From the NCBI GenBank assembly GCA_964576685.1, contig CAZNVC010000004.1, forward strand, positions 1 to 58,298: DNA of 58,298 bases. Direction: 5' to 3'. This document shows, piece by piece, positions 1 to 58,298 of this stretch. The first letter of the stretch is position 1. Every line of letters starts with the position of its first letter. A model generated the notes under the pieces. It worked only from the letters and a program-made list of their open reading frames with translations. It had not been told where the DNA came from and ran no database searches. The position numbers and the translations under genes were made by a program. Source of the stretch: an uncultured Candidatus Saccharibacteria bacterium. GTDB lineage: Bacteria; Patescibacteriota; Minisyncoccia; Phycocordibacterales; UBA5272.

Positions 1-40
1 TGGCAATGTACAATGGTCTTTAAAACTGTATACTGACTTT

Positions 41-1174
41 ATGGAACCACTTGCAGCAACACGTAGACCAAAAACACTTGCGGATTACATAGGGCAAGCC
101 CATCTTGTTGGAGACGGGAAGCCTCTTGCCGTTGCTATTGAAAAAAAGCATCAGTTTTCTTTTATTCTTTATGGGCCACCTGGATGTGGCAAGACAACCC
201 TAGCACGTATTTATGCAAAAGCACTCAATGCTGAGTATCACGAGCTCTCCGCGGTCTCGGCAGGTAAAGATGATATACGACGTATTGTAGAAACTGGAGG
301 TGAACTTTTCGGACCTAAGGTACTTTTTCTAGATGAGATTCATCGTTTCAATAAAGCGCAACAGGATTTTCTTTTGCCACATGTTGAAAGTGGTAAACTT
401 ATTCTTATTGGCGCAACGACGGAGAACCCAAGTTTTGAAGTGATCCCTGCACTTCTCTCACGATGTCGCGTGTTTGTGCTTGAACCGCTCTCTCATAGTG
501 AGATGCAAGAGATTATTCAGCGTACTGGGATAAAATTATCGCATGATGCACTACAACTACTCGTTGAGATTGGTGGAGGTGATGCGCGCCAGACACTTGG
601 TCTCTTGGAGAATACTCAGGAGCTGTATGGAGAGGTTACTAAGGAAAATATTAAAAGTGCACTCCAGTCGAAGTTTTTGCGATATGACAAGAAAGGGGAG
701 GAACATTACAACACCATCAGTGCATTTATAAAAAGTATGCGCGCATCTCAAGTCGATGCCGCACTCTACTATCTCGGACGGATGATTGTTTCTGGGGAGG
801 ATCCAAAATTCATTGCACGTCGCATGGTTATCTTTGCATCAGAAGATATTGGAATGGCGGATCCTCATGCCCTCGTACTTGCAAATGAAGTATTTCGAGC
901 GGTTGAGACAATTGGTCTTCCGGAGTGTGGGATTAACCTTTCTCATGGTGTGGTGTATATGTCACAAGCAAAGAAAGATAGAAGTTCTTATGATGCGTAT
1001 AAGTCTGCACTACATGATGCAAAGCAGTATGGTAATCTTCCCGTCCCTCTTAAGTTACGTAATGCAGAAACAGCACTCATGAAGGAGATGGGGTATGGCA
1101 AGGGGTATGAAATGTATGATGATGAAGGGTATCTTCCTGATGAACTTAGTGATACGACGTATTATAAGAAGTAG
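41..1174 (+). CDS. rarA: Replication-associated recombination protein A (AAA+ ATPase, MgsA/RarA family)
   Basis: Walker [12 protein letters not shown], Walker [10 protein letters not shown] and a RarA-type C-terminal helical domain. Full 377-aa ORF. TATACT at 29-34 lies 6 nt before the ATG. Confidence 0.9.
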
Positions 1175-1244
1175 GAAGGTTGCTTGATAAAACCTCATCT
1201 TTTGTGTAGAGTTGATGAAGACTTTTTAGTTGAAGGGGTGGATA

Positions 1245-1532
1245 ATGAACGAAAAGGACATTGTTTCTATTCATGATAGGTTTACTAAGAGATTACTCAG
1301 ATATATACCAGAAGATGCTTGTACTGCAGACGAGGTTAGGAGTATTTATTTACGATTTCGTCCCCCGAACTATCTTCAGAAGAAACTAGGGCTTATCTTA
1401 TCCCTTGAAAAAGTAGAGAAAGCATTAGATCAATTGTGTAAAGCGGGGTTAGTGTCAAGGAAACAAGGAACTAACACATTTTTTTTAAACTACGCAGGGA
1501 AACAATTTGTTTCTCATAAGAAAAAGAAATAG
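1245..1532 (+). CDS. Small hypothetical protein, possibly winged-helix-like
   Basis: ATG at 1245 preceded by AAGGGGTGG. The ORF track starts at an upstream TTG (1230). No recognisable family. Confidence 0.4.
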   Translation: MNEKDIVSIHDRFTKRLLRYIPEDACTADEVRSIYLRFRPPNYLQKKLGLILSLEKVEKALDQLCKAGLVSRKQGTNTFFLNYAGKQFVSHKKKK

Positions 1533-1533
1533 T

Positions 1534-1567
1534 AAAACACCAATACCTGAGGATATTGGTGTTTTTT
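1534..1567 (+). terminator. Rho-independent terminator
   Basis: 12-bp stem aaaacaccaata/tattggtgtttt with an 8-nt loop, running into a T-tract. Confidence 0.75.
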
Positions 1568-1596
1568 AATTATCATACGTTTCTCAATCTCCAATT

Positions 1597-1605
1597 TGCT
1601 ATACT
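1597..1605 (+). promoter_or_regulatory. Extended -10 box TGCTATACT, 7 nt upstream of the prfB ATG (leaderless-type)
   Basis: Sequence match to TGnTAnnnT. The same 9-mer recurs at 2539 and 44395, each immediately before an ATG. Confidence 0.55.
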
Positions 1606-1612
1606 AGTTTCC

Positions 1613-2488
1613 ATGGAAGAAAGTCTCGATGAAGAAATTGCTACTCTCGAAGCCTCTATGAATGATGTTTCTTTTTGGAGTGATAAAGAAAAAGCTCAGA
1701 CAACCATTAAGCGCCTAAAAGAACTTAAAGATAAGAAAGAAGGAGTAAGTGCACTCGATAAAGGTAGCGCAATTATGAGTATCTTGGCAGGTGCTGGAGG
1801 GGATGATAGTGAAGATTTCGCACGAATGCTTTTTGAAATGTATCGTGCATATTTTTCTCGCAAGGGCTTTATCTATACACTCCTTCATGACAATACAAAC
1901 GATCATGGAGGGTATCGTAATCTCACTATTGAGATCACTGGAAAGAATGCATATGGAACACTGAAGCATGAATCAGGAGTTCATCGTCTCGTGCGTATCT
2001 CACCTTTTAATGCGCAAGCAAAGCGTCATACTTCGTTTGCAATGGTGGAGGTACTTCCGATTATTCCACTTGTTGAACGAAAAGCAATTTCACCAGATGA
2101 AATACGAATCGAAACTTCGAAGTCCGGTGGTCCTGGTGGTCAAAATGTGAACAAGCGTGAGACTGCAGTGCGAGTGATACATATTCCAACAAATATCGCT
2201 GTGCATGTAGCAACGGAACGACAACAGGAACAGAATAAACAGAAGGCGCTTGAAATTCTTGCTTCAAAATTATTTACACGTGAAGAAGAAAAGCGTAAAG
2301 CTGAAGTAGAGGGGAGACAGATTAGTAAGACGACGGAAATAGAATGGGGGAACCAGATTCGTTCGTATGTGCTTCATCCGTATAAAATGGTAAAAGATCA
2401 TCGTACAGAGTGTGAGACAAGTAATGTAGAAGCGGTACTAGAAAAAGGAGAGATTGACGCTTTTATTGACGCAGAAAAGAATCTCTAA
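1613..2488 (+). CDS. prfB: Peptide chain release factor 2, N-terminally reduced, no programmed frameshift
   Basis: SPF tripeptide (RISPFNAQ), GGQ motif (SGGPGGQNVNK) and strong collinearity with RF2 from domain 2 onward. ATG at 1613 follows a terminator and a -10 box. Confidence 0.9.
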   Translation: MEESLDEEIATLEASMNDVSFWSDKEKAQTTIKRLKELKDKKEGVSALDKGSAIMSILAGAGGDDSEDFARMLFEMYRAYFSRKGFIYTLLHDNTNDHGGYRNLTIEITGKNAYGTLKHESGVHRLVRISPFNAQAKRHTSFAMVEVLPIIPLVERKAISPDEIRIETSKSGGPGGQNVNKRETAVRVIHIPTNIAVHVATERQQEQNKQKALEILASKLFTREEEKRKAEVEGRQISKTTEIEWGNQIRSYVLHPYKMVKDHRTECETSNVEAVLEKGEIDAFIDAEKNL

Positions 2489-2538
2489 AGGAGTAATCAC
2501 GAGGTATTTCTAATTCACATTTGTAAGCTTCCTTAACA

Positions 2539-2547
2539 TGCTATACT
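2539..2547 (+). promoter_or_regulatory. Extended -10 box TGCTATACT, 9 nt upstream of the ftsE ATG
   Basis: Identical 9-mer to 1597-1605. No Shine-Dalgarno between it and the ATG. Confidence 0.55.
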
Positions 2548-2556
2548 CTTTACTAT

Positions 2557-3237
2557 ATGCTTTACTTCGACAGAGTTTCAAAGGAATATGATAACGGAAA
2601 CAAAGTGTTAGATGAGATTTCTCTCACTATCAATAAAGGAGAGCTTGTCTCAGTGGTAGGTCATTCAGGTGCGGGAAAGACAACACTTATCAAGATGTTG
2701 CTCGCAGAGGAGTTTCCAACAGAAGGGGTGGTGTCATTTAATTCAGACAATATTCATACCTTACGTGGGAGGGATATGACAAATTATCGTCGCAAGATCG
2801 GTGTTGTCTTTCAGGATTTTCGTCTCATCCCTAATAAGACAGCATATGAGAATGTTGCGTTTGCGATGGAGGCAGCAGGGCGTCATGATGATGATATTCG
2901 AGAAGATGTTCCACACGTACTTGATCTTGTCGACTTGAAAGACAAGCTTCATCATTTTCCACACCAATTATCTGGGGGTGAGCAACAGCGCGTTGCGATT
3001 GCCCGCGCGATTATCAATCGTCCCGAGATTATTATTGCCGATGAACCAACAGGGAACCTTGATCCACTCAACACCTACGACATTGTTCAGATATTAAAGA
3101 AGATTAACGATCTTGGAACGACAGTGATCCTTACTACTCACAATAAGGGAATTGTCGATAACCTCGGTCGTCGTGTTATCACCATGGAGAACGGTCGCAT
3201 TACAAGAGATCAGAAGTCAGGTAAATTCACCATGTAA
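2557..3237 (+). CDS. ftsE: Cell division ABC transporter ATP-binding protein FtsE
   Basis: Walker [13 protein letters not shown] signature LSGGEQQR, Walker B IIIADEPT. Followed by ftsX. Confidence 0.9.
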
Positions 3238-3242
3238 TTTTT

Positions 3243-4169
3243 ATGAAGATAGTACTTTGGAAACGAACAATAATCGCAGGTCTTAGAGGTTTTTACCGTA
3301 ATCGTACCGTGTCTCTTTCTTCGATTTTTATTCTTACGATTACACTTTCAATTATCACATCATTCTATCTCTTTAGGGCGGTATTTGATTACACCCTCGA
3401 ACAAGTAAAAGAAAAGGTTGATGTCCGTGTCTATCTCACCGCTGATGCCACAGAACAACAAGCCGCTGAGGTGAAGGCAAAAATACTTGGTTTGACTGAT
3501 GTAAAATCAGTTGAGTATACCTCACGCGATCAAGCACTTCTTGATTTTAAGAAAAAGCATGAAGGTGATCAGCTCACCCTTCAGGCGCTTGATGAGCTCG
3601 GTACTAATCCATTTGGAGCGTCACTTTCTATTGTTGCAAAAGATACGTCTCGTTATGAAGCAATCGCTAATCAGTTAAGCGAAGGATCAGGGCTTCTTGG
3701 GGAAGAGAAGGGGGTAATCGACAAAGTGAATTACTATCAGATAAAAGATAGTATTGATAAATTAAACAGCATTATTGGTTGGACGAATACAGTAGGGTTT
3801 TGGCTCTCTATTATTTTTGTACTCATGAGTTGTATGATTGTGTACAACACCATTCGTCTTGCTATTTTCGTCTACCGTGATGAGATTGCTGTAATGAAGC
3901 TTGTTGGCGCATCAAACATGTTTATCCGTGGACCGTTTATTGTCGAATCATTCCTCTATTCTATTGTTGCAACGGTAATTACTATTATCCTCTTTTTCCC
4001 GGCAACGATTTGGGTTACTAAAAAAACAGTTTTCTTCTTTGAAGGGCTCAACATTAATATGTTTTATACTGAGCACCTCGTACAGCTTGCAGGCATGCTT
4101 CTCATTTTCAGTTCTATCCTTACAGTAATTTCTTCGTTGCTGGCTGTTCGAAAATATTTGAAGGTATAA
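3243..4169 (+). CDS. ftsX: Cell division permease-like protein FtsX
   Basis: N-terminal TM, periplasmic domain and three C-terminal TMs. Positioned 5 nt after ftsE. Confidence 0.85.
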   Translation: MKIVLWKRTIIAGLRGFYRNRTVSLSSIFILTITLSIITSFYLFRAVFDYTLEQVKEKVDVRVYLTADATEQQAAEVKAKILGLTDVKSVEYTSRDQALLDFKKKHEGDQLTLQALDELGTNPFGASLSIVAKDTSRYEAIANQLSEGSGLLGEEKGVIDKVNYYQIKDSIDKLNSIIGWTNTVGFWLSIIFVLMSCMIVYNTIRLAIFVYRDEIAVMKLVGASNMFIRGPFIVESFLYSIVATVITIILFFPATIWVTKKTVFFFEGLNINMFYTEHLVQLAGMLLIFSSILTVISSLLAVRKYLKV

Positions 4170-4181
4170 GTGTAATATAAG

Positions 4182-4218
4182 AATGCCCTGTTTTGATAGT
4201 TAGTCAAAACAGGGCATT
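4182..4218. terminator. Bidirectional hairpin terminator between convergent genes
   Basis: Perfect 15-bp stem aatgccctgttttga/tcaaaacagggcatt with a 7-nt loop. Confidence 0.75.
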
Positions 4219-4231
4219 GAGTCCTTTCAGT

Positions 4232-4630
4232 CTAGAATTTCCAGGTTTCACCTCGGTAGTTTTCAGCTACACAAGGCCAGCCCATGGATGATGGTCTGAA
4301 CTTGGCGTGGTTTAATGACCTCATTCCTCCTACAAGTTCCCCAGTATCGAGGAGAGAGTGGCTAATAATCACGCCACCATCCCCTTCAAATCGACTATGG
4401 AAATTTATCCACTCTCTCCCATCGCCCCAGAGGTCACGTCTTTTGCTGCGGTAATCATATACCGTATATTTGTCATGTCCTTTGACAAAGACCATGCCGA
4501 ACTTTATCAGGCGAGCATGGTCCGCAACGCTTAGTGGCAGATCACCACAGGCAATTGCGTTGCTGTTGATATTCTCTCTGCTGAACATCAGAGACACATC
4601 TACATTAGGGTTCTCCGCGGTGGTGGCCAT
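4232..4630 (-). CDS. Hypothetical protein (GC-richer orphan)
   Basis: 132-aa ORF with an AGGAG Shine-Dalgarno 6 nt upstream. A sampled line is 50% GC versus 37% in ftsX. Confidence 0.5.
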   Translation of the reverse strand: MATTAENPNVDVSLMFSRENINSNAIACGDLPLSVADHARLIKFGMVFVKGHDKYTVYDYRSKRRDLWGDGREWINFHSRFEGDGGVIISHSLLDTGELVGGMRSLNHAKFRPSSMGWPCVAENYRGETWKF

Positions 4631-4807
4631 GATCGTCTCCTTGCTTTATCGGCAAGATAGACCAATCAAAGACCTTTGATTGTGGGTATCTACTTGCAGT
4701 ACGATAAAGTGAAATTATATTATATAATATATATTTAATAAGTCAAGTCTTCCTCCTTTTTACTTTTACGCTTACACTGCATAGTATTAGTATTTGCTAC
4801 GAGCTAC

Positions 4808-6493
4808 ATGCTACGAGCTACATTGTCTCAAATGCTCCAATCCACCGCGCTCACTATTTTAAAACTTGGCCACACCACTTTTCTTACTGGGGCTGCAGGG
4901 GCTGGTAAAAGTTATGTGCTTCGTGAATATATTTCATATCTTAAAAAGCATGGTATAAGTTACGCGGTCACTGCCTCTACTGGTATTGCTGCGACCCATA
5001 TTAACGGAACTACCATTCACTCATGGAGTGGAATTGGGATAAAAGATCATCTTACATCATATGACCTCGATGTCCTTGAAGAGAAACAGAACCTCTACAA
5101 GCGCTGGAACACTACAAGTGTTCTTGTGATCGATGAGATATCAATGCTTCATGCAACATTTATCGACATGTTAGACAAGGTTGCAAAACATGTACGAAGA
5201 AATGATAAACCTTTTGGTGGTGTGCAGGTGGTGTTTTCAGGTGACTTTTTTCAATTGCCTCCTGTTGTAAAAAATGGCAATGGTATGGAAGGAGGGGTCT
5301 TTGCTTTCCAATCGACTGCGTGGAAAGAGTCAAAGCCTGTCGTATGTTATTTAAGTGAACAGTTTCGCCAAGATGATGACAGGCTTTCTTCACTTCTTAA
5401 CGCGATACGTAAAGGTGACATAGATGATGGGTATTATGAAATGCTTGAAGAAAAAACGAGTGTTCCTCACACAGGAGACCATATTAAACTCTATACCCAC
5501 AATGAAAATGTTGATCTCATCAACCGTGAAGCGTTCATGAAAATGAAAGGTGAGACAAGAACATATCACATGGTGACAAAGGGTAAGGCAGCGCTTGTGG
5601 CGAGTTTAAAAAATAATTGTCTTGCAGATGAAGTTCTTGAATTAAAAATCGGTGCAAAGGTAATTTGTATTAAGAATGCTCAAGATAGAAGTTATGTGAA
5701 TGGTTCGATGGGGAAAGTAATTGCTTTTGATAATGAGGGGGCACCAATTGTTGAGCTTGTGAATGGAAGAAAAGTAACTATTAAAGCAGATACTTGGAAG
5801 ATAGAAGAAGATGGAAAAGTGAAAGCTGAGTTATCACAGCTCCCAATCAAACTTGCATGGGCAATCACAGTCCATAAGTCACAAGGGATGACCCTTGATA
5901 AAGCAGAAATTGATCTCTCTCGTGCGTTTGCGTCAGGGCAGGGGTATGTCGCGCTTTCTCGCCTCACTTCATTAGATGGTCTTTACTTGAAGGGGTTTAA
6001 TCCACAGGCGCTCATGATTAGTGATGAGGTTAAAGAGATGGACACCCTCTTTCGTAGTAAAAGTAGACAAGCAGAAGAGGCGATCAATAAATATGATGAA
6101 AAGAAAATTGTAGTATTGCAAGAAAAATTCTTACGTGAACAAGGTGGCTCACTTACTGAACTTGTCGTTGATGATGACGACGATGAGGTGGTAACAAAAA
6201 CTGCTTCACATGTGATTACTAAGACAATGCTTGATGAAGGAAAGACAGTGAAGGAGGTTGCAGAGGCCCGTGGTCTTTCTCTTGATACAATCCTTGGCCA
6301 CATAGAGAAGTTAATTGAATATAAAGAAGTGGTGACACTCGATCATACACTTCCAAAGAAAAAAGAATTTGAAAAAATTGCAAAGACATTTGAAAAACTC
6401 GATACTCGTAAACTTACTCCAGTCTACGATGCTCTTGGTGGGAAAGTTTCTTACCAAGAGATACGGCTCGTAAGAGCATACCTGCACCTTTAG
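4808..6493 (+). CDS. PIF1/RecD-like SF1 DNA helicase with C-terminal HTH domain
   Basis: Walker A GAAGAGKSYV, Walker B VLVIDEISML, motif AITVHKSQGMT, C-terminal helix-turn-helix (KTVKEVAEARGLSLDTILGHIEKL). The start is ambiguous (ATG 4808 or 4832). Confidence 0.8.
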   Translation: MLRATLSQMLQSTALTILKLGHTTFLTGAAGAGKSYVLREYISYLKKHGISYAVTASTGIAATHINGTTIHSWSGIGIKDHLTSYDLDVLEEKQNLYKRWNTTSVLVIDEISMLHATFIDMLDKVAKHVRRNDKPFGGVQVVFSGDFFQLPPVVKNGNGMEGGVFAFQSTAWKESKPVVCYLSEQFRQDDDRLSSLLNAIRKGDIDDGYYEMLEEKTSVPHTGDHIKLYTHNENVDLINREAFMKMKGETRTYHMVTKGKAALVASLKNNCLADEVLELKIGAKVICIKNAQDRSYVNGSMGKVIAFDNEGAPIVELVNGRKVTIKADTWKIEEDGKVKAELSQLPIKLAWAITVHKSQGMTLDKAEIDLSRAFASGQGYVALSRLTSLDGLYLKGFNPQALMISDEVKEMDTLFRSKSRQAEEAINKYDEKKIVVLQEKFLREQGGSLTELVVDDDDDEVVTKTASHVITKTMLDEGKTVKEVAEARGLSLDTILGHIEKLIEYKEVVTLDHTLPKKKEFEKIAKTFEKLDTRKLTPVYDALGGKVSYQEIRLVRAYLHL

Positions 6494-6647
6494 ACTCTTT
6501 TAGTCTTATATTCTGTCTATATCAAAATTGTCAGAGCACTCATGGTAGTGAGGGTGTTTTGTGCATTTGACATAGCAAATAGTAATGAGTAGTATCAGAG
6601 AAGTTGTTTTTTTGTAGCTGTTACCTTCTAAGGATAATGAGGACGCG

Positions 6648-7661
6648 ATGAAAACTCTTTCTGTGTTAGAGGACCGTATCCTTGGCATGCTGGCAGGTGT
6701 TGCAATTGGAGACGCCCTTGGTATGCCGGTTGAGACCATGAGTCGTGAAAATATCTTGAAATTAAACGGTGGTCTCGGTGTTACTTATTACATGAATCCT
6801 GTTCAAATGAGAATTGATGATACAAAAAATCTCGCAACCGGTGATACGACAGATGATTGGCAACTTACTTCTGCAGTCGCTAGGTCACTCATTGAGGCAA
6901 AAGGCTTTGACATCGTTCATCAAGCTACTACTCACCTATCCGAACTCGAAAAAAGTACCTTTGGGTGGGGAAAGGGAACAATGCAATCTCTTCTTGAGAT
7001 TAAGCATGGTCAACGCATGATTGGAGAAGAACCACTTCCTGTACAAAAAGGAAAAGGAAGCGGTAATGGGGTGATCATGAAAATTGCTCCGCTTGCCGCT
7101 GTCACCGCGATTACTGGCGAGATAATGACAGGGAACATTATCGAACTTGGGAAATTAACCCATCCAGACCTACGAGCTCGTATTGCTCCAGTTGCGGTGT
7201 ATAGTTTTTTAGTTTTAGCACTCTTGGGTCTCATTGATATCTACTTGGACGAAGGGGAACCCCTCGAAGAGGTTTATCACGATGAGGTGATCGCCCTCAT
7301 AAAAGTGCTAGAAATAAAATATCACGCAAACCTAAATTCTGTCCCTGTGCTTTCTGAGTATCTTTCGAAAATTGATATGAGGAGTATTGAGGGACTTATT
7401 GATACTGCGGGGGTAGGGTTTACTGCCTGGCAGACTGCAGCATTTACTCTCGGTGTGTACATGCGACATCCGAGAGATTTCACGTCAGCAATCCTTGAGG
7501 CGGTGAATGCTGGCGGGGACACAGATACCAACACCTCAGTGGTCGGAGGTCTCGTTGGGGCAACAATTGGATTCTCAGAAATCGAAGAGGAATGGAAGCA
7601 TATTCCAGTTATGGGGGAGGTTAAACAACTCTCAAGAGCTCTTTATGCAGCGTTTCTCTGA
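6648..7661 (+). CDS. ADP-ribosylglycohydrolase family protein
   Basis: N-terminal GDALGMPVE and C-terminal GGDTDTN motifs typical of the ARH family. GAGGA Shine-Dalgarno upstream. Confidence 0.8.
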   Translation: MKTLSVLEDRILGMLAGVAIGDALGMPVETMSRENILKLNGGLGVTYYMNPVQMRIDDTKNLATGDTTDDWQLTSAVARSLIEAKGFDIVHQATTHLSELEKSTFGWGKGTMQSLLEIKHGQRMIGEEPLPVQKGKGSGNGVIMKIAPLAAVTAITGEIMTGNIIELGKLTHPDLRARIAPVAVYSFLVLALLGLIDIYLDEGEPLEEVYHDEVIALIKVLEIKYHANLNSVPVLSEYLSKIDMRSIEGLIDTAGVGFTAWQTAAFTLGVYMRHPRDFTSAILEAVNAGGDTDTNTSVVGGLVGATIGFSEIEEEWKHIPVMGEVKQLSRALYAAFL

Positions 7662-7673
7662 AAATCTGCCCAC

Positions 7674-7709
7674 AAATCCCCCCCATACGAAGGGGGATTT
7701 CTTGTTTTT
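7674..7709 (+). terminator. Rho-independent terminator
   Basis: Stem aaatccccc/gggggattt followed by cttgttttt. Confidence 0.7.
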
Positions 7710-7968
7710 GACACAATCTAGTCTAGATTTGCTTGTAATACTTTGTAAATGAGGACCTCAAGCTTTTTATGAGTAAATATGAAATAGAGAATCCGTGAAT
7801 AGTATACTTGCTTTTCTTTCTTTGTATGTTATAATTGCGATACCATTTTTTTAATAAAAGATAGTAAGAATTGTTCAATTAAATAAAAGTATCTCCTGCA
7901 CATATGTTTGAGGTCACACACTGTATTTTCTGTGTGGATTTTAGCTGTTTAACAACAATTGCTTATAT

Positions 7969-8991
7969 ATGAAAATATCGATACTAATTCCGTGTCATAA
8001 TGAAGAAAAGTCAATCAAGGCGTGTGTTCAGTCTTGTCTTGATCAGACTCGAGTTCCTGACCAAATTCTTGTTGTTAATGACGGAAGTACCGATAAGAGT
8101 GGAGAGCTACTCGCTTCATTTGGTGACAAAATAGAAGTTCTTATGATTCCTGTTGCAACAGGAAATAAAAGTTACGCACAAGAGCGAGGGCTAGAACATA
8201 TTACTGGTGACATTTTTATTGCAACCGACGGGGATACTCTTCTTGATCCGAAGCTAGTACAGATTGCTGAGGAGACATTTGATGAGCAAAAAGATATTGT
8301 GGCGATATGTGGCTATGTCAAAAGTCTAAAATATAATTGGCTTACTGCGTGTAGAGAAATTGAATACGTAATTGGTCAGACCTTGTTTAAGGTCGCACAA
8401 GGATATCTTGACGCAATCTTTGTGATTCCTGGATGTGCAGGGGCTTTTCATACAAAAACTTTCAAGAAGGTTATACGTTTTGATCATGATACGTTAACTG
8501 AGGACCTCGATTTTACGTACAAGTTTCACAGACTTGGTCTTCGTATCGCATATGCTCAGGGCATGATTGCTTACACTCAGGACCCAGACACACTTAGTTC
8601 ATACATTAACCAGATGCGTCGTTGGTATGCTGGAGGTTGGCAAAACTTACGTAAGCATTTTCATATCCTCAAGAAACCAAATAACTCATTCCAGTTGTCA
8701 GTTAGTTATATAGAAGGATTTATTTTTTCTGTCGCTCTTTTCATTGCTCCGTTCTTTAACATACGATTTTACGAATATTTTATTGTCCCATTCCTGACAT
8801 TTGTGCTTCTCTTGGGGGGACTTTCTGCAATTATGCGTAAACGGTGGGATTTATTTTTCTACTCTCCAACCTATTTTGTACTTGTATTTATTAATGCATA
8901 TATTTTCTTGGAACAGTTTTGGTTTGAGATTGTTCAAAAAAGAAGTAACTTGGTTTGGTTCCAACCAAAACGACGTGAAATATCAGTCTAA
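7969..8991 (+). CDS. Processive family-2 glycosyltransferase (polysaccharide synthase, PgaC/IcaA/chitin-synthase-like)
   Basis: GT2 fold with the DGDT and TEDLDF motifs, QMRRW (QxxRW) processivity motif and C-terminal TM helices. Confidence 0.8.
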   Translation: MKISILIPCHNEEKSIKACVQSCLDQTRVPDQILVVNDGSTDKSGELLASFGDKIEVLMIPVATGNKSYAQERGLEHITGDIFIATDGDTLLDPKLVQIAEETFDEQKDIVAICGYVKSLKYNWLTACREIEYVIGQTLFKVAQGYLDAIFVIPGCAGAFHTKTFKKVIRFDHDTLTEDLDFTYKFHRLGLRIAYAQGMIAYTQDPDTLSSYINQMRRWYAGGWQNLRKHFHILKKPNNSFQLSVSYIEGFIFSVALFIAPFFNIRFYEYFIVPFLTFVLLLGGLSAIMRKRWDLFFYSPTYFVLVFINAYIFLEQFWFEIVQKRSNLVWFQPKRREISV

Positions 8992-9005
8992 TTAACTCTA
9001 CTACC

Positions 9006-9758
9006 ATGTTTCAATCACCTCTTGGATTTTTTGCTCTCATCACTAACCTCACAATTTTTACAATTGGTGTTCTTTATAATCGTATAAAAGGATATAAATC
9101 AAACAGAGCTATTATTTCTCAGAAACATATCCTAAGACTTGAAGAGACAAAAATTGGACTACTTGTAAGTATTTTTTTGGCACACTTCATGACAACATTT
9201 ATTTTTGTTACGGTTGTCGCTTTGGTGTACGAAGGATTTTCACGTCTCTACCAAGATAAAGAAAAGATTACTATAGTTGATGTGGCCGAAAAGGGGTATG
9301 CGATGGGTGTTATGGGGTACACGTTTGCCTTAGCAGAGGTAGAAAAATATAAAGGTAATGCCTCGCTATTCCCAGGTGCTATCGCTTTAGAAAATGATCC
9401 AACCAATTTTCCAAATACTCAACCCCTAGAGGCTTCAGTTGGTCTCTCTCAATCAACGAGTAGTTTAATTGGTAAACCAGCAGAAATTAATAGCGCTTTC
9501 AATCATCTTGTTGAAAATCTAGTAAATGATGACAAGGTATCGACAACGTCATTCTTGTTTACCGGAGGAAGAAAGAGAGTATCATTTGTTGATTTTTTGG
9601 AAATAAATGGAGTGGCATCCGGGTTACATGATCGTGGCATTATTGCTCTCTATTTTGGAATGGAAGATTACAATGGTACACAAAAGCAAAATGAGTACTT
9701 ACGAGAAAAACTAAAGAAACTAACAGTTGGTCAGTTAAAGAAAGAGGGGGCCAAATAA
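9006..9758 (+). CDS. Membrane protein, function unknown (two N-terminal TMs)
   Basis: 250-aa ORF 14 nt after the synthase. It has two hydrophobic helices followed by a soluble domain. Confidence 0.55.
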   Translation: MFQSPLGFFALITNLTIFTIGVLYNRIKGYKSNRAIISQKHILRLEETKIGLLVSIFLAHFMTTFIFVTVVALVYEGFSRLYQDKEKITIVDVAEKGYAMGVMGYTFALAEVEKYKGNASLFPGAIALENDPTNFPNTQPLEASVGLSQSTSSLIGKPAEINSAFNHLVENLVNDDKVSTTSFLFTGGRKRVSFVDFLEINGVASGLHDRGIIALYFGMEDYNGTQKQNEYLREKLKKLTVGQLKKEGAK

Positions 9759-9770
9759 TACTACACACCT

Positions 9771-12700
9771 GTGAAAAAAAATATAATTCTTACCATAGTG
9801 TTTCTCGGAATAGTGTTCTCTTTACATACTGCGGTGTTTGCGGATAGTAGTAATGTCATTAGTAACCCCTCCGTCGAAACAGTCTCAACAACAACCCCAT
9901 CAAAACCATATGCATGGTCTAACGGCAAATGGGGGACAAATACTACAACATTTTCATACCCAGTAGCTGGATATGATGGAGCAAAAGGGGTACAAGTAAC
10001 AATGACTGCATATTCAGGTGGTGACGCAAAGTGGTTTCCAAATGATGTGCTTGTAACACCAGGAAAGACATATACGTTTTCCCATGCGTATCTTTCTACC
10101 GCAACTACCTCTATATTGCTTCGTTACACCTCAACTTCTAATGTAGTGAGTTATGTAACCCTTGCCTCAACCCTCCCACCAAGCGCTTCATGGAAAACTG
10201 ATTCATACAATTTTACTGTACCTGCCAACATTAAATCTGTTACTGTCTTTCACGTGTTAGCACGAGTGGGAACTCTTTCTACTGACCTTTACTCAATTGT
10301 TGATCCTTCTCTTATTCCTGTTGATACTACTTCACCAGTTGTTGCGATTGTTGCTCCAGCAAGTAGCTCTACGGTGTCGGGTCTTGTTACTATTACCGCA
10401 TCATCATCTGATAATGTGGCAGTTGCTGGGGTAAAAGTGTATCTTGATAACGTTGCACTAGGAGGAGAAATGACCACTGCACCATATACAACTTCATGGG
10501 ATACCACATTATCAAGTAACGGCCAACACACACTCACTGCAGTAGCTCGTGATACTTCTGGTAACACTGCAACCTCGACACAAGGGGTGGTGGTGGGGAA
10601 TGTGGTTGTGATCGTTCCACCAGCAGTAGGTAACTCGATACTTAACCCCTCCGTCGAAACAGTCTCAACAACAACCCCATCAAAACCATATGCATGGTCT
10701 AACGGCAAATGGGGGACAAATACTACAACATTTTCATACCCAGTAGCTGGATATGATGGAGCAAAAGGGGTACAAGTAACAATGACTGCATATTCAGGTG
10801 GTGACGCAAAGTGGTTTCCAAATGATGTGCTTGTAACACCAGGAAAGACATATACGTTTTCCCATGCGTATCTTTCTACCGCAACTACCTCTATATTGCT
10901 TCGTTACACCTCAACTTCTAATGTAGTGAGTTATGTAACCCTTGCCTCAACCCTCCCACCAAGCGCTTCATGGAAAACTGATTCATACAATTTTACTGTA
11001 CCTGCCAACATTAAATCTGTTACTGTCTTTCACGTGTTAGCACGAGTGGGAACTCTTTCTACTGACCTTTACTCAATTGTTGATCCTTCTCTTATTCCTG
11101 TTGATACTACTTCACCAGTTGTTGCGATTGTTGCTCCAGCAAGTAGCTCTACGGTGTCGGGTCTTGTTACTATTACCGCATCATCATCTGATAATGTGGC
11201 AGTTGCTGGGGTAAAAGTGTATCTTGATAACGTTGCACTAGGAGGAGAAATGACCACTGCACCATATACAACTTCATGGGATACCACATTATCAAGTAAC
11301 GGCCAACACACACTCACTGCAGTAGCTCGTGATACTTCTGGTAACACTGCAACCTCGACACAAGGGGTGGTGGTGGGGAATGTGGTTCCTGATACAACAA
11401 GCCCATACGTGACCCTTCTTTCACCGCTTTCGAGTTCGACGCTTTCTGATCTTGTAACAATTTCTGCATCATCATCTGATAACGTAGGTGTCACAGGAGT
11501 TTTATTCTTTATTGACGGAGTTCAGTTTGGTACTGAAATCACCACGGAACCATATCAAGTGACATGGAACACAGCATCTTCAACAAATGGTACACATAGT
11601 ATTATGGTTTTTTCGCATGACCTTGCAGGGAATGTTGCTACGTCATCAGTGCAAGTAGTAGTAAGTAATAGTACAACCACTCCTCCTGTGAACCTTGTCT
11701 CTAATCCATCACTTGAAACATATGGATCAGATGGTATGCCTATTGATTGGCTAAAAAGTTCATGGGGAACAAACGACGCAACATTTAGTTATACTGCGAC
11801 TTCATCAGAAGGTGCTTCGTCTGGGGATGTAACTATCACCAACTACACAAGTGGTGATGCAAAATGGTATTTCAAAGATATTTTGATAACACCTCTTGAT
11901 GCGTATACGTACAGTGAATTTTATACCTCAAATGTTGACACAGTACTTACGGTGCGTTATACGATGACAAATGGTTCTTTTGTGTATGTTGATATTCCAC
12001 AACCTGCACCAGCATCTCCTACTTGGGTAGCTTACTCAGCGACAATTACTCCACCACTTGGTGCTGTTAGTCTCACGGTGTTCCATAAATTAGCTGCTGT
12101 TGGTTTCTTAGGGATTGATAGTATTTCTTTAATTAAAAATAATCAAGGACCAGTAGACCCTGGGCTCTTTGCACAAGGAATGGTATCTCTTACTCTTGAT
12201 GATGGGTGGTTATCAACGTATTCCAATGCTGTTCCAATACTAAATGCAGCAGGTCTTAAGGGAACATTTGGTATTATTTCTCAAGAAACCGCACAGGCAT
12301 TTCCTGATAATCGTATTGCTAATCCATCGCTTGAAACAGTTGATACAACAGGTACTCCAGTTGATTGGTATGTTAGTTCATGGGGAACAAACAACGCGAC
12401 CTCTACTTTTCCTGTTCCGGGGTACGATGGTGTTAATGCTGCAAAGGTGCAGATTACCGAGTATACAGACGGTGATGCGAAGTGGTATTTTAAGGATGGT
12501 ACTGTAATTCCTAATCAAGACTATACATATAGTTCTTACTATATGTCAGATGCTACGACTACGTTAACCGTGAAGTACACTTACAATGATACTAGTGTAG
12601 CAATGGTAGATTTAGATATAGTTGGACCACAAGCAGCATGGACGCACTATCTAAAAACAATTCATATCCCAGCAAATGTGTATTCGCTCACGGTATATCA

Positions 12701-13280
12701 TCGTCTTACAGGTGTTGGGTCTCTTGCAATTGATAATGTTGAACTCAAGCGTGTACAGATGTATGTGGATCCAACTCAGGTAATCGCATTACAAAATGCT
12801 GGACATGAAATTGCTGCACACACACAAACCCATGTTGCGCTTGCTTCAGTTGCAACATCAACCATGATACAAGAAATTAATGGTTCACGATCTGATCTAC
12901 TTGGAATGGGGGCAACACCAGTTGATACACTCGTGTATCCTTACGGAGATTATAATGATGCGGTGATAGCAGAAGCAAAAAATGCTGGATTTATTGGTGC
13001 TCGTAGTGTGGATCGTGGCTATAATACAAAGACAACTGACAAATATGCTCTTAAGATTCAACAGGTAGGGTCAAGTACAACTCCTGGTGAGATCAAAGCA
13101 TGGATTGATACCGCACTTACACAAAAGACTTGGCTTATTCTCATGTATCATCAAGTTGATACTAGTGGGTTAGATTTAGCACAGACTCCTTCTGACTTTC
13201 AGACAACAGTAGATTACCTTCTCGCTAAAAATGCATGGGTTGTGACGCTCAAAAAAGGAATTACCTTGATGAATCCTTAA
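9771..13280 (+). CDS. Large exported multidomain protein with C-terminal polysaccharide deacetylase (CE4/NodB) domain
   Basis: GTG start and signal peptide ending AVFA. Four NPS[VL]ET...GDAKW[FY] CBM-like modules and three Ig-like modules. NodB motifs LTLDDGW and HTQTH. Confidence 0.8.
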   Translation: MKKNIILTIVFLGIVFSLHTAVFADSSNVISNPSVETVSTTTPSKPYAWSNGKWGTNTTTFSYPVAGYDGAKGVQVTMTAYSGGDAKWFPNDVLVTPGKTYTFSHAYLSTATTSILLRYTSTSNVVSYVTLASTLPPSASWKTDSYNFTVPANIKSVTVFHVLARVGTLSTDLYSIVDPSLIPVDTTSPVVAIVAPASSSTVSGLVTITASSSDNVAVAGVKVYLDNVALGGEMTTAPYTTSWDTTLSSNGQHTLTAVARDTSGNTATSTQGVVVGNVVVIVPPAVGNSILNPSVETVSTTTPSKPYAWSNGKWGTNTTTFSYPVAGYDGAKGVQVTMTAYSGGDAKWFPNDVLVTPGKTYTFSHAYLSTATTSILLRYTSTSNVVSYVTLASTLPPSASWKTDSYNFTVPANIKSVTVFHVLARVGTLSTDLYSIVDPSLIPVDTTSPVVAIVAPASSSTVSGLVTITASSSDNVAVAGVKVYLDNVALGGEMTTAPYTTSWDTTLSSNGQHTLTAVARDTSGNTATSTQGVVVGNVVPDTTSPYVTLLSPLSSSTLSDLVTISASSSDNVGVTGVLFFIDGVQFGTEITTEPYQVTWNTASSTNGTHSIMVFSHDLAGNVATSSVQVVVSNSTTTPPVNLVSNPSLETYGSDGMPIDWLKSSWGTNDATFSYTATSSEGASSGDVTITNYTSGDAKWYFKDILITPLDAYTYSEFYTSNVDTVLTVRYTMTNGSFVYVDIPQPAPASPTWVAYSATITPPLGAVSLTVFHKLAAVGFLGIDSISLIKNNQGPVDPGLFAQGMVSLTLDDGWLSTYSNAVPILNAAGLKGTFGIISQETAQAFPDNRIANPSLETVDTTGTPVDWYVSSWGTNNATSTFPVPGYDGVNAAKVQITEYTDGDAKWYFKDGTVIPNQDYTYSSYYMSDATTTLTVKYTYNDTSVAMVDLDIVGPQAAWTHYLKTIHIPANVYSLTVYHRLTGVGSLAIDNVELKRVQMYVDPTQVIALQNAGHEIAAHTQTHVALASVATSTMIQEINGSRSDLLGMGATPVDTLVYPYGDYNDAVIAEAKNAGFIGARSVDRGYNTKTTDKYALKIQQVGSSTTPGEIKAWIDTALTQKTWLILMYHQVDTSGLDLAQTPSDFQTTVDYLLAKNAWVVTLKKGITLMNP
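9863..11387 (+). repeat. In-frame tandem duplication: 745 bp identical (9863-10607 = 10643-11387), period 780 bp
   Basis: The printed lines at 9901-10560 and 10681-11340 are identical by eye. The duplicate unit is one CBM-like plus one Ig-like module. Confidence 0.95.
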
Positions 13281-13387
13281 AATAAAAATACGTATCAATA
13301 TGTTTTCTATAAAGTGTTGCATCTTCTTTGATATATGTATATAGTAGATATACTACTGTCGCACAGTATTTTTACTTATTTATATTT

Positions 13388-15415
13388 ATGTCTATGCTCA
13401 TTCGTCATCTCACTTGGTATCGAACACTTGCAGTGCTGTTTGTTGTATGTGTGGCAATACTTACATTTACATCAAATAGTGTTTCAGCACTCGGAGGATT
13501 AACTTTTACACAACCGACCGTTAGTTGCCTTAATGGGGTACCTAATGTCTCTCTTTCGTGGTCATCGCTAGGTGATAGCTACACCTACTCAATACAACGA
13601 AAAGTTGGGAGTGCGGATACTAAAAATGGCTGGGGGACAACACTTGTGAGTAAGCTGACAGCGACAACGTATCAAGATAATGAATTCAACTCTCGGTATA
13701 AGAGGGCGGTATATTCATACCGTGGTGTTGCCTACAAAAAAGGTCGCCACGTTGATTCAAATACAATTTCTGTTACTATGCCGGAATGTGCTTCTTCGGG
13801 TACCAGTGTTCCACAAGCAAAAACGGTAGTTACCTCTCCAGTTGTTGTACCAAGTACTTCGGTGACCGCACCAATGTCACAAACAGCCCCACAGCAATTA
13901 GTGACCGCTACAGTATCAAAACAGAATAATCCTCCTGTTGGATATATTAAGCGTCCTACATCTGCGACGAGTTCGGTTATCGCAGGAACAGCGCTTACTT
14001 TTACAGGATATGGAAGTGACAAAGAAGGACCTATAACCGCTTATGAGTGGAGGATGGGGAATTGCTCGACAGGAAATATTCTCTCAACAGATTCTTCGTT
14101 TTCAAAGTCAGATTTTTCACTCGGTACAACGTATGTGTATTTTAGAGTAAAAGATAATGCTGGTGTTTGGTCTACAAACTGTCAGAAGCGAGCTATTATC
14201 GTTACTTCACCTGTTGTACAGACTTCATCAACGGTTCAAGCCCTTTCTTCTGCGAAAAGAGTTCGATCAGTAAATGTGGTTCCTGTTGCAACGATTAGTA
14301 TTCCAACATTAGCTACGACAACAGTAGCATCAGGTACTATGGTTACATTTACTGGAGCAGCAACCGATGCTGATGGAACAATTAGTGCATATGAATGGAG
14401 AGAAGGGAGCTGTTCTGTGGGAAGCCTACTCTCGTATACTGCTACGTTTACAAAATTAAATTTCTCGGTTGGTACTCACCGTGTCTATCTACGAGTAAAA
14501 GATAATGTAGGGGCATGGTCAACGAATTGCCCTAGCCGAACCATTATTGTTACTGCGCCTGTCGTTACTCCGCCACCAACTTCTACTAAGTTCCCTTCAT
14601 GGATGAAGTGGGGAGCGTATGTTGGATGGCAAGATACTGCAATGAGTAATTTTGAGACCCTCACAGGAAAACAGCCTCAAATGGAAGCAGTCTTCACCCA
14701 CTGGGGGAACGATCAGTTCCCAGCATATTACGCACCACGTATTCGAGATAAGGGCCGTACTATGGTGATCTTCTGGGAAGCTCTTGATTATAATCGTGAC
14801 TATTTCAGTCAACCAGAATATTCTTTCGACTCTGTTATTGCTGGTAATATGGACCCTTACTTTAAAAAATTTGCCGCTGACGCAAAAGCTTATGGCGGAG
14901 AAGTGATTATTGCACCATATTCTGAATTTAACGGGGATTGGTATCCATGGGGTGTGTCATTGCCTGGGAATTCTCCAGCAAAGTTTATTCAAGCGTGGAT
15001 TCATATTCGTACTATTTTTGCTGATGTTCCAAATGTTAAGTTTGCGTGGGTTCCAAATAATGACTCAGTACCAGAAGTGTCAGTTAATAATTTTGAGCTT
15101 AGTTATCCAGGCTCACAATATGTTGATATTGTTGGTTTAGACGGCTTCAATAGTGTCCCATGGGAAACATTTGATCAGATGATGGGAACTGAACTTACTC
15201 GACTTAAGCAATATAATAAGCCTATTTATATCCTTTCTATGGCAGCGATGAATGATACAAGAAAAGCTACTTGGATAACTGACGCATTCACCACACAACT
15301 TTACAAGTATCCAGAGGTAAAAGGATGGGTCTGGTTTAATGAAAATAAAGAGCAGGACTGGAGAGTTAATTCAAACCCCCAGTCACTAGAGGCGTTCAAG
15401 AGCATGCTCCCGTAG
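13388..15415 (+). CDS. Exported protein with two PKD-like modules and a GH26-like glycoside hydrolase domain
   Basis: Signal peptide ending SVSA. Repeated AYEWR.G.CS...RVKDN.G.WS modules. C-terminal SEFNGDWYPWG and YVDIVGLDGFN resemble GH26 motifs. Confidence 0.6.
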   Translation: MSMLIRHLTWYRTLAVLFVVCVAILTFTSNSVSALGGLTFTQPTVSCLNGVPNVSLSWSSLGDSYTYSIQRKVGSADTKNGWGTTLVSKLTATTYQDNEFNSRYKRAVYSYRGVAYKKGRHVDSNTISVTMPECASSGTSVPQAKTVVTSPVVVPSTSVTAPMSQTAPQQLVTATVSKQNNPPVGYIKRPTSATSSVIAGTALTFTGYGSDKEGPITAYEWRMGNCSTGNILSTDSSFSKSDFSLGTTYVYFRVKDNAGVWSTNCQKRAIIVTSPVVQTSSTVQALSSAKRVRSVNVVPVATISIPTLATTTVASGTMVTFTGAATDADGTISAYEWREGSCSVGSLLSYTATFTKLNFSVGTHRVYLRVKDNVGAWSTNCPSRTIIVTAPVVTPPPTSTKFPSWMKWGAYVGWQDTAMSNFETLTGKQPQMEAVFTHWGNDQFPAYYAPRIRDKGRTMVIFWEALDYNRDYFSQPEYSFDSVIAGNMDPYFKKFAADAKAYGGEVIIAPYSEFNGDWYPWGVSLPGNSPAKFIQAWIHIRTIFADVPNVKFAWVPNNDSVPEVSVNNFELSYPGSQYVDIVGLDGFNSVPWETFDQMMGTELTRLKQYNKPIYILSMAAMNDTRKATWITDAFTTQLYKYPEVKGWVWFNENKEQDWRVNSNPQSLEAFKSMLP

Positions 15416-15510
15416 TGGACTAGATAAGGCCCGTTTGCCGTTAGAAAATCACTCCTTTACTATTTCTCTTTCTTTTGGCATACTTAGACCTAATTGATTA
15501 CTTCTACTAT

Positions 15511-17205
15511 ATGGCAAAAGAGATACCAACACCAAAGTACATTTTCGTAGTTGGTGGAGTCATCTCTGGAGTTGGAAAAGGGATTACTGCTTCTTCAATA
15601 GCAAAGATTTTACAAGACAGAGGACACACTGTCACCTCAATTAAAATTGACCCTTATGTGAATGTGGACGCAGGAACAATGAATCCAACCGAACATGGAG
15701 AAGTGTTTGTGCTAGATGATGGCTATGAGACTGATCAAGACATGGGGAACTATGAGCGATTCCTTAATACAACACTCCCGAATGATAATTACATGACAAC
15801 GGGGCGAGTGTATCAAGAGGTTATCGAGAAGGAACGCAGTATGTATTACAAAGGGAACTGTGTACAGGTAGTGCCTCATGTTCCAATGGAAGTAATTCGT
15901 CGTATTAAAACAGCACAAAAAAAGGCTCATGCCGAAGTGGTGGTGGTGGAGATTGGAGGAACAGTCGGGGAGTATGAAAACATTCTCTTTTTGGAAGCAG
16001 CCCGTATGATGAAAATAGAGACACCAAATGATGTGGCGTGTGTGGTGGTATCCTATCTCCCTATTCCTTCAACAGTAGGGGAAATGAAGACCAAACCAAC
16101 ACAGCATGCAGTTCGAACTCTCCAGTCGTCAGGACTCTGGCCAGATATGATTATTGCTCGAAGTGCGGTACCACTTGATATAAAACGAAAAGAAAAGCTG
16201 GCATTCTTTTGTAATATTATACCGTCTCGTATCATTTCGGCACCAGATGTGAAGAGTATTTATGAAGTACCTATCAATTTCGAAAAGGAAAAAATTGGAG
16301 ATATGGTGTGTGAAATCGTTGGACTTACAAGTAAGGTAAGTGAGTCGGCTAAGAAGAAGGGTGAAGAAGAGAAGAAAGCATGGGAACTTTTCGTAAAGAG
16401 AGCAAACACTGCAACTGATGAAGTAAACATAGCAATTGTTGGAAAGTATTTTGATACAGGTGACTTCGTGTTAAGTGATGCATATATCTCAGTGATTGAA
16501 GCTATTAAGCATGCTGCATATGCGCTCAATAAGAAGCCGGTGATTACATGGGTAAACTCGGGGGATTTTGAAGGAGAAGAAAAGAGCAAGGGAGACATTG
16601 CTAAAAAATTGAAGACACTGAGTAACTATGATGGCGTCATTGTTCCAGGTGGATTCGGTTCACGAGGTATTAAAGGGAAGTTAGAAGCGATTAGATATGC
16701 ACGAGAAAATAAAATCCCATATCTTGGACTTTGTTATGGTATGCAACTTGCGGTGATCGAGTTCGCTAACCATGTGGCAGGGATTAAAGGTGCAACCTCA
16801 AAAGAGCTTGACGATAAAGCGGAGCATCAAGTAATCACCATCATGGAATCACAAAAAGAGATGCTTAAAGATGCAAAGTATGGAGGAAGTATGCGTCTTG
16901 GTGCATACAAGGCAAAGCTTAAAAAAGGAAGTCTCATTGCAGGCCTTTATGGTGCGCTTGAGGTGAGTGAGCGCCACCGTCATCGCTATGAAGTGAATAA
17001 TGAGTACGTGAAGACACTTGAAGAAAAAGGTTTGGTATTTTCTGGAACATCACCAGATGGACACCTCATGGAGTTCGTTGAGCTACCAAAGCAGGTTCAC
17101 CCGTTTTTTGTTGGTACACAAGCTCACCCAGAATTCAAATCGCACCCATCAGCACCGCACCCGCTCTTTACAGGATTTATTAAAGCAGCAAAAGGTAAGA
17201 AGTAA
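15511..17205 (+). CDS. pyrG: CTP synthase
   Basis: N-terminal synthetase domain (KYIFVVGGVISGVGKG) and C-terminal glutaminase with GLCYGMQ and HRHRYE motifs. ATG at 15511 chosen over the upstream TTG. Confidence 0.95.
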   Translation: MAKEIPTPKYIFVVGGVISGVGKGITASSIAKILQDRGHTVTSIKIDPYVNVDAGTMNPTEHGEVFVLDDGYETDQDMGNYERFLNTTLPNDNYMTTGRVYQEVIEKERSMYYKGNCVQVVPHVPMEVIRRIKTAQKKAHAEVVVVEIGGTVGEYENILFLEAARMMKIETPNDVACVVVSYLPIPSTVGEMKTKPTQHAVRTLQSSGLWPDMIIARSAVPLDIKRKEKLAFFCNIIPSRIISAPDVKSIYEVPINFEKEKIGDMVCEIVGLTSKVSESAKKKGEEEKKAWELFVKRANTATDEVNIAIVGKYFDTGDFVLSDAYISVIEAIKHAAYALNKKPVITWVNSGDFEGEEKSKGDIAKKLKTLSNYDGVIVPGGFGSRGIKGKLEAIRYARENKIPYLGLCYGMQLAVIEFANHVAGIKGATSKELDDKAEHQVITIMESQKEMLKDAKYGGSMRLGAYKAKLKKGSLIAGLYGALEVSERHRHRYEVNNEYVKTLEEKGLVFSGTSPDGHLMEFVELPKQVHPFFVGTQAHPEFKSHPSAPHPLFTGFIKAAKGKK

Positions 17206-17231
17206 AAATAACTTCCAAGACGAAGTGAGTA

Positions 17232-17471
17232 TTATTTTTTTCTCCCCCAATGAATGTTGGCCCAAGCGCGTTCATGGAGGTAATAGAGTACAGTGCTATA
17301 ACTGTTTACAAAGATAACAATACCAGCAGAAAGCGCCATGTCACGTGTAAAAAAATACGCAGCAGCAGAGTCTGCAGTAACACTAAGAACTCGGTAACTA
17401 ATGGCTTTTAATAAGGAACGGGAATGTTTTTCTGCTGATTTATGTTTCATACGTGCTTTGTATGATAGCAA
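17232..17471 (-). CDS. DUF2061-like small membrane protein
   Basis: KAISYRVLS...YYLHERAW pattern typical of DUF2061. Confidence 0.6.
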   Translation of the reverse strand: MLSYKARMKHKSAEKHSRSLLKAISYRVLSVTADSAAAYFFTRDMALSAGIVIFVNSYSTVLYYLHERAWANIHWGRKK

Positions 17472-17623
17472 AATGGGGAAGGAGTAGGAAATGATATTTG
17501 TGGAGAAAGAAAAATGAGGGATGTTAATAGAATAAGTAAAGAAAGTGGTATCAACAAAAATACCCTACTTTCGTAAGATATTCTTGCTCATAGTAAAATA
17601 GTGGAGAGAAATGCCATACGTAA

Positions 17624-18016
17624 CTATTGTGGTTGTAACATACCAAAGATATTTCCTTCGATGTCTTTACAGTACACAAGCCTACCAACCTCTTTAACGT
17701 CCATTGCATCAAGTGCAATTGATCCACCAGCTTGTTTAACTTTTTGGATATATCTATCAACATCATCAACACTTATAGTACATACGAATGCGTTAACCGC
17801 TTGACCGTCAGTAGGGGTTTTCCCTTGTCGTGGGGTAAGACCACCATTAATACCTGGCCATTTCGTGGAAGGGGTATCAATACCTGTAGTTATCATGCGA
17901 TAGTTACCCATAGCAGGACCAAGATCTTGTATATCCCATCCAAAAACATGGTGATAAAACTTCTGCATTTCGTCCAAATTTTTTGCATGAATTTCAAAAT
18001 GTACAACTCTGTTCAT
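17624..18016 (-). CDS. VOC/glyoxalase-family protein
   Basis: 130 aa starting VVHFEIHAKNLDEMQKFY..FGW, a paired beta-alpha-beta-beta-beta pattern. Confidence 0.75.
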   Translation of the reverse strand: MNRVVHFEIHAKNLDEMQKFYHHVFGWDIQDLGPAMGNYRMITTGIDTPSTKWPGINGGLTPRQGKTPTDGQAVNAFVCTISVDDVDRYIQKVKQAGGSIALDAMDVKEVGRLVYCKDIEGNIFGMLQPQ

Positions 18017-18110
18017 ATTGTTTTTGGTTAGCTAATAATTGGGCACACATTCAGTATAGCACTCTGCAAAATCATATAATAAATGGGTAAAAAAGAAGAA
18101 ATGGTCGATA

Positions 18111-18119
18111 TGGTACACT
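18111..18119 (+). promoter_or_regulatory. Extended -10 box TGGTACACT, 6 nt upstream of the ATG at 18126
   Basis: Sequence match. No Shine-Dalgarno. Confidence 0.45.
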
Positions 18120-18125
18120 TCAAAT

Positions 18126-18977
18126 ATGAAGGAATTTCATCCAACAATCGTAGTAACATGTGGGTATTTTAATCCAATTCATCCAGGGCATATTGAGTGC
18201 TTTACACTTGCGCGTGCGCTTGGGGATGAGTTGTGGGTGATTGTTAATAATGATCAGCAGGCAGAGCTTAAACGTAAAGTAAAATCATTTCAGGATGAAC
18301 AATTTAGAATGAATGTGGTTGGTGCTCTTGCTCCCGTTACTAAGACAGTGCTTTCTATCGATACCGATGAGTCGGTAGTGAAGACGCTTGAACACACAAT
18401 AGCACGTATTAGAGAACAATATCCGGACGCAAAGATAATTTTTGCAAAAGGCGGTGATCGATTCGCAGGAAATGTTCCAGAAAAGGAAGTGTGTGATAGA
18501 TTATCGGTCACGATTGTTGATGGTCTTGGTGCGAAGACTCACTCAAGTCGGGATTATGTAACCTTTAAACAGACTGTTGTTGCAGAGAATGAAAATGAAC
18601 GAAAAGAAATTTTGAGCGAAGAAGAAACACTTGCGCTTGAGGTTGGGATGCGCCCATGGGGTCATTATGTGGTGATAGAAGATAAAGAGCGTCACAAAAT
18701 CAAGCGCATTATTGTTGAACCTGGACACAGACTCTCGCTTCAGAGTCATGAGAAAAGAAGCGAGTGCTGGGTGGTAGTGTCAGGGACTGCAACGGTTGAA
18801 GTACAAGGAAAGAAACTTACTGTAAATGAGGGCGAGACGGTAACTATTCCACAAGGAGCCAAGCATAGACTTTCAAATACCACCACAAGTCCACTTGAAG
18901 TCGTTGAGGTGCAATATGGTACATACACAGGAGAGGATGATATTGTGCGATATGAGGATGATTATAAGAGAGAGTAA
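18126..18977 (+). CDS. Fusion protein: HIGH-type cytidylyl/adenylyltransferase domain plus type II mannose-6-phosphate isomerase-like cupin
   Basis: N-terminus GYFNPIHPGH ((H/T)xGH motif). C-terminus RPWGHY...GHRLSLQSHEKRSECW...GAKHRL (cupin metal ligands). Confidence 0.7.
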   Translation: MKEFHPTIVVTCGYFNPIHPGHIECFTLARALGDELWVIVNNDQQAELKRKVKSFQDEQFRMNVVGALAPVTKTVLSIDTDESVVKTLEHTIARIREQYPDAKIIFAKGGDRFAGNVPEKEVCDRLSVTIVDGLGAKTHSSRDYVTFKQTVVAENENERKEILSEEETLALEVGMRPWGHYVVIEDKERHKIKRIIVEPGHRLSLQSHEKRSECWVVVSGTATVEVQGKKLTVNEGETVTIPQGAKHRLSNTTTSPLEVVEVQYGTYTGEDDIVRYEDDYKRE

Positions 18978-19060
18978 TAGAAAATAGTATCAGTATCGTT
19001 TATTTTTGAGTGGGCACATAGAGAAAGACACAGTTTTACTTTTCAGAATTAAAAAAACGG

Positions 19061-19069
19061 TGTTACAAT
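19061..19069 (+). promoter_or_regulatory. Extended -10 box TGTTACAAT, 9 nt upstream of the xfp ATG
   Basis: Sequence match. No Shine-Dalgarno. Confidence 0.5.
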
Positions 19070-19078
19070 GGTTTTTAT

Positions 19079-21412
19079 ATGAACAATGACAGAAACTTTG
19101 ATGCATACATTCGTGCTGCTAACTATCTTGCTGCGGCGCAAATTTTTTTAAAAGATAATTTTTTACTCGAGCGACCACTTACGTTTGATGACATTAAACC
19201 GCGTCTCTTAGGTCATTGGGGGACATGTCCAGGTATTAATCTCTTATATGCACATTTGAATTATCTTGTTCAAAAGCATGACATCGACATGCTCTTTGTA
19301 CTTGGTCCTGGCCACGGATTCGCTGGCCTTCAAGCAAACCTTTTTATTGAAGGGACTCTTTCAAAATATTATCCAGACATTCCACAAAATGGTGATGGGC
19401 TACAGAAAATGGTGAAAGCATTTAGTTGGCCATATGGATTCCCGAGTCACACTAACCCTGGTACACCAGGAGCAATTCTAGAAGGAGGGGAACTTGGATA
19501 TTCACTTTCTACAGCATATGGTGCTGTGCTTGATAATCCTGGTCTTATTGCAGTTGCTATGATTGGGGATGGAGAAGCAGAGACTGGTCCAATGGCAACT
19601 GCATGGCACCTCAATAAATTTATTGATCCAGCAACAAATGGTACAGTGCTTCCTGTGCTTCATCGTAATGGGTACAAAATTTCTGGGCCAACAATCTATG
19701 GTCGTATGTCTAACGAGGAACTTAATGCACTTTTCACTGGCTACGGATATCATCCATACTTTGTCGACGGTGGTGAAGGTGTTCATGAACGACTTTCGCA
19801 GACACTTGAAAATTGTTACCAAGAAATTCAGGAGCTAAAGAGGACTTCCCCTGTATCACCTCGAATGCCGATGATCATTCTTACCACGCTTAAAGGTGAA
19901 GGAGGTATTAAAGAGCTCCATGGAAAGAAAATCGAAGGTAACTTCGCTTCTCATCAGGTGGTTGCAACACTTGCAAAGACAGACGAAGGAGAGTTGCGAC
20001 AAGTTGAAGAATGGCTTCGTTCCTACAGGTTCCATGAACTGTTCAGTAGAGAGCATGGCTTTATTGATGATATTAAGGCCCTCATTCCTCGTGATGAGAG
20101 AAGGATAGGAAACAATAGGCAATGTTTTGGTGGTGAAGCAGTATGTCATGATCTCTTCTTGCCAGAAGTTGATGAAGATGCAGGAGAAGTAAAAGAGCGT
20201 GGAGTATCCCTTGTGAGTAATATGAAAGCTGCAGGGAGTTACCTTAAGCGTGTTATCGAAATGAATGATCTTTCAAAGAACTTTAGAGTATTTTCTCCAG
20301 ACGAAACATATTCCAACAAGCTCGATGCTATTTTCCAAGCAACCCCACGAGCATTCGTATGGCCACACATGGATCATGATGAAGATTTAGCAAAGAATGG
20401 TCGAGTGATCGAGATGCTCTCTGAGCACTCTCTCCAAGGTCTCATGCAGGGATATGTGCTCACTGGTCGTCATGCTATTTTCCCATCGTATGAAGCATTC
20501 GTACAAATTGTTGGAAGTATGACCGATCAGTATACGAAGTTCATTCGTGTTGCACGCGATATTCCTTGGCGTGGACACGTATCATCGCTCAACTACATCT
20601 TAACCTCACCAGGATGGGCACAGGAACATAATGGATTTTCTCATCAGAATCCAGGATTTATTGATACCATCCTTCAGAAACACGGGGACTTTGTGCATGT
20701 ATATTTCCCAGCAGATAGAAACACGACACTTGTTGCTCTTAAAAAATCTCTTGCATCAAAAGAAGAAATCAACGCCATCGTTTCTGGTAAGGCTGATTTC
20801 CCAGAGTGGCTTACGCTTTCTGAGGCACGTGAAGCACTTGAGCGTGGTGTGATGGTATGGGATTTTGCAAGTGATGTAAATCCAGATATCGTGCTTGCTT
20901 CAGTGGGGGACTATCTCACGAAGGAGTGTCTTGCTGCTATCACTATCCTTAAAGAAGATGCGCCAGAAATCAAGATTCGCTTTGTTAATATTCTTGAACT
21001 CACCGCTGCCGGAATTGGTTCTAATAACAAGAATATTCCATTCTCTTCGTTTGATGATTATTTCACCCATGATAAGCCTGTTATTGTGAACTTCCACGGG
21101 TACCCAGAAACAATCAAGCAAAAACTGTTTGACCAAAAGAGTGCCCATAATCGTTTCTTTGTGCATGGCTATAAGGAACACGGTTCAACAACAACACCGT
21201 TTGATATGCAAGTGCGTAACCAGACAAGTCGCCTTCACCTTGCAATAGAAGCGGTAGCACTCGTAGAAAAGACAGGAGTTATTTCTCCTAACAAGGCCTC
21301 AGAGCTTGTGCTTAAATATAAGCGACTCCTCGAAGAACACCTTGTGTATATCAAGGAGCACGGAGAAGATCCAGCATATATTGCAAATTGGCAATGGAAA
21401 AGAACATTTTAG
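19079..21412 (+). CDS. xfp: Xylulose-5-phosphate/fructose-6-phosphate phosphoketolase
   Basis: 777 aa. Shows the LLGHWGTCPG, EGGELGY and GDGEAETG (ThDP) motifs diagnostic of XFP. Confidence 0.95.
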   Translation: MNNDRNFDAYIRAANYLAAAQIFLKDNFLLERPLTFDDIKPRLLGHWGTCPGINLLYAHLNYLVQKHDIDMLFVLGPGHGFAGLQANLFIEGTLSKYYPDIPQNGDGLQKMVKAFSWPYGFPSHTNPGTPGAILEGGELGYSLSTAYGAVLDNPGLIAVAMIGDGEAETGPMATAWHLNKFIDPATNGTVLPVLHRNGYKISGPTIYGRMSNEELNALFTGYGYHPYFVDGGEGVHERLSQTLENCYQEIQELKRTSPVSPRMPMIILTTLKGEGGIKELHGKKIEGNFASHQVVATLAKTDEGELRQVEEWLRSYRFHELFSREHGFIDDIKALIPRDERRIGNNRQCFGGEAVCHDLFLPEVDEDAGEVKERGVSLVSNMKAAGSYLKRVIEMNDLSKNFRVFSPDETYSNKLDAIFQATPRAFVWPHMDHDEDLAKNGRVIEMLSEHSLQGLMQGYVLTGRHAIFPSYEAFVQIVGSMTDQYTKFIRVARDIPWRGHVSSLNYILTSPGWAQEHNGFSHQNPGFIDTILQKHGDFVHVYFPADRNTTLVALKKSLASKEEINAIVSGKADFPEWLTLSEAREALERGVMVWDFASDVNPDIVLASVGDYLTKECLAAITILKEDAPEIKIRFVNILELTAAGIGSNNKNIPFSSFDDYFTHDKPVIVNFHGYPETIKQKLFDQKSAHNRFFVHGYKEHGSTTTPFDMQVRNQTSRLHLAIEAVALVEKTGVISPNKASELVLKYKRLLEEHLVYIKEHGEDPAYIANWQWKRTF

Positions 21413-22554
21413 TTATCAATATCGGCAGTTCATCTAAGAAGTACTCTCTCTATCAAGGAGGGAGTCTTCTCCTTGGAGGACATTATGAGCGTGACAAAAG
21501 TACGTATGCAGTAACTTATACCGGAGAAGAGGCAAGAGAAATCCGGGAAGAGGTATTTGTTGAGAGTCTCACTACTTTTTACTCAACACTAAGAGAACGA
21601 GGTCATATTCATGACGAGAACCCACTGTCTGCGATAGGAATACGTCTTGTTGCCCCAGGGGATTACTTTACCGAGGACCGTGTAGTTGATGATACTTTTT
21701 TGGAAAAGCTTTCCTTTGTTGCACAAGAAGATATGGCACACATAGCACCCTTAGAGAAGGAGCTTAGGAAGGCAAAGGAATTGTTTACTCATGTTCCCGT
21801 TATCGCTGTATCAGATAGTGCGTTCCACACAACAATGCCTTCTGTTGCAAAATACTATGCGCTCCCACCATCACTTGTCGAAGATGAAGGGGTCTATCGA
21901 TTCGGCTATCATGGTATTTCTTTATCGAGTATTGTCGAGGCATTATCTCATCGACCGTGGGGACTTGAGAGAAAGGCTATCATTTGTCATTTAGGGAGCG
22001 GGGCAAGTGTTACTGCAGTTCTCGACGGGAAGAGTATTGATACTTCGATGGGATATTCTCCACTTGAAGGACTGATCATGAGTTCTCGAATTGGAACTAT
22101 TGATGTTGGAGCAGTACTTCATGTATTAAAAAAGAAAAGTGTGCAAGAGTTGCAGGAAATTCTCTATACTAAAAGTGGTCTACTTGCATTAAGTGGTCTT
22201 TCTGATGATATGCGAGTGCTCATCGATGCAGAAAAAGAAGGGCATGAGGGAGCACACCGTGCTATTGAAGCATTTGCGTATGCTATACAAAAGCATATTG
22301 GCATGTATATGGCAGTGCTTGGTGGAGTTGATGTGATTGTCTTTTCTGGGACAATTGGCGAAAGATCGTTCATACTTCGTGATCGTATCTGTCAGGGGCT
22401 TTCGTGGCTTAATGTGCACTTAGATCACGAAAAGAATACTCATGCGAAGAGTGGTGACTATATAGGGTGCGATGGGTCACTTGGAGTCTGTGTTATGCAT
22501 TCTGATGAGGATATGGAGATTATGAGAAAGACAGTAGCAGTACTTGAAAAATAG
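21394..22554 (+). CDS. ackA: Acetate kinase
   Basis: N-terminus ILVINIGSSSKKY, plus GYHGIS and EIMRK-type motifs. The ATG overlaps the xfp 3' end by 19 nt. Confidence 0.9.
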   Translation: MEKNILVINIGSSSKKYSLYQGGSLLLGGHYERDKSTYAVTYTGEEAREIREEVFVESLTTFYSTLRERGHIHDENPLSAIGIRLVAPGDYFTEDRVVDDTFLEKLSFVAQEDMAHIAPLEKELRKAKELFTHVPVIAVSDSAFHTTMPSVAKYYALPPSLVEDEGVYRFGYHGISLSSIVEALSHRPWGLERKAIICHLGSGASVTAVLDGKSIDTSMGYSPLEGLIMSSRIGTIDVGAVLHVLKKKSVQELQEILYTKSGLLALSGLSDDMRVLIDAEKEGHEGAHRAIEAFAYAIQKHIGMYMAVLGGVDVIVFSGTIGERSFILRDRICQGLSWLNVHLDHEKNTHAKSGDYIGCDGSLGVCVMHSDEDMEIMRKTVAVLEK

Positions 22555-22616
22555 GATCTTTAGTATAGAATTACGTGTGGGGTAAGGTGCTACCACTCTT
22601 GTCATAAAGGAAACTG

Positions 22617-22832
22617 ATGAAACATGGTAACCTTAAAAGTGATCTAAAGCTTTTGTTTTTTAAGGACAAATATCAAGTATTTCTCTGGGTTTTCTTCATA
22701 CTCAGTTATTACTTTTTGTATGACGATTTGAGTACGAAAGGAACTGTACACATACTTACTGTTGTCTTTTTGGTAATTGCTACCGTAGGTGTCTTTCTTT
22801 CTTGTAAGGAGTTTATAACTCATCGAAATTAA
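22617..22832 (+). CDS. Small two-TM membrane protein (hypothetical)
   Basis: 71-aa ORF with two hydrophobic helices. Followed by a terminator at 22882-22910. Confidence 0.35.
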   Translation: MKHGNLKSDLKLLFFKDKYQVFLWVFFILSYYFLYDDLSTKGTVHILTVVFLVIATVGVFLSCKEFITHRN

Positions 22833-22984
22833 GAAGGGGTACCCATGCTTCATCAATTATCTTTCATATATTCGTGCCCCTAAAGCCACCCTCAGTGGCT
22901 TTTGTTGTTATTGGTGATAATACATTGTAGACTTATTGTAGTGTTACGGTGTCTATTTTATCCGTTGTTTTCTATTAAAAAATT

Positions 22985-23497
22985 ATGAATCATAACAATC
23001 TTGCAAAAAATAAAACACTCTACATTGTTGTAGGGATTGTGGTTGTCGTTGTATTACTTAAAGTGATTGGTGGTATTGTGGGTGGGGGAATTGAAAGCGC
23101 CGTCACAGGAGGCACTGTCAAAAGAGATATACGTGGGGCAACTACGTATTCAAACAGCGAAGGATCAGTGACGGTTGGAGGAACTTCGTATCCTGATAAT
23201 TGGCCAAGTGATGCACCTAAGTATTCAAATGCGAATATTCAGTATTCGGGCGCTACCAACCCTCAGAATGGAAGCGCGGGTGCTTCTGTTGTCTTTACTA
23301 CAAAAGATACCGCGAGTGCAGTTGCTGATTTTTATAAGAGAGAACTTCCAGCAAGTGGGTGGAAGATAGAACAGACCATGAATACAGGCGGAGCTACTGT
23401 TATGGCGGCGAAAAAGGATACAAGAACAATTGGTATCTATATCGTTGAATCTGAAGGTACTGTTAGTGTAACGATAGGGGTGGAAATGGGGAAGTAA
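22985..23497 (+). CDS. Membrane-anchored exported hypothetical protein
   Basis: N-terminal TM (LYIVVGIVVVVVLLKVIGGIVGG) followed by a ~130-aa domain. Confidence 0.55.
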   Translation: MNHNNLAKNKTLYIVVGIVVVVVLLKVIGGIVGGGIESAVTGGTVKRDIRGATTYSNSEGSVTVGGTSYPDNWPSDAPKYSNANIQYSGATNPQNGSAGASVVFTTKDTASAVADFYKRELPASGWKIEQTMNTGGATVMAAKKDTRTIGIYIVESEGTVSVTIGVEMGK

Positions 23498-23510
23498 CAT
23501 TTATAGTTAC

Positions 23511-23541
23511 AAAAAACAACGTCGGGTGACGTTGTTTTTTT
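23511..23541 (+). terminator. Rho-independent terminator
   Basis: 13-bp stem aaaaaacaacgtc/gacgttgtttttt with loop gggt. Confidence 0.8.
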
Positions 23542-23685
23542 GTGCATATATAAAATGTCTCACTCCCTTTTATAGGTAAAACTTTATTTCCCCAGCACTA
23601 GAGTTTCGTCTAATTTTTTGATAGAATGCCACATGAATCGTGACGTGTATCATGTTCCTTGTTTCAAGAAAAGGGGATAAATACT

Positions 23686-24150
23686 ATGGATGTGGCAGTT
23701 CAGCCAAGAAATCTTTTGACCGTCAATCAGTTTCTTGCATTGCTCGATCAGAGTAACCGGTCTGCTCATTGGGTGCAGGCTACTCTATGCCAGTGCCGTG
23801 ATTCGATTATTCGTATTTATAAAAAGGATTCGGCACTGTGTGACATCATTATGGGGAATCATAGCTATACATGTCTGCCTATTATTGATAAACCTTTACA
23901 GGTTGTTATCGAAGCTAGAGATAGCCATGAAGAAATAACTGGGGCTCTCTACTGTTATCATCAAAGAACAGAAGGCAAAGACCCTGAGGTGTGGGATAGT
24001 CGAATTTGGGGAGAACTTTATCACAAATTTGGTTATGGCTACTATTTTTCTGGTGCGTTCAGTAATCGTCGAACCATCGTCTTGACTGATTATGCGTATA
24101 GACCAGATCCCTTCGACAAGGATTTATTCATCAGTCTTGGAATTAAATAA
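23686..24150 (+). CDS. Hypothetical protein (orphan)
   Basis: ATG preceded by AAGGGGA. Terminator hairpin ccgcatgg-GAAA-ccatgcgg at 24204-24223. Confidence 0.5.
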   Translation: MDVAVQPRNLLTVNQFLALLDQSNRSAHWVQATLCQCRDSIIRIYKKDSALCDIIMGNHSYTCLPIIDKPLQVVIEARDSHEEITGALYCYHQRTEGKDPEVWDSRIWGELYHKFGYGYYFSGAFSNRRTIVLTDYAYRPDPFDKDLFISLGIK

Positions 24151-24338
24151 TCTTCTCAGTGCGCCACAAGTGTTTCCGTGAGATTTGTTTTAATAAGTAA
24201 TTGCCGCATGGGAAACCATGCGGTTTCTCTATTTATTTTTCGTGTGTATTCTAGTACTAGAACGAGTATGATGAAATGGGGTATAAAACACTAATACTGA
24301 AAAAGAGGTGTTTTTCGGTACATTTGCCACATCAGTCA

Positions 24339-24367
24339 TTGACAAATAGTTGTATTAGTGTTACAGT
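24339..24367 (+). promoter_or_regulatory. Sigma70-type promoter TTGACA-17-TG.TACAGT
   Basis: -35 TTGACA at 24339-24344, 17-nt spacer, extended -10 at 24359-24367. GGAG Shine-Dalgarno at 24393-24396. Confidence 0.7.
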
Positions 24368-24406
24368 ACTATCTATTGCTCTTTATTTCATCACGGAGAT
24401 GTGTAA

Positions 24407-24865
24407 ATGCTTATTAATATTGCTAAAGCTGAAACAGTAGATCGGCAACCCCGCTTCCTCGAGAAGTATGAAGCGGATAACACTTCTTCTTCGTTTGAAG
24501 CACTTCGTCAGCAAGGTTATAGGTTTTGCATGGGTGTTCGGCCTGGGCGCAGGATTACGGTCGGTTCCATGTGGTTAGAATGGAGACAGCTTGGGACGGT
24601 CATTTTCTTTTTTAAAGATGAAATTCCAGAGGATATGCTTGAACGTCTGAGAGTTGGCAAAAGGAATTTGAATCTGAAAGAAATTCCAACGGTTGAGTAT
24701 AGGAAGTTTTACCACGAAATGTCGAGTGTTGGAAGGTCGTGGTACAAAGCAGTCCTCACTCCGCGTGATGTTAAACAATGGATCAATTTTTTTGAGGCAA
24801 CATCAGCTCAATTTTGTGGAATTGATGTCCTTGTCGACCAAGGACGTTTCCCTTGGAAGGATTAA
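24407..24865 (+). CDS. Hypothetical protein (orphan)
   Basis: 152-aa ORF with its own promoter, Shine-Dalgarno and terminator. No recognisable family. Confidence 0.55.
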   Translation: MLINIAKAETVDRQPRFLEKYEADNTSSSFEALRQQGYRFCMGVRPGRRITVGSMWLEWRQLGTVIFFFKDEIPEDMLERLRVGKRNLNLKEIPTVEYRKFYHEMSSVGRSWYKAVLTPRDVKQWINFFEATSAQFCGIDVLVDQGRFPWKD

Positions 24866-24881
24866 ACACCGCCGAATATGC

Positions 24882-24908
24882 AAAACCGCTTCGGCGGTTT
24901 TGTTTTTT
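24882..24908 (+). terminator. Rho-independent terminator with UUCG tetraloop
   Basis: aaaaccgc-ttcg-gcggtttt followed by gtttttt. Confidence 0.8.
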
Positions 24909-24913
24909 ATGTT

Positions 24914-25071
24914 GCTGGGGTACAAGGACTCGGTCACGAGTCTGCCTCGCTGCGCTCGAAGCAGATTCTCGACCCCGTATTCGAGTCCTTACGCAAGCAA
25001 AGCAGTTTGCTTGCTGTACCCCAAGCTAACACGAAGTGTAAGAACGCTTCGCGTGCAATGAGAATGTGTTA
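24914..25071. repeat. 158-nt structured repeat unit starting with a copy of the tRNA-Gln 3' end (copy A)
   Basis: Begins gctggggtacaaggactcgg (19/20 match to the 3' end of the tRNA-Gln gene). About 92% identical to 28491-28647. Followed by a second gctgggg at 25072. Confidence 0.85.
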
Positions 25072-25152
25072 GCTGGGGCTATGGGACGAAGTTGGAACAA
25101 TTTTGAAGGAAGAGGGTGTTGCTCTTACTTGTTGAACCCATCTGATTTTTGT

Positions 25153-25180
25153 TTGACAATATCCTGTTTAATGCTATAGT
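25153..25180 (+). promoter_or_regulatory. Sigma70-type promoter TTGACA-16-TG.TATAGT
   Basis: -35 at 25153-25158 and -10 at 25175-25180 with a TG extension. Confidence 0.65.
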
Positions 25181-25209
25181 AAAAGTGATAGTCGTTTTAG
25201 GGGAAAAGT

Positions 25210-25425
25210 ATGAATGTTCCACAGGGTGTTGTAAAGCTAGATGTGAGATTACTACAGCTTGTTGATTCTCTAGAAATAGCCTCTATCCTTCTTAGGAGAG
25301 AGGGAAGAGAAGAGGATGCTGTCTCTTTATTTAGATTACGAATAAAAATAAGGGAAGGTCTTTCTTATGAAAATGCTAAACCTATTTTTGATAAACATAC
25401 AAAATCTCTTTTAGGAGAAAAATAA
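25210..25425 (+). CDS. Small hypothetical protein
   Basis: 71-aa ORF with an AGGGGA Shine-Dalgarno. Bidirectional terminator immediately after. Confidence 0.45.
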   Translation: MNVPQGVVKLDVRLLQLVDSLEIASILLRREGREEDAVSLFRLRIKIREGLSYENAKPIFDKHTKSLLGEK

Positions 25426-25449
25426 ACCCGCCTAAACGAAGGCGGGTTT
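25424..25449. terminator. Bidirectional terminator
   Basis: Stem aaacccgcc/ggcgggttt with an 8-nt loop, between convergent ORFs. Confidence 0.75.
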
Positions 25450-25464
25450 CACTGATGGTTCAAC

Positions 25465-25707
25465 CTAGGGTTTGGAAGGATGAGGGTAGCTGATGTACAT
25501 CTCTCTACCGTTCCTGCATCTTGCTACCATACGAACATTACCACGTTCCGATTTGATGACAAGGATTCCTTCCAGTCCTCCGTACTCCTTGCAGACTTCA
25601 AAGGCATCTTCATATTGAGACGCCTTCAGGTAGACCCTCTGTTCCGGTTCCGCTTGAACCGAAAACGAGGTGATGAATCCTGCCAAGAACAAGACGAACA
25701 AGTGCAT
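25465..25707 (-). CDS. Small secreted hypothetical protein
   Basis: Signal peptide MHLFVLFLAGFITSFSVQA and a ~60-aa mature part. Consensus promoter upstream. Confidence 0.5.
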   Translation of the reverse strand: MHLFVLFLAGFITSFSVQAEPEQRVYLKASQYEDAFEVCKEYGGLEGILVIKSERGNVRMVARCRNGREMYISYPHPSKP

Positions 25708-25742
25708 TTGGCAACCTTTTCTTAGGTTAATGAGCGAATTTT

Positions 25743-25770
25743 ATTATATACTGTTTATTTTATTTGTCAA
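25743..25770 (-). promoter_or_regulatory. Consensus promoter TTGACA-16-TATAAT (minus strand)
   Basis: Reverse complement reads TTGACAaataaaataaacagtaTATAAT. Confidence 0.7.
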
Positions 25771-25845
25771 GTTTTAGGATGAGAACGGATACCTATGCAA
25801 GGCTTGACTCGGTCAATACCTTTTCTATTCATGGAATAAAAAATT

Positions 25846-25874
25846 TTGACAAATTCTAATATCTAATTTATAAT
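25846..25874 (+). promoter_or_regulatory. Consensus promoter TTGACA-17-TATAAT
   Basis: Perfect -35 (25846-25851) and -10 (25869-25874) hexamers with a 17-nt spacer. Confidence 0.75.
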
Positions 25875-25931
25875 ATAAAAGATTCTGCTTAAGGCAGAAG
25901 TGTTTTGTAATCACTCTTTTTAGGTATTTTG

Positions 25932-26441
25932 ATGAACAATTCAATGCTGCTGACGCGGTGGGTCATTTGCGCCGAATCGGGTGTGCGACTTGACGAGATC
26001 GACCCTGACGCACCCACGAAGTTGCGCGAATGGCGCCTGAAGTATAGGCTGATCTGTGTGGTCACCCCAAAGGAGTTCCATAAGACTCTCGTGGAGGCGC
26101 TCGACTCTGGTGCGCGCGATGTGCGTGGTGTGAGCCTCATTTCTAGCGCTGACACCAAAGTGGTACTCAGTAATGGGTTCTCTGCCGAGCACACTCGTCG
26201 TCTCCGCTTGCGTACCATGTCGCAAGCGCAATTGCCGGATTTGGCAATTGAGCTCATCCAGCCTGACAATGCTGTTCTGGCTTGTTGGCTGGTAAGCAAG
26301 AGGACTGAAGTGGTAGCGTGTGCCCCTGCGGGTGCTGGCGATGAATGTGCTAGCGAGTACCACGATGCATTTCTCGAGTGGGTGTCGCTGGCCATGGATG
26401 GCGAAGATATTGACCTTCTCGACGAGATCTACGCAGGCTGA
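25932..26441 (+). CDS. Hypothetical acidic protein in a GC-rich segment
   Basis: ORF on the strand that has a promoter and a terminator. Sampled lines are 53-58% GC. No recognisable family. Confidence 0.5.
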   Translation: MNNSMLLTRWVICAESGVRLDEIDPDAPTKLREWRLKYRLICVVTPKEFHKTLVEALDSGARDVRGVSLISSADTKVVLSNGFSAEHTRRLRLRTMSQAQLPDLAIELIQPDNAVLACWLVSKRTEVVACAPAGAGDECASEYHDAFLEWVSLAMDGEDIDLLDEIYAG

Positions 26442-26479
26442 ATAGCTGCCGATACGTGCCCCACACAAGGAAGACCTTC

Positions 26480-26611
26480 ATGAGGAAAACATTTGCCGCT
26501 GTAGGAGTTATTGTAGTCATGCTGGTGTTTCTTAAGCCATGGTACAGTGACGAAAAAGGGGTGTGCATCAATTTCATGGGAGAAATTGGAACGAGAGTTT
26601 GCTCAAAGTAA
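26480..26611 (+). CDS. 43-aa hydrophobic peptide (MRKTFAAVGVIVVMLVFLKPWYSDEKGVCINFMGEIGTRVCSK)
   Basis: Not in the ORF track because it is under 60 aa. AAGGAAG Shine-Dalgarno upstream and one predicted TM. The terminator follows directly. Confidence 0.4.
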   Translation: MRKTFAAVGVIVVMLVFLKPWYSDEKGVCINFMGEIGTRVCSK

Positions 26612-26634
26612 GAGCAATTTCGGTCCACTCCTTG

Positions 26635-26664
26635 AGGCCACATAGACGTGGCCTTTTTCTTTTC
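26635..26664 (+). terminator. Rho-independent terminator
   Basis: Stem aggccac/gtggcct followed by ttttcttttc. Confidence 0.75.
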
Positions 26665-26705
26665 TACAATTGTATGCAGAGAAAGTGATACGAAGTGAAA
26701 CTATT

Positions 26706-27116
26706 TTACAACTCTAAAAATCTTTCTATTTTTTCTCTATCCTCATTACTATAATATGATGAATTTAAGTATGATTGGTTGAACCACTTTTTAACTCCCT
26801 CGATACCTTTGAATACATATGGCATATTTTCCCGGTCGAACGTTTTGCGAAGCCCCTTTATATCTTCAGGGTCCATCTCACCAAAAAGTTTTACAGCATC
26901 GTCTTCTACCTCTTGCTGAGTTCTTTCACTAGGAGGTTCTACTAATATGTAAGATAATGCTGTCCCGTTTTTGTGAGGGAATAACGTTTTAATGAGAATA
27001 TGCTTATTGTCACCAAATACAAGGTGTTCAACCTTTGGTGCCTTATCATGTTGCTCCAAATGCATCTCCTTTGTGATTTCTACCGTTGGTTGTCTTGGTT
27101 TCATCGAGAAGTTCAT
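26706..27116 (-). CDS. Hypothetical protein (orphan)
   Basis: 136-aa ORF with no recognisable family. Confidence 0.45.
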   Translation of the reverse strand: MNFSMKPRQPTVEITKEMHLEQHDKAPKVEHLVFGDNKHILIKTLFPHKNGTALSYILVEPPSERTQQEVEDDAVKLFGEMDPEDIKGLRKTFDRENMPYVFKGIEGVKKWFNQSYLNSSYYSNEDREKIERFLEL

Positions 27117-27298
27117 GTAGAGAGTATATCAGAACATATCATCCTTTTGCACATGAAGTAGCTCATGACCCGGTCAGCTAGTTGGTATTTTATTTCATCA
27201 CTTTACCATCATTCTGCTCTTCTTATTATGTTGCTGGGTCGCGGACGAAGTTGGAACCAATATAGTGAGAGAAAATTAGTTTTAAAAGGAAAGAGTAT

Positions 27299-28045
27299 TT
27301 ATACTAGAATAGGTTTATTTACGTCCAAGTCGCTACTGACTATTCTATAAAGAATCGTAAAGAGTAATAATTCAATAATTGATAGAGTGCTTCCAACCAG
27401 AATCTCAAGCGGACCTGATGCAGGTTTCAAATAAGTTCCTAATAAGTAGTTAAACACAAGGGTGATACAAAAAAGAGTTATTATTTGCCAGTAGTTTCCT
27501 TTTGATAATTCCCAACTAATTTTAAAGGAATCTTTTATAGTGGCAGTATTTTTTTCAACAATATAAAAAAGAGAAAAAAGGAGGCGTGGTGTTATTGTAA
27601 TAGTAAGAACAAAACCGATAATTAGAAATATCATCCCGCCGTATAACATACTAGTTGCTATTATATTTGGCCCACTGTCAGCAGCAAACATTGAAAGAAA
27701 AACTGACATACTACTAATGTAAAGAATTGCTCCAGGTAGACTAAATAATAGTAGGCAAATAGCAACAAAACGAAGTATTAATTTATAATTGAAAACTTTA
27801 ACTAGACTTTCTTTGGTCCTAAAAACACCACTAACTACATCAAGAGAAATCGAAAAAAGACTCAACGCTACAATAATTGTAATTGTAAGATCTAAAAAAA
27901 TACCGACCCCCTTTAAACTAAAAATAGTATTAATAGTCTTGATAAGAGATAAAAATAAAACGAGTACTACAAATATTTTAAATTCTCTTTTAAAAATCTG
28001 CCAAAAGGTTTTGAATACTCTAAGTAATTTTGATTCTGTCTGCAT
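27299..28045 (-). CDS. Multi-pass membrane protein (hypothetical)
   Basis: Five or six hydrophobic helices. ATG at 28045 lies 8 nt after a TACAAT box (28054-28059, minus strand). The longer ORF-track start runs into a repeat. Confidence 0.55.
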   Translation of the reverse strand: MQTESKLLRVFKTFWQIFKREFKIFVVLVLFLSLIKTINTIFSLKGVGIFLDLTITIIVALSLFSISLDVVSGVFRTKESLVKVFNYKLILRFVAICLLLFSLPGAILYISSMSVFLSMFAADSGPNIIATSMLYGGMIFLIIGFVLTITITPRLLFSLFYIVEKNTATIKDSFKISWELSKGNYWQIITLFCITLVFNYLLGTYLKPASGPLEILVGSTLSIIELLLFTILYRIVSSDLDVNKPILV

Positions 28046-28093
28046 ATTTTTTGATTGTACGTTTTTAAAGTATAACACCATTACTGAATTTAA

Positions 28094-28250
28094 TTGAGGC
28101 ACAAGGGCTCGTTCACAAAACTTCTCGTTGTAAACTCCTCGAAGCAGATTCCCGACCCGTATTCGAGCCCTTACAAAAGTGACGCAGTTTGCTTGCTGTA
28201 CCCCAAGCTAACACAGCAAAAGAAGTGCGCTTCGCACGCGATAAAAATAA
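28094..28250. repeat. Degenerate copy (B) of the tRNA-Gln-derived repeat unit
   Basis: The segments cacaagggctcg...tcgaagcagattc...cgtattcgag.ccttac...cagtttgcttgctgtaccccaagctaacac align with copies A and C. Confidence 0.7.
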
Positions 28251-28268
28251 GGTCTCGGTCATTACTTT

Positions 28269-28503
28269 GGTATTTTGTTTCGTAACCTTGTTACTCACAA
28301 AACACTCAAAGTTTTGACCTAAAGAAACGTCGACAAAATTATGAAAATGAAAGTCATGGGGACAACTTTCATTTTTATAATTTTGTAGACCGACGTTTCG
28401 CTTCGAGCCCTGCGCAATGAGCATTTAGCTCATTGCTTGTACCCCAGCAAATGTAAAAATACGCTTCATTTGAAGCGTATTTTTACATTTGCTGGGGTAC
28501 AAG
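28269..28503. other. Conserved multi-hairpin element E2 (candidate structured RNA or recombination site), homologous to 58025-58255
   Basis: Shared blocks ggt.tttt.tttc.taac.t.ttact.acaaaacactc, cctaaagaaa.gtcgacaaaa and tagaccgac.tttcgcttcga. Three hairpins lie at equivalent positions. Confidence 0.7.
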
Positions 28504-28647
28504 GGCTCGGTCACAAATCTGCCTCACTTCGTTCGAAGCAGATTCGCTACCCCGTATTCGAGTCCTTACGCAAGCAAAGCAGTTTGCTTGCTGTACCCCA
28601 AGCTAACACGAAGTGTAAGAACGCTTCGCGTGCAATGAGATGTGTTA
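28491..28647. repeat. 157-nt structured repeat unit (copy C) directly abutting the tRNA-Gln 3' end
   Basis: Starts with gctggggtacaagggctcg, a 19-nt exact copy of 28648-28666. Confidence 0.85.
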
Positions 28648-28648
28648 G

Positions 28649-28719
28649 CTGGGGTACAAGGGCTCGAACCTCGATTAACGGTGCCAGAAACCGTTGTCCT
28701 ACCATTAGACGATACCCCA
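28649..28719 (-). tRNA. tRNA-Gln (anticodon CUG), no encoded CCA
   Basis: Hand-folded cloverleaf: acceptor UGGGGUA/UACCCCA, D stem GUCU/GGAC, anticodon stem ACGGU/ACCGU with loop UUCUGGC, T arm CGAGG-UUCGAGC-CCUUG, discriminator G. Close to E. coli tRNA-Gln. Confidence 0.9.
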
Positions 28720-28852
28720 ATCGGATAGCTAGTAGCTTTTAGACTTTAGCCATTAGCTTTTTAATTCACTCAAGTACGTTATCGAATCTTTATTGTCCTT
28801 CGTACTCAGGACCGCTATATTCTACCGCTTCACGTTGTTATACTTTGCTGCT

Positions 28853-28895
28853 GTCCTACCATTAGACCTACCTGCCGTAGGCAGGCGATACCCCA
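28853..28895 (-). pseudogene. Fragment duplicating the 5' ~25 nt of tRNA-Gln, interrupted by an 18-19-nt palindrome
   Basis: gtcctaccattagac + ctacctgccgtaggcagg + cgatacccca, compared with the uninterrupted gtcctaccattagacgatacccca at 28695-28719. Confidence 0.7.
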
Positions 28896-29137
28896 AGATA
28901 CAGCTTGTAGCCGTTAGTCTGTAGCTTTTGCTAAAGTTATAAAAGGCTTCTCTGTGTGAGGAGAATACTAACATATTTATGTACAATTTTCCATCCAATT
29001 ATTTTGCATTGTGGTAATTGATACGACGGTGGCGCTCTTTAGTATCGCTACTCGCTATTGGCTATCAGCTACTGGCTGTCCCATGTGGATTGACTCAGAA
29101 TTTTCAAGGATTTCGTTGGTATACTGAAAGACGTAGT

Positions 29138-31708
29138 ATGGCTAAATTTTCTTTCAAGCGGCCACGCATCATCTCTAAAAAATTTCCTGAGATGGATTCG
29201 ACAATTGATGGCGTCTCAAAGTCTCTCAATGAGCTTGTATTTTCGTATGCAGAAAAGGTAGATAAGACGCTCCAGAAGAAGCATGTCATGATGGCTATGT
29301 CGTCGCTTGTACTGCTTCTTGTGCTTGGAAGTTTCATTTCACCAAAAGGAAAAGCAGAGAGCAGTATCTTTTATCCTGATACTTGTCTTGGTGGTTGGGT
29401 GAACCCACAGTACGCTCAAGGAGAGCAGGAAACGACTTCTAATGGCGATGAGTCCCAGTTTACAAAAAATAACTCCGCCGTACTTCCTAAGAATACCGAT
29501 GCCGAGATGTATTGTGGTAACTTCAAAGGAAAGTTTGACAGTTCTACTCGCCCTACAAAAATAATTGTTTCACTTGCACTCACTAAAGGACCAGATCTTC
29601 TCCTTGAAGACACTCTCGAAAGTGGGCTCGTCGCATCATCATCAGTGACCACAACTGCAACAACGACCGATACGCCACTTATACTTGCATCATCAACTGC
29701 ATCCTCAATACCGGAAGAAGCTTCTGCTACTTCAAGTCAGGAGAGTACTTCTTCACAGGTAGAATTAGCAACTTCAACATCATCTGAAGCGACTTCTACC
29801 GAAACTGCTACACCGATTGTTTCTCCACAGGAGCCACCGTCGGTACTCAATGGAATCATCGAATCTGTAAAGGATACCATCAACACACTTTTTGATTCTA
29901 AGAGTAGTGACACTCCTGGGACTACAGACACGGTGGTTATTCCACCACCAGCACCTGAACCAGCTCCTACACCAGCTTCAGAGTCATCTCCAGTTCAAGA
30001 GCCAGCTCCAGCTCCTGCACCAGAATCAGCACCAACATCGTACCTCCCATTACTCAAGGAAAATATCCTTTCATCGCTTTTCCAAAAAGTCTTCGCACAG
30101 GAAGAGGGGGTATCACCTACACCACCAACTGATCCAGCACCTACTCCTACTCCTCAGGAATCACTATCCCCTGTCATTACAGAACCGGCATCGAGTGAAG
30201 GAACACCACCAAGTGAAACTATACCGACAACAACGTCTAATTCACCACAAGATGGAATCACGGTAGGCACCTCAAGTGAACAAACATCGACTACTGATAG
30301 CGCAACAACTCCTTCATCAGAAACACAAGATACACATAGTACTACTACTATAGAAGAGAATCATATTGATACTCCTCAAGCATCTTCGCTTCTTGAGGCC
30401 CTTACTAACACGATAAGCGCTTCCTCGAGCGATATGTCTGCTACTAGTACCGCAACAACAGCAGATACAACAGCTACTACAACAGAAACAGCAACAGCAA
30501 CAACAACTTCAACTGACGACAACCAATTCCAGAATAACTTTCTCGAAGTACTCTATACGTTCGATGGTGTGACCTGGACATCCCTCGGCGAGCTTAATGA
30601 AATTTCTATGAAATATCGTACGTTTGAAATTCCTGTCACTGCAAGTACTACATGGGATGATATGAGTAAGCTTCAAGTGAAAGTGATCGCCAAGAAGCAT
30701 TCAAGCGACACTCCCACGGTATATCTCGATGCAATCAAAGTAGAAGTGCTTTTCGATACCACACTCCTTCATTCACATCCTGATTTTGCACGAGACACTA
30801 TCTTACAAGATGAGACAGCAGGAGGAATGCGTATTGTGACAATAATCAACAACGAGACTAATCAAGAAGAAATTTGGTATATGTATCTCGATGATGCAAC
30901 GTCTACTGATACAAATGCTTCATCTACAGATGTATCTGCAACTACAACCTCTCAAAGTCCCCAAGCGTCAATTACTTCTCAGCTTAGTGAGGGAACAAGT
31001 ACTGTAGACGGGGCAACTACTACCATTTCGACAAGCACTCCACTGATTAAGCCAGTACTTCCAAAGAACATTTGGATGAAATTTAACGGAAAAAGAAAGG
31101 AAGGTGTTTCTGGAGAAATATTTGCAGAAATCATTAAAAAAACAGACGAAGAGAAAAATAAGAGCGAAGAAGATAAGAAAAAAGAACTCCCTGATTTTAC
31201 ATTAGATGTTATTAGGAGGATTAAGGGAACCTTCTCAAATGTTGTAATCGTACAACTTCAGAAAAATAATAATGAGGCATTATGGGTATATGATATAGAA
31301 AAAAATACAGAAGAAAAAATCGGCGAAGGAACTTCAACTTCCATAGCTTCTAATTCCCCACTTGGAGTGAAGGACGGATATATTTTTTGGTTATCCGCAG
31401 ATAATTCGACAGTGTTTGCATATAATATAGTAACCAAGGATATTAAAGAGCAGCCTGTTCCACTATACGATACTTCAAAAGGTGAAAGGGGGGAGGTGAT
31501 ATTTCTCGACATACCTTGGAAAGTAATCATAAACGGAGATAAATTTTCTTTCTTTAGTGAAGCTACAGGAGAAGTATTTTCTGATGATAACGGTAGTGTT
31601 GCTGAAGCACTCCGCCAGAAACTTAAACTTGATACGGTTCTAGACAAAGAATCGCTCAGTAATCTCAATCTTCAAGTAGAGAGCATGGATGATTCTGTAA
31701 GTAGATAA
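29138..31708 (+). CDS. Membrane-anchored S/T/P-rich surface protein
   Basis: ATG 29138 lies 14 nt after TGGTATACT (29115-29123). One TM (VMMAMSSLVLLLVLGSFI), long Ser/Thr/Pro-rich tracts (PAPEPAPTPASESSPVQEPAPAPAPESAP), and a structured C-terminal region. Confidence 0.65.
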   Translation: MAKFSFKRPRIISKKFPEMDSTIDGVSKSLNELVFSYAEKVDKTLQKKHVMMAMSSLVLLLVLGSFISPKGKAESSIFYPDTCLGGWVNPQYAQGEQETTSNGDESQFTKNNSAVLPKNTDAEMYCGNFKGKFDSSTRPTKIIVSLALTKGPDLLLEDTLESGLVASSSVTTTATTTDTPLILASSTASSIPEEASATSSQESTSSQVELATSTSSEATSTETATPIVSPQEPPSVLNGIIESVKDTINTLFDSKSSDTPGTTDTVVIPPPAPEPAPTPASESSPVQEPAPAPAPESAPTSYLPLLKENILSSLFQKVFAQEEGVSPTPPTDPAPTPTPQESLSPVITEPASSEGTPPSETIPTTTSNSPQDGITVGTSSEQTSTTDSATTPSSETQDTHSTTTIEENHIDTPQASSLLEALTNTISASSSDMSATSTATTADTTATTTETATATTTSTDDNQFQNNFLEVLYTFDGVTWTSLGELNEISMKYRTFEIPVTASTTWDDMSKLQVKVIAKKHSSDTPTVYLDAIKVEVLFDTTLLHSHPDFARDTILQDETAGGMRIVTIINNETNQEEIWYMYLDDATSTDTNASSTDVSATTTSQSPQASITSQLSEGTSTVDGATTTISTSTPLIKPVLPKNIWMKFNGKRKEGVSGEIFAEIIKKTDEEKNKSEEDKKKELPDFTLDVIRRIKGTFSNVVIVQLQKNNNEALWVYDIEKNTEEKIGEGTSTSIASNSPLGVKDGYIFWLSADNSTVFAYNIVTKDIKEQPVPLYDTSKGERGEVIFLDIPWKVIINGDKFSFFSEATGEVFSDDNGSVAEALRQKLKLDTVLDKESLSNLNLQVESMDDSVSR

Positions 31709-31713
31709 TAATT

Positions 31714-32730
31714 ATGAATACTTTTTTAAAAACAAACAATAAAAGTAAAGGGACTCACGGAGCACCGTCTAGCATGATATATAAAGTGCTTAATGGGGTA
31801 ATGGTCTGTGCGCTCCTCTTCACTTATTTTTGGTATATTCCTCACCAAGACAAGCGTGTGGATGTTGTAACAAGAAATCCTTTTCTTAACCCAGCCCTTG
31901 CTGTACTAGATAAAGATAACTTGATTGTTAATTTCCAAGGACTTCGTGATTCGCTCACCTCTACTTACGAAAATCGTGATGATTATCTTGTTTCTATTTA
32001 TTTTGAGTATCTTCCTACCGGCGCCAATATTGCTGTCAACAAAGATGAAAAAATCTGGCCCGCAAGTCTTATTAAGATCCCTGTAGCGATGGCAATTATG
32101 AAAAAGGTACAGGAAAAAAAGTGGAAGCTTTCAAATGAGCTTGTAATTCTTGATCAGGACAAGGATAGTGAATACGGTGCGATGTATAAAGAGCCAACAG
32201 GAACAACCCACACGATTAAAACATTTTTGGAAGAGACGCTCATTAATTCTGATAACACTGCTCATTTCGTTTTGCTCCGCAATTTAGACGGTGATGAGCT
32301 TGAGGATGTGTATATTCACCTTGGTATGGATGACATTATTGACGCTCTTAAGAAATCGCCTACGAAAGAAGCTGAAATTGATAACCGTATTACTGCGAAA
32401 CGATATTCAATTTTCTTTAGGTCGCTCTATAACGCAACATACCTTACCCAAGAGTATTCTCAACTCTTTTTATCTATTTTAGAAAAGGCTCCCCGTGAAT
32501 TATTAAGTAGAGGAATTCCTGATGGGGTTTCATTTGTTCATAAAACAGGAATCCGTATCGATGAAGGTGTGCGAGCTGATTCAGGTATTGTCTATATACC
32601 TGGTCGACCTTACATTCTGACAGTTATGGTACAGCAAAAAAAGAAAGGGAAACTTGATGAGGAGGATATCAATAAAATATTTGAAGCTATTTCGAAAGAA
32701 GTCTATACTTATGTTGCCAATGCTCATTAA
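31714..32730 (+). CDS. Membrane-anchored serine hydrolase with class A beta-lactamase/PBP fold
   Basis: SxxK (ASLIK), SDN (NSDNT) and KTG (HKTG) motifs in canonical order. N-terminal TM. Confidence 0.75.
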   Translation: MNTFLKTNNKSKGTHGAPSSMIYKVLNGVMVCALLFTYFWYIPHQDKRVDVVTRNPFLNPALAVLDKDNLIVNFQGLRDSLTSTYENRDDYLVSIYFEYLPTGANIAVNKDEKIWPASLIKIPVAMAIMKKVQEKKWKLSNELVILDQDKDSEYGAMYKEPTGTTHTIKTFLEETLINSDNTAHFVLLRNLDGDELEDVYIHLGMDDIIDALKKSPTKEAEIDNRITAKRYSIFFRSLYNATYLTQEYSQLFLSILEKAPRELLSRGIPDGVSFVHKTGIRIDEGVRADSGIVYIPGRPYILTVMVQQKKKGKLDEEDINKIFEAISKEVYTYVANAH

Positions 32731-35700
32731 AAAAACATCAATTATTTTTTTGATCATCACTTTATTTTTTTCTGGATTTGATCCTGCTGGTTTCGTATTC
32801 TTGTTTGAAAATATTGCAAAAAATTCCTCTTCAGGAATCGTTGACGCAGTGTATTTAGCAGGAAAGAACAAAAATGTTGTTGATAGTTTTTTTGCAAAAA
32901 AGGATATTGCTCACGCAGCAATCAATACTGCAGAAAAGGAATATGCTATTGATATCGGTCCTGTGAATGGTTCAACGACAGCAAACTACGTATATACTTC
33001 ATTTTTTAACCCGGGAAGTTCTGGCCGCACGGCATATATTAAGCGTATTGCAATTCGTGCTAATACTGCATCCTCTACGGCTTCAAACTACGTTAACCTT
33101 ACTGTTCGTCGTATCACCACAGCATCTGCAGGGACACAAATATCGGCTACGAATTTTCCACAAAAAAATGCAAGCTCATCTAACTCCGTCATGGAAGTAC
33201 GGTATGGTGGGGTGGCAGTAACCTTGTCTGGTACAGTTGATTCGAGAATCATAGGGCAACCGCTTTCGGGTGCTGTTGGGTCATATTATAGTAAGAGAGA
33301 TATTACTTTTGCGAGTGGGGACGAGAAACTGATTCTCCAGCCAGGAGAAGGAATAGCGGTGTATCAAGAAACAGCAGGAACACTTTCAACAAAAGTGCGA
33401 GTACTTATTGAGTGGGATGAAACAGCAACACCCCCCACAGGTGGTGGAGAATTTTTATTTACATTTCCGAGGGTTGAAGTTGCCGCAACATCAAGTTCTG
33501 TGTATAACTCATTCTTTAATCCTTCCGGTTCAGGGAAGACTGCTGTAATACGGCGTATTTGGTTTGGCTCGGAAACATGTGATACTACCGCGGTGTATAC
33601 GAATAATCTGGTTCTCAAAAGAACGACAGCCGCCTCGGGAGGGACGGCAATTAGTGCTTCAAATATTCCAAAGAAAAATACAAGTAGTAGCAATAGTGCT
33701 ATGGAGTTTAGACACACTAATGTCACCGTCTCAACTGTTGGAGGGACGGACGCACGCATCGGACATGTTACTCCATGTGGGACCACTGCTCAAGCTCATG
33801 GTTGGCAGGAAATAAATTTTGATCAAAATGATGAAGAGTTGATTCTTCAGCAAGGTGAGGGTATAGCATTAATCTCAGAAGGAACCGGGGATGTGGATCA
33901 GCTTGTACGCATGATTATTGAATGGGACGAGGTTTCTTCCGCAAGCACTCCATCATCACAAGGGGAGTACATTTGGGCTTCTGATAAAGTCGCCTCATCT
34001 ACGCTTGCAAACACTACATTGTATTCTTTCTTTAACCCTACAGGTTCAGGGAAAACTGCAGTGATTAAACGTTTAGCAATACGCGCAAATGCTACAACGA
34101 CTGCTGCATATACTTCATTTCAATTTCGTCGCATCACTACAGCTTCTGGGGGGACGCTTATCACTGCAACTGATTTACCCAAGAAACATACAGGAACGTC
34201 AGACAGTATCATGGAAGCCAGATGGTGTCTTAGGGGGTGTAATTCAACTATTTCTGCAACGTATGTAGGGACTTCTGATGGGAAGCTGCTCTCTGTTACT
34301 GGTGCAGGTGCGGTAGCCCAAACAATAGGACAGCGTGAGATAGTTTTTGGTGCAAATGAAAAAATTATTTTACAGCCAGGTGAAGGGATAGCTCTCTATA
34401 ATGATGTTCTTACTTCGAGTGCTGCAGAGTCGGTAAAAATTGTTATTGAATGGGGGGAGCAGGCATCAACTCCGACATCGCAAGGAGAATATCTTATGGA
34501 TATTGGTCCAATTAACGGGAGTACTGCAACGACTTATAATTATATTTCATTCTTTAATCCTGCTTCATCTGGGCAAAATGCTGTTTTTAGGAGAATTGGT
34601 ATTCGAGTGGATGCGGTTGCAGCTGCTGTGTATGTGCCAATACAAATACGACGTATCACCTCTTCTTCCGGTGGTACCGTGATCGCCTCCTCTACATATC
34701 CCAAGAAACACACAGGAACAGCTACAAGTAGCATGGAAATACGTACTACTGGGGTGACTGTAGTGTATGCAGGAGCTACAACTTCGGCAATGTTGGGTAT
34801 ACAAACACCAGGAGCAGTTGCTTCTGCTGCCGCAGGGAATACAGGATATAAGGAAATCGAATTTAACGACAGTGAACCCCTCGTCCTTAAACCAGGCGAA
34901 GGGATTGTTCTCTATCAAACACCAACAGCGGGTGATGCAGATTTTCGTGTTCGATTACTAGTCGAGTGGGCAGAACAATCCACAGCACCTACCGCTCTTG
35001 GTGAATTTCTTATGATGATTGGACCAGTAAACCAGTCATTGACTGCGGGATATGTGTATGCGACATTATTTAATCCGCTTACTTCAGCAAAGAATTTTAT
35101 TTTGAGGCGTATTGGAATGCAGGTTGATAGAAGTGGTGCGGCAACTAATCCGGCGTATATCCCTGTCGCAATCAGACGTATTATTACAGCTTCAGGAGGA
35201 ACACTAGTTGCTACAACAAGTGTGCTCAAGAATACAGGCTCTTCTTCATCGACCGCAGAAGTTCGTTCTACAGGGGTCACAGCCACAATGGTGGGAGCTA
35301 CAGAATCTCGTCTTGTTGCTGGGACAATGCCTGGGGCAGTGAATCAAATATTTGGTGACAGTGAAAGTGAAATTACCTCAGGTGATGAGCTTGTGCTTGC
35401 GCCTGGGCAAGGTGTTGCTCTTTATCAAGAGCAGGCAACTGGTGATGCCAATGTTCGATATCGTTTTGCGGTCGAGTGGGCTGAAACAAGCACCTCCTCG
35501 CAAGCCCAATCACTTACCTTCTCCGTTTCTACTTCAACTATTTATTTTGGGGTTGTTTCTCCGGTGCTCGCTCGCTATGCATCGAGTACTAGTACAGGAG
35601 GAAGTGATACAGAAGTGGAAGCACATACCTTTAGTGTTATTACCAATGCTGCAAATGGATATACAGTTACCACTAGAGGGGCAACACTCACCTCCGCGTC

Positions 35701-35992
35701 TGGAACTATTGCAGCAATTGGAGCAGCAAATACAGCTTCAGCGACAGGGACTGAACAATTTGGTATTCGTATAACAGCAAGTGGTGGATCTGGAACAACT
35801 ACGACCCCGTACGCAGAAAGTGGTTTTGCATTTGCTGCGACAGCGACAACCTCTTCTCAGGTGGCAAGTGCCTCTGTTGGAGATAATGCTACAACAACGT
35901 TCTCAGTTCGTTATATTGCAAATGTGGCTCCAACTACACCTGCTGCGTCATATTCTACAAATATTATTTTCGTTGCGACTGCAAATTTTTAA
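32711..35992 (+). CDS. Giant exported protein: five ~172-aa tandem repeats plus a C-terminal WxL-like domain (CscC-like)
   Basis: Signal/TM MLPMLIKKTSIIFLIITLFF. FFNP motif at ORF-track aa 117, 287, 459, 633 and 805. Each repeat ends ..IEW[DGA]E. The C-terminus ends FVATANF. Start 32711 or 32720 overlaps the upstream stop. Confidence 0.75.
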   Translation: MLPMLIKKTSIIFLIITLFFSGFDPAGFVFLFENIAKNSSSGIVDAVYLAGKNKNVVDSFFAKKDIAHAAINTAEKEYAIDIGPVNGSTTANYVYTSFFNPGSSGRTAYIKRIAIRANTASSTASNYVNLTVRRITTASAGTQISATNFPQKNASSSNSVMEVRYGGVAVTLSGTVDSRIIGQPLSGAVGSYYSKRDITFASGDEKLILQPGEGIAVYQETAGTLSTKVRVLIEWDETATPPTGGGEFLFTFPRVEVAATSSSVYNSFFNPSGSGKTAVIRRIWFGSETCDTTAVYTNNLVLKRTTAASGGTAISASNIPKKNTSSSNSAMEFRHTNVTVSTVGGTDARIGHVTPCGTTAQAHGWQEINFDQNDEELILQQGEGIALISEGTGDVDQLVRMIIEWDEVSSASTPSSQGEYIWASDKVASSTLANTTLYSFFNPTGSGKTAVIKRLAIRANATTTAAYTSFQFRRITTASGGTLITATDLPKKHTGTSDSIMEARWCLRGCNSTISATYVGTSDGKLLSVTGAGAVAQTIGQREIVFGANEKIILQPGEGIALYNDVLTSSAAESVKIVIEWGEQASTPTSQGEYLMDIGPINGSTATTYNYISFFNPASSGQNAVFRRIGIRVDAVAAAVYVPIQIRRITSSSGGTVIASSTYPKKHTGTATSSMEIRTTGVTVVYAGATTSAMLGIQTPGAVASAAAGNTGYKEIEFNDSEPLVLKPGEGIVLYQTPTAGDADFRVRLLVEWAEQSTAPTALGEFLMMIGPVNQSLTAGYVYATLFNPLTSAKNFILRRIGMQVDRSGAATNPAYIPVAIRRIITASGGTLVATTSVLKNTGSSSSTAEVRSTGVTATMVGATESRLVAGTMPGAVNQIFGDSESEITSGDELVLAPGQGVALYQEQATGDANVRYRFAVEWAETSTSSQAQSLTFSVSTSTIYFGVVSPVLARYASSTSTGGSDTEVEAHTFSVITNAANGYTVTTRGATLTSASGTIAAIGAANTASATGTEQFGIRITASGGSGTTTTPYAESGFAFAATATTSSQVASASVGDNATTTFSVRYIANVAPTTPAASYSTNIIFVATANF

Positions 35993-36153
35993 AAGAAAAT
36001 GTTTGACTTTTGGTTAATTTATTATTTTAAAAACAATGAAATAAGGGGATTTTTAGATTTATCCACTTAGAGTACGCGGTGTGGGCGTGGTATGCTTATT
36101 GTATCTATGTAGTTGATGTACTTTGTTTTGGTATATCTAAGCTATAGATTTTT

Positions 36154-37242
36154 ATGTCACCTAAAAATTTTATAATCCCTTGCGTCAGTACCATTATTAT
36201 TGGAATCGTTCTTGTTACTCTTATTGGTCAGGCAGAGAAAGTGTATGCGCTAGCACTCACAACACTTTCAGATACTCAATCTTCGCTTAAGGTTAACACG
36301 CTTTCAGATCATACAATTCAGTTTGTAACGCAGTCGGGAATTGGAGCAGGGGAGGGATTTAGCATCACGTTTCCTTTCGGATATTCTTTGGATACTTTTT
36401 CTGTTAATAACTTTGATATGGCAACAAGTACTTCGGCTACTTGTTCTGGTTTTTCTGATGCTCTTCTGGCTTCCGGGGCTGCTTCTGGTCTCACATGGGG
36501 AGTCACACAGGGGACATCTTCTGTGTATTTCACATCAGGTACCGCCACAATTCCAGCCAATCGCTGTATACAAGTAAGAATCGGTTCAAATGCCATCTCA
36601 CAGGCCTCAGGAACAATGGTGATCACAAATCCTGTAGCATCAGGACAAAATGTGATTAGTATTTCGAGTGATCTTGGAGATTCAGGTATTATCACAGAAC
36701 ATATCATTGATAATGACACTGTTTCAATGACGGGGACAATTTCTCAGGCGCTAACTTTTAGTATTTCAACTACCACACTCTACTTTGGTACCCTTAATTC
36801 AGTCGGAGCTAAGTTCGCTTCTTCTACCAACCCTTCAGGAGACACAATAGAAACGGTTGCTCACACGCTTTCTGTTAATACTAACGCACCGTCTGGATTT
36901 ACTATCTCGGTACGAGGTCAGACACTTACCTCACAACAGAATTCAGCCAACACAATTAGTGTAATAGGAGCAACGGCAGCATCTTCAACACCAGGTACGG
37001 AGCAGTTTGGTCTAAGAGCAACTGAATCAGGGGGTATAGGGACGGCAGTAAGTTCCCCGTTTAATTCTGCAACCTCATATGGATATGCTGCAACCGCGAC
37101 AACATCAGAAATCTTAGCAACAGGAAGTGGATCCACCCCAACATCTATTTACTCGCTTAGCTATGTTGTTAACATTGCTGCGGTTACTGAGGCAGGTATT
37201 TATGCTGCTGACCTCGTGTATACTGCTACTGCTAACTTCTAA
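36154..37242 (+). CDS. Exported two-domain surface protein, paralog 1 (WxL-like C-terminal domain, CscB-like)
   Basis: Signal peptide ending VYA. Mature N-terminus LALTTLSDTQSSL. C-terminal domain from 36745 with LYFGTL, SGFTIS and the end YTATANF. Confidence 0.75.
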   Translation: MSPKNFIIPCVSTIIIGIVLVTLIGQAEKVYALALTTLSDTQSSLKVNTLSDHTIQFVTQSGIGAGEGFSITFPFGYSLDTFSVNNFDMATSTSATCSGFSDALLASGAASGLTWGVTQGTSSVYFTSGTATIPANRCIQVRIGSNAISQASGTMVITNPVASGQNVISISSDLGDSGIITEHIIDNDTVSMTGTISQALTFSISTTTLYFGTLNSVGAKFASSTNPSGDTIETVAHTLSVNTNAPSGFTISVRGQTLTSQQNSANTISVIGATAASSTPGTEQFGLRATESGGIGTAVSSPFNSATSYGYAATATTSEILATGSGSTPTSIYSLSYVVNIAAVTEAGIYAADLVYTATANF

Positions 37243-37361
37243 ATATAAGTACAATTTTTTGATTTCAAGTATTATCCACTTCAAAAAGTCTTAATTATCA
37301 TGCTACAATGATGAAAACGTACAACAAGCGAATGTTTTTTGCTTGAGTTGTACAGTAAGCT

Positions 37362-38462
37362 ATGTCACCTAAACAACTTCTCATTCCCGTTATAAATTAT
37401 CTTATCATCGGGGTAGTAATCATCACGAGTGTGGTTCAGGTAAAAATTGCCTACGCAGCTGCCCTTACTACACTCTCCGATACCCAGTCAACGCTTACTG
37501 CCGGAGCCCTCTCGGACCACACTATTCAGTTCGTCACCCCAACTGGTATCGCTGCAGGACAAGGAATAGCAATTACATTCCCTGCATATCCAACAGGATA
37601 CGCTACAGGAACGTTCGCTATTGCTAACTTCGACTTCGCTACCAGTACCTCAGCTACTTGTTCTGGTTTCACAGACGCTCTACTTGCTGCTGGTGCAGCT
37701 TCCGGACTCACATGGGGCGTCACACAAGGTGCATCTTCCACAATTTACATCACTTCTGGTACTGCAGTAGTTCCTGCTAACCGTTGTGTGCAGATTAGAA
37801 TCGGTTCTAACGCTATTTCTCAAGCTTCAGGAACTGCACAGATAACTAACCCAACCTCAGCTACTACTACCGCGATTAATATTACAAGTTCGTTCGGAGA
37901 TAATGGTTCTATTATGCAGAATATTATTACTAGTGACACTGTTTCTGTGAGTGCGACTGTCCAACAGTCAATTTCTTTCGTTATTTCAACTACCACCATC
38001 TATTTCGGTGCCCTCTCTTCAACAGGTCCTAAATTTGCTTCTTCTACCAACTCTTTAGGTGATGCTGCAGAAACCATTGCTCACACCTTACAAGTCACCA
38101 CCAACGCTCCTTCTGGCTACACTATCTCTATACGTGGTCAGACTCTCACTTCACAACAGAACTCCGCTAACACTATTACTGCAATCGGTGCTTCGGTTGC
38201 CTCTTCTTCACTTGGTACAGAACAGTTCGGTATACGTGCTACTTCTACCGGTGGGACAGGGGCGACAATAGATACAACATTTGGGGCCCTTACTTCGTAT
38301 GGGTATGATGCCACAGCGACCACGTCAGCTACGTTTGCTACCGGAAGTGGTGCAACGAACCAAACCACTTTTGGTCTTCGTTATGTTGCAAACATCGCAG
38401 GAACAACAGAGGCAGGTACATATGTTGCGAGTATTGTCTACGTTGCTACAGCGAATTATTAG
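37362..38462 (+). CDS. Exported two-domain surface protein, paralog 2
   Basis: Signal peptide ending AYA. Mature N-terminus AALTTLSDTQSTL. C-terminal domain from 37965 with IYFGAL, SGYTIS and the end YVATANY. Confidence 0.75.
   Translation: MSPKQLLIPVINYLIIGVVIITSVVQVKIAYAAALTTLSDTQSTLTAGALSDHTIQFVTPTGIAAGQGIAITFPAYPTGYATGTFAIANFDFATSTSATCSGFTDALLAAGAASGLTWGVTQGASSTIYITSGTAVVPANRCVQIRIGSNAISQASGTAQITNPTSATTTAINITSSFGDNGSIMQNIITSDTVSVSATVQQSISFVISTTTIYFGALSSTGPKFASSTNSLGDAAETIAHTLQVTTNAPSGYTISIRGQTLTSQQNSANTITAIGASVASSSLGTEQFGIRATSTGGTGATIDTTFGALTSYGYDATATTSATFATGSGATNQTTFGLRYVANIAGTTEAGTYVASIVYVATANY
37501..37861 (+). repeat. 361-bp block 100% identical to 38711-39071
   Basis: Base-for-base identity by eye across the printed lines. 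The flanks diverge on both sides. Confidence 0.95.
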
Positions 38463-38571
38463 CGGAATTCCTTACAATTACACCTTATCCACACTATTTT
38501 GATTATAAAAGTGGTAAACTTACCATCGTAAGATGTAGAAATCTTCAGTTTATTAGTAAAATATACATTTT

Positions 38572-39672
38572 ATGTTTAAAAAGAACCTCTTAACTTCTAT
38601 CACTAGCATTTTTGTTGCTGGTGTTATTTTTTTCGCCTCATTTGCTCAGATTGAACTAGCGTTTGCTGCCGCTCTCACCACGCTCTCTGACACCCAATCA
38701 ACTCTAGCAGCCGGAGCCCTCTCGGACCACACTATTCAGTTCGTCACCCCAACTGGTATCGCTGCAGGACAAGGAATAGCAATTACATTCCCTGCATATC
38801 CAACAGGATACGCTACAGGAACGTTCGCTATTGCTAACTTCGACTTCGCTACCAGTACCTCAGCTACTTGTTCTGGTTTCACAGACGCTCTACTTGCTGC
38901 TGGTGCAGCTTCCGGACTCACATGGGGCGTCACACAAGGTGCATCTTCCACAATTTACATCACTTCTGGTACTGCAGTAGTTCCTGCTAACCGTTGTGTG
39001 CAGATTAGAATCGGTTCTAACGCTATTTCTCAAGCTTCAGGAACTGCACAGATAACTAACCCAACCTCAGCAACAAGTACCTCAATCACCATTACCAGTT
39101 CGTTTGGAGATAGTGGTTCGATTACAGAGAACATTATTACCAATGATACTGTGGCGATGACAGGACAAGTTAATCAATCAATATCTTTCTCGATTTCTAC
39201 AACAACCATCTATTTCGGAACCCTCAGTTCTACTGGTGCTAAATACGCATCATCAACAAACATTTCTGGCGACAGTACAGAGACCGTTGCTCACACTGTT
39301 ACCGTGAACACAAACGCACCTTCCGGTTTCACTGTTTCTGTCCGTGGCGCAACCCTTACCTCACAGCAGAACTCCGCTAACACCATTACTCAAATCGGTG
39401 CGACCGCTGCTTCTTCCACTACTGGTACAGAACAGTTCGGTATTCGAGCAACAGAAACAGGAGGAACTGGTACATCGATTTCAGATCCATTTAAATGGAC
39501 TACATCATACGGATACCAAGCAACTGCAACAACATCAGCAGTACTTGAGACAGGAAGTGGGTCGACATCCAACTCAACAACTTCTATTCGTTACCTTGCT
39601 AACATTGCATCAATTACTGAAGCGGGTACCTATGCTGCAAGTCTCACATACGTTGCAACTGCTAACTTCTAA
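38572..39672 (+). CDS. Exported two-domain surface protein, paralog 3
   Basis: Signal peptide ending AFA. Mature N-terminus AALTTLSDTQSTL. C-terminal domain from 39175 with IYFGTL, SGFTVS and the end YVATANF. Confidence 0.75.
   Translation: MFKKNLLTSITSIFVAGVIFFASFAQIELAFAAALTTLSDTQSTLAAGALSDHTIQFVTPTGIAAGQGIAITFPAYPTGYATGTFAIANFDFATSTSATCSGFTDALLAAGAASGLTWGVTQGASSTIYITSGTAVVPANRCVQIRIGSNAISQASGTAQITNPTSATSTSITITSSFGDSGSITENIITNDTVAMTGQVNQSISFSISTTTIYFGTLSSTGAKYASSTNISGDSTETVAHTVTVNTNAPSGFTVSVRGATLTSQQNSANTITQIGATAASSTTGTEQFGIRATETGGTGTSISDPFKWTTSYGYQATATTSAVLETGSGSTSNSTTSIRYLANIASITEAGTYAASLTYVATANF
38711..39071 (+). repeat. 361-bp block 100% identical to 37501-37861
   Basis: See the partner feature. 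Confidence 0.95.
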
Positions 39673-39712
39673 GTAAACTATCTAGAATTATTCGAATAAT
39701 TAAAAAGCAACC

Positions 39713-40696
39713 ATGACACCACAACATATTCTTAAAAAGACCCTTAGGACAATTACTCTAGCTGGACTTGCATTTACTGTACTTAGCGCTCAGGCTATTA
39801 CCGTATCACCTGCACGTGATGAAGTCACCGCAGACCCAGGGGAGACCATCACTAGTTCTTTCACGGTAATTAACGAACAAGGTACTGATCAGACGTTTTA
39901 TACCTCTGTAGAAAACTTTGAATCCCAAGGAGAAAGTGGAACACCTAACTTTACTGATTCAAAGGAGGGTCTCCCTTCATGGGTTAAGGTTGAAGAGAAG
40001 ATAGTCCTTAAAAAAGGTGAGCGAGTAAAGATTCCTTATACCGTTGTAGTTCCAAAGGATGCTGATGCTGGAGGCCACTTCGCCGCTATCTTTCTTTCAA
40101 CTGTACCTCCTTCAACTGGTGATGGTCAGGTTTCTGTTGGAGCAAAGACAGGAATGCTCATCCTCCTTAAAGTAACAGGAGATGTAAAGGAAAACGGTGG
40201 ATTACTTACCTTTGCGCTTAAAGAAGGAAAGAAAGTACTCACCACTACTCCTATTAATTTTGTGTATCGATTCCAGAACAGTGGTAACGACAGAGTTAAG
40301 CCAGAAGGGAAGATTATTATTAAGAATACTTTCGGTATGCAAGTAGGGGAGCCTATTGATGCTAATAATTCAACAGGGAACGTGCTTCCAGGCAGTGTGC
40401 GACGTTTTGAAGTTCGTTATGGAGAGAACGAGGCTCCTGCAGTATCAGCGCCATTCTTTGATCATGTAAAGTACGAGATGGATAACTTTGCACTGGGTAT
40501 GTATACCGCAACACTTGACCTTTCTTTTGGTAACACAGGAAAGGCAACATCCTCTCTCACCTACTTCATGTTCCCATGGCAATTACTTGCTGTTATCCTT
40601 GGTGGACTCATTGTTGTTGTTCTCTTGCTTATTACACTTGTTAAGCACTACAATAAATGGATTATCAAGCAAGCACGAGCAGCAGCAAAGAAATAA
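39713..40696 (+). CDS. DUF916/DUF3324-like (CscA-like) surface protein with C-terminal TM anchor
   Basis: Signal peptide ending AQA. Segments TVSP...PGETITSSFTVINEQ and VVVPKDADAGGHFAAIF match the pattern of WxL-locus DUF916 proteins. C-terminal TM followed by a basic tail (KQARAAAKK). Confidence 0.6.
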   Translation: MTPQHILKKTLRTITLAGLAFTVLSAQAITVSPARDEVTADPGETITSSFTVINEQGTDQTFYTSVENFESQGESGTPNFTDSKEGLPSWVKVEEKIVLKKGERVKIPYTVVVPKDADAGGHFAAIFLSTVPPSTGDGQVSVGAKTGMLILLKVTGDVKENGGLLTFALKEGKKVLTTTPINFVYRFQNSGNDRVKPEGKIIIKNTFGMQVGEPIDANNSTGNVLPGSVRRFEVRYGENEAPAVSAPFFDHVKYEMDNFALGMYTATLDLSFGNTGKATSSLTYFMFPWQLLAVILGGLIVVVLLLITLVKHYNKWIIKQARAAAKK

Positions 40697-41625
40697 CTAT
40701 TGCGAAGTATATCAAGAAGGTTATCTTGGTACTGGTTACCAGCCTTTCTTCCTCGTTGTGTGTGTATGCACAAATAGCTACAAACCCTCTTACTGTTAAT
40801 GTATCTGTTACTGCGGCGGTGCTTGTGAGTCCTGGGGTTCATCCTGACACACTTCCTACACCAGTTCCTGGGCCAATCAATATGGTAGATACGGTTGATG
40901 CGGTTGTTTTCAAAGGGGCAGCATACCCAGGAAGTACCATTTCTGTACTCAAGAACGGGATTGTTATCGCAGAATTACCTGCACGCACAGATGGCACCTT
41001 TGAGATTCATGTTAGAAATATTGCTGCTGGGACCTATAGTTTCGGAGTTCGTGCAGAAGATAAGGATCACGTAACTTCAAAGTTACTTCTCTTCACCGTC
41101 TTTATTTCTTCTGGAATCGCAACTATTGTTGACGGTATTCTTGTTCCACCAACTATCACTTCTGATAAAATAGAAGTAAAAAAAAGAGAACCTATTTCTT
41201 TTTTTGGTAGTGCTGCGCCAGGGACTGAGATACTCCTCTCTTTTCTTTCAGGAGTAGAGTTACTTAAAAAAACCTCCGCGAATGCGAGTGGCACTTGGTC
41301 GTACAATCTTGACACGACATCATTATCCTACGGGGATTATGATGCAAAGGCGCGAGTCGTCACCGCAAGTAGTCTTTCTCTTTATTCTGACCCACTTCCA
41401 TTTCGTATTGGGGATGTTACTCGTATGCGCAGTAAAGCGTCCTCACTTAACGGCTTTAGGAAACGCTGTGATTTAAATGATGATGGTCGTGTGAATTTGC
41501 TTGATTTCAGTATTATGGCTTATTGGTATAAACGTTTAGGGTTTCCTCAGAAGGTCGACCTTAATACCGACAATAGAGTTAACCTTACAGACTTAAGTAT
41601 CCTCGCGTATTGTTGGACAGGATAA
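40657..41625 (+). CDS. Exported Ig-like repeat protein with C-terminal type I dockerin
   Basis: Two Ca-binding repeats, DLNDDGRVNLLDFS and DLNTDNRVNLTDLS (41467-41622). Signal peptide ending VYAQ. The start is uncertain and overlaps the upstream gene. Confidence 0.75.
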   Translation: MDYQASTSSSKEITIAKYIKKVILVLVTSLSSSLCVYAQIATNPLTVNVSVTAAVLVSPGVHPDTLPTPVPGPINMVDTVDAVVFKGAAYPGSTISVLKNGIVIAELPARTDGTFEIHVRNIAAGTYSFGVRAEDKDHVTSKLLLFTVFISSGIATIVDGILVPPTITSDKIEVKKREPISFFGSAAPGTEILLSFLSGVELLKKTSANASGTWSYNLDTTSLSYGDYDAKARVVTASSLSLYSDPLPFRIGDVTRMRSKASSLNGFRKRCDLNDDGRVNLLDFSIMAYWYKRLGFPQKVDLNTDNRVNLTDLSILAYCWTG

Positions 41626-41634
41626 CTACTCACC

Positions 41635-42597
41635 ATGAACTCACTAAACTCTTTTTTTAAAAAAATCATAGTTAGCTTCTTGTGGTGTTATGCGACACTA
41701 TCTTTCGCGTATGCGGCACAAATTACTCTTCAGGCACCAAATAAGGCACTTGCAAACAGACAACCCATTGTTGTGCTTGTGTATCTTGACCCTGAACAAG
41801 ATACCTTGAGTGGTCTCGGTGGAGATTTTTCATTTCAATCAGATATGTTCACCGTTAGTGATATAAGTACCGAGAACAGTGTCGTGTCACTTTGGGTGAA
41901 ACAACCAGGGCAATCTGAAGAAAAATATCTCGATAATCGTACTCATGTCACTTTTGAAGGGATTTTCCCAGGCGGGTATGATGGTGTCCGTAGTCCATAT
42001 TATCAAGGAAAGAGACCAGGAATTTTATTTTCAGTGACGCTTATTCCAAAAAACAAAGGAGCGGGGACACTTCTTATTGATGATATTACGCTTAATCGAT
42101 TTAATAGCAGTGCGACACCTATTCCGACTACAAATGTTATACATTCAATCGTTGTTCCCGAACTTCTTCCTGTTGCATCACCACAGACAGGTGCGATGAT
42201 AAGAGTTAAAAGCCCTACACTCACAGCATTTGTTACCCGTACACCACTGGTGGATAATAATGCATGGTATCTTGTGGTCAACGAACGAGAAGGGAAAAGT
42301 GCGATACAAGAAATACTTGTTGCAGAAACAGATGATTATAATGGGGAATTGGTGGATGAAAATAAATGGCATACGGCAAAAAATCCTTACATACTCTTTT
42401 ATCAAGATCGATCAAAGTTCATTCATGTAAAGATTATCTACAGTAATTCTACGTATACCACGTTTACTCTTCTTCCTGTTGAAAACTCTACAAGTATTTT
42501 AACTATCTCACGTATACTAGTAGGTATAGTCATAGTACTCTCTTTGATGTACTTTTATGTTAAATCCTTTTTCATTTCTCTTAAGAAACAGCAGTAG
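41635..42597 (+). CDS. Cohesin-like domain protein with C-terminal TM anchor
   Basis: Signal peptide ending AYA. Cohesin-like beta-sandwich pattern (IVVLVYLDPEQDTLSGLGGDFSFQSDMFTV...). C-terminal TM ILVGIVIVLSLMYFYV. Confidence 0.6.
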   Translation: MNSLNSFFKKIIVSFLWCYATLSFAYAAQITLQAPNKALANRQPIVVLVYLDPEQDTLSGLGGDFSFQSDMFTVSDISTENSVVSLWVKQPGQSEEKYLDNRTHVTFEGIFPGGYDGVRSPYYQGKRPGILFSVTLIPKNKGAGTLLIDDITLNRFNSSATPIPTTNVIHSIVVPELLPVASPQTGAMIRVKSPTLTAFVTRTPLVDNNAWYLVVNEREGKSAIQEILVAETDDYNGELVDENKWHTAKNPYILFYQDRSKFIHVKIIYSNSTYTTFTLLPVENSTSILTISRILVGIVIVLSLMYFYVKSFFISLKKQQ

Positions 42598-44278
42598 GCT
42601 TTCTCTTCATTTACTTTTAGGAGTATTTTTCATTCTTGGAAATGCGATAAACGTGTATGCAGCTAATCTCGTCATCTCTCCATCATCTGTCAGCACAAAA
42701 GTTGGGAAAACTTTTTCGGTTGATGTGGTTGTAAATAATAATATTGGGGCAATTAACGCTGTTTCGTCATTGATTTCATTCCCAAAGGATGCACTCCAGG
42801 TAGTTTCACTTTCCAAGAAGGACTCTTTTATTAATCTTTGGGCTGAAGAACCTGCATTTTCTAACGAGAAGGGGACAGTGACGCTTGAAGGGGTAGCGCT
42901 TAATCCAGGTTTTGATAAAGCAACAGGGAAGGTACTCACTATTACGTTTAAAGCGGTGCAAGCAGGAAATGTAAGTGTTTCAGTAACATCAGGACAAGTG
43001 CTCGCTAATGATGGAAACGCAACCGATGTCCTTAAAACAACTGGATCAGCATTTATTTATGTTAATGAAAATGATGCAAAAGCTCCTGAGGTTGCGGTCA
43101 CCACTGTTGTTCCTGTTATTACCTCACCGACACACCCAGACAGTAATCTTTGGTATGGAAGACGTGACGCATCATTTGAATGGAAAGTCCCAGAGGATGT
43201 GACTGCTGTGAGAACTATATATAGTGATAAGGAAACAGATAAGCCAACAAAGGTATATGACCCGCCTGTTGCTAATAGGTCGTTTACTGCTGACGGGGAT
43301 GGTGTGTTCTTTATGTTTGCGCAGTTTAAAAATGCGAGCGGATGGGGAGCGATAGCAAAATATAAATTCCAGATAGACACCGAAGCACCTTCTTCGCTTA
43401 AGGCATCATTCCCAGATAGTAATGTGACCACCAACCAAACTCCTTCTGTACTAGTCCTTGCCGAAGATGCGCTCTCTGGGATAGGAAAGATAACAATGAG
43501 TGTCGACAGTGGTCAACCAATTGAATTTCCTGTCGACCCGTCTAATCTCTATCGTCTTCCAAAACAAACCGCAGGGAATCATACCGTTGTAGTGAGTGCG
43601 GTTGATAACGCAGGAAACGCAAGCACTGTATCACTTGATTATACAATACAGACAATTACCCCTCCGGTGATCACCGAATACACTAAGAAGGTTGATTTTG
43701 ACAATAAATTCAAAATTCTCGGAGCAACATACCCACAGTCAACCGTACAAGTAACACTTACCGATGCAGACGGTAATGTGTTTACATCAGAAACAAAATC
43801 AAATGATTCAGGTGTATTCTCTCTTCTTTGGGACAAGAGCCTTGACTCCGGTGTCTATGAGATGCGAGCGCGTGTCCTTGATGGAAGGGGGTCTGTGAGT
43901 GATTATACAGAGACAAGAGTGGTGGTTGTCGAGAGAATGGTACTAGTGCGTTTTGGTATTTTTGTGATGAACTGGCTCTCAGTTATTCTTATCGTGATAG
44001 TGGCAGCTATCGCAATCTCTGCGACCCTCTGGTACTCCTTCCTTCAATTTTCACGCTTTAGAAGAAAAGTTAAGCGTAAGTTGTCAGAGGTAGAAAATAC
44101 GCTTCGTGTCAATGTGCAAGAACTCCGTAGAGACACCGAAGAATTCCATGATATTTTGGTAAAAGCAGAGCGAAAGCGAGAACTTACCAAGGAAGAGCAA
44201 ATGATACTTAAGAAATTCAAGAAACGACTTGAGATTACAGAAAAAGAAATAGAAGCAAAACTTGAAAAAGCAGTTTAA
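42557..44278 (+). CDS. Cohesin domain protein with Ig-like modules, TM anchor and cytoplasmic coiled-coil tail
   Basis: Cohesin pattern LVISPSSVSTKVGKTFSVDVVVNN..INAVSSLISFPKDALQVVS...GKVLTITFKAVQAGN. TM WLSVILIVIVAAIAISATLWY followed by a Lys/Glu-rich tail. Confidence 0.7.
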   Translation: MLNPFSFLLRNSSRLSLHLLLGVFFILGNAINVYAANLVISPSSVSTKVGKTFSVDVVVNNNIGAINAVSSLISFPKDALQVVSLSKKDSFINLWAEEPAFSNEKGTVTLEGVALNPGFDKATGKVLTITFKAVQAGNVSVSVTSGQVLANDGNATDVLKTTGSAFIYVNENDAKAPEVAVTTVVPVITSPTHPDSNLWYGRRDASFEWKVPEDVTAVRTIYSDKETDKPTKVYDPPVANRSFTADGDGVFFMFAQFKNASGWGAIAKYKFQIDTEAPSSLKASFPDSNVTTNQTPSVLVLAEDALSGIGKITMSVDSGQPIEFPVDPSNLYRLPKQTAGNHTVVVSAVDNAGNASTVSLDYTIQTITPPVITEYTKKVDFDNKFKILGATYPQSTVQVTLTDADGNVFTSETKSNDSGVFSLLWDKSLDSGVYEMRARVLDGRGSVSDYTETRVVVVERMVLVRFGIFVMNWLSVILIVIVAAIAISATLWYSFLQFSRFRRKVKRKLSEVENTLRVNVQELRRDTEEFHDILVKAERKRELTKEEQMILKKFKKRLEITEKEIEAKLEKAV

Positions 44279-44316
44279 CAAGCTGTATGCCCATGTAGGA
44301 GTTGTGCCGCCATACA

Positions 44317-44362
44317 AAAACAGGACCAAAGTAAGACAATAGTCTAAAAGGTCCTGTTTTTT
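44317..44362 (+). terminator. Rho-independent terminator closing the surface locus
   Basis: Stem aaaacaggacc/ggtcctgtttt followed by a T-tract. Confidence 0.65.
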
Positions 44363-44394
44363 AATGTTTTTCACTATACGTTACTCCGTATCCC

Positions 44395-44403
44395 TGCTAT
44401 ACT
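44395..44403 (+). promoter_or_regulatory. Extended -10 box TGCTATACT, 8 nt upstream of the ATG at 44412
   Basis: Third occurrence of the identical 9-mer. Confidence 0.55.
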
Positions 44404-44411
44404 TTTCTCAT

Positions 44412-46079
44412 ATGAATATACCTAAGTATATAGAAATTGCAGAGGATTTAGAAAAATTAATTAAAGGGGATGGTTCTCTTTTGGATGCTGACAGAGAAAG
44501 AGCTGCTCGAGATATGAGCCTCTTTTACGTAAAGCCAGAAATGGTGATTTATCCTAAAAGTGCTCTTGATATTAGTGCGGTGCTTGAGTATGCAACTGCA
44601 AAGAAAAAAGAAGGACTTGATATTGCTGTTGCTATGCGTTCGGCAGGCACGTGTATGGCAGGAGGATCGCTTTGCCAATCTATTATTCTTGATACTACAC
44701 GGTATATGAATCATATTACTGAGGTGACAGCACACGGAGCAACTGCAGAGTCTGGTGTGTATTATCGTGATTTTGAGAAAAGAACATTGGCGGAAGGATG
44801 GTTGATGCCGAGCTATCCAGCTTCTCGTGAAATTGCTGCTATCGGAGGAATTGTGTCTAATAATTCAGGTGGTGAGAAGACACTTACGTATGGCAAGACC
44901 GAAAAGTATGTTCAATCACTTGAAGTTGTATACGCTAATGGACAGCGTGATCTCCTTCATGCATTTGAAGGGAATGATCTCACTGTAAAACTTAACGAAG
45001 ACTCAGAGGGAGGAAGAATTCATAGGGAAATGTTTGCACTCATTAATGATAACTACGACACGATTATGAAGGCAAAGCCTACCGTGTCAAAAAATTCATC
45101 AGGCTACTATCTCTGGAATGTATACAATAAAGAAACAGGAGTTTTTGATCTTTCTAAGCTTGTCGTTGGAAGTCAGGGGACACTTGCATGTGTTTCCGCT
45201 GCGACTCTTACCGGAGTAACTCCTAAGAATCATTCCCAAATGATTGTTATGTTCGTCCCATCAACAGTGCACTTAGGTGAAATAGTGGTAAAGATGCTTG
45301 CTCATAAGCCAGAAGCACTTGAATCCTACGATGATCATACCTTTAAGATCGCAATGAAGTTTTTCAAGGATATTGCTATTCGTATGGGAGGGAATATGTT
45401 TACTCTCGGACTTCAGTTTTTGCCAGAGTTCTGGATGGTCCTTCGAGGAGGTGTGCCTAAGATTATTTTGATGGCAGAGTTCTCTGGAAATACGAAAGAA
45501 GAAGTCGATGCACAAGTTACTAAGGCGTATGAAGATATGAAGTCATTTAATCTTCCTATCAAGCGTACTCATGGGGAGTGGGAGGCAAAGAAGTATTGGA
45601 CATTTAGACGAGAGAGTTTTAGTCTCCTCCGTTCACGTATGCAGGGCTATAGAACTGCACCAACAATTGACGATATTGTAGTCCATCCACAAGATCTACC
45701 TGAATTTTTGCCGAAACTCGATGCAATTTTCAAAAAAGATGTCTACAAGGATCTTATTTATACAGTAGCGGGGCATATGGGAGATGCTAACTTTCACATT
45801 ATTCCGCTTGTAGATATTCATAAACTCGGTATCAAGGATGTCCTTCATCAGCTCATGGATGAAGTATTTGATCTTGTGTTTCAGTACAAAGGTTCAATGT
45901 CCGGGGAGCATAACGATGGGCTTCTTCGTACTATGTATCTTCCTAAAATGTTTTCCCCAGAAATTATTACACTTTTTGAAAAGACAAAGGCAATCTTTGA
46001 CCCTAATGGAATTCTCAACCCAATGAAGAAGGTATTTCCAGACAAAGAATTTACCTGGAGTCATGTGGATGATAAGTAG
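44412..46079 (+). CDS. FAD-linked oxidase (GlcD/D-lactate dehydrogenase-like)
   Basis: FAD_binding_4-type N-terminus (RSAGTCMAGGS, GGIVSNNSGG) and FAD-oxidase C-terminus (GSMSGEHNDGL). Confidence 0.8.
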   Translation: MNIPKYIEIAEDLEKLIKGDGSLLDADRERAARDMSLFYVKPEMVIYPKSALDISAVLEYATAKKKEGLDIAVAMRSAGTCMAGGSLCQSIILDTTRYMNHITEVTAHGATAESGVYYRDFEKRTLAEGWLMPSYPASREIAAIGGIVSNNSGGEKTLTYGKTEKYVQSLEVVYANGQRDLLHAFEGNDLTVKLNEDSEGGRIHREMFALINDNYDTIMKAKPTVSKNSSGYYLWNVYNKETGVFDLSKLVVGSQGTLACVSAATLTGVTPKNHSQMIVMFVPSTVHLGEIVVKMLAHKPEALESYDDHTFKIAMKFFKDIAIRMGGNMFTLGLQFLPEFWMVLRGGVPKIILMAEFSGNTKEEVDAQVTKAYEDMKSFNLPIKRTHGEWEAKKYWTFRRESFSLLRSRMQGYRTAPTIDDIVVHPQDLPEFLPKLDAIFKKDVYKDLIYTVAGHMGDANFHIIPLVDIHKLGIKDVLHQLMDEVFDLVFQYKGSMSGEHNDGLLRTMYLPKMFSPEIITLFEKTKAIFDPNGILNPMKKVFPDKEFTWSHVDDK

Positions 46080-46111
46080 TTTGAGTTCGCGAGCTACCAT
46101 ATTCTAAGTGT

Positions 46112-46139
46112 GAAAACAAAAACCCCACCGAAGCAGGGC
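46112..46139 (-). terminator. Rho-independent terminator (minus strand, UUCG loop, G-U pairs)
   Basis: The minus strand reads GCCCUGC-UUCG-GUGGGGU followed by UUUUGUUUUC. Confidence 0.6.
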
Positions 46140-46152
46140 TTTCTGTGGTAGG

Positions 46153-46395
46153 TTATTTGCTACAGCTGGCTCTCGTAGTGAAGTAACTTTGAGACATTGG
46201 TCGACGATAGTCACTCAACCAACCATAGGTTCGCACATAGCGTAGTCTTACTTCGTAGAACTCCAACCAAACGTAGGACTTCGTTCCTTCAAATACATCA
46301 AAATGTACACAAACAGGGAAAAGAGCAAATCTTCTTTCCCAGGATCCAAGTGAAGATTTTTCTGTTGTCTTGTTTATAGGTCTATAAAAAATCAT
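46153..46395 (-). CDS. Small hypothetical protein (orphan)
   Basis: ATG at 46395 preceded by GGGAGG. No recognisable family. Confidence 0.45.
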   Translation of the reverse strand: MIFYRPINKTTEKSSLGSWERRFALFPVCVHFDVFEGTKSYVWLEFYEVRLRYVRTYGWLSDYRRPMSQSYFTTRASCSK

Positions 46396-46560
46396 GCATC
46401 CTCCCAAGTGAAGGGGTACGGTACACGAAAACGTACTTGTAGCATACTAAACCAGAACTTACACTATAGCAAGCATATGCCACAAGAAAATTGACAATAT
46501 AAGATTATAGTTGTATATTATTTATTGTCATAGTTCGTTACGTTACAAGGAAATAAGGGA

Positions 46561-46890
46561 ATGAAATCAAAATGGTACCAACTCCTTGGGGTATTTGTGT
46601 ACAAACTCACAGGATATAGCCTCCCACACGTTCTCTTTTTCAAAGCAGATGAAAAGCTGGATATCCTAGCTGAGAACGTGACCTTCGTAGCAGAGGTTGC
46701 CTCCTCCTCGCAGTCATATGCTCAAAAACTAAAAGAATTTGTTGTTGGAGAGAAAGGGGAGACACTTCGTAAATATCTAGAACCATACAGTGCATATCCA
46801 ACTGTGCACAAGTGGCCACCAACAGAAAGGGAGTACACAAGAAAGTATGCGGCCATGCAGTTGGTAGCCTATACAAGGGAAATACAGTAA
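46561..46890 (+). CDS. Hypothetical protein (orphan)
   Basis: 109-aa ORF with AAGGGA before the ATG. Terminator follows. Confidence 0.45.
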   Translation: MKSKWYQLLGVFVYKLTGYSLPHVLFFKADEKLDILAENVTFVAEVASSSQSYAQKLKEFVVGEKGETLRKYLEPYSAYPTVHKWPPTEREYTRKYAAMQLVAYTREIQ

Positions 46891-46918
46891 CCCTTGTGCT
46901 CGATACGTGAGAATAATA

Positions 46919-46947
46919 AAAAGCGACACCGAAGGTGTCGCTTTTTT
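46919..46947. terminator. Bidirectional terminator
   Basis: Stem aaaagcgacacc-gaa-ggtgtcgctttt. Confidence 0.8.
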
Positions 46948-46971
46948 CTTTTCCATGTCTCACACGTTGTC

Positions 46972-47784
46972 TTAGTGATCAGTATCAATTTTCTTTGACA
47001 ATGCAAGTGCACCATAGAGCCCACCAAAGTCCTTGAGGGTTCCGCGTATAAAGATGGGAGCTTTTGGATACCGCTTGAGAAATTGCTTTGCTTCTTTTTC
47101 GATAATTTCGATATGAAGGTCATTCATCACAGGGCCACCGTACACAATAATCGATGGCGACCAGTACATCGTAGTGTTGGCACCAAAGATTCCAGCATAG
47201 TGGTTAATTTTCTCCCATAGTGCAACATCATGTACTTCGTGGGAGGGTTTACCGAAACGCTTTTCAAGTGCGCCACCTCCTATAAGGCTCTCCACATCAC
47301 GATGTCCTTCTATATCGATAATAGTGTGCCCAATCTCGAAACCATACGTATTACGGTCAATATTTCCATCGACAATCCTCACACCGTTTACTCCTGTACT
47401 AATCGTGATATACGCAACGATAGGATGATCCTTTCCTGCACCAAACACAGCTTCGCCTAATCCGACGAGCGCAGTGTCGTTCTGTAGAATCGCAGGGCAA
47501 TCAAAGAGTTTCTCGAGACGTTCCTTGATAGGTTTTTCTTTCCAGTCGGGAAGGTTAGGAGTCATTATTATGGTTCCTGTTTCTGTGAGTGTACCAGGGA
47601 CGCCTGAGACAACTCCATGAATTTTTCTTCCTTGCGATAACGAAGATGCTGCTTCTTTCAATTGTACTATCCACTCTTCAAAATCTTGTGGTGTTGGAAA
47701 CACAACAGGCTCATGAAAAGCTTCTCGATGTTCAGTGATCGCTACACGTGTTTTTGTTCCCCCGATATCAATTAGTATATACAT
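46972..47784 (-). CDS. ROK-family sugar kinase (glucokinase-like)
   Basis: N-terminus ILIDIGGTKTRVA and the ROK-type glycine-rich segment. Last gene of the glycogen operon. Confidence 0.7.
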   Translation of the reverse strand: MYILIDIGGTKTRVAITEHREAFHEPVVFPTPQDFEEWIVQLKEAASSLSQGRKIHGVVSGVPGTLTETGTIIMTPNLPDWKEKPIKERLEKLFDCPAILQNDTALVGLGEAVFGAGKDHPIVAYITISTGVNGVRIVDGNIDRNTYGFEIGHTIIDIEGHRDVESLIGGGALEKRFGKPSHEVHDVALWEKINHYAGIFGANTTMYWSPSIIVYGGPVMNDLHIEIIEKEAKQFLKRYPKAPIFIRGTLKDFGGLYGALALSKKIDTDH

Positions 47785-47796
47785 AACTCAGTAGTG

Positions 47797-49761
47797 CTAT
47801 TTTTTACAAATTCCGAACCGTTCCAATGCTTCATGATAGTACATGAACGTTCGGATGTATTCAGCATGACTCCACGTGAGTGGTGTTGCTGATATTTGTT
47901 CTCCAGTAAAAGGATGGAGTTGCTCGGAGAGCACACCTGAAAGAGGGGAGTGAGTGACGGACCAGTTAAGCCAGTACGTAACTATGTCTAAGTCTTCTAC
48001 TCTCCTTGCACTACGTGCATAGTATTGTGCAAGCCATAAGGTGGTGATGTACCATGGGTTTGGCACTCCATCAACCTGTACATAGTATCTATCTCCTTCA
48101 TATCGAGGAACACCGTCTATTCCTGTATGAAGTCGTAGTTTTTCTTCTATTGTCTTTATTGACTCTTCAACAATAGGATCATCAATATCAAGTACTCCGT
48201 AGGTATAGATGGCGTGAATACTCGACATATCAATTGTCTTATCATATTCAATACCCCCATTCTTCTTATTAAGAAGCTTAATGAACATTTTGAGGTCTTT
48301 ATCGTAGAGATGAGTAAGAATTGCCTCTCTCATTCTAAGAGCTGTACTTTCAAAAAGTTTTTCATCATCCTCCTTTTCGAAAAGATGCGCGAACTTCGCC
48401 CCAGCCATGAGTCCCGCATACACTGATGCTGAGGTAAACGTGGATACTCCATGCTTCTCTTCCCATAAGTCATAGCTTGGAAGTGGAAGTCCGGTTGTTG
48501 GATCAGTAAAATCAGTAAGGAAAGTCGCCATTTTCTTAATAACAGTATTGTAATGCCCTTCAATGAATTCAATATCCTTTGTTTTTTGGTAATATTCCCA
48601 GAGAGCGACAAGAACAAGTGCTGTTTCATCTTCTTGAATAGGGAGAATAGGAACACCTTCTTTAATGAAAGGGTGCCATGAACTGCCAAGAGATTTGTCT
48701 GCACGATATTTGTGCATAAGATATCCATCAGTTTCAATCACATCATTACAAAATTTGAAAAAATGCTTTGAAATATTATATTCACCTACCATAAGGAGCG
48801 TCATCACGGTGAGTGCCCCATCACGTGGCCACACGTAACTGTATGTGTCTCTTCCGTGTTTAAGCATATCTGAATCGCCTGAGGCAATAATCGCGCCACG
48901 ATTATCGATGTTACCACGCACATAGAAAAGTGATTTTTTAAAAAGATCAAGTTGTCGTGATTCTGTGATGTCACAATGAAGATAGTCCTGACGGTTGAGC
49001 CATGCCTTCCAAAACTTCGTAGTGCTTTCTATAAGATGTTCTGGGGTTTTGAATTTAACATAATCATGTAGTTCATAGACTTCAGTTTTTGTTTCTCCAA
49101 CAGTAATCCAATAATAGAGTTTCTTGTTCTCATTTTTATGTAGTGTAAAGGAAAGAGAAAAAGTTGAATCAACATGCCCGTGCTCGATAGGATTCCTTGA
49201 GAGTATTCCATCTTCAGCGTCCTTCCATGTTCCTTCTCGCCCTTCAATGCCAGAAAGTCCTACACAGTAATCATTAAATGGAATATCGCTCGTTTCTCCA
49301 TACACAAGGAAAACTCGACGTCCTTCGTAGTGGATGAGGGTGTTTTTTACTGGATCGTAATAGGAGGTATCTTCTTGAAGTGTTCCGTAGAGTGAGAATA
49401 CCTGATGAAAGAAGATTTTTATTTCCTCAGTGTGATCGCCGTGATTAATCACTTCTACTTCACGAATGAATATATTTTTTTCGTTATACACTACGTTGGT
49501 AAAAAGAAGTTCGAGATTAGTGCTCTTATTGAAACATTTCATTTTCCCAATGAAGGTATCGTTTTCGAGATCAATCTCAACATTCCATTCACCGCTATCT
49601 AGCCACGAGATTCTTCCCCTTTGCCATACTCCAACACGATGTGTTTCTCCTCGCACTTGATTTTCTGTACCGACATAAGGAAAGAAGAAATCACTTACAA
49701 AGCCGTGACTATCAAGTCCGACAAAGATGTTTCCATTTGCAAGGATAAGTGATTTTGCCAT
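47797..49761 (-). CDS. Glycoside hydrolase family 15 (glucoamylase/glucodextranase-like)
   Basis: YSYVWPRDGA motif, (alpha/alpha)6 catalytic domain pattern, N-terminal beta-sandwich. Confidence 0.8.
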   Translation of the reverse strand: MAKSLILANGNIFVGLDSHGFVSDFFFPYVGTENQVRGETHRVGVWQRGRISWLDSGEWNVEIDLENDTFIGKMKCFNKSTNLELLFTNVVYNEKNIFIREVEVINHGDHTEEIKIFFHQVFSLYGTLQEDTSYYDPVKNTLIHYEGRRVFLVYGETSDIPFNDYCVGLSGIEGREGTWKDAEDGILSRNPIEHGHVDSTFSLSFTLHKNENKKLYYWITVGETKTEVYELHDYVKFKTPEHLIESTTKFWKAWLNRQDYLHCDITESRQLDLFKKSLFYVRGNIDNRGAIIASGDSDMLKHGRDTYSYVWPRDGALTVMTLLMVGEYNISKHFFKFCNDVIETDGYLMHKYRADKSLGSSWHPFIKEGVPILPIQEDETALVLVALWEYYQKTKDIEFIEGHYNTVIKKMATFLTDFTDPTTGLPLPSYDLWEEKHGVSTFTSASVYAGLMAGAKFAHLFEKEDDEKLFESTALRMREAILTHLYDKDLKMFIKLLNKKNGGIEYDKTIDMSSIHAIYTYGVLDIDDPIVEESIKTIEEKLRLHTGIDGVPRYEGDRYYVQVDGVPNPWYITTLWLAQYYARSARRVEDLDIVTYWLNWSVTHSPLSGVLSEQLHPFTGEQISATPLTWSHAEYIRTFMYYHEALERFGICKK

Positions 49762-49768
49762 ACGTGGT

Positions 49769-50965
49769 TTATGTTATTTTAGCTCGCATCTTAAGATCAG
49801 TGAGCGCGTTAGTAAACGCGATAAATGCTTCGTAAGGGGATTCATATGGGGAGAAGTATTTATGTACATCGCCATCAGCAAACCATTTCGTGCACATGTA
49901 ATATACGTGGTCAGATGTTTGGAGTTTTCGCCAATCATCGATAAGTACCTTGTCTTTTGTTGCAAGAATTTTTTCTTCAATACGATATAGCTCCGATAGC
50001 GAGGATTGTTGCATACTATTTCCTGTCCATGCAGAGAGATCGCGTTCGGTATCAGCCCAGGTGACAATATGTGGCATATCAATGGTATCTTTTGCGGAGT
50101 ATGCCTTACATGTTTCTGTGAGTGTCTTGAAACCATTATCTTTATTCTTAAGAATCTCCTTTGGAAAATGTTTTAAGAACTCAAAGATACCAGTGCTCTC
50201 CCATTGGTGTTCACCGAATGTTTCATAATCCATGAAAAGGTTGATGGTTTCACCGTTCCCGTTGACTGCATTTACCCACTGTGCGAATTTATCGGCGGTA
50301 AGTGGCCATTCTGACCAATTCTTATCACTAAAACGGAACGCGATGTCATCAGAAAGGCGATAGTTCTTAAGTAGCAATTTTATTTTTGAAGTTCCTTGTG
50401 GTTGATAGACAAAGTTCGACGATCTCCATCCCAAGATAGGGTCCCATCCTTCAGCAATGATACCTTTATACCCGTTATCTTCTGCCCACTTCGCAAGGTC
50501 ATTACGGTAGGCGAGTTCGGTATTAGAAAATACTTTTGGTGTGACACCAAAGATACGCTTGAGAATTTTATTTTGGAGCTTTACTTGAGCCTCGAATTCA
50601 GCGAGTGAATAATAAAATGAAAGTGAGTGGTAGTAGGTTTCACCAAGTACTTCCACACGACCAGTGTCGACAAGTTTTTTGAATGTTTGTAGTGTCGCTG
50701 GAGCATGTTTCTCGAGTTGCTCAAGGAGTGTTCCTGAAAGAGAGATACTAAAGGTGAACTCGGGATGCTTCTTGAGAAGTTCAAGGAGGATTTTGTTGGT
50801 AGGTTTGTATGACTTCTCACAAATTTTCTTGAGAATCTTAACATTATTCGTGTTTGCTTCTCCGTTGTCATTAAAATATTCATGGTCATACCCAACATCA
50901 AACGCACGATAGTGTTTTATACGAAAAGGTTGATGGGTTTTTAGGTAGAGTGCAATTGTTGGCAT
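49769..50965 (-). CDS. Glycoside hydrolase family 57 (alpha-amylase/glucanotransferase-like)
   Basis: Start MPTIALYLKTHQP, plus SLSGTLLEQL and DYETFGEHQW motifs. The start is trimmed to the ATG 5 nt after the upstream stop. Confidence 0.75.
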   Translation of the reverse strand: MPTIALYLKTHQPFRIKHYRAFDVGYDHEYFNDNGEANTNNVKILKKICEKSYKPTNKILLELLKKHPEFTFSISLSGTLLEQLEKHAPATLQTFKKLVDTGRVEVLGETYYHSLSFYYSLAEFEAQVKLQNKILKRIFGVTPKVFSNTELAYRNDLAKWAEDNGYKGIIAEGWDPILGWRSSNFVYQPQGTSKIKLLLKNYRLSDDIAFRFSDKNWSEWPLTADKFAQWVNAVNGNGETINLFMDYETFGEHQWESTGIFEFLKHFPKEILKNKDNGFKTLTETCKAYSAKDTIDMPHIVTWADTERDLSAWTGNSMQQSSLSELYRIEEKILATKDKVLIDDWRKLQTSDHVYYMCTKWFADGDVHKYFSPYESPYEAFIAFTNALTDLKMRAKIT

Positions 50966-50970
50966 GATAG

Positions 50971-52224
50971 TTAGGTTATTGTTTGATAAAGGGCTTTCAT
51001 TTTTTTCGCTGCTTTGTCCCATGTGATTCCTCCCACTTGCCGTAATCCTTCTTTTTGTAATGTTTCTTTGAGAACCGGATGACTAAGGACTGCGAGGATT
51101 TTGTTTGCTGTCTCATCGGTATCCCAGAAGTCTACTTTGAGTGCGTGGGAGATAACCTCCGCTACTCCTGATTGTTTAGAGACAATCACCGGAGTCCCAT
51201 TACTCATTGACTCAAGTGGAATAATACCGAACGGTTCTGATACAGATGGCATCACCACCACATCTGCAAGTGAGAAGAGGCTTGCTTGTTCATTTAAGGT
51301 GTAGTATCCAGTAAACAAGAAATGATGACTGATTCCTAAGTGAGCGGTTAATGCGATAATTTGTTGCTCCATATCACCTGATCCCGCTACGATAAAGTAT
51401 ACATCCTTTTTGTACTCAAGAACCTTCTTTGCAGCGTGGACAAAGTAGTCCACACCTTTTTGAATAGTAATTCTGCCGGCAAAGAGAACAACTTTCTTTC
51501 CGTCACGTTTAAGTTGTTGTAGTGATGCAAAGCGAGAACTTGTTTCTTGAGTAGAAGGAGTGTTGCCATTATGAACAACAGTGATCTTATCTGGATGTAT
51601 GCCGTACTTTTCCACAACAATTCTCTTGGTAAGCTCACTCACGGTGATAACATGATCTGCTTTGTGCATACCATGGCGCTCACGGTCGTAGACTTGCTGG
51701 TTAACATGATTTCCTCCACAGCGGTCAAACTCTGTTGCATGAACGTGAACGATAAGAGGTTTTCCTGTGAGCTCCTTTGCAGCGATGCCAGCAGGAAAAC
51801 AGAGCCAATCATGAGCATGAATAACATCGTATTGTTCGAGCTCCTCCTTTGAAAGTGTTTTTACAAGAGTTCCATAGTAGTCAACTTGTTCAATAAGTGT
51901 TCGTGGAACTATCTTCCCTCCAGCTTGTATAAAAAATTTAAGTCGCTTCTCATATTCTACTGAAGTAAGGTATGGGTTTTGGAGTTCACGTGCAAGCACT
52001 TCGAGGTGTGGAAGAATAGTGGTTTCGGTACTTGATATTTTCTCATCGGCGAACTTGAGGAGCACTTTTTGTTCTTTAATGGCAAGTTTCCTGGGAAGCA
52101 CAAAACACACATGAACATCATTGTCTATGAGTGCATGCGCCATGCCTTTGCAAGCAACGCCTAACCCACCGCTGTGGTGTGGAGGGTATTCCCATCCAAA
52201 CATAAGAACTTTTTTAGCGGACAT
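50971..52224 (-). CDS. Glycogen synthase-like glycosyltransferase (GT-B fold)
   Basis: N-terminus KVLMFGWEYPPHHSGGLGVA and the C-terminal Glycos_transf_1 motif SEPFGI. ATG 52224 lies 10 nt after TATACT (52235-52240, minus strand). Confidence 0.7.
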   Translation of the reverse strand: MSAKKVLMFGWEYPPHHSGGLGVACKGMAHALIDNDVHVCFVLPRKLAIKEQKVLLKFADEKISSTETTILPHLEVLARELQNPYLTSVEYEKRLKFFIQAGGKIVPRTLIEQVDYYGTLVKTLSKEELEQYDVIHAHDWLCFPAGIAAKELTGKPLIVHVHATEFDRCGGNHVNQQVYDRERHGMHKADHVITVSELTKRIVVEKYGIHPDKITVVHNGNTPSTQETSSRFASLQQLKRDGKKVVLFAGRITIQKGVDYFVHAAKKVLEYKKDVYFIVAGSGDMEQQIIALTAHLGISHHFLFTGYYTLNEQASLFSLADVVVMPSVSEPFGIIPLESMSNGTPVIVSKQSGVAEVISHALKVDFWDTDETANKILAVLSHPVLKETLQKEGLRQVGGITWDKAAKKMKALYQTIT

Positions 52225-52331
52225 TACATGCACAAGTATAGCCTGTATTCGCTTGTGTTTAAAAGGTATAACTCGAAAATTCTTGTGTATAAGTGAAGAA
52301 AAATAAAAGTGTAGAGACTAAAAATAATATA

Positions 52332-53234
52332 CTATTTCAAAAAATCATAAAAACCTTTACTTATAAGCGTTTTTCCATCATCACATATGACAATATACTC
52401 AAGGTGTGTTGTTGCGGATAATTTTTCTACCAAAGTCTTTTCGTCAGCGAGAATACAAAATACAGTGGCGTACATGTCCGTGGTAGTAGTATCATCGCCA
52501 ATGACATATGATGCCGACCACACTTCCTTCTCTGCAATGAAATGGTTTACTTCCTTCCCGTCCTTGTTCCATCGTCGTTTGAATGATGATGATGCACAAA
52601 ATGCTTTGTTCTTGAGGTGAATTTCGTAAATATATTCACCCTCATGTATCGGATGCTCAAGAAAGAGTTCAACTGGATCTCCGTGGTTACTGGTGACATA
52701 GATATCTCCTCCTCCATTGATCAAAAAAAACGGAATATGGAATTCGTCTTTAATGATTCGAGCGAGTTTGTCAATAAGATACCCTTTACCTATCCCGCCG
52801 AGATCAATTCCTTTGTTACCAAGAAGTGTGATAGTGTGGGCATCGATACGAACCGCACTCTTGTCTTCATCGTGATCGTGTGTACCTTTTTCTCTGGTCT
52901 TATGTTGTGCCCCGTACCCTTTTTCTTCTAACGCTTCTTTAATGAATAGAGAAAAAACATTATTAGTAGAACGAGAAACCTCTTCTGCTTTTTTTAGCAT
53001 CACCGCTAAATCCTCATCGTATGGCACAACTTTCTTAGTGTTGAGTTCTGTAAGAAAGGAATCATCGCTGAAGCGAGAATATCTATTCCCAAAATCGGTA
53101 ATCGTACTTTCTAGTCGCTGTTGTAGCTTCACAAAGGGAAGAGTTTCAATCTCATGATCATGTAAAAAGAGCTCGATAGAAAAGATCGTACCGAGCCCTT
53201 TATAGTGTTCAAGGATCAAGTATGGCTTAGCCAT
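52332..53234 (-). CDS. apbE: FAD:protein FMN transferase (ApbE family)
   Basis: DLGGIGKGYLIDK and INGGGDIYV motifs. Confidence 0.8.
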   Translation of the reverse strand: MAKPYLILEHYKGLGTIFSIELFLHDHEIETLPFVKLQQRLESTITDFGNRYSRFSDDSFLTELNTKKVVPYDEDLAVMLKKAEEVSRSTNNVFSLFIKEALEEKGYGAQHKTREKGTHDHDEDKSAVRIDAHTITLLGNKGIDLGGIGKGYLIDKLARIIKDEFHIPFFLINGGGDIYVTSNHGDPVELFLEHPIHEGEYIYEIHLKNKAFCASSSFKRRWNKDGKEVNHFIAEKEVWSASYVIGDDTTTTDMYATVFCILADEKTLVEKLSATTHLEYIVICDDGKTLISKGFYDFLK

Positions 53235-53700
53235 TTGATACCTCTGCTTTTATCTTTCCGACAGCCTCCATGAAAGCGTTTGTCGTGAGTGATGCACCTC
53301 CTATGCGAGAAAGTGACACATCAGACAATTTTTTTCCTTTAAATGAGAGTGCGGTAAACGCTCTCTGGAAATTCGCAATATTTTCCTTTGACTCTCTCTT
53401 CTTTGCCGGGTCAGCAGTGAAAGTAATATCATTGATGGTGTCACCAGAAAGATTAATCGTTACGTGAATCACCCCACTTCCTTCTTCTGGGGTCACGTAG
53501 GTAACATCCGCAGAGTATGAGTGTGCTGGAATTTGATTTTGTGCAACTGCCTGCTCGTTGGTTGTGGTGGTTTGTGTGGTTGCAGTTGTCTGTTGTGTAG
53601 TCCCAGAAGTTGGGGTGCCACTTTGTGTGTAGTAATAGGTAACCGAAGCGCCTGCAATAATGAGGACGACTAGTAATAAAAATTTTTGTTCTTTTGTCAT
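53227..53700 (-). CDS. Membrane-anchored FMN-binding-domain-like protein (candidate ApbE substrate)
   Basis: N-terminal TM and a Thr/Gln-rich linker. C-terminal LSRIGGASLTTNAF resembles the flavinylation motif. ATG 53700 lies 7 nt after TATAAT (53708-53713, minus strand). Confidence 0.5.
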   Translation of the reverse strand: MTKEQKFLLLVVLIIAGASVTYYYTQSGTPTSGTTQQTTATTQTTTTNEQAVAQNQIPAHSYSADVTYVTPEEGSGVIHVTINLSGDTINDITFTADPAKKRESKENIANFQRAFTALSFKGKKLSDVSLSRIGGASLTTNAFMEAVGKIKAEVSNG

Positions 53701-53863
53701 GTACACTATTATACGTTACAAGTGTGATATTTATTTCACAAGAAATCCACACCACTCATACTCTTGATTATTTCCGGTCATCAAAGCTTGCATAATTCTA
53801 AGAAAAGGCTAGTATACATAACGGATTTGCTCATTTTTCAACCTAAAGAAAGAAGGTACTGTC

Positions 53864-55417
53864 ATGACAGGAATCGGAAGAAGACAGGTTCGTGGCGGAG
53901 AGAGGCCTGCGGTTAAAAAGCTTATCAACAATGGGAACAAGAACACAATTGCTGTGAAAGCGTTGCCGGCACATATTCCAACTCCAAAAGTGCCAACAAA
54001 AAAACGCTTATATGTTATTGATACTAACGTTTTTATGCATGATCCACGATGCCTCTTTCGTTTTCAAGAACACGATATCTATGTTCCTAAAATGGTTCTC
54101 GAAGAACTCGACAACCACAAGAAGGGACATGATGAAATCAACAGAAATGTCCGGGAAGTTGCGAGAACCCTTGAGAGACTTGTTTCTCAAAATGGTGTGG
54201 TGATTAAGGATGGGGTTCCCCTCCTTGGCCCATCTGGAGGGATTGCTTCCGGAAGTCTCTTTTTGCAGATGGAAGAACTCGCGAATCATTCTGGTGAAGA
54301 TAAGCCAGACAACAAAATTCTTGCAGTAGTCTCTTTTCTTGTGGAACAGAAGAAAAATATATGTGAAGTTGTTCTTGTGTCAAGAGACACTATGATGCGG
54401 ATCAAAGGTCGCGCATCAGGAATGATCGTCGAAGACTATCATAGTGATGTTGTCATCGAAGATACTGATCTCCTGTATAGCGGTATCTACACATGCCCAC
54501 CTGATTTTTGGACCAAGTATGCATTGTCTTCTTGGACAGAAGGGCACACTAACTACTACAGGATTTCGCATCCCTTGGTTAAAAGTTTGTGGCCAAATCA
54601 GTTTGTGTACAGTGTGGTAGATGGGAAAGTGAGTGCAGGTAGGCTTACCGAAAAAGAAGGTAAGGGAGCTGCAATTTTTCAAGTCCCCATCGATCATACC
54701 AAAGAGAAACATAGTGTGAGTGGGATTATTGCACGAAATCCTGAGCAGAGTTTTGCACTGAGTCTTCTGCTTAATCCAGAAATTGATTTTGTCACCTTAG
54801 TTGGTCAAGCGGGCTCTGGTAAGACGCTTCTTGCACTTGCGGCTGGGATTGCGCAGGTGGTAGACGGTGATCGCTATAGCGAAATTATTATCACTCGTAT
54901 TACTGTTCCTGTTGGTGAGGATATCGGTTATCTTCCCGGAAATGAAGATGAAAAAATGAATCCGTGGATGGGAGCACTCGAAGATAATCTCGAGGTCCTT
55001 TCTGAGGTTTCGTCAACATCTTCACAGAAAAAGTTTCAAAAAGGTTCACTTAATGATTTTCAGAAATTAAAAGAGGTAAGTCGAAGCGACAGAAAAGAAC
55101 TGCTTCGCTCTCGTATTAAGGTAAAATCAATGAGCTTTATGCGGGGGAGAACATTCTTAAGAAAGTTCGTTATTATCGATGAAGTTCAGAATTTGACGGC
55201 GAAACAAGCAAAGACGCTCGTGACCCGCGCAGGTCCTGGGACGAAGATTGTCTGTCTTGGTAATTTGTCACAAATCGATACTCCGTATCTTACCGAAGGG
55301 TCATCGGGGCTTACCCACCTCGTTGATCGCTTTAGGAATTGGGAACACAGTGGAAGCATTACTTTGGTGAAAGGTGAGCGTTCACGTCTCGCAAGTTATG
55401 CAAATGATGCTCTCTAG
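53864..55417 (+). CDS. PhoH2-type protein (N-terminal PIN domain fused to PhoH ATPase)
   Basis: PIN segments YVIDTNVFMHDP and EELD. Walker A GQAGSGKTLLA, Walker B FVIIDEVQN. Confidence 0.9.
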   Translation: MTGIGRRQVRGGERPAVKKLINNGNKNTIAVKALPAHIPTPKVPTKKRLYVIDTNVFMHDPRCLFRFQEHDIYVPKMVLEELDNHKKGHDEINRNVREVARTLERLVSQNGVVIKDGVPLLGPSGGIASGSLFLQMEELANHSGEDKPDNKILAVVSFLVEQKKNICEVVLVSRDTMMRIKGRASGMIVEDYHSDVVIEDTDLLYSGIYTCPPDFWTKYALSSWTEGHTNYYRISHPLVKSLWPNQFVYSVVDGKVSAGRLTEKEGKGAAIFQVPIDHTKEKHSVSGIIARNPEQSFALSLLLNPEIDFVTLVGQAGSGKTLLALAAGIAQVVDGDRYSEIIITRITVPVGEDIGYLPGNEDEKMNPWMGALEDNLEVLSEVSSTSSQKKFQKGSLNDFQKLKEVSRSDRKELLRSRIKVKSMSFMRGRTFLRKFVIIDEVQNLTAKQAKTLVTRAGPGTKIVCLGNLSQIDTPYLTEGSSGLTHLVDRFRNWEHSGSITLVKGERSRLASYANDAL

Positions 55418-55433
55418 AAGAGTCTAGAGAGTC

Positions 55434-55466
55434 AAAAGGTGATTCGCTTCGCGAATCACCTTTTTA
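55434..55466 (+). terminator. Rho-independent terminator
   Basis: aaaaggtgattcgc-ttc-gcgaatcacctttt. Confidence 0.8.
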
Positions 55467-55478
55467 TATTTTACAAAT

Positions 55479-55511
55479 TCAAAATGCCTGACTGCTTCGC
55501 AGTCAGGCATT
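55479..55511 (-). terminator. Rho-independent terminator (minus strand)
   Basis: 13-bp stem aatgcctgactgc/gcagtcaggcatt. The T-tract is on the minus strand. Confidence 0.75.
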
Positions 55512-55539
55512 GTTTGAAGGGAAGAGTTTCGAGAGCTCT

Positions 55540-55827
55540 CTAGGCTCTCAGCTCTTGTTCTTCTTGACGGTCAGGGAACTTTGGTTGTGATTCTTGGACC
55601 TCGTTACACGTTTTCGAACAGACACCACTGTTGTCCAATCTCCAGTCACTTTGGTTGAGGTCACTGTAGCGTCCATAGAACGCATTGTAGACCGTCTTAC
55701 CACACTGGATACAGGTACCAATCACTTCCCCTTTGTTCTTTTGGGGATTATTGGTGGGTGAGGTATCTTGTTCCACGTATGACTCCCGAAGTTCCTGAAA
55801 GGATTTCACAGACCTTTTTTTCGCCAT
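55540..55827 (-). CDS. Small Cys-containing (zinc-ribbon-like) hypothetical protein
   Basis: ATG 55827 preceded by GGAG. Contains CIQCGK ... CSKTC. Confidence 0.45.
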   Translation of the reverse strand: MAKKRSVKSFQELRESYVEQDTSPTNNPQKNKGEVIGTCIQCGKTVYNAFYGRYSDLNQSDWRLDNSGVCSKTCNEVQESQPKFPDRQEEQELRA

Positions 55828-55934
55828 GCACACTCCACACGGTATGGAAAGAACCATCCACACTCTACTCTTCTTAGGAAAAATCGTCAAGGATATTGTG
55901 GTAAAATTAATGTGTACATCACAATAAATAATAT

Positions 55935-56549
55935 ATGGACACTACTATTACATTAATAATAAAAAAAGCTAAAGGTGCACCAGTGGGGTCTTCAAAAATA
56001 GGAGGCAAGCCACATGTTCCAAAAGATTTCAAATGGCCACTAGGAAAATATGCTGAAGATCCTCTTGGGTTTGTGTGTCAGATAAATATGGCAGAAGTGC
56101 AGAAAACAGCCCCCAGTGATCTTCTTCCAAAGAAAGGTTTACTTCAAGTATTTTGCACTCTTGAAGAAACAGAATTAAGTTCATTTGGACCAAGTCACAA
56201 GATAATTTTTTACAAAGATGTAGCAGAGCTCGTGGAGTCTGAATTTCCCGAGGGTATTAATGTTGCAGAGGCAAGTCTAGAAGAACGTTCAATTACTTTT
56301 GGGAAAAAAGGTAAGGACGGAAGAATGTTGGGAGGTGCCCCTGAGTTTAATAGTGAAGATTTGCGAGGGGTCTTTGATGGGAACAAAGAAGAGCTTCTTC
56401 TCGAACTTCCCGCGTATGGGAATGTTACAAGAAAAGGTGATACGCACAGCATTTTTGGAGAAGGGGTGTTCTATCTTATGATTTCTAAACACAATCTTAA
56501 GCAAGAAAAATTTGATGAAATAAAATTTATTTTTGAAGGAGGATCTTAG
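55935..56549 (+). CDS. DUF1963 (YwqG-like) family protein
   Basis: N-terminal SKIGGKPHVPKDFKWP and later LLLELP pattern typical of DUF1963. Confidence 0.55.
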   Translation: MDTTITLIIKKAKGAPVGSSKIGGKPHVPKDFKWPLGKYAEDPLGFVCQINMAEVQKTAPSDLLPKKGLLQVFCTLEETELSSFGPSHKIIFYKDVAELVESEFPEGINVAEASLEERSITFGKKGKDGRMLGGAPEFNSEDLRGVFDGNKEELLLELPAYGNVTRKGDTHSIFGEGVFYLMISKHNLKQEKFDEIKFIFEGGS

Positions 56550-56659
56550 TTCACCCATCCTTAGAAAATATGGTACAGTGTAAGGAGAGTTCTTTACAAC
56601 ACTTTCCAGTGCCTTTTAAGTGTAAGTACTCTTGGTCTTACAGAGCGTAGGAGGGGAAG

Positions 56660-57124
56660 GTGAATACTTTTTTGGAAGTTCCTATTGACCGGTCTACTCC
56701 GTTTGACTCAACTTCTTTTCTTGGTTCTTGTTGGCGTATCGAAAAAGAGGATGAGCGTTGTCTTCTTCTTACAAAAATAGATATGTCTGCACTATCTCTT
56801 ACAACATTTCTACGTGAAGGAGAGATGTTTATTTCTGGAAAGGAGAAAGTAAAGCGCATCATTTCCTCAAATGTGATTCCACTCGATGCAAAATCGTTAC
56901 AAACTTTCCTTGAAAACCAACATTATATTCCTGATGCTTGGAAGGAAAGAACTAACGGTGTTGTTACTTTTATCTTTTTTGATGGGACGGTACTTCGTAA
57001 AGAGTATCGCCCGGAACGATATATTTTGTGTTTGTTTTGGTTTGAAAATAAATGGTGTTGGTTTACCCACTTGCTCTACGCTAGCTGGGGAATCGGCCAC
57101 TTCTCTGTAGTATTGAAAGCGTAA
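56660..57124 (+). CDS. Hypothetical protein (orphan)
   Basis: GTG start preceded by GGAGGGGAAG. Terminator at 57144-57175. Confidence 0.45.
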   Translation: MNTFLEVPIDRSTPFDSTSFLGSCWRIEKEDERCLLLTKIDMSALSLTTFLREGEMFISGKEKVKRIISSNVIPLDAKSLQTFLENQHYIPDAWKERTNGVVTFIFFDGTVLRKEYRPERYILCLFWFENKWCWFTHLLYASWGIGHFSVVLKA

Positions 57125-57207
57125 GTTTCTTTTTTATGTAGACAAAAGCCTTGCTTTGTGTAAGGCTTTTCTCTTAGTAAAAAAGCGAAGTTGATTCAAC
57201 AAAAAAC

Positions 57208-57405
57208 CTACCGAAGTAGGTTCTTGCAAGCAAAGAGAGGGAGCAATATTTCTGCTTCTTTCTGTGCCTGAGCAAGAGAAGCTTGGTCTTTAACCCATCC
57301 CACCTCATACGGTCGAGGGAGAACGTCTTTCCAGGAAGGGTTACGTGCCGGGGATGTGACCAGGCGTACCGGACCAGCATTCACTTCGTTATCTTGTGTG
57401 CCCAT
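57208..57405 (-). CDS. Small hypothetical protein in a GC-rich patch
   Basis: AGGAGG lies 11 nt upstream. A sampled line is 58% GC. The 3' end runs into the terminator hairpin aacctac-cgaa-gtaggtt. Confidence 0.3.
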   Translation of the reverse strand: MGTQDNEVNAGPVRLVTSPARNPSWKDVLPRPYEVGWVKDQASLAQAQKEAEILLPLFACKNLLR

Positions 57406-57483
57406 AATGAACTGTACCTCCTAAGGTTATCTTCTTAGTATAGTCTCAGTAGTTTATTTGACCAAGGGTTGATCATGGCAATA

Positions 57484-57510
57484 AAAATGCCCTACCGAAG
57501 TAGGGCTTTT
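57484..57510 (-). terminator. Terminator hairpin with UUCG loop
   Basis: gccctac-cgaa-gtagggc flanked by A/T tracts. Confidence 0.7.
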
Positions 57511-57530
57511 CGTTGCATGGGCGATGATTA

Positions 57531-57902
57531 CTACGCGGGAATAAATTTCCATCCACGTTTTTCCATGAACGCACGATATTCTTGAAAGGCACTTCTGCTG
57601 TTCTCTTCACTGTTCTCTACAAAGATATCGTAGAGAGTAGTATCGGGAAGCTGGTCATCATCTTCCCTGAGATGAAGTATTGGCGGGCCAAACGTTCCAT
57701 CGTTATTTTCGATGTAACGCACCCAAGAAACTACGTAGTATCTTGGTGAAGAAAAGGGGTCACAGAGCTCTAGACCTGATGAGGTCCCTTCAGAAGATCC
57801 TTCCACAGGAATAAAGGGGAGGTCTACTTTCTTTTCGAGGACAACCTCATTTGGCCTCATACTCGGATGTAATTCAAGCAGGATATGTAGAACTAGTTCC
57901 AT
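57531..57902 (-). CDS. Hypothetical protein (orphan)
   Basis: 123-aa ORF with AAGGAG 4 nt upstream. Confidence 0.5.
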   Translation of the reverse strand: MELVLHILLELHPSMRPNEVVLEKKVDLPFIPVEGSSEGTSSGLELCDPFSSPRYYVVSWVRYIENNDGTFGPPILHLREDDDQLPDTTLYDIFVENSEENSRSAFQEYRAFMEKRGWKFIPA

Positions 57903-58024
57903 AGCACTCCTTTCGGTTAGAACAAATTGTTTTTATGATATAACTATTTTAAAGGTTTGTCAATTTATGTGTAAGTGAGTTCAAGAAATAATCGCAACAC
58001 TTTGGAAGAATCGGCGATTGTTAA

Positions 58025-58255
58025 GGTGTTTTATTTCATAACTTCGTTACTTACAAAACACTCTTAACTTTCGCCTAAAGAAATGTCGACAAAAATGAGA
58101 AGTAAAAATACTTCACCCAATTTTTACTTCTCATTTTCGTAGACCGACATTTCGCTTCGATTCTCACGTCTGTGCTCTTAAGCACAGACTCTAGGGTCCA
58201 CAGATACAAAAATCCGAACCAGTCTGGTTCGGATTTTTGTATCTGTGGACCCTAG
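58025..58255. other. Conserved multi-hairpin element E1, immediately 3' of tRNA-Ala (homolog of 28269-28503)
   Basis: Hairpins at 58081-58152, 58168-58189 and 58191-58255. The last hairpin includes the final 10 nt of the tRNA. Confidence 0.7.
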
Positions 58256-58298
58256 GAGAATCGAACTCCTCACCTCCGGAGTGCAAAACCGGCGCTCT
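58246..58298 (-). tRNA. tRNA-Ala (anticodon UGC), 3' part only (5' end beyond the window), no encoded CCA
   Basis: The reverse complement reads AGAGCGCCGGUUUUGCACUCCGGAGGUGAGGAGUUCGAUUCUCCUAGGGUCCA. T arm AGGAG-UUCGAUU-CUCCU, U70 compatible with G3:U70, collinear with E. coli tRNA-Ala. Confidence 0.8.

Follow-up and report, generated by a model that had tools for sequence, protein, structure and literature searches.

The 58,298-nucleotide stretch of DNA that we analysed (the window) contains two copies of a structured, protein-less module of ~250 bases, which we named H, and the fold of this module is kept by compensatory changes, with wobble pairs that fit the tRNA-sense strand. A covariance model search identified 18 copies of H (scores of 73-179 bits), distributed over 12 stretches of DNA from Saccharibacteria and Paceibacterota, and shorter relatives were found in addition. 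The reading we favour, tentatively and at a little less than an even chance, is that H is a non-autonomous mobile module of CPR/Patescibacteria that is specific for tRNA 3' ends and that recombines as a folded single strand. A first-pass annotation of the window had noted the two regions as a selected RNA or single-stranded-DNA structure rather than a recent repeat, which the larger alignment supports; it had missed the insertion with direct repeats, the reverse complement of the tRNA end, the tRNA-sense fold, and the modular arrays with their cargo.

Two copies and a remnant in the window

Both look-alike regions were found where the first-pass annotation had placed them, and their three shared blocks match exactly. 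The blocks are absent elsewhere in the window, and two of them had no chance matches in 100 shuffles. The block-1 pattern also occurs at 27184-27201 with one mismatch, and three or more matches were reached in none of 100 shuffles; the truncated third part suspected there is a 30-nt piece of a decayed copy, placed in the older part of the tRNA-Gln island (Table 1). Folding energies of both strands of the window copies lie far from those of shuffles (z = -17 to -19), with the tRNA-sense strand folding 4.6-10.9 kcal/mol better than the opposite strand. The window copies show each of the features described: the C:G to T:A compensatory change in the outer stem of hairpin A, the 4-nt bulge of that hairpin (AGAC on the + strand, which is GUCU on the tRNA strand), hairpin B, and a perfect hairpin C of 30-33 bp. 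Hairpin C, which is the tRNA tail paired with its complement, exists because the element holds the exact reverse complement of the tRNA end. A different picture emerged for the inner stem of hairpin A, which had been called entirely different between the copies: across the family its tip is semi-conserved (two types), and the remainder shows ordinary compensatory substitutions. In copy 1 this hairpin is made up of a conserved 9-bp lower stem with the GUCU bulge and a G:U pair, a variable upper stem of ~20 bp, and a 10-nt loop.

Table 1. Coordinates of H, U and tRNA features in the window
Feature	Coordinates	Strand	Basis or remark
tRNA-Gln(CTG)	28648..28719	-	ARAGORN; Rfam tRNA 57.5 bits
tRNA-Gln target, last ~19 nt		-	CGAGCCCTTGTACCCCAGC on - strand; repeated downstream
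U element	28510..28647	-	Sequence; repeat families D5/D8/D13/D17
tRNA-Gln 3'-end direct copy, 19 nt	28491..28509	-	Repeat family D13
Copy 1 terminator-like palindrome	28449..28490	-	Sequence, folds; inner part of hairpin C
Copy 1 arm 2a	28436..28448	-	Exact complement of tRNA positions ~64-73(+2); GCTGGGGTACAAG on - strand
Copy 1 hairpin B	28414..28436	-	9-bp stem, 5-nt loop; between the tRNA-complement halves
Copy 1 arm 2b (5' strand of helix P0)	28404..28411	-	Complement of tRNA 56-63; AGGGCUCG on - strand
Copy 1 hairpin A (PA)	28324..28399	-	Covariation, consensus fold
Copy 1 P1 domain	28257..28319	-	Branched hairpin GGUCA...UGACC, nested helices
Copy 1 distal repeat remnant	28247..28257	-	CGAGACCTTAT vs tRNA CGAGCCCTTGT
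tRNA 3' part, cut by window end	58246..58298	-	Rfam tRNA 32 bits, partial gene
Copy 2 terminator-like palindrome	58201..58245	-	Inner part of hairpin C
Copy 2 arm 2a	58191-58200	-	UGGACCCUAG on - strand
Copy 2 hairpin B	58168-58189	-	Sequence, fold
Copy 2 arm 2b	58158-58165	-	GAGAAUCG
Copy 2 core	58013..58153	-	Hairpin A 58080-58153 + P1 58013-58075; 172 bits (covariance model)
Copy 2 distal repeat remnant	57998..58013	-	CGATTCTTCCAAAGTG vs tRNA CGATTCTCCTAGGGTC
Third-copy remnant, 30 nt	27184..27213	-	P1 3' half only; repeat family D19
Composite island 3' of tRNA-Gln	24916..28647	-	Repeat families D5, D8, D13, D14, D17

The placement beside a tRNA 3' end that had been claimed for both copies holds for copy 2, which abuts its tRNA; copy 1 abuts the 19-nt copy of the tRNA-Gln 3' end, with the U element lying between it and the gene. 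This 19-nt repeat is the distal repeat for U, the proximal repeat (DR1) for copy 1, and the outer 3' arm of hairpin C. On the tRNA strand U has the order palindrome, TGGGGTACA (the complement of the acceptor 3' strand), hairpin, AAGGACTCG, 49-nt core, and the same repeat; U is a short relative of H and the latest insertion at tRNA-Gln. The island that it belongs to is bounded and divided by four copies of the tRNA-Gln 3' end (at 24911, 28090, 28488 and 28645); besides copy 1 and the remnant, it contains three copies of U together with orphan cargo ORFs. At ~24870-24905, on the far side of the island, lies the original tRNA-Gln terminator. In copy 1 the first 8 nt of the distal remnant are the 3' strand of P0.

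The partial tRNA beside copy 2 appears to be tRNA-Ala(UGC), as judged from an identical complete tRNA-Ala(tgc) in stretch L006, and its last 18 nt are target and proximal repeat for copy 2. Arm 2a of this copy holds GGACCCU, the Watson-Crick complement of the tRNA 3' strand, whereas the tRNA's own 5' strand, as seen in L006, is the G:U-containing GGGCCCU. Arm 2a beside tRNA-Ala is a true complement and no copy of the 5' strand, which we count for the mobile-module reading. The P1 domain of copy 2 is of the GGCGA...UCGCC subtype.

Fold, anatomy and distribution of H

In the alignment of 18 copies 94.6% of the paired cells can pair, vs 75.6% in shuffles, and double changes occur in 31 of the 49 pairs of the consensus fold, distributed over hairpin A (helices 1 and 2; 17/30 pairs) and the P1 domain (helices 3-6; 14/19 pairs). 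The covariation score was 0.505, compared to 0.164 for shuffled alignments (0/500 reached the observed value) and at most 0.106 for slid structures, and RNAalifold applied to an independent MAFFT alignment found 27/49 compensatory pairs. Thus the significant covariation and the further copies in related genomes anticipated by the first-pass annotation were both found, with all 18 being strong covariance-model matches from CPR genomes and metagenomes. G:U is conserved at two pairs (in 14/18 and 9/18 copies) and wobble cells number 50 G.T vs 14 A.C; these two conserved pairs and the wobble bias indicate that the tRNA-sense strand is the folded one. H also has conserved single-stranded linkers, AAGCGAAAC. 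As weak evidence, GC skew suggests that the + strand is the leading strand in the window, in which case the tRNA-sense strand would serve as template for the leading strand and be single-stranded less often, a weak point against the mobile-module reading; exposure of the tRNA-sense strand as lagging strand was rejected, since the skew points the opposite way.

On the tRNA strand H starts directly after the discriminator base with the terminator-like palindrome, followed by a 10-nt complement of tRNA positions ~64-73 (arm 2a), hairpin B, an 8-nt complement of positions 56-63 (arm 2b), a three-way junction, and a direct repeat equal to tRNA positions 56-73. The module thus carries an exact complement of the tRNA tail of ~18 nt, split 10+8 around hairpin B. 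The first 8 nt of the repeat and the 8-nt complement form helix P0, which together with hairpin A and P1 makes up the three-way junction, and P0, the foot of the hairpin, follows the neighbouring tRNA, reading CGATTCTC, CGAGCCCT, CAAATCCC or CGAATCTC. Hairpin B sits at the same place in the other copies and is semi-conserved, of the type GTAACAGTGC-TAAA-GCACTGTTAC. Given this internal exact complement of the adjoining tRNA tail, the address of the target may be contained in H itself. In all copies hairpin C encloses an A-tract, a GC-rich stem of 8 bp and a T-tract as its inner part, which is predicted to work as a terminator; a consensus terminator scan makes no call because the stem extends through the T-tract. 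A promoter scan of the H loci found no consistent promoter for the core on the tRNA strand. That the core lacks a consistent promoter and is enclosed by the terminator-like hairpin on one side and the old terminator on the other favours a role at the DNA level. Cargo ORFs in H arrays have their own promoters.

Ten loci have a tRNA gene (for Gln, Ala, Gly, Ser or His) next to the copy, and in each of them the copy lies downstream on the same strand, in line with the placement beside tRNA 3' ends noted earlier. The tRNA is 72-87 nt upstream of the copy, or 235 nt in the case of window copy 1, where U intervenes. The anatomy described above and the match between arms and tRNA were seen beside Gln, Ala (2), Gly (4), Ser and His (2); altogether copies are present at six or more tRNA species, and each matches its own tRNA. 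In L006 a perfect 17-nt direct repeat (TGGACCCTAGGAGAATC, reading GATTCTCCTAGGGTCCA on the tRNA strand) is followed by the displaced old terminator, and the element between the perfect repeats measures only ~270 bp. In L014 a homologue of U follows tRNA-Arg and ends in a perfect 19-nt direct repeat (GATTCCACGCGAGGGCACA), again with the displaced old terminator next. Repeat identity with the tRNA starts at T-loop position 56 or 57 in these fresh copies. Older copies have lost the acceptor part of the distal repeat (~3/10 positions still matching) and kept P0 (7-8/8 matching) and an intact core; arm 2a and the acceptor part of the distal repeat are decayed in L003, L004, L008 and the two window copies (w1 and w2). 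The junction of distal repeat and cargo varies, falling after position 63, 66, 68, 71 or 73.

Cargo genes lie on the distal side of H, and arrays alternate H with cargo. The array in L005 runs tRNA-His, H, ORF, H, ORFs, H, ORFs, and the contiguous L014/L013 stretch has four H copies in 4 kb after tRNA-His. Since P1 subtype, hairpin A tip type and arms do not co-vary together, the elements are mosaic. Stretches L003 and L010 differ over 1869 nt by 9 scattered sites and one 9-nt indel, and by 9 further, fully compensatory differences that cluster within 15 nt of the inner stem of hairpin C. The tRNA genes at H loci do not encode CCA, and L010 has a homologue of the CCA-adding enzyme. Same-species contigs have the identical arrangement wherever the contig spans H, and several contigs end at the repeats; among them, L179 and L180 were compared for presence/absence polymorphism and have the same arrangement, giving no pair of empty and occupied sites. 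Empty sites were also sought via acetate kinase synteny, which yielded relatives that were 35-58% identical, not syntenic, and had no H copy.

The first-pass annotation had matched H to no known RNA family, and neither did the Rfam searches: at the gathering score Rfam 15 identified tRNA only in the window, and permissive Rfam scans (window 24800-28800; L005 6300-6900; L014 2700-3100) gave far-sub-threshold hairpin look-alikes, e.g., plant and animal miRNA models. The other identity that it had allowed for, ends of a known mobile element, found no counterpart among described elements, and a full-text literature search found no description of such an element. Blastn searches of phage and plasmid collections had no match to H. 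In IMG/VR a strict gapped pattern had no match, and none of the 34 matches to a 16-mer was accepted by the covariance model; a contig scan with the 16-mer gave at least 120 stretches, among the matches listed nearly all from unrelated phyla, and was too unspecific. Pfam searches of the neighbouring ORFs of the window, L005, L006, L008, L010 and L013/L014 found no recombinase, transposase or reverse transcriptase domains, and the cargo proteins had no PADLOC defence match and no meaningful PHROG match.

A proposed mobile module and the competing readings

If H is mobile, it would move as a single-stranded, probably circular form in tRNA sense, with DNA favoured and RNA possible. The single repeat of this form would pair with the split complement, giving a duplex copy of H's own target beside the conserved, putative protein-binding junction, where a trans-acting enzyme would exchange strands inside the T-loop, just past the universal GTTC. 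Insertion would restore the tRNA, give it a new terminator, and displace the former 3' end, with its terminator, to the distal side; the complement would be a built-in target mimic or guide, and swapping it would retarget H to another tRNA. Supporting that H is such a mobile module, the fresh insertions have perfect direct repeats followed by a displaced terminator. Counting against it are that no enzyme was identified and no excised circle or empty/occupied pair was seen, and that wobble pairs, like a three-way junction, are characteristic of RNA. Moreover, the variable repeat/cargo junctions fit imprecise joining better than a strict site-specific reaction, and the old copies that lost the acceptor part with P0 and core intact could mean selection for an RNA function, not mobility. 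A more ambitious proposal, which we consider doubtful, makes H, U and related elements a new class of mobile modules that encode no protein and are self-addressed: the 18-nt complement, split around a putative protein-binding hairpin, would guide to or mimic the target, a trans-acting enzyme would insert the folded strand (DNA or RNA) with captured genes from downstream exactly behind the tRNA, and a change of the 18 nt would retarget the module.

The RNA-like features lead to a different reading, which we hold to be rather unlikely, that H is a gene for a structured non-coding RNA with a function at the RNA level, the mobile cassette being only its carrier. Such an RNA would arise by tRNA-sense read-through from the tRNA promoter, with its 5' end made by tRNA 3' processing after the discriminator base and its 3' end set by an acceptor-like helix of arm 2a and the distal repeat, and its 18-nt antisense would act on the tRNA or its precursor, or would guide a protein that works in trans. 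The covariation, conserved G:U pairs, conserved linkers and three-way junction are all in keeping with RNA, the unit boundaries coincide with tRNA 3'-processing sites in genes whose CCA would be added by an enzyme such as that of L010, and core and P0 are retained in old copies with decayed repeats. However, a terminator-like hairpin stands between tRNA and core, no consistent promoter was found, and the decay of arm 2a and of the distal acceptor part in several copies argues that a closed tRNA-like RNA is not maintained; nor does an RNA function alone account for direct repeats and tandem arrays, or for arms that match each new tRNA. Even further from the mobile-module reading is the notion that H is just an elaborate tRNA trailer, a native 3'-processing or termination signal that does not move. 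It would account for the terminator-like hairpin inside and for a position that is constantly same-strand and downstream with respect to a tRNA, but is barely credible in view of the direct repeats and arrays: repeats are followed by a second, displaced terminator in L006 and L014, up to four tandem copies follow one tRNA, copies occur apart from any intact tRNA (L001, L007 and L013), and the tRNA-Gln in L169 and many other tRNAs at H loci lack H.

Direct repeats of this kind, restoration of the tRNA, and accretion are typical of integrase-mediated tRNA islands and CIMEs, and H could be the decayed att region of tyrosine-integrase islands or prophages, CIME-like and mobilised in trans by a related integrase that targets the segment from T-loop to 3' end of tRNA genes, the hairpins being arm-type protein-binding sites and a terminator. 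The 17-19-bp repeats from T-loop to tRNA end, the restored tRNA and the tandem accretion at one tRNA fit, as do other cassettes flanked by direct repeats at CPR tRNA 3' ends such as that in L169. We nevertheless judge this improbable: no integrase was found in the inspected neighbourhoods, although a helper may be encoded elsewhere in the genome, and no copy in the phage, plasmid and IMG/VR searches, the whole element can be as small as that of L006, strand-specific covarying helices with conserved wobbles are unexpected for double-stranded arm sites, one core lineage occurs at several tRNAs whereas integrases usually track a single target, and the element side of the crossover (…AATGAC|C) is unlike the tRNA T-stem half-site. 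More improbable still is passive spread by DNA uptake, with the conserved tRNA gene as homology anchor and a short repeat that supplies microhomology at the distal end (homology-facilitated illegitimate recombination). H would be a hitch-hiking terminator or insulator whose palindromes are kept perfect by template-switch correction of quasi-palindromes. Saccharibacteria are competent, and the carrier lineages here would need to be naturally competent too. The variable positions of cargo/repeat junctions, the mosaic modules, and the clustered compensatory differences between L003 and L010, a signature of conversion or template switching, would follow from such a process, but it cannot shift a module between tRNA species with a matching new complement, and it leaves the conserved bulge, wobbles and three-way junction unexplained, as palindrome correction would erase them.

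Resemblance to known integration systems

The genomes of CPR/Patescibacteria are tiny, and their gene gain and shuffling are poorly understood; at H loci small gene cassettes are stacked recurrently and precisely behind tRNA genes, which are left undisrupted. Integration addressed by nucleic acid is known from group II introns, CRISPR-associated transposons, IS110 bridge RNAs, and IS200/IS605 guides. If the complement sets the insertion site, H would represent a new, compact mechanism of this sort, and if the self-addressed class is real, it would amount to naturally programmable integration in CPR, with integron-like capture of genes on tRNA genes. As would be the case for H, the integron attC site is set by the fold of one strand, with structure kept and sequence variable; in both, the hairpin is imperfect, has an off-strand feature and varies at its tip, and integron cassettes, like H arrays, are joined head-to-tail at one entry point, with diverse orphan cargo and no recombinase gene in the cassette. 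Unlike H, whose foot is target-dependent T-loop/T-stem sequence of the tRNA, attC has R''/R' boxes (RYYYAAC ... GTTRRRY), and integrons have attI entry and IntI, whereas H arrays start at a tRNA gene with no integrase in the flanking ORFs. H is also ~250 nt long, has the extra three-way junction, and is placed 5' of the cargo, towards the tRNA.

The attP(+) site of CTX-phi, used by XerCD, offers a parallel as a single-stranded forked hairpin whose two inverted segments form a duplex similar to the target on the chromosome. One strand exchange then leaves the target sequence at both ends, with loop and inverted arm just inside one junction, a topology that the H copies share. CTX-phi targets dif, however, while H targets many tRNA 3' ends, each with a matching arm, and H is 0.16-0.27 kb, non-coding, and without filamentous-phage genes. 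Elements of the IS200/IS605 family (IS608, ISDra2), which move by peel-and-paste transposition, act in a strand-specific way, have subterminal hairpins without terminal inverted repeats and a short guide beside a protein-bound hairpin foot that pairs with the target, and insert 3' of the recognised sequence. H may be analogous, in that the succession arm 2a-hairpin B-arm 2b resembles an enlarged version of this guide-plus-hairpin layout, with insertion right after the 18 nt that would be recognised. Their guide has 4-5 nt in contrast to 18 nt, H ends with a copy of the target and looks repeat-flanked, and we found no TnpA(Y1)/TnpB Pfam match in H neighbours and no sequence or Rfam similarity. 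CIMEs and tRNA islands have tRNA 3' direct repeats, a restored tRNA, tandem accretion, and a non-autonomous state that needs a helper, as H would; they differ from H in that H is tiny, has a strand-specific covarying fold and an internal inverted copy of the target, and uses one core at many tRNAs. The bridge (seek) RNA of IS110/IS1111 is a structured non-coding module of ~150-250 nt with split target-matching segments around a hairpin, but its guides lie in two internal loops and match opposite strands of target and donor; in H both arms complement one strand contiguously, and there is no donor loop and no adjacent DEDD recombinase gene.

Several candidate identities were rejected. The consensus fold of H lacks the two guide loops of an IS110 bridge RNA and has no adjacent DEDD/serine recombinase. 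A group II intron, retron or other retroelement RNA is contradicted by the lack of an Rfam match and of RT domains in the neighbours, and by a length of only ~250 nt. A MITE is contradicted by ends (terminator palindrome vs ...GUAAUGAC) that form no inverted repeats, and by a repeat that is 17-19 nt of a specific gene. We considered H as a retron, bridge RNA, T-box, split tRNA, tRNA-primed retroelement (with a primer-binding site) or H/ACA-like guide, and dropped these readings because of the lack of RT or recombinase, the wrong loop architecture, the complement without CCA, and the terminator-like hairpin preceding the core. On the most conservative reading H is a new covariation-supported structured family that annotation pipelines have missed, and several assemblies break there. 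Apart from H, a repeat-flanked cassette with GIY-YIG is present at the 3' end of the L169 tRNA-Gln, and a homologue of the 123-aa cargo protein is encoded in unrelated surroundings that have neither H nor a tRNA.

H carries the tRNA tail both as a copy and as its complement

Inspection of the sequence found the two look-alike regions where the first-pass annotation had placed them, and their alignment (mean column identity 79%) bore out its description of exact blocks with unlike hairpins in between. CCTAAAGAAAYGTCGACAAAA and TAGACCGACRTTTCGCTTCGA each had two exact occurrences in the window and none in 100 shuffles, and the partial third site was recovered as a match to the block-1 pattern at 27184-27201 with one mismatch. 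Either strand folded ~80 kcal/mol better than shuffled sequence (z = -17 to -19). The tRNA interrupted by the window end was read as tRNA-Ala(UGC), judging by its anticodon loop and an identical complete gene in metagenome contig L006.

H is an insertion that contains the tRNA-tail sequence twice, once as a copy and once as its complement. On the minus (tRNA) strand, copy 2 runs from ...GATTCTCCTAGGGTCCA, the end of tRNA-Ala, into a 45-nt palindrome (A-tract, GC-rich stem, T-tract), then through TGGACCCTAG, hairpin B, GAGAATCG and AAGCGAAAUG... into hairpin A and a second branched domain (P1), ending with CGATTCTTCCAAAGTG, where the tRNA tail recurs in decayed form. Joined, TGGACCCTAG and GAGAATCG are exactly reverse-complementary to the final 18 nt of the tRNA, and hairpin B divides this complement into parts of 10 and 8 nt. 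Copy 1 is built alike for tRNA-Gln (GCTGGGGTACAAG, hairpin B, AGGGCTCG) and abuts a 19-nt tRNA-Gln tail copy rather than the tRNA gene itself, the 138 bp between them being a second, shorter element, U. The stem of hairpin C, said to include the tRNA 3' end, indeed does so, being the tRNA tail paired with the 10-nt arm across the palindrome. The 8-nt arm and the opening 8 nt of the distal repeat form a helix, P0 (0-3 mismatches per copy), that closes a three-way junction whose other two branches are hairpin A and P1. In older copies P0 still matches at 7-8 of 8 positions, whereas in the acceptor part of the repeat that comes next the match is down to ~3 of 10.

Coordinates of features in the window and in other DNA stretches (MAGs and metagenome contigs)
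Feature	Source	Position	Strand
tRNA-Gln(CTG)	window	28648-28719	minus
Second tRNA, interrupted by window end	window	58246-58298	minus
H copy 1	window	near 28269-28503	
H copy 2	window	near 58025-58255	minus
H remnant	window	27184-27213	
tRNA-Gln tail copies	window	24911, 28090, 28488, 28645	
19-nt tail copy abutting copy 1	window	28491-28509	
U element	window	24903-25063, 28095-28215, 28480-28640	
U element	L014	2806-2965	minus
Stack of insertions	window	24916-28647	
Original tRNA-Gln terminator	window	~24870-24905	
GC-rich 170-aa ORF	window	25929-26441	
H variant, hairpin A replaced	L001	363-500	
H variant, hairpin A replaced	L005	4170-4271	
TGnTATACT	window	27123-27131, ~28060-28070	minus
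TGnTATACT	L005	6800-6817, 8372-8381, 10879-10887	
GACGAAGTTGGAAC / GGTTCCAACTTCG	window	25085-25098, 27244-27257	plus
GACGAAGTTGGAAC / GGTTCCAACTTCG	L012	~3400	
GACGAAGTTGGAAC / GGTTCCAACTTCG	L186	4574-4590	
Site compared with L010 (minus)	L003	1488-1502	
tRNA-Gln(CTG) region with cassette	L169	591-1140	
1169-aa ORF	window	9771-13280	
300-nt internal repeat	window	9863-10162 / 10643-10942	
1112-aa ORF	window	32654-35992	
Three ~365-aa genes	window	36154-39672	

Exact-pattern scans found H copies in Saccharibacteria MAGs (L001, L003), Paceibacterota MAGs (L004, L012, L013/L014) and metagenome contigs (L005-L008, L010); the matches in L002, L009 and L011 were due to chance. A covariance model built from 13 aligned cores on the tRNA strand took the element beyond the two copies first noted, to 18 copies from 12 sources (73-179 bits) and some weaker variants, and on the window it matched only copies 1 and 2. 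In all ten loci where an adjoining tRNA gene was found, H lay downstream of it on the same strand: Ala (window, L006), Gly (L003, L004, L008, L010), Ser (L012), His (L005, L014) and, with U in between, window copy 1; in the other nine the model match began 72-87 nt past the tRNA end. Both arms complement the tail of their own tRNA in each of the ten, perfectly or with 1-2 mismatches, except for the decayed 10-nt arm of L004. The L006 copy, ~270 bp flanked by perfect 17-nt direct repeats with a displaced second terminator past the distal repeat, is a fresh insertion. In fresh copies (L006 H, L014 U) identity to the tRNA starts from T-loop position 56 or 57, right after the universal GTTC, and extends 1-3 nt beyond the discriminator base.

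RNAalifold on a MAFFT alignment gave hairpin A as a 9-bp lower stem, a 4-nt GUCU bulge and a ~21-bp upper stem, together with the nested P1 domain, with compensatory changes at 27 of 49 pairs. In the 18-copy alignment, which was fitted to the model so that its pairing is somewhat inflated but with which the independent MAFFT result agrees, 94.6% of cells were paired (75.6% in shuffles) and 31 of 49 pairs showed double changes. Covariation, suspected from the two window copies, stood well above controls in this enlarged alignment (score 0.505, against 0.164 for shuffles, none of 500 reaching it, and at most 0.106 for slid structures), and even the 'invariant' lower stem of hairpin A covaries in more distant copies. 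G:U is conserved at two pairs (14/18 and 9/18 copies), which would be A.C on the opposite strand; G.T cells numbered 50 versus 14 A.C cells, or 27 versus 14 without those two columns, although cells are not independent. By these comparisons the fold can be taken to be under selection, with the tRNA strand as the folded one.

Stacks, arrays and cargo

The four tRNA-Gln tail copies and three U copies behind tRNA-Gln identify this region of the window as a stack of successive insertions, ordered after the tRNA as copy 1, a U remnant, a 248/267-aa membrane ORF, the H remnant and a 136-aa ORF. U (~140-160 nt) is laid out like H, with palindrome, tRNA-tail complement, hairpin, P0, short core and repeat; the two agree in the sequences immediately internal to P0, AAGCGAAWACG... 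on one side and ...UGAC on the other, between which U has a single small hairpin. A homologous U lies behind tRNA-Arg in the Paceibacterota MAG L014, with a perfect 19-nt repeat and then a displaced terminator. The AT-rich tRNA-Gln island also holds a visibly GC-rich 170-aa ORF, which had no Pfam hit and is consistent with foreign origin. Several public assemblies of the window's species (contig ends L178, L182, L183, L185) break at U or H repeats, one 38 nt past a 152-aa gene at the start of a U repeat and one within an H core, so these elements fragment assemblies and will be under-reported.

The inner stem of hairpin A had been described as entirely different in sequence between the window copies, which was wrong: the tip of the hairpin is of two semi-conserved types, and hairpin A of copy 2 is also found in L007 with one G:C to A:U swap, beside a quite different P1. 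P1 subtypes (GGUCAUUACUUUGG, GGCGAUUGUUAAGG or GGUCACCGCUACGG), hairpin A tip types and target arms occur in non-congruent combinations; for instance, a single P1 subtype recurs at Gln, Ala and Gly, and two P1 subtypes are seen among Ala-targeting copies. Together with a third variant in which P1 is kept and hairpin A replaced (L001, and L005 behind tRNA-Val), this indicates that modules have recombined repeatedly and that arms have been exchanged between tRNA targets.

The L005 array after tRNA-His reads H, a 398-aa ORF, a second H, three ORFs (a D-Ala-D-Ala ligase and a nucleotidyltransferase among them), a third H and further ORFs, all on the tRNA strand, and contiguous L014/L013 has four H copies in 4 kb behind tRNA-His, with one or two small ORFs after each. 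Behind copy 2 in the window come a sigma-70-like promoter (TTGACA, 17 nt, TATCAT) and a 123-aa ORF, whose protein has a 70%-identical homologue in an unrelated context with neither H nor tRNA. Cargo returned no Pfam, PADLOC or PHROG identity of note, and no integrase, transposase, HUH protein or reverse transcriptase was encoded in any inspected neighbourhood. An extended -10-like TGnTATACT precedes the start codon of cargo ORFs by 6-12 nt (L005, window 27116) to ~22 nt (window 28044), so that most of their mRNAs would have little or no leader; in L005 the motif is fused to a conserved GGTTGGAAC.

Proposed mechanism and alternatives

H is a discrete, repeat-flanked, tRNA-restoring insertion with a strand-specific selected fold and an internal exact complement of its target, found at several tRNA species, accreting in tandem and encoding no enzyme in cis. 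We propose that in an excised, circular, single-stranded, single-copy form the sole repeat would pair with the split complement, so that the folded element would present its own target as a duplex replica, with hairpin B interrupting it and the conserved junction adjoining it. One strand exchange with the tRNA gene at the T-loop boundary would then give exactly the observed product, in which target sequence stands at both ends and the proximal junction is followed directly inward by the palindrome and inverted arm. CTX-phi/XerCD integration and integron attC recombination have this topology. We lean to DNA as the mobile form, because a terminator-like hairpin lies ahead of the core on the tRNA strand and no consistent promoter was found for it there, and because the arm next to tRNA-Ala is the Watson-Crick complement GGACCCU and not the tRNA's own G:U-forming 5' strand, GGGCCCU.

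Against a mobile single strand, neither enzyme, circle nor empty allele was found in the same-species contigs and neighbourhoods examined, cargo/repeat junctions lie at variable positions, and GC skew places the tRNA strand on the leading-strand template. P0 and the core also persist where the repeats have decayed, suggesting that the resident copy has a function, and an RNA-level function of H is the main rival to mobile DNA. Classical att remnants of the CIME kind, mobilised in trans, are less likely: tRNA islands and CIMEs have direct repeats and accretion in common with H, but H has a selected single-strand fold and lacks any cognate integrase in the inspected neighbourhoods. We also consider less likely a passive spread by uptake and microhomology, or a plain tRNA trailer.

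Rfam held no family matching H, in line with the first-pass annotation, and phage, plasmid and IMG/VR searches gave no match; a full-text literature search found no description of such an element. H lacks defining features of every family considered. It has no R-box as in attC, no loop architecture of the IS110 bridge RNA kind, no catalytic domains like those of group II introns and no terminal inverted repeats like those of MITEs, and the inspected neighbourhoods encode no IntI (attC), TnpA (IS200/IS605), recombinase (IS110) or reverse transcriptase (retrons, group II introns). Its arm-hairpin-arm layout resembles an enlarged IS200/IS605 guide, and H may work like a folded-strand recombination site or a self-guided insertion element. 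It is real, uncatalogued in the resources searched and mechanistically suggestive; we rate it as a variant of tRNA-end-specific integrative cassettes and think it rather unlikely to be a new self-addressed integration system.

Further cassettes and repeats

Recurrent GACGAAGTTGGAAC / GGTTCCAACTTCG at cassette boundaries adjoin acceptor-like tRNA-tail remnants (e.g., ...GTTCCAACTTCGTCCCATAGCCCCA), and in the His arrays a different pseudo-tail, GTTCTAATCCCGTCTACGACAGTACA, takes this role; gene-carrying cassettes may have such sequences as surrogate ends. In the Zambryskiibacteria MAG L169, a ~470-bp cassette is flanked by a 13-nt tRNA-tail repeat (CCAAGTCTCGCAG), and its product, by reading of the translated DNA, looks like a putative GIY-YIG nuclease; the cassette points to tRNA 3' ends as a general cassette entry point in CPR. 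The near-identical 1.87-kb loci of L003 and L010 differ by 9 scattered substitutions and one 9-nt indel, with 9 further differences within 15 nt of the hairpin C inner stem, all compensatory (three base pairs swapped), a cluster that resembles the outcome of conversion or template switching, or else a hypervariable spot.

Elsewhere in the window, the 1169-aa ORF has a perfect 300-nt internal repeat, the 1112-aa ORF has five ~170-aa repeats, and the three tandem paralogous ~365-aa genes are 74-93% identical over repeated segments; all of these probably encode surface proteins.

Follow-up and report, generated by a model that had tools for sequence, protein, structure and literature searches.

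A ten-gene locus of a CPR/Patescibacteria bacterium that probably encodes a Pam-type pilus with a putative cohesin-dockerin base

The question raised by positions 29138 to 44278 of the window, the whole 58,298-nucleotide stretch of DNA that was analysed, is which surface structure is encoded by ten consecutive, co-directional open reading frames (G1 to G10, plus strand) whose products are all exported or membrane-anchored. An N-terminal hydrophobic segment (signal peptide or signal anchor) is present in 10 of the 10 proteins according to a Kyte-Doolittle scan, a heuristic and not a SignalP prediction, and the same scan places C-terminal transmembrane helices in G7 (residues 292-310), G9 (287-305) and G10 (468-486). 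G7 and G8 overlap by 40 nt, and G9 and G10 by 41 nt. The operon is closed by an intrinsic terminator-like hairpin at 44316-44363 on the plus strand (AAAAACAGGACC...GGTCCTGTTTTTT followed by a U run; dG -20.8 kcal/mol, z = -5.45), which a generic terminator scan missed because its loop is long; within the locus, terminator-like matches do not exceed those in shuffled sequence (19 vs 12.7 +/- 3.9). These coordinates and this hairpin verify the ten-gene, single-strand block of exported or anchored proteins with a terminator behind it that was outlined in the preliminary description, and the LPXTG partner that it reported as lacking is indeed absent, the motif being found in none of the ten locus proteins.

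The centre of the locus is composed of one large and three small proteins that, as had been proposed, share one C-terminal domain of approximately 170 aa, which is 41% identical between G3 and G4 and has many invariant columns in the alignment. G3 (32711-35992) comprises 1,093 aa when read from its ATG, or 1,112 aa if the TTG start codon at 32654 were used, and consists of five tandem repeats of approximately 170 aa, each spanning GE[YF] to EW[DGA]E, followed by a linker-like segment and the shared domain (aa 965-1093); its orthologues in related loci are 52-75% identical. G4 (36154-37242; 362 aa), G5 (37362-38462; 366 aa) and G6 (38572-39672; 366 aa) are paralogues in which a linker connects an N-terminal domain to the shared C-terminal domain. 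Alignments reveal that the linker is conserved, carrying ..QALTFSISTTTLYFG.. in G4 and the motif VSVSATV in G5. G4 additionally contains a cysteine pair (Cys97/Cys138), and G5 and G6 have a 362-bp run of identical DNA in common.

A family for the shared domain is suggested by the NCBIfam models of the Pam system (NF058578/79/81), a pilus described in Ca. Mycosynbacter amalyticus in a 2026 bioRxiv preprint (doi 10.64898/2026.03.03.709456). Specifically, G3, G4, G5 and G6 score 71.6, 69.7, 65.9 and 62.5 bits, respectively, against NF058581 (cut-off 55), so that by sequence match their C-terminal domain is of the CPR_Pam_pilin_C family, and the locus is therefore placed in the Pam pilus system. 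The Pam system is composed of pilins (PamA/B/E), chaperones (PamC/D), a tip (PamT) and a tether (PamR); its pilins bear signal peptides, its PapD-like chaperones are membrane-anchored, an usher is absent, and donor-strand exchange of PamA/PamB has been shown by cryo-EM (doi 10.64898/2026.03.03.709456). From the family match, a truncated-Ig groove and a donor linker are predicted for the pilins studied here. G3 is a candidate adhesin or tip-proximal subunit, and its place in the fibre is uncertain because, unlike the published tip pilin PamT, it possesses a linker-like segment; the window contains no PamT-like single-domain gene. Taken together, these data suggest that the locus is most likely a pilus operon of Parcubacteria type, and it is probable that all ten genes constitute a Pam-family adhesive pilus operon of the usher-less donor-strand type in an ultrasmall CPR/Patescibacteria bacterium.

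A second reading, essentially that of the preliminary description, treats G3 to G6 as surface monomers that do not polymerise into filaments but are retained at the envelope by G7 in a complex of WxL/Csc type, with one G7 strand completing each C-terminal domain. A WxL identity of that domain was proposed and is not supported: Pfam WxL matches none of 53 sequences (the window proteins and 49 relatives), and no significant similarity emerges when its profile is compared with that of a verified WxL alignment (hhalign probability 3%, with the last strand alone aligned), while the curated Pam pilin model is passed. Weak collinear motif likenesses that the Pam C-terminal domain shows to WxL nonetheless favour this reading, namely GY/F-T-[IV]-[ST]-V vs GWxLxV and LTYVATANF vs LTWxLxDxP, as does the presence of one large protein and several small ones with a common C-terminal domain beside a WxLIP-type protein, which mirrors the composition of WxL clusters (PMC10599100). 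Against it stand the filaments that members of the Pam domain family form by cryo-EM, and the N-terminal domain, conserved linker and C-terminal domain that G4 to G6 share with PamA/B/E.

[quoted passage not shown] The best PDB matches of its AF2 model (pLDDT 83) in Foldseek are the Enterococcus faecium WxLIP crystal structures 9i1y/9i25 (E 3e-12), which include WxLIP bound to a long WxL, and the next are the chaperone-usher chaperones CfaA, CsuC, Caf1M and DraB (E 1e-9 to 1e-7) and RbmA. Although G7 itself lies under the Pfam WxLIP threshold, WxLIP_PGBD is matched by 46 of 85 diverse members of its family (best E 2.9e-7), and the family profile aligns with bona fide Firmicute WxLIP/DUF916 over both domains at hhalign probabilities of 98.2-98.5%. 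No NCBIfam Pam model is matched by G7, nor is there a sequence-level match to PapD or Fimbrial models. A strongly conserved hairpin, HFAAIFLST...VSVGAKxGML, coincides with a low-confidence loop of the model; in WxLIP, the same position is taken by the strand predicted to complete the sandwich of WxL (PMC10599100). G7 is thus, as its DUF916/CscA assignment had anticipated, a WxLIP (DUF916/DUF3324, CscA-type) relative, with a fold like that of chaperone-usher chaperones, and is a candidate membrane-anchored pilin chaperone in the role of PamC/PamD. With the evidence on G3 to G6 weighed beside that on G7, we regard the non-filamentous complex as unlikely and retain the pilus operon as the preferred reading.

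Downstream of G7 the locus encodes three proteins with a different set of modules. G8 (40657-41625; 322 aa) begins with a signal peptide and an N-terminal strand; a Pro/Gly-rich linker then leads to Ig-like domains, and the protein ends in a type I dockerin (aa ~265-322), for which the expected Pfam Dockerin_1 match was obtained at 30.4 bits (cut-off 22.9); G8 also matches Big_6. The dockerin is kept in every complete G8 orthologue read, and G8 alone among the locus proteins has a Pfam dockerin match, the other nine having none. In G10 (42557-44278; 573 aa; AF2 model pLDDT 81), a cohesin-like domain (aa ~35-172) and three Ig-like domains precede the transmembrane segment, behind which a long K/E-rich helix (aa ~490-572), also conserved, extends into the cytoplasm; G10 matches Pfam Big_13 as well. 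G9 (41635-42597; 320 aa) combines a C-terminal transmembrane anchor with an N-terminal domain related to the cohesin-like one of G10, whose HMM matches G9 residues 26-111 (E 7e-7). The two membrane-anchored cohesin proteins that had been described are upheld in part: two G10 orthologues (P0174 and P0217; ~70-73% identical) score 31.6 and 29.0 bits against Pfam Cohesin (cut-off 24.1), but the G10 of the window does not reach that threshold, and G9 lies below it and has no direct Pfam match.

Do these three genes belong to the pilus? The pilins G3 to G6 and the chaperone candidate G7 could form a Pam-type system beside a functionally separate cohesin-dockerin module (G8 to G10) that anchors something else. 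The published pam operon contains neither cohesin nor dockerin, the similarity of G8 to PamR is faint (among G8 orthologues, best E 1.5e-4; model cut-off 300 bits), and the pairing within G8 to G10 is putative. In a survey of 65 CPR loci, with G7 identity down to 39%, the order of a protein with the Pam C-terminal domain, one to four pilins, G7, G8, G9 and G10 is kept in approximately 50 species-level genomes. A gene with the Pam domain lies upstream in 54 of 55 related loci, and downstream of G7, across deep divergence, G8 follows in 50/51 and G10 in 49/51, and G9 is detected in 39/51, so that the co-conservation as a block that was anticipated earlier is observed. This conservation, the 40-nt overlap with G7 and the encoding of a single dockerin protein argue against two systems, as does the short conserved N-terminal strand of G8 (VSVTAAV, aa 49-55): the motif [VIL][STN][VIL][ST][AG]x[VI] occurs in this strand in 40 of 57 G8 orthologues vs 0.02 expected, and in 26 of 99 pilin-like open reading frames, there at the linker only. 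Two separate systems are accordingly, in our judgement, distinctly improbable. Within a single pilus operon, G8 is a candidate terminator or adaptor that would take the PamR role without a transmembrane helix, and G10 is a candidate membrane scaffold for its dockerin.

Cohesin and dockerin modules, together with GH15 and GH57 genes a few kb downstream, could also point to a cellulosome-like enzyme scaffold for polysaccharide degradation. The dockerin, however, is not fused to a catalytic domain, the sole enzyme of the locus (G2) has no dockerin, and the GH genes, located past the terminator and read from the other strand, show no dockerin match; we consider such a scaffold highly improbable. 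That enzyme, G2 (31714-32730; 338 aa), is a membrane-anchored serine hydrolase of the class-A beta-lactamase/PBP fold, its transmembrane segment being placed by the Kyte-Doolittle scan. G2 matches Pfam Beta-lactamase2 (E 4.4e-41), scores 96 bits against NCBIfam bla_class_A, under the cut-off of 200, has intact motifs (S118-x-x-K, S179-D-N, K277-T-G) and is found in many, though not all, related loci. G1 (29138-31708; 856 aa) starts with a signal-anchor, is rich in S/T/P in its middle region (S+T+P = 43% over residues 200-560) and lacks a meaningful Pfam or NCBIfam match; in the majority of related loci, an orthologue of G1 precedes the pilin genes.

The family assignments, folds, homologies and synteny of the locus lend themselves to a model of a Pam-family pilus, in which we infer pilin polymerisation, subunit order and the roles of G8, G9 and G10. 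All ten products would be exported by Sec. G4 to G6, in which a linker strand joins the N-terminal domain to an incomplete Ig-like C-terminal domain, would polymerise by donor-strand exchange, and G3, with its Pam domain behind the five repeats, would be an adhesive, probably distal subunit. As pilins emerge from export, G7, held in the membrane by its C-terminal helix, would cap their open groove and pass them on, a hand-over at the membrane requiring no usher. G8 would end the fibre, its pilin-linker-like strand filling the groove of the last pilin, while its dockerin would bind the cohesin-like domains of membrane-anchored G9 and G10, a non-covalent tether standing in for the transmembrane helix of PamR. 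A dockerin protein docked on membrane cohesins thus appears to take the place of a PamR-type tether. G1 and G2 would be conserved accessories, possibly for passing the cell wall.

Comparison with the Pam pilus highlights both similarities and differences. Firstly, the two have in common a pilin C-terminal domain of one family (NF058581, above cut-off), several paralogous pilins of ~38 kDa, export signals on all components, a chaperone made of two Ig domains and a C-terminal transmembrane helix, the lack of an usher, and a CPR host. Secondly, PamT and PamR equivalogs are absent here, matches falling far under the cut-offs; a 1,093-aa five-repeat subunit contrasts with a small tip pilin, and a candidate terminator with a dockerin contrasts with one bearing a transmembrane helix; two membrane cohesin-like proteins are added, as are, upstream, a hydrolase with the beta-lactamase fold and an anchor protein rich in S/T/P. 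The lineage labels also differ, being Parcubacteria/Nomurabacteria here and Saccharimonadia/Microgenomatia for Pam, and while pam operons are reported in the neighbourhood of ATP synthase (doi 10.64898/2026.03.03.709456), ATP synthase is not among the ten nearest flanking open reading frames scanned. The novelty assigned earlier to this combination of parts holds only partly: the Pam pilus was published in 2026, but the preprint makes no mention of WxL/DUF916, cohesin-dockerin or Parcubacteria (doi 10.64898/2026.03.03.709456). The locus ties Pam pili to WxL/Csc loci, a link that the preprint does not contain (doi 10.64898/2026.03.03.709456).

WxL clusters, known from Lactobacillales, Listeria and Bacillus, encode small WxL, large WxL and WxLIP proteins, the latter being DUF916, DUF3324 and a transmembrane segment (PMC10599100). 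G7 is homologous to WxLIP over both domains (hhalign 98%) with the same signal peptide, two-Ig and transmembrane layout, the locus logic, a large protein and several small ones with a common C-terminal domain, is alike, and in both the WxLIP-type protein is predicted to donate a strand that completes the sandwich of its partner. In contrast, the domain common to G3 to G6 has no WxL motifs and no Pfam match, an LPXTG (CscD) partner is lacking, and G7 falls under the Pfam WxLIP threshold; moreover, WxL proteins are described as peptidoglycan-bound monomers and not filaments. With chaperone-usher pili (Pap/Fim, CFA/I, Csu, Caf1), the locus shares the G7 fold (CfaA, CsuC, Caf1M, DraB), the proposed donor-strand complementation and exchange, and a large subunit, here a candidate adhesin, beside the pilins. 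It lacks an usher, an outer membrane and any match by sequence to the PapD or Fimbrial models, and differs further in the membrane anchoring of the chaperone and in the donor strand, which per the Pam structures is an inter-domain linker and not an N-terminal extension. Finally, the type I dockerin of G8, with its two duplicated Ca2+-binding segments, and the membrane proteins with a cohesin-family N-terminal domain resemble cohesin-dockerin anchoring. Unlike cellulosomal and non-cellulosomal pairs, this arrangement lacks enzymes as well as SLH or sortase anchoring; the proteins that carry its cohesins cross the membrane once, one of them having a long helix in the cytoplasm, and the proposed cargo is the base of a pilus.

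The locus consists of ten consecutive open reading frames on the plus strand (29138-44278), designated G1 to G10 in order. A hydropathy scan, from which alone signal peptides were judged, places an N-terminal hydrophobic segment in all ten products and C-terminal transmembrane helices in G7, G9, and G10. The genes are tightly packed, with G7 and G8 overlapping by 40 nt and G9 and G10 by 41 nt, and the block ends at a strong hairpin and U run (44316-44363; dG -20.8 kcal/mol, z = -5.45). Terminator-like matches within the block occur at chance level, a promoter scan likewise returned a chance-level result (43 found vs. 40.4 expected), and the pilin intergenic regions contain no convincing hairpins or attenuators. 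The reading frames, hydrophobic segments, and terminal hairpin bear out the preliminary description of a ten-gene block of exported or membrane-anchored proteins; so does a motif scan for its statement that an LPXTG partner is missing, since LPx[TSA]G is absent from all ten proteins and no CscD-type anchored partner is encoded. G2 is a hydrolase of the PBP/beta-lactamase fold with intact catalytic motifs, and the roles of G2 and of G1, the S/T/P-rich anchor protein, are ones that we infer. The flanks (19079-22554 and 44364-51022) encode phosphoketolase, acetate kinase, an FAD-linked oxidase, a ROK kinase, GH15, and GH57, and the FAD-linked oxidase gene always adjoins the locus in relatives; the ATP-synthase neighbourhood reported for pam operons was not seen among the flanking genes scanned. 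A tRNA-Gln(CTG) gene lies just upstream of the locus on the minus strand (28648-28719), and a second minus-strand tRNA gene is cut off by the window end (58246-58298). The window itself seems to correspond to a complete contig of 58,298 bp.

The large protein G3 (1,093 aa) and the smaller G4, G5, and G6 (~365 aa) have in common a C-terminal domain of ~170 residues ending in ..VATANF/Y. This domain was originally taken to be of the WxL type, an identification that the searches do not support: the W-x-L motif is absent from it, and the Pfam WxL model (PF13731) matches none of 53 sequences (G3-G6 at E <= 1, together with 49 relatives of the C-terminal domain). Pfam returns nothing for G3-G6, and the domain instead matches NCBIfam model NF058581, 'CPR_Pam_pilin_C', in all four proteins (G3 71.6, G4 69.7, G5 65.9, and G6 62.5 bits; cut-off 55). 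Comparison of the Pam C-terminal domain with 78 verified small WxL proteins by hhalign gave a probability of 3%, with only the last strand aligned (eaGtYxxxLTYvaT in Pam, YxttLTWtL in WxL). In a relaxed alignment, collinear motifs can be followed between Pam and WxL sequences (LTFSIS..TIxFG and LSID..SIxFG; G[YF]T[IV][ST]V and GWxLxV; the C-terminal strand), and the score exceeds those of all 150 column shuffles, a lenient control that points to a weak residual signal only; a relationship between the two domains is possible. The analogy with Csc/WxL loci nevertheless pointed in the right direction for one component and for the logic of the system as a whole; where it went wrong was the identity of the shared domain.

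The NCBIfam Pam models originate from a 2026 preprint in which two filaments of Ca. Mycosynbacter amalyticus were solved by cryo-EM (doi 10.64898/2026.03.03.709456). PamA and PamB consist of an N-terminal beta-sandwich and a truncated Ig-like C-terminal domain joined by one linker strand, and the C-terminal domain accepts the linker of its neighbour. The pam operon has no usher; its other products are the PapD/FimC-like chaperones PamC/D, which have a C-terminal TM helix, the tip pilin PamT, the minor pilin PamE, and PamR, a tether resembling RbmA that has a strand at its N-terminus and a TM helix (doi 10.64898/2026.03.03.709456). G4-G6 agree with the Pam pilins in size and layout, and two cysteines are conserved in their N-terminal half. 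Their C-terminal domain is directly preceded by a highly conserved stretch, QSLTFSISxxTIxFG, a sequence layout that may reflect two domains joined by a candidate donor linker, as in Pam pilins. G3 comprises five ~170-aa repeats followed by the same linker-like segment and C-terminal domain. A single-domain tip pilin without linker, as PamT is, was not found in the window: only four genes carry the Pam C-terminal domain, each of them together with an N-terminal part and a linker-like segment, and their matches to the PamT model are weaker (19-34 bits; cut-off 240). G5 and G6 contain an identical run of 362 bp (37500-37861 and 38710-39071) in the part encoding the N-terminal domain, and their C-terminal halves differ, which suggests that the tandem pilin paralogues recently underwent gene conversion, assembly collapse being the alternative. 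In addition, an HMM of the Pam C-terminal domain gives secondary alignments within the N-terminal domains of G5 and G6 (residues ~71-182; pilin genes 36154-39672), and the two pilin domains may be diverged duplicates of one another.

The component for which the Csc/WxL analogy proved sound is G7, a 327-aa protein that had been likened to DUF916/CscA. By itself, G7 gives a sub-threshold match to the Pfam model WxLIP_PGBD (DUF916; E 0.13, 12.7 bits vs. a cut-off of 27.3). The PF06030 signal is systematic, appearing in 28 of 44 close relatives and in 46 of 85 diverse representatives of the G7 family (best E 2.9e-7), a family that contains 8,167 clusters at 50% identity (E <= 1e-3). The AlphaFold2 model of G7 (pLDDT 83) consists of two beta-sandwich domains and a long C-terminal helix (289-326), and hydropathy places a TM segment at 292-310. 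Its top Foldseek matches in the PDB are the Enterococcus faecium WxLIP structures 9i1y and 9i25, the latter bound to a long WxL protein (E 3e-12), followed by the chaperone-usher chaperones CfaA, CsuC, Caf1M, and DraB (E ~1e-9) and by RbmA. Firmicute loci for comparison, 68 in number, were retrieved via the WxLIP motif NQIDKxxxYFDLK, their WxL and WxLIP genes being confirmed by Pfam; hhalign aligns the G7 family with these WxLIP proteins across both domains (213 columns, E 4.5e-14, 98.2% probability). Plasmids searched by tblastn gave 11 weak matches, several of them in actinobacterial genes annotated 'DUF916 domain-containing protein', one product of which lies above the Pfam threshold and aligns with the G7-family profile at 98.5% probability (E 1.5e-15). 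Because of the Pfam matches of its relatives, the top Foldseek matches, and the hhalign result, G7 is a WxLIP/CscA homologue with a pilus-chaperone fold. This link is visible only by fold and profile-profile comparison: PDB sequence searches with G4, G7, G10, the G7-family profile, the Pam C-terminal-domain profile, and the actinobacterial DUF916 protein yielded nothing meaningful. NCBIfam gave no match between the G7 family and any Pam model, and it is only by its fold that G7 corresponds to a PapD/FimC-like chaperone held by a TM helix at the C-terminus. The residues most strongly conserved in G7, HFAAIFLST...VSVGAKxGML, lie on either side of a loop modelled with low confidence and line up with the equivalent part of WxLIP. 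According to published AlphaFold predictions, a strand of WxLIP fills out the WxL sandwich (PMC10599100), and the same act, a strand completing the sandwich of a partner, is proposed for PamC/D (doi 10.64898/2026.03.03.709456).

Downstream of G7, the dockerin and cohesins of the preliminary description fared differently. G8 contains Ig-like domains and a type I dockerin (Pfam PF00404, 30.4 bits vs. a cut-off of 22.9) with two Ca2+-binding repeats, and the duplicated segments DLNxDxxVNLxDFSI are kept in every complete orthologue read, so that the dockerin is confirmed. The two membrane-anchored proteins are putative cohesin carriers, as judged through relatives: two G10 orthologues (about 70-73% identical) reach 31.6 and 29.0 bits against the Cohesin cut-off of 24.1, covering 130 of 139 model positions, and an HMM of the G10 N-terminal domain finds the N-terminus of G9 (E 7e-7), but the window's own G9 and G10 have no match to PF00963 at E <= 1. 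The G10 model comprises a cohesin-like domain, three Ig-like domains, a TM helix, and a long conserved cytoplasmic helix. Cohesin identity is not settled by this model, because Foldseek with the full-length structure returned generic Ig/FN3 arrays, with a cohesin+FN3 entry only at rank 22. The cytoplasmic helix that follows the TM segment of G10 (residues ~490-572; 44024-44275) is K/E-rich and highly conserved, and may serve to contact a partner in the cytoplasm or to pass on a signal from the base of the pilus. In G8, Cys271 (41467-41469) and Cys319 (41611-41613) flank the dockerin (..RCDLN.., ..YCWTG), and a disulfide clamp across it is possible since both are conserved in closer orthologues. 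A cellulosome was also considered as a reading of the locus and was set aside, since none of the enzymes encoded there bears a dockerin.

The N-terminus of G8 displays a short strand motif, V[ST][IV][ST]AxV, after the signal peptide, and then a Pro/Gly-rich spacer. The motif is present in 40 of 57 G8 orthologues against 0.02 expected, and in pilins it recurs only at the linker between the N- and C-terminal domains. The PamR model scores 14.3 bits with G8 (cut-off 300) and gives weak matches in 4 of 42 orthologues; G8 is not a tether of the PamR type, its C-terminus being a dockerin and not a TM helix. Small WxL proteins of Firmicutes (loci L068-L135) also have, after the signal peptide, a short strand (..atVtFea..) and then a Pro-rich spacer, the layout seen at the G8 N-terminus (40780-40830), and when 1,490 CPR ORFs are searched with a WxL HMM, about 24 of the 40 best weak matches are to G8 orthologues. 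WxL proteins could thus carry a donor strand at their N-terminus.

The genes were also expected to be conserved as a block, and they are. Across 65 loci from species-representative CPR genomes, the arrangement is preserved down to a G7 identity of 39%: [G1][G2], then a gene whose product has the Pam C-terminal domain, one to four pilins, G7, G8, G9, G10, and the FAD-oxidase gene. Counting for each gene only loci with enough flanking DNA, a Pam-C-terminal-domain gene lies upstream in 54 of 55 loci, G8 is present in 50/51, G10 in 49/51, and a detectable G9 in 39/51. All 65 syntenic loci derive from Patescibacteria-type MAGs, and within this set the arrangement is confined to CPR. The source protein names read Parcubacteria or Pacebacteria, independent submitters label related MAGs Parcubacteria, Nomurabacteria, or Paceibacterota, and at NCBI the name 'Paceibacterota' is now synonymous with the phylum Minisyncoccota. 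Several loci (L027, L038, L040-L042, L045, and L050, together with many TPA_asm loci) come from records titled Polynucleobacter, Gammaproteobacteria, Bacteroidia, or 'uncultured Candidatus Saccharibacteria'; as these hold the same CPR locus, they are probably mis-binned or coarsely labelled MAGs.

Taken together, these data suggest a donor-strand pilus assembled without an usher, in which G4-G6 would be the shaft pilins, G3 the adhesive large subunit, and G7 the membrane-anchored chaperone. G8 is the best candidate for the role of PamR: its N-terminal strand would cap the last pilin, its dockerin would plug into G9 or G10, and G9 and G10 would hold the fibre to the membrane. The anchoring step and the order of subunits are those that we infer.

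A broader reading is that Pam pili of CPR, WxL/Csc clusters of Firmicutes, and DUF916 loci of Actinobacteria are branches of one ancient usher-less, single-membrane system in which a membrane-anchored two-Ig chaperone (WxLIP/CscA, PamC/D, and G7 being equivalent) completes and hands over incomplete-sandwich subunits; we offer it tentatively, giving it somewhat less than even credence. If true, WxL proteins may be chaperoned, or even polymerised, by donor-strand exchange, and a cohesin-dockerin pair would tether the Parcubacteria-type fibre to a membrane scaffold whose cytoplasmic helix is conserved. No description of cohesin-dockerin pilus anchoring was found in the literature searched. In the actinobacterial loci of Cellulosimicrobium and Clavibacter plasmids (L011, 7046-8888; L012, 4936-6750), the DUF916 gene is preceded by a gene for a ~210-aa secreted protein of no known family ending in ..GSYSSTLTLTLFE, and the pair sits among GH43 and LamG-like genes. 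Actinobacteria may have in this pair an equivalent of the WxL/Pam logic; the small secreted protein and the Pam C-terminal domain, compared by hhalign, gave 1.8% probability, which is not significant.

Much of bacterial diversity belongs to the CPR, whose members live attached to other cells, and for this reason their means of attachment is a central question. Pam is the only structurally defined CPR-specific pilus and has been reported mainly for Saccharimonadia and Microgenomatia; the locus described here is a distinct and very widespread version of it, the G7 family alone exceeding 8,000 clusters at 50% identity. By way of the chaperone homology, Pam is linked with the WxL/Csc loci of lactobacilli, enterococci, and Listeria, whose part in adhesion and virulence is under study.

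Compared with known systems, the locus differs from chaperone-usher pili in having no outer-membrane usher: none of its proteins matches an usher-family Pfam model, and the ten products are otherwise accounted for. It differs from WxL/Csc clusters in that a WxLIP/CscA-type protein, G7, is present without detectable WxL-domain proteins and without an LPXTG partner. With respect to Pam, both the family of pilins and the broad principle of assembly have been described before, in the 2026 preprint and its NCBIfam models, and the preprint makes no mention of Parcubacteria, WxL, cohesin, or dockerin (doi 10.64898/2026.03.03.709456). G8 ends in a dockerin at the point where PamR has its TM helix, and the two genes that follow it code for cohesin-like proteins anchored in the membrane. 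Beyond the Pam description, then, are the Parcubacteria-type locus architecture, the five-repeat large subunit, and the cohesin-dockerin trio in the place of PamR, as well as the demonstrable homology of the chaperone-like protein to Firmicute WxLIP/CscA and actinobacterial DUF916 proteins.

Follow-up and report, generated by a model that had tools for sequence, protein, structure and literature searches.

The window analysed here, a stretch of 58,298 nucleotides, carries three tandem paralogous genes whose products share a nearly invariant N-terminus and a C-terminal domain also present in a giant protein encoded upstream. The question raised by this locus is whether these products are passive wall-bound proteins or the subunits of a filament and, in the latter case, which of their strands would be exchanged between subunits. 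We consider it likely that the three paralogs are the major subunits of a Pam-type pilus, a chaperone-assisted donor-strand-exchange fibre of the candidate phyla radiation (CPR, or Patescibacteria). Pam pili, described in 2026, are donor-strand-exchange fibres of CPR bacteria that have been solved by cryo-EM, in which the two-domain pilins PamA and PamB are joined by linker-strand exchange (bioRxiv 10.64898/2026.03.03.709456). The locus is a variant of this recently described system, and the kind itself is already known.

The paralogs and their C-terminal domain

All genes of the locus lie on the plus strand. The three paralogs were found as open reading frames with the lengths given in the first-pass annotation: paralog 1 (36154-37242, 362 aa), paralog 2 (37362-38462, 366 aa) and paralog 3 (38572-39672, 366 aa). 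Identity to paralog 1 is 64% for paralog 2 and 68% for paralog 3, and the DNA coding for the N-terminal domains (NTDs) of paralogs 2 and 3 is 93% identical over 300 nt (repeat D1). As read from the sequence, each protein opens with a K-rich n-region and a hydrophobic core, followed by an A-x-A site, and the positions of these sites (VYA↓LALTT, AYA↓AALTT and AFA↓AALTT) give predicted mature N-termini of the form (L/A)ALTTLSDTQS(S/T)L, in agreement with the signal peptides and the near-invariant N-terminus described earlier. The motif is also kept by homologues in a loose form, A↓x-L-T-x-x-S-D-x-x-S...H-T-I-x-F, which 268 of the 313 two-domain homologues retain, even at identities as low as about 33%.

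In paralog 1 the signal peptide (36154-36249) is followed by the NTD (36250-36708), an inter-domain linker (36709-36750) and the C-terminal domain (CTD; 36751-37239). The AlphaFold2 model (pLDDT 97.6) is all-beta with two domains. In mature numbering its secondary structure comprises ten strands at 4-153, one of them very short, and further strands at 168-328, which is the Pam-like layout of an approximately nine-strand sandwich, a single linker strand and an Ig-like CTD. The conserved mature N-terminus (LALTTLSDTQSSLK; 36250-36291) is the strand with which the N-terminal beta-sandwich begins, and the pilin cysteine pair C97/C138 is nearly invariant in the family.

The last ~165 aa of the paralogs align with the C-terminus of the 1112-aa open reading frame upstream (32654-35992; likely true start ~32711, MLPMLIKK), with 47% identity over the CTD, which bears out the shared domain proposed earlier. 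The extreme C-termini LVYTATANF, IVYVATANY, LTYVATANF and IIFVATANF are exactly as had been reported. Of the other motifs quoted for the domain, TEQFG[IL]R occurs in all four proteins, but the giant protein departs from two, having IYFGVV in place of YFG(T/A)L and TNAANGYTVT in place of TNAPSG[FY]T[IV]S. The homologues include 811 cluster representatives with E<=1e-3; the C-terminal residue is F or Y in 411 of 412 distinct CTD-complete homologues, so the terminal aromatic is retained, and the CTD lacks a C-terminal extension in 411/412. This pattern of shared motifs across homologues is far beyond chance, and in the pilin family conservation peaks at the linker, at the motifs of the CTD and at the C-terminus.

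With a curated cut-off of 55 bits, the NCBIfam model NF058581 (CPR_Pam_pilin_C) matches the three paralogs at 69.7, 65.9 and 62.5 bits and the giant protein at 71.5 bits, and it is matched by 134/138 family members (best E 2e-44). Taken with the operon context, the retention of the N-terminal motif and the aromatic C-terminus among homologues, and the cryo-EM of Pam pilins (bioRxiv 10.64898/2026.03.03.709456), this match indicates that the paralogs are very probably filament subunits polymerising by donor-strand exchange, as the first-pass annotation had suspected. The 50 Foldseek matches listed for the pilin model were generic two-Ig proteins only, with no chaperone-usher pilin and no Pam structure among them, nor the WxL chain of 9i25.

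The CTD had also been likened to WxL domains. The residues G[FY]T[IV] and [YF][VT]A do lie in the places proposed for the two WxL motifs, but there is no Trp at either. The Pfam WxL profile (PF13731) matched none of the 138 family members at E<=1 and no protein of the window. A profile-profile comparison (hhalign) of the CTD with a WxL alignment returned a probability of 0.7-1.2% over 16-17 columns, and its score of 18.2 was no better than that of block-shuffled controls (15.9 +/- 18.7). The only stretch aligned was the C-terminal strand, against the second WxL motif, which is where the first-pass annotation had placed it. With no Trp-x-Leu, no Pfam match and an hhalign probability of about 1%, the CTD is by sequence not detectably a WxL domain. 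Since the gene downstream of the pilins encodes a true WxLIP homologue, the WxL analogy holds for the system and not for domain membership.

The neighbouring genes

One gene order recurs in the 74 related CPR loci: a tip protein followed by one to four pilins, a chaperone-like protein, a dockerin protein and two membrane proteins. The 1112-aa open reading frame, a putative tip adhesin, contains about five internal repeats of ~170 aa and then a Pam-type CTD (~35510-35989) with no donor-linker motif before it, that is, a PamT-like acceptor domain without a donor linker. It scores 34 bits against the PamT equivalog model, whose cut-off is 240, and is therefore regarded as an analogue, rather than an orthologue, of PamT. 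In most loci the gene immediately upstream of the pilins encodes a CTD-bearing protein of 190-2064 aa.

The chaperone-like protein (39713-40696, 327 aa), recognised by Foldseek, hhalign and synteny, begins with a signal peptide and continues with two Ig-like domains and a transmembrane helix at the C-terminus (aa 289-325; AlphaFold2 pLDDT 83). Its gene comes immediately after the last pilin gene in the window and in 73 of the 74 related loci. The protein's top Foldseek match is the WxLIP 9i25_C (E 1.6e-11), with 9i1y also among the top matches; next come CfaA, CsuC, Caf1M and EcpB (E 1e-9 to 2e-7), CfaA being the best match to a chaperone-usher chaperone (E ~1e-9). Alignment of its family with plasmid WxLIPs by hhalign gave a probability of 95.3% (E 2e-8), sub-threshold WxLIP_PGBD matches were found in 37/63 members, and no NCBIfam Pam model was matched. 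Conserved basic residues occur in the first strand and in the donor-like strand: R/K35 (mature position 7) is kept in 61/63 members and K145 in 62/63. We take these to recall R8 and K112 of PapD, which clamp the C-terminal carboxylate of the pilin. Sequence and model together identify the protein as a WxLIP homologue with a PapD-like fold that resembles the chaperones of chaperone-usher systems; the operon includes a PapD/FimC-like putative chaperone with a transmembrane helix at its C-terminus, and a homologue of WxLIP (DUF916-DUF3324-transmembrane) is encoded next door to the pilins. In the literature WxLIP is a wall or host-binding partner and not an assembly chaperone (PMC10599100).

The dockerin protein (40657-41625, 322 aa) is a putative terminator or anchor subunit on the basis of Pfam matches and synteny. 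Its signal peptide is followed by a donor-like strand near the N-terminus (NPLTVNVSVTAAV; 40771-40827), and a spacer rich in Pro then leads to an Ig-like domain and, at the C-terminus, a type I dockerin (41470-41622), which stands in the place of a transmembrane helix. Pfam matches are Dockerin_1 (4.4e-7) and Big_6 (1.2e-6), and the NCBIfam PamR model is matched weakly (E 0.013). In 68 sources, the window and 67 related loci, a member of this family comes after the chaperone-like gene. Two membrane-anchored proteins come next, both conserved in position across related loci: one of 320 aa (41635-42597), with a C-terminal transmembrane segment, is a candidate dockerin receptor, and one of 573 aa (42557-44278), with Big_13 Ig-like domains (Pfam 2.3e-9), a transmembrane segment and a cytoplasmic coiled-coil tail, is a candidate for a dockerin receptor or a component of the base. 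When the two families were scanned together, Pfam Cohesin was matched by 13/57 members (best E 2.1e-7); the window's own two proteins fall below the Cohesin threshold.

The exchanged strand and alternative readings

The linker of paralog 1 (DNDTVSMTGTISQA; 36709-36750), for which the family consensus is DDxVxVTATV, is the proposed donor strand, and paralogs 2 and 3 have its equivalents at 37929-37970 and 39139-39180, respectively. In the AlphaFold2 model the linker (aa 186-199; mature 154-167) has no strand partner (pLDDT >96), and it is among the most conserved stretches of the family. It forms the top-scoring covariation ladder of the C-terminal strand (a modest z of ~4.2, with an effective sequence number of ~200); a competing ladder pairs linker residues 194-199 with 180-185 (z 5.1). 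When scoring matrices for the linker and the N-terminal motif were compared with the 99th percentile of the background, 56% of dockerin-family members exceeded it with the linker matrix, at residues 20-50 just after the signal peptide, and so did 30% of the chaperone-like family, where 56/73 best matches fell at residues 130-150; in the window's chaperone-like protein the donor-like strand is GQVSVGAKTGMLILLKV (40124-40174). The linker motif was absent from 36/37 upstream CTD-bearing tip proteins. With the N-terminal matrix only 1% of partner proteins rose above background, without enrichment, and control segments in the same scan showed none. The linker also aligns, weakly and below significance (E 0.15), with the engineered CfaB donor strand VEKNITVTASVDP fused in PDB 2hb0. 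The exchanged strand is most likely this inter-domain linker, and the N-terminus is probably the first strand of the NTD sandwich, so that the donor strand named in the first-pass annotation was probably the wrong one.

On the version that follows from that annotation, the invariant mature N-terminal strand (ALTTLSDTQS) would enter the CTD of a neighbour, in the manner of TasA of Bacillus and archaeal thread or bundling pili, which share with the present proteins an extracellular beta-rich nature, the lack of an outer membrane and a conserved N-terminus after signal-peptide cleavage. The motif is as well conserved as those of the CTD down to ~33% identity, is missing from CTD-only tip proteins, and shows weak covariation with the linker and C-terminal strand (L38-Q198, L45-L200 and S44-V355; z 4.8-6.5). 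However, the strand is already paired in the AlphaFold2 monomer (pLDDT ~96) and appears to be part of a complete domain; the strongest covariation of residues 37-45 is with 48-56, an antiparallel hairpin within the NTD (z 6.9); and it is the linker motif that the chaperone-like and dockerin proteins reproduce, and the linker that is the donor in solved Pam pili (bioRxiv 10.64898/2026.03.03.709456). No sequence match to TasA was found, and no family member has a Pfam TasA/Peptidase_M73 match. An N-terminal donor is accordingly quite improbable.

Somewhat less improbable, although still unlikely, is an arrangement like that of WxL proteins, in which the WxLIP-like strand would permanently complete each CTD and tether single adhesins to the cell surface without polymerisation. 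The neighbouring gene product is a WxLIP homologue, a loop strand of WxLIP is predicted to complete the WxL sandwich, the same C-terminal transmembrane helix is present in WxLIP (PMC10599100), and WxL clusters too hold small and large proteins with a shared C-terminal domain. Against this, the pilins have a conserved donor-like linker of their own and are flanked in fixed order by donor-only and acceptor-only proteins, their CTD, besides not being detectably a WxL domain, belongs to a family whose members form filaments in cryo-EM, and one to four tandem paralogs suit structural subunits needed in bulk. The third possibility, of passive secreted or wall Ig-like proteins (an S-layer-like coat or an enzyme scaffold) with no strand exchange and with the C-terminus as a sorting or anchoring signal, could draw on the invariant C-terminal aromatic as a recognition tag and on the dockerin and cohesin genes of the operon, which recall cellulosome-like scaffolds. 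It gives no account of a conserved linker that is unpaired and mimicked in two partner proteins, of the PapD-like partner or of the curated Pam-pilin match, and we consider it very improbable indeed.

Relationship to known systems and proposed assembly

The Pam system of Candidatus Mycosynbacter amalyticus comprises PamA, PamB, PamE, PamT, PamC, PamD and PamR (NF058581, NF058579, NF058578); its chaperones are PapD-like and transmembrane-anchored, its tip has the CTD only, and its terminator bears an N-terminal strand (bioRxiv 10.64898/2026.03.03.709456). The present locus is likewise CPR-restricted, and its products are predicted to be exported by Sec. Its CTD scores above the cut-off of the curated model, conservation is highest in the linker and CTD, the paired cysteine is present, and there is a PapD-like putative chaperone with a C-terminal transmembrane helix, no usher, a CTD-only tip protein and a putative terminator with a donor-like N-terminal strand. 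It differs in an NTD that has no match among the NCBIfam models and in a single chaperone-like gene where Pam has two. Its putative tip is a giant repeat protein as opposed to the 241-aa PamT, its putative terminator carries a dockerin and not a transmembrane helix of its own, two membrane proteins of cohesin-containing families come after this terminator, and the ATP-synthase linkage is not seen in the window. The lineage is also different: the record labels here are Paceibacterota/Parcubacteria and allied groups, whereas the preprint deals mainly with Saccharimonadia and Microgenomatia and never mentions Paceibacteria (bioRxiv 10.64898/2026.03.03.709456). The likeness to Pam is drawn through NCBIfam models and the published description. 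The host is an ultrasmall CPR bacterium, and the fibre encoded would be a thin surface fibre.

The WxL/WxLIP (DUF916-DUF3324) clusters of Lactobacillales and Listeria (PMC10599100, PMC9772566; PDB 9i25, 9i1y) share with this locus a homologous protein in which a signal peptide precedes two Ig-like domains and a transmembrane helix, a strand in a disordered loop that is predicted to make the partner's sandwich complete, small and large partners with a shared domain of ~170 aa at the extreme C-terminus, and a short anchoring protein. The CTD here, in contrast, has neither Trp-x-Leu motifs nor a significant Pfam or profile-profile match, the anchor is a dockerin where WxL clusters have LPXTG with sortase, and WxL proteins are regarded as peptidoglycan-bound and not as fibres. 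Class 5 chaperone-usher pili (CFA/I, with chaperone CfaA, major pilin CfaB and tip CfaE) resemble the scheme proposed here in chaperone complementation followed by exchange, in an acceptor-only two-domain tip adhesin and in a donor strand of alternating hydrophobic residues. They differ from the present system, which lacks an outer membrane, has its chaperone-like protein anchored in the membrane and shows no significant sequence similarity to them. No usher family was found in the Pfam or NCBIfam results for the operon. A donor extension at the N-terminus in the chaperone-usher style was rejected, the candidate being internal (aa 186-199, between two domains) and the N-terminus paired in its own domain.

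Our analysis covers family membership, domain architecture, synteny and motif pattern, and from homology we infer the following steps of assembly. The pilin would be exported by Sec and its signal peptide cut at A-x-A, after which it would fold a complete N-terminal beta-sandwich, with the invariant N-terminal strand in the first hairpin of that domain. The C-terminal Ig-like domain would be one strand short and end in the invariant aromatic with a free carboxylate. The WxLIP/PapD-like membrane-anchored protein may first fill this gap with its own conserved strand GQVSVGAKVG, which the linker of the next pilin would then displace, joining the subunits head to tail. Having an acceptor CTD and no donor linker, the giant protein is proposed to sit only at the tip, and the dockerin protein, having a donor-like N-terminal strand and no acceptor CTD, to cap only the base, where its probable role is to attach the fibre to the two cohesin-family proteins anchored in the membrane. 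What is new in this variant of the Pam system are the anchoring parts of this lineage and the relatedness that links it to the clusters of WxL surface proteins in Gram-positive bacteria.

Family membership of the tandem proteins

It seems quite likely that the three tandem proteins are, as predicted here, the major pilins of a Pam-type pilus, and that they represent a lineage-specific variant of the system described in 2026. Their genes follow one another on the forward strand, with paralog 1 (362 aa) at 36154-37242, paralog 2 (366 aa, 64% identical to paralog 1) at 37362-38462 and paralog 3 (366 aa, 68% identical to paralog 1) at 38572-39672. The first-pass annotation described them accurately: as read from the sequence, each has a Sec-type signal peptide with an A-x-A end, and the mature N-terminus after cleavage, (L/A)ALTTLSDTQS(S/T)L, is nearly invariant. 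The last ~165 aa, the C-terminal domain (CTD), are common to the C-terminus of a giant 1112-aa protein encoded upstream (32654-35992), with 47% identity over the domain. The CTD and its ATAN[FY] ends (LVYTATANF, IVYVATANY and LTYVATANF in the paralogs, IIFVATANF in the giant protein) are indeed common to all four proteins, but two of the internal motifs that had been assigned to the giant protein differ there. In paralogs 2 and 3, 300 nt (37436-37735 and 38646-38945) are 93% identical at the DNA level and encode near-identical N-terminal domains (NTDs), the CTDs being diverged; this looks like a recent duplication or gene conversion confined to the NTD. The giant protein contains about five tandem repeats of ~170 aa (32654-35500; GEYLxxIGPxNGS...FFNPxxSGKxAxIRRI...PGEGIALYQE...IEWxE) that matched no Pfam family, and its N-terminal part has relatives in 58 loci.

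Pfam returned nothing for the paralogs and the giant protein, and a PDB sequence search with paralog 1 gave no match. All four CTDs score above the curated cut-off of NCBIfam NF058581, "Pam pilus system pilin subunit" (62-71 bits against 55), and this model matches 134 of 138 diverse homologues (best E 2e-44). The suggestion that these are filament subunits is upheld by these scores together with the donor and acceptor logic of the operon. NF058581 derives from a 2026 preprint in which two filaments of Ca. Mycosynbacter amalyticus, a CPR bacterium, were solved by cryo-EM (10.64898/2026.03.03.709456). In that work PamA and PamB are pilins of two domains, a sandwich of nine strands at the N-terminus and an open Ig-like CTD, joined by a linker strand that fills the CTD of the next subunit. 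The operon also encodes two PapD-like chaperones, PamC and PamD, each with a transmembrane helix at its C-terminus; PamT is a tip protein with the CTD alone, and PamR is an RbmA-like terminator that inserts its N-terminal strand into the last pilin (10.64898/2026.03.03.709456).

A word-indexed search found 683 relatives of the pilin; among the matches listed, proteins are unnamed or "hypothetical" and the named sources are Parcubacteria/Paceibacterota. An exhaustive search gave 811 pilin-family clusters at 50% identity. Both termini to which the first-pass annotation had drawn attention are conserved: the final residue is F or Y in 411 of 412 distinct CTD-complete sequences, with nothing beyond it in 411 of 412 and a general ending of T-[AGS]-[NT]-[FY], and a loose form of the N-terminal motif occurs in 268 of 313 two-domain members. 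Four stretches stand out as conservation peaks: the N-terminus, the inter-domain linker (DDxVxVTATV), the pair of motifs TNAxxGY and GTEQFG, and the strand at the C-terminus.

The exchanged strand

It had been proposed that the subunits polymerise by donating the strand at the mature N-terminus, and this strand is probably not the one exchanged. An AlphaFold2 model of a paralog (138 sequences, pLDDT 97.6) is all-beta, with strands at mature residues 4-153 and 168-328, and in it the N-terminal strand is already paired. Covariation was summed along strand ladders in 313 sequences (effective number ~200; columns with <10% gaps), and it indicates an antiparallel hairpin between residues 37-45 and 48-56 (z 6.9). 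The segment without a strand partner in the model is the linker, mature residues 154-167 (full-length 186-199), which is nevertheless predicted with confidence >96. The C-terminal strand has its highest-scoring ladder with linker residues 185-192 (z ~4.2), above those with strands of its own domain; both z values are modest. Foldseek comparison of the model with a copy of the PDB without Pam structures gave generic two-Ig matches only (integrin, ClfA/SdrG, TTHA1873, YcnI; TM-scores 0.2-0.3). A PDB profile search with the pilin family gave one weak match, 2hb0, a donor-strand-complemented CfaE construct, in which the pilin linker is aligned to the fused CfaB donor strand (DNKQ-VEKNITVTASVDPVI); at E 0.15 this is below significance, and the alignment is suggestive of a linker donor.

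The operon partners also point to the linker. A position-specific matrix of linker residues 188-197 was applied to each of the 3867 ORFs of the related loci and rose above background in two unrelated operon families, the dockerin proteins and the chaperone-like proteins. In the former, 56% exceed the background 99th percentile right after the signal peptide, and the dockerin protein of the window (322 aa, 40657-41625) has the donor-like strand NPLTVNVSVTAAV at this place. In the latter, 30% are above background at one fixed internal site (GQVSVGAKVG), with 56 of 73 best matches at residues 130-150. Over the same ORFs the N-terminal-motif matrix and most control-segment matrices showed no enrichment (0-4%), so that the N-terminal motif is not mimicked in operon partners; two control matrices reached 10% and 13% in the dockerin family. 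The linker motif is absent from 36 of 37 upstream CTD-only proteins. From this pattern, the operon holds, in order, acceptor-only, donor-plus-acceptor and donor-only proteins, together with a partner that has a copy of the donor strand, and the predicted arrangement is that of donor-strand complementation and exchange.

The chaperone-like protein and the WxL comparison

The CTD had been likened to WxL domains, and here the comparison fails for the domain itself but reveals a real homology to the WxL-interacting protein (WxLIP) in the neighbouring gene. When 176 Pam CTDs were compared by hhalign, in local and global mode, with 22 WxL domains from twelve Firmicutes plasmid loci, the probability was ~1% and the score was no better than that of block-shuffled controls, and no signal rose above the reversed and block-shuffled controls; the alignment covers the C-terminal strand only (TEAGxYxAxLTYVATA against xxxYxTTLTWxLs). 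Pfam WxL gave no match in 138 pilin family members, and the CTD cannot therefore be filed as a WxL domain. In small WxL proteins of Firmicutes the signal peptide is followed by a short conserved strand such as NGAITFEA (loci L079, 4498-6774; L084, 5471-7771; L077, 5050-5763), and a Pro-rich spacer (DPTNPVDPxDP) leads from this strand to the WxL domain, a layout that resembles a flexibly tethered N-terminal donor strand like that of the dockerin protein of the window.

In the AlphaFold2 model (79 sequences, pLDDT 83) of the chaperone-like protein (327 aa, 39713-40696), a signal peptide precedes two Ig-like domains, a transmembrane helix spans 289-325, and the donor-like motif lies at residues 136-143 in a low-confidence hinge. 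The best Foldseek matches of the model are to the Enterococcus faecium WxL-interacting protein, both by itself and in complex with a long WxL protein (9i25_C, 1.6e-11, and 9i1y), followed by RbmA, CEP192 SPD-2 domains and the chaperone-usher chaperones CfaA, CsuC, Caf1M and EcpB (the last four at 1e-9 to 2e-7). Sub-threshold Pfam WxLIP_PGBD matches occur in 37 of 63 family members, and profile-profile comparison with seven plasmid-borne WxLIPs gave a probability of 95.3% (E 2e-8, 125 columns); NCBIfam returned no Pam chaperone match for the family. The WxLIP homology is absent from the Pam preprint, which makes no mention of WxL, dockerin or Paceibacteria (10.64898/2026.03.03.709456). In WxLIP a disordered loop strand is predicted to complete the WxL sandwich (PMC10599100), which is mechanistically the same as the strand complementation proposed here for the chaperone-like protein.

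Within this family, 61 of 63 members have R or K at mature position 7, and 62 of 63 have K145, which lies in the donor-like strand. The two conserved positions recall R8 and K112 of PapD, which bind the C-terminal carboxylate of the pilin. A carboxylate clamp of this kind would, we infer, account for the requirement that the pilins stop exactly at an aromatic residue.

Gene order, anchoring and wider relationships

A scan of species-representative genomes gave 74 related loci, nearly all from MAGs with CPR labels (Paceibacterota, Parcubacteria, Nomura-, Kaiser-, Falkow-, Magasanik-, Gracili- and Peribacteria, and many "uncultured Saccharibacteria"). Four loci with the full pilus operon (L025, L040, L051 and L069), one of them on a contig of 876 kb, a length usual for CPR genomes, are in records labelled Polynucleobacter or Gammaproteobacteria, and are probably mislabelled or mis-binned CPR sequences. 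The order is a protein of 190-2064 aa ending in the CTD, the two-domain pilins, of which there are one to four, a ~327-aa protein that has a signal peptide and a transmembrane helix at its C-terminus (73 of the 74 loci, and the window), a ~320-aa protein with a terminal dockerin (68 sources, being 67 related loci and the window), and two membrane-anchored proteins. A promoter and terminator scan of 32-45 kb found nothing informative above shuffled expectation.

In the dockerin protein the donor-like strand is followed by a Pro/Gly-rich spacer and an Ig-like domain, and a type I dockerin forms the C-terminus. Pfam Cohesin is found in 13 of 57 members of the two downstream membrane-protein families pooled (best E 2.1e-7); the window's own two membrane proteins (41635-42597 and 42557-44278) are below its threshold, and single-sequence PDB searches with them found no cohesin. 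A cohesin-dockerin joint may thus tie the fibre to the membrane (40657-44278). PamR has its own transmembrane helix as an anchor, whereas the Paceibacteria-type variant would have this candidate tie instead, which suggests a pilus anchor not described for Pam pili.

Directly upstream of the tip gene (29018-32730) are genes for two more proteins, one secreted, Ser/Thr/Pro-rich and 896 aa long, the other of 338 aa and of the class-A beta-lactamase family (Pfam Beta-lactamase2, 4.4e-41), similarly placed in 38 and 24 related loci, respectively; these may be components of the cluster, with wall remodelling as one possible role. A tRNA-Gln (CTG) lies on the reverse strand (28648-28719), a short way upstream of the cluster, in ~900 bp (28103-29017) with implausible ORFs only; Rfam and tRNA scans found nothing else but a partial tRNA match truncated by the window end. 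Two further large secreted proteins are encoded at 9771-15415, one of 1169 aa with Big_7 Ig-like repeats and a polysaccharide deacetylase domain and one of 695 aa with PKD and GH26 domains, and both are further surface or host-interaction candidates.

A putative membrane-anchored chaperone is common to the Pam-type and WxL/WxLIP systems. This raises the tentative, and on balance rather doubtful, idea that Pam pili in CPR and WxL/WxLIP clusters in Firmicutes are two branches of one ancient assembly system of cells without an outer membrane, usher-free and built on a chaperone and donor-strand exchange, in which the Paceibacteria-type fibre is held by cohesin-dockerin rather than by a transmembrane helix or sortase. 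If so, the Pam CTD and WxL, both acceptor domains of ~170 aa, may be homologous, and enterococcal, listerial and lactobacillar WxL proteins may form polymers or pass strands on.

The hosts that CPR bacteria must reach and hold are other microbes, to which they live attached. The stereotyped seven-gene operon in Paceibacteria-type genomes, with a pilin family of this size (811 clusters), suggests that the range of Pam fibres extends past Saccharimonadia and Microgenomatia. The comparison of loci also offers a rule by which such operons may be read at the sequence level, in that pilin linkers, chaperone loops and terminator N-termini share one donor motif, which tips lack. Through WxLIP, this CPR system is connected with surface-protein clusters that are associated with virulence in Gram-positive pathogens.
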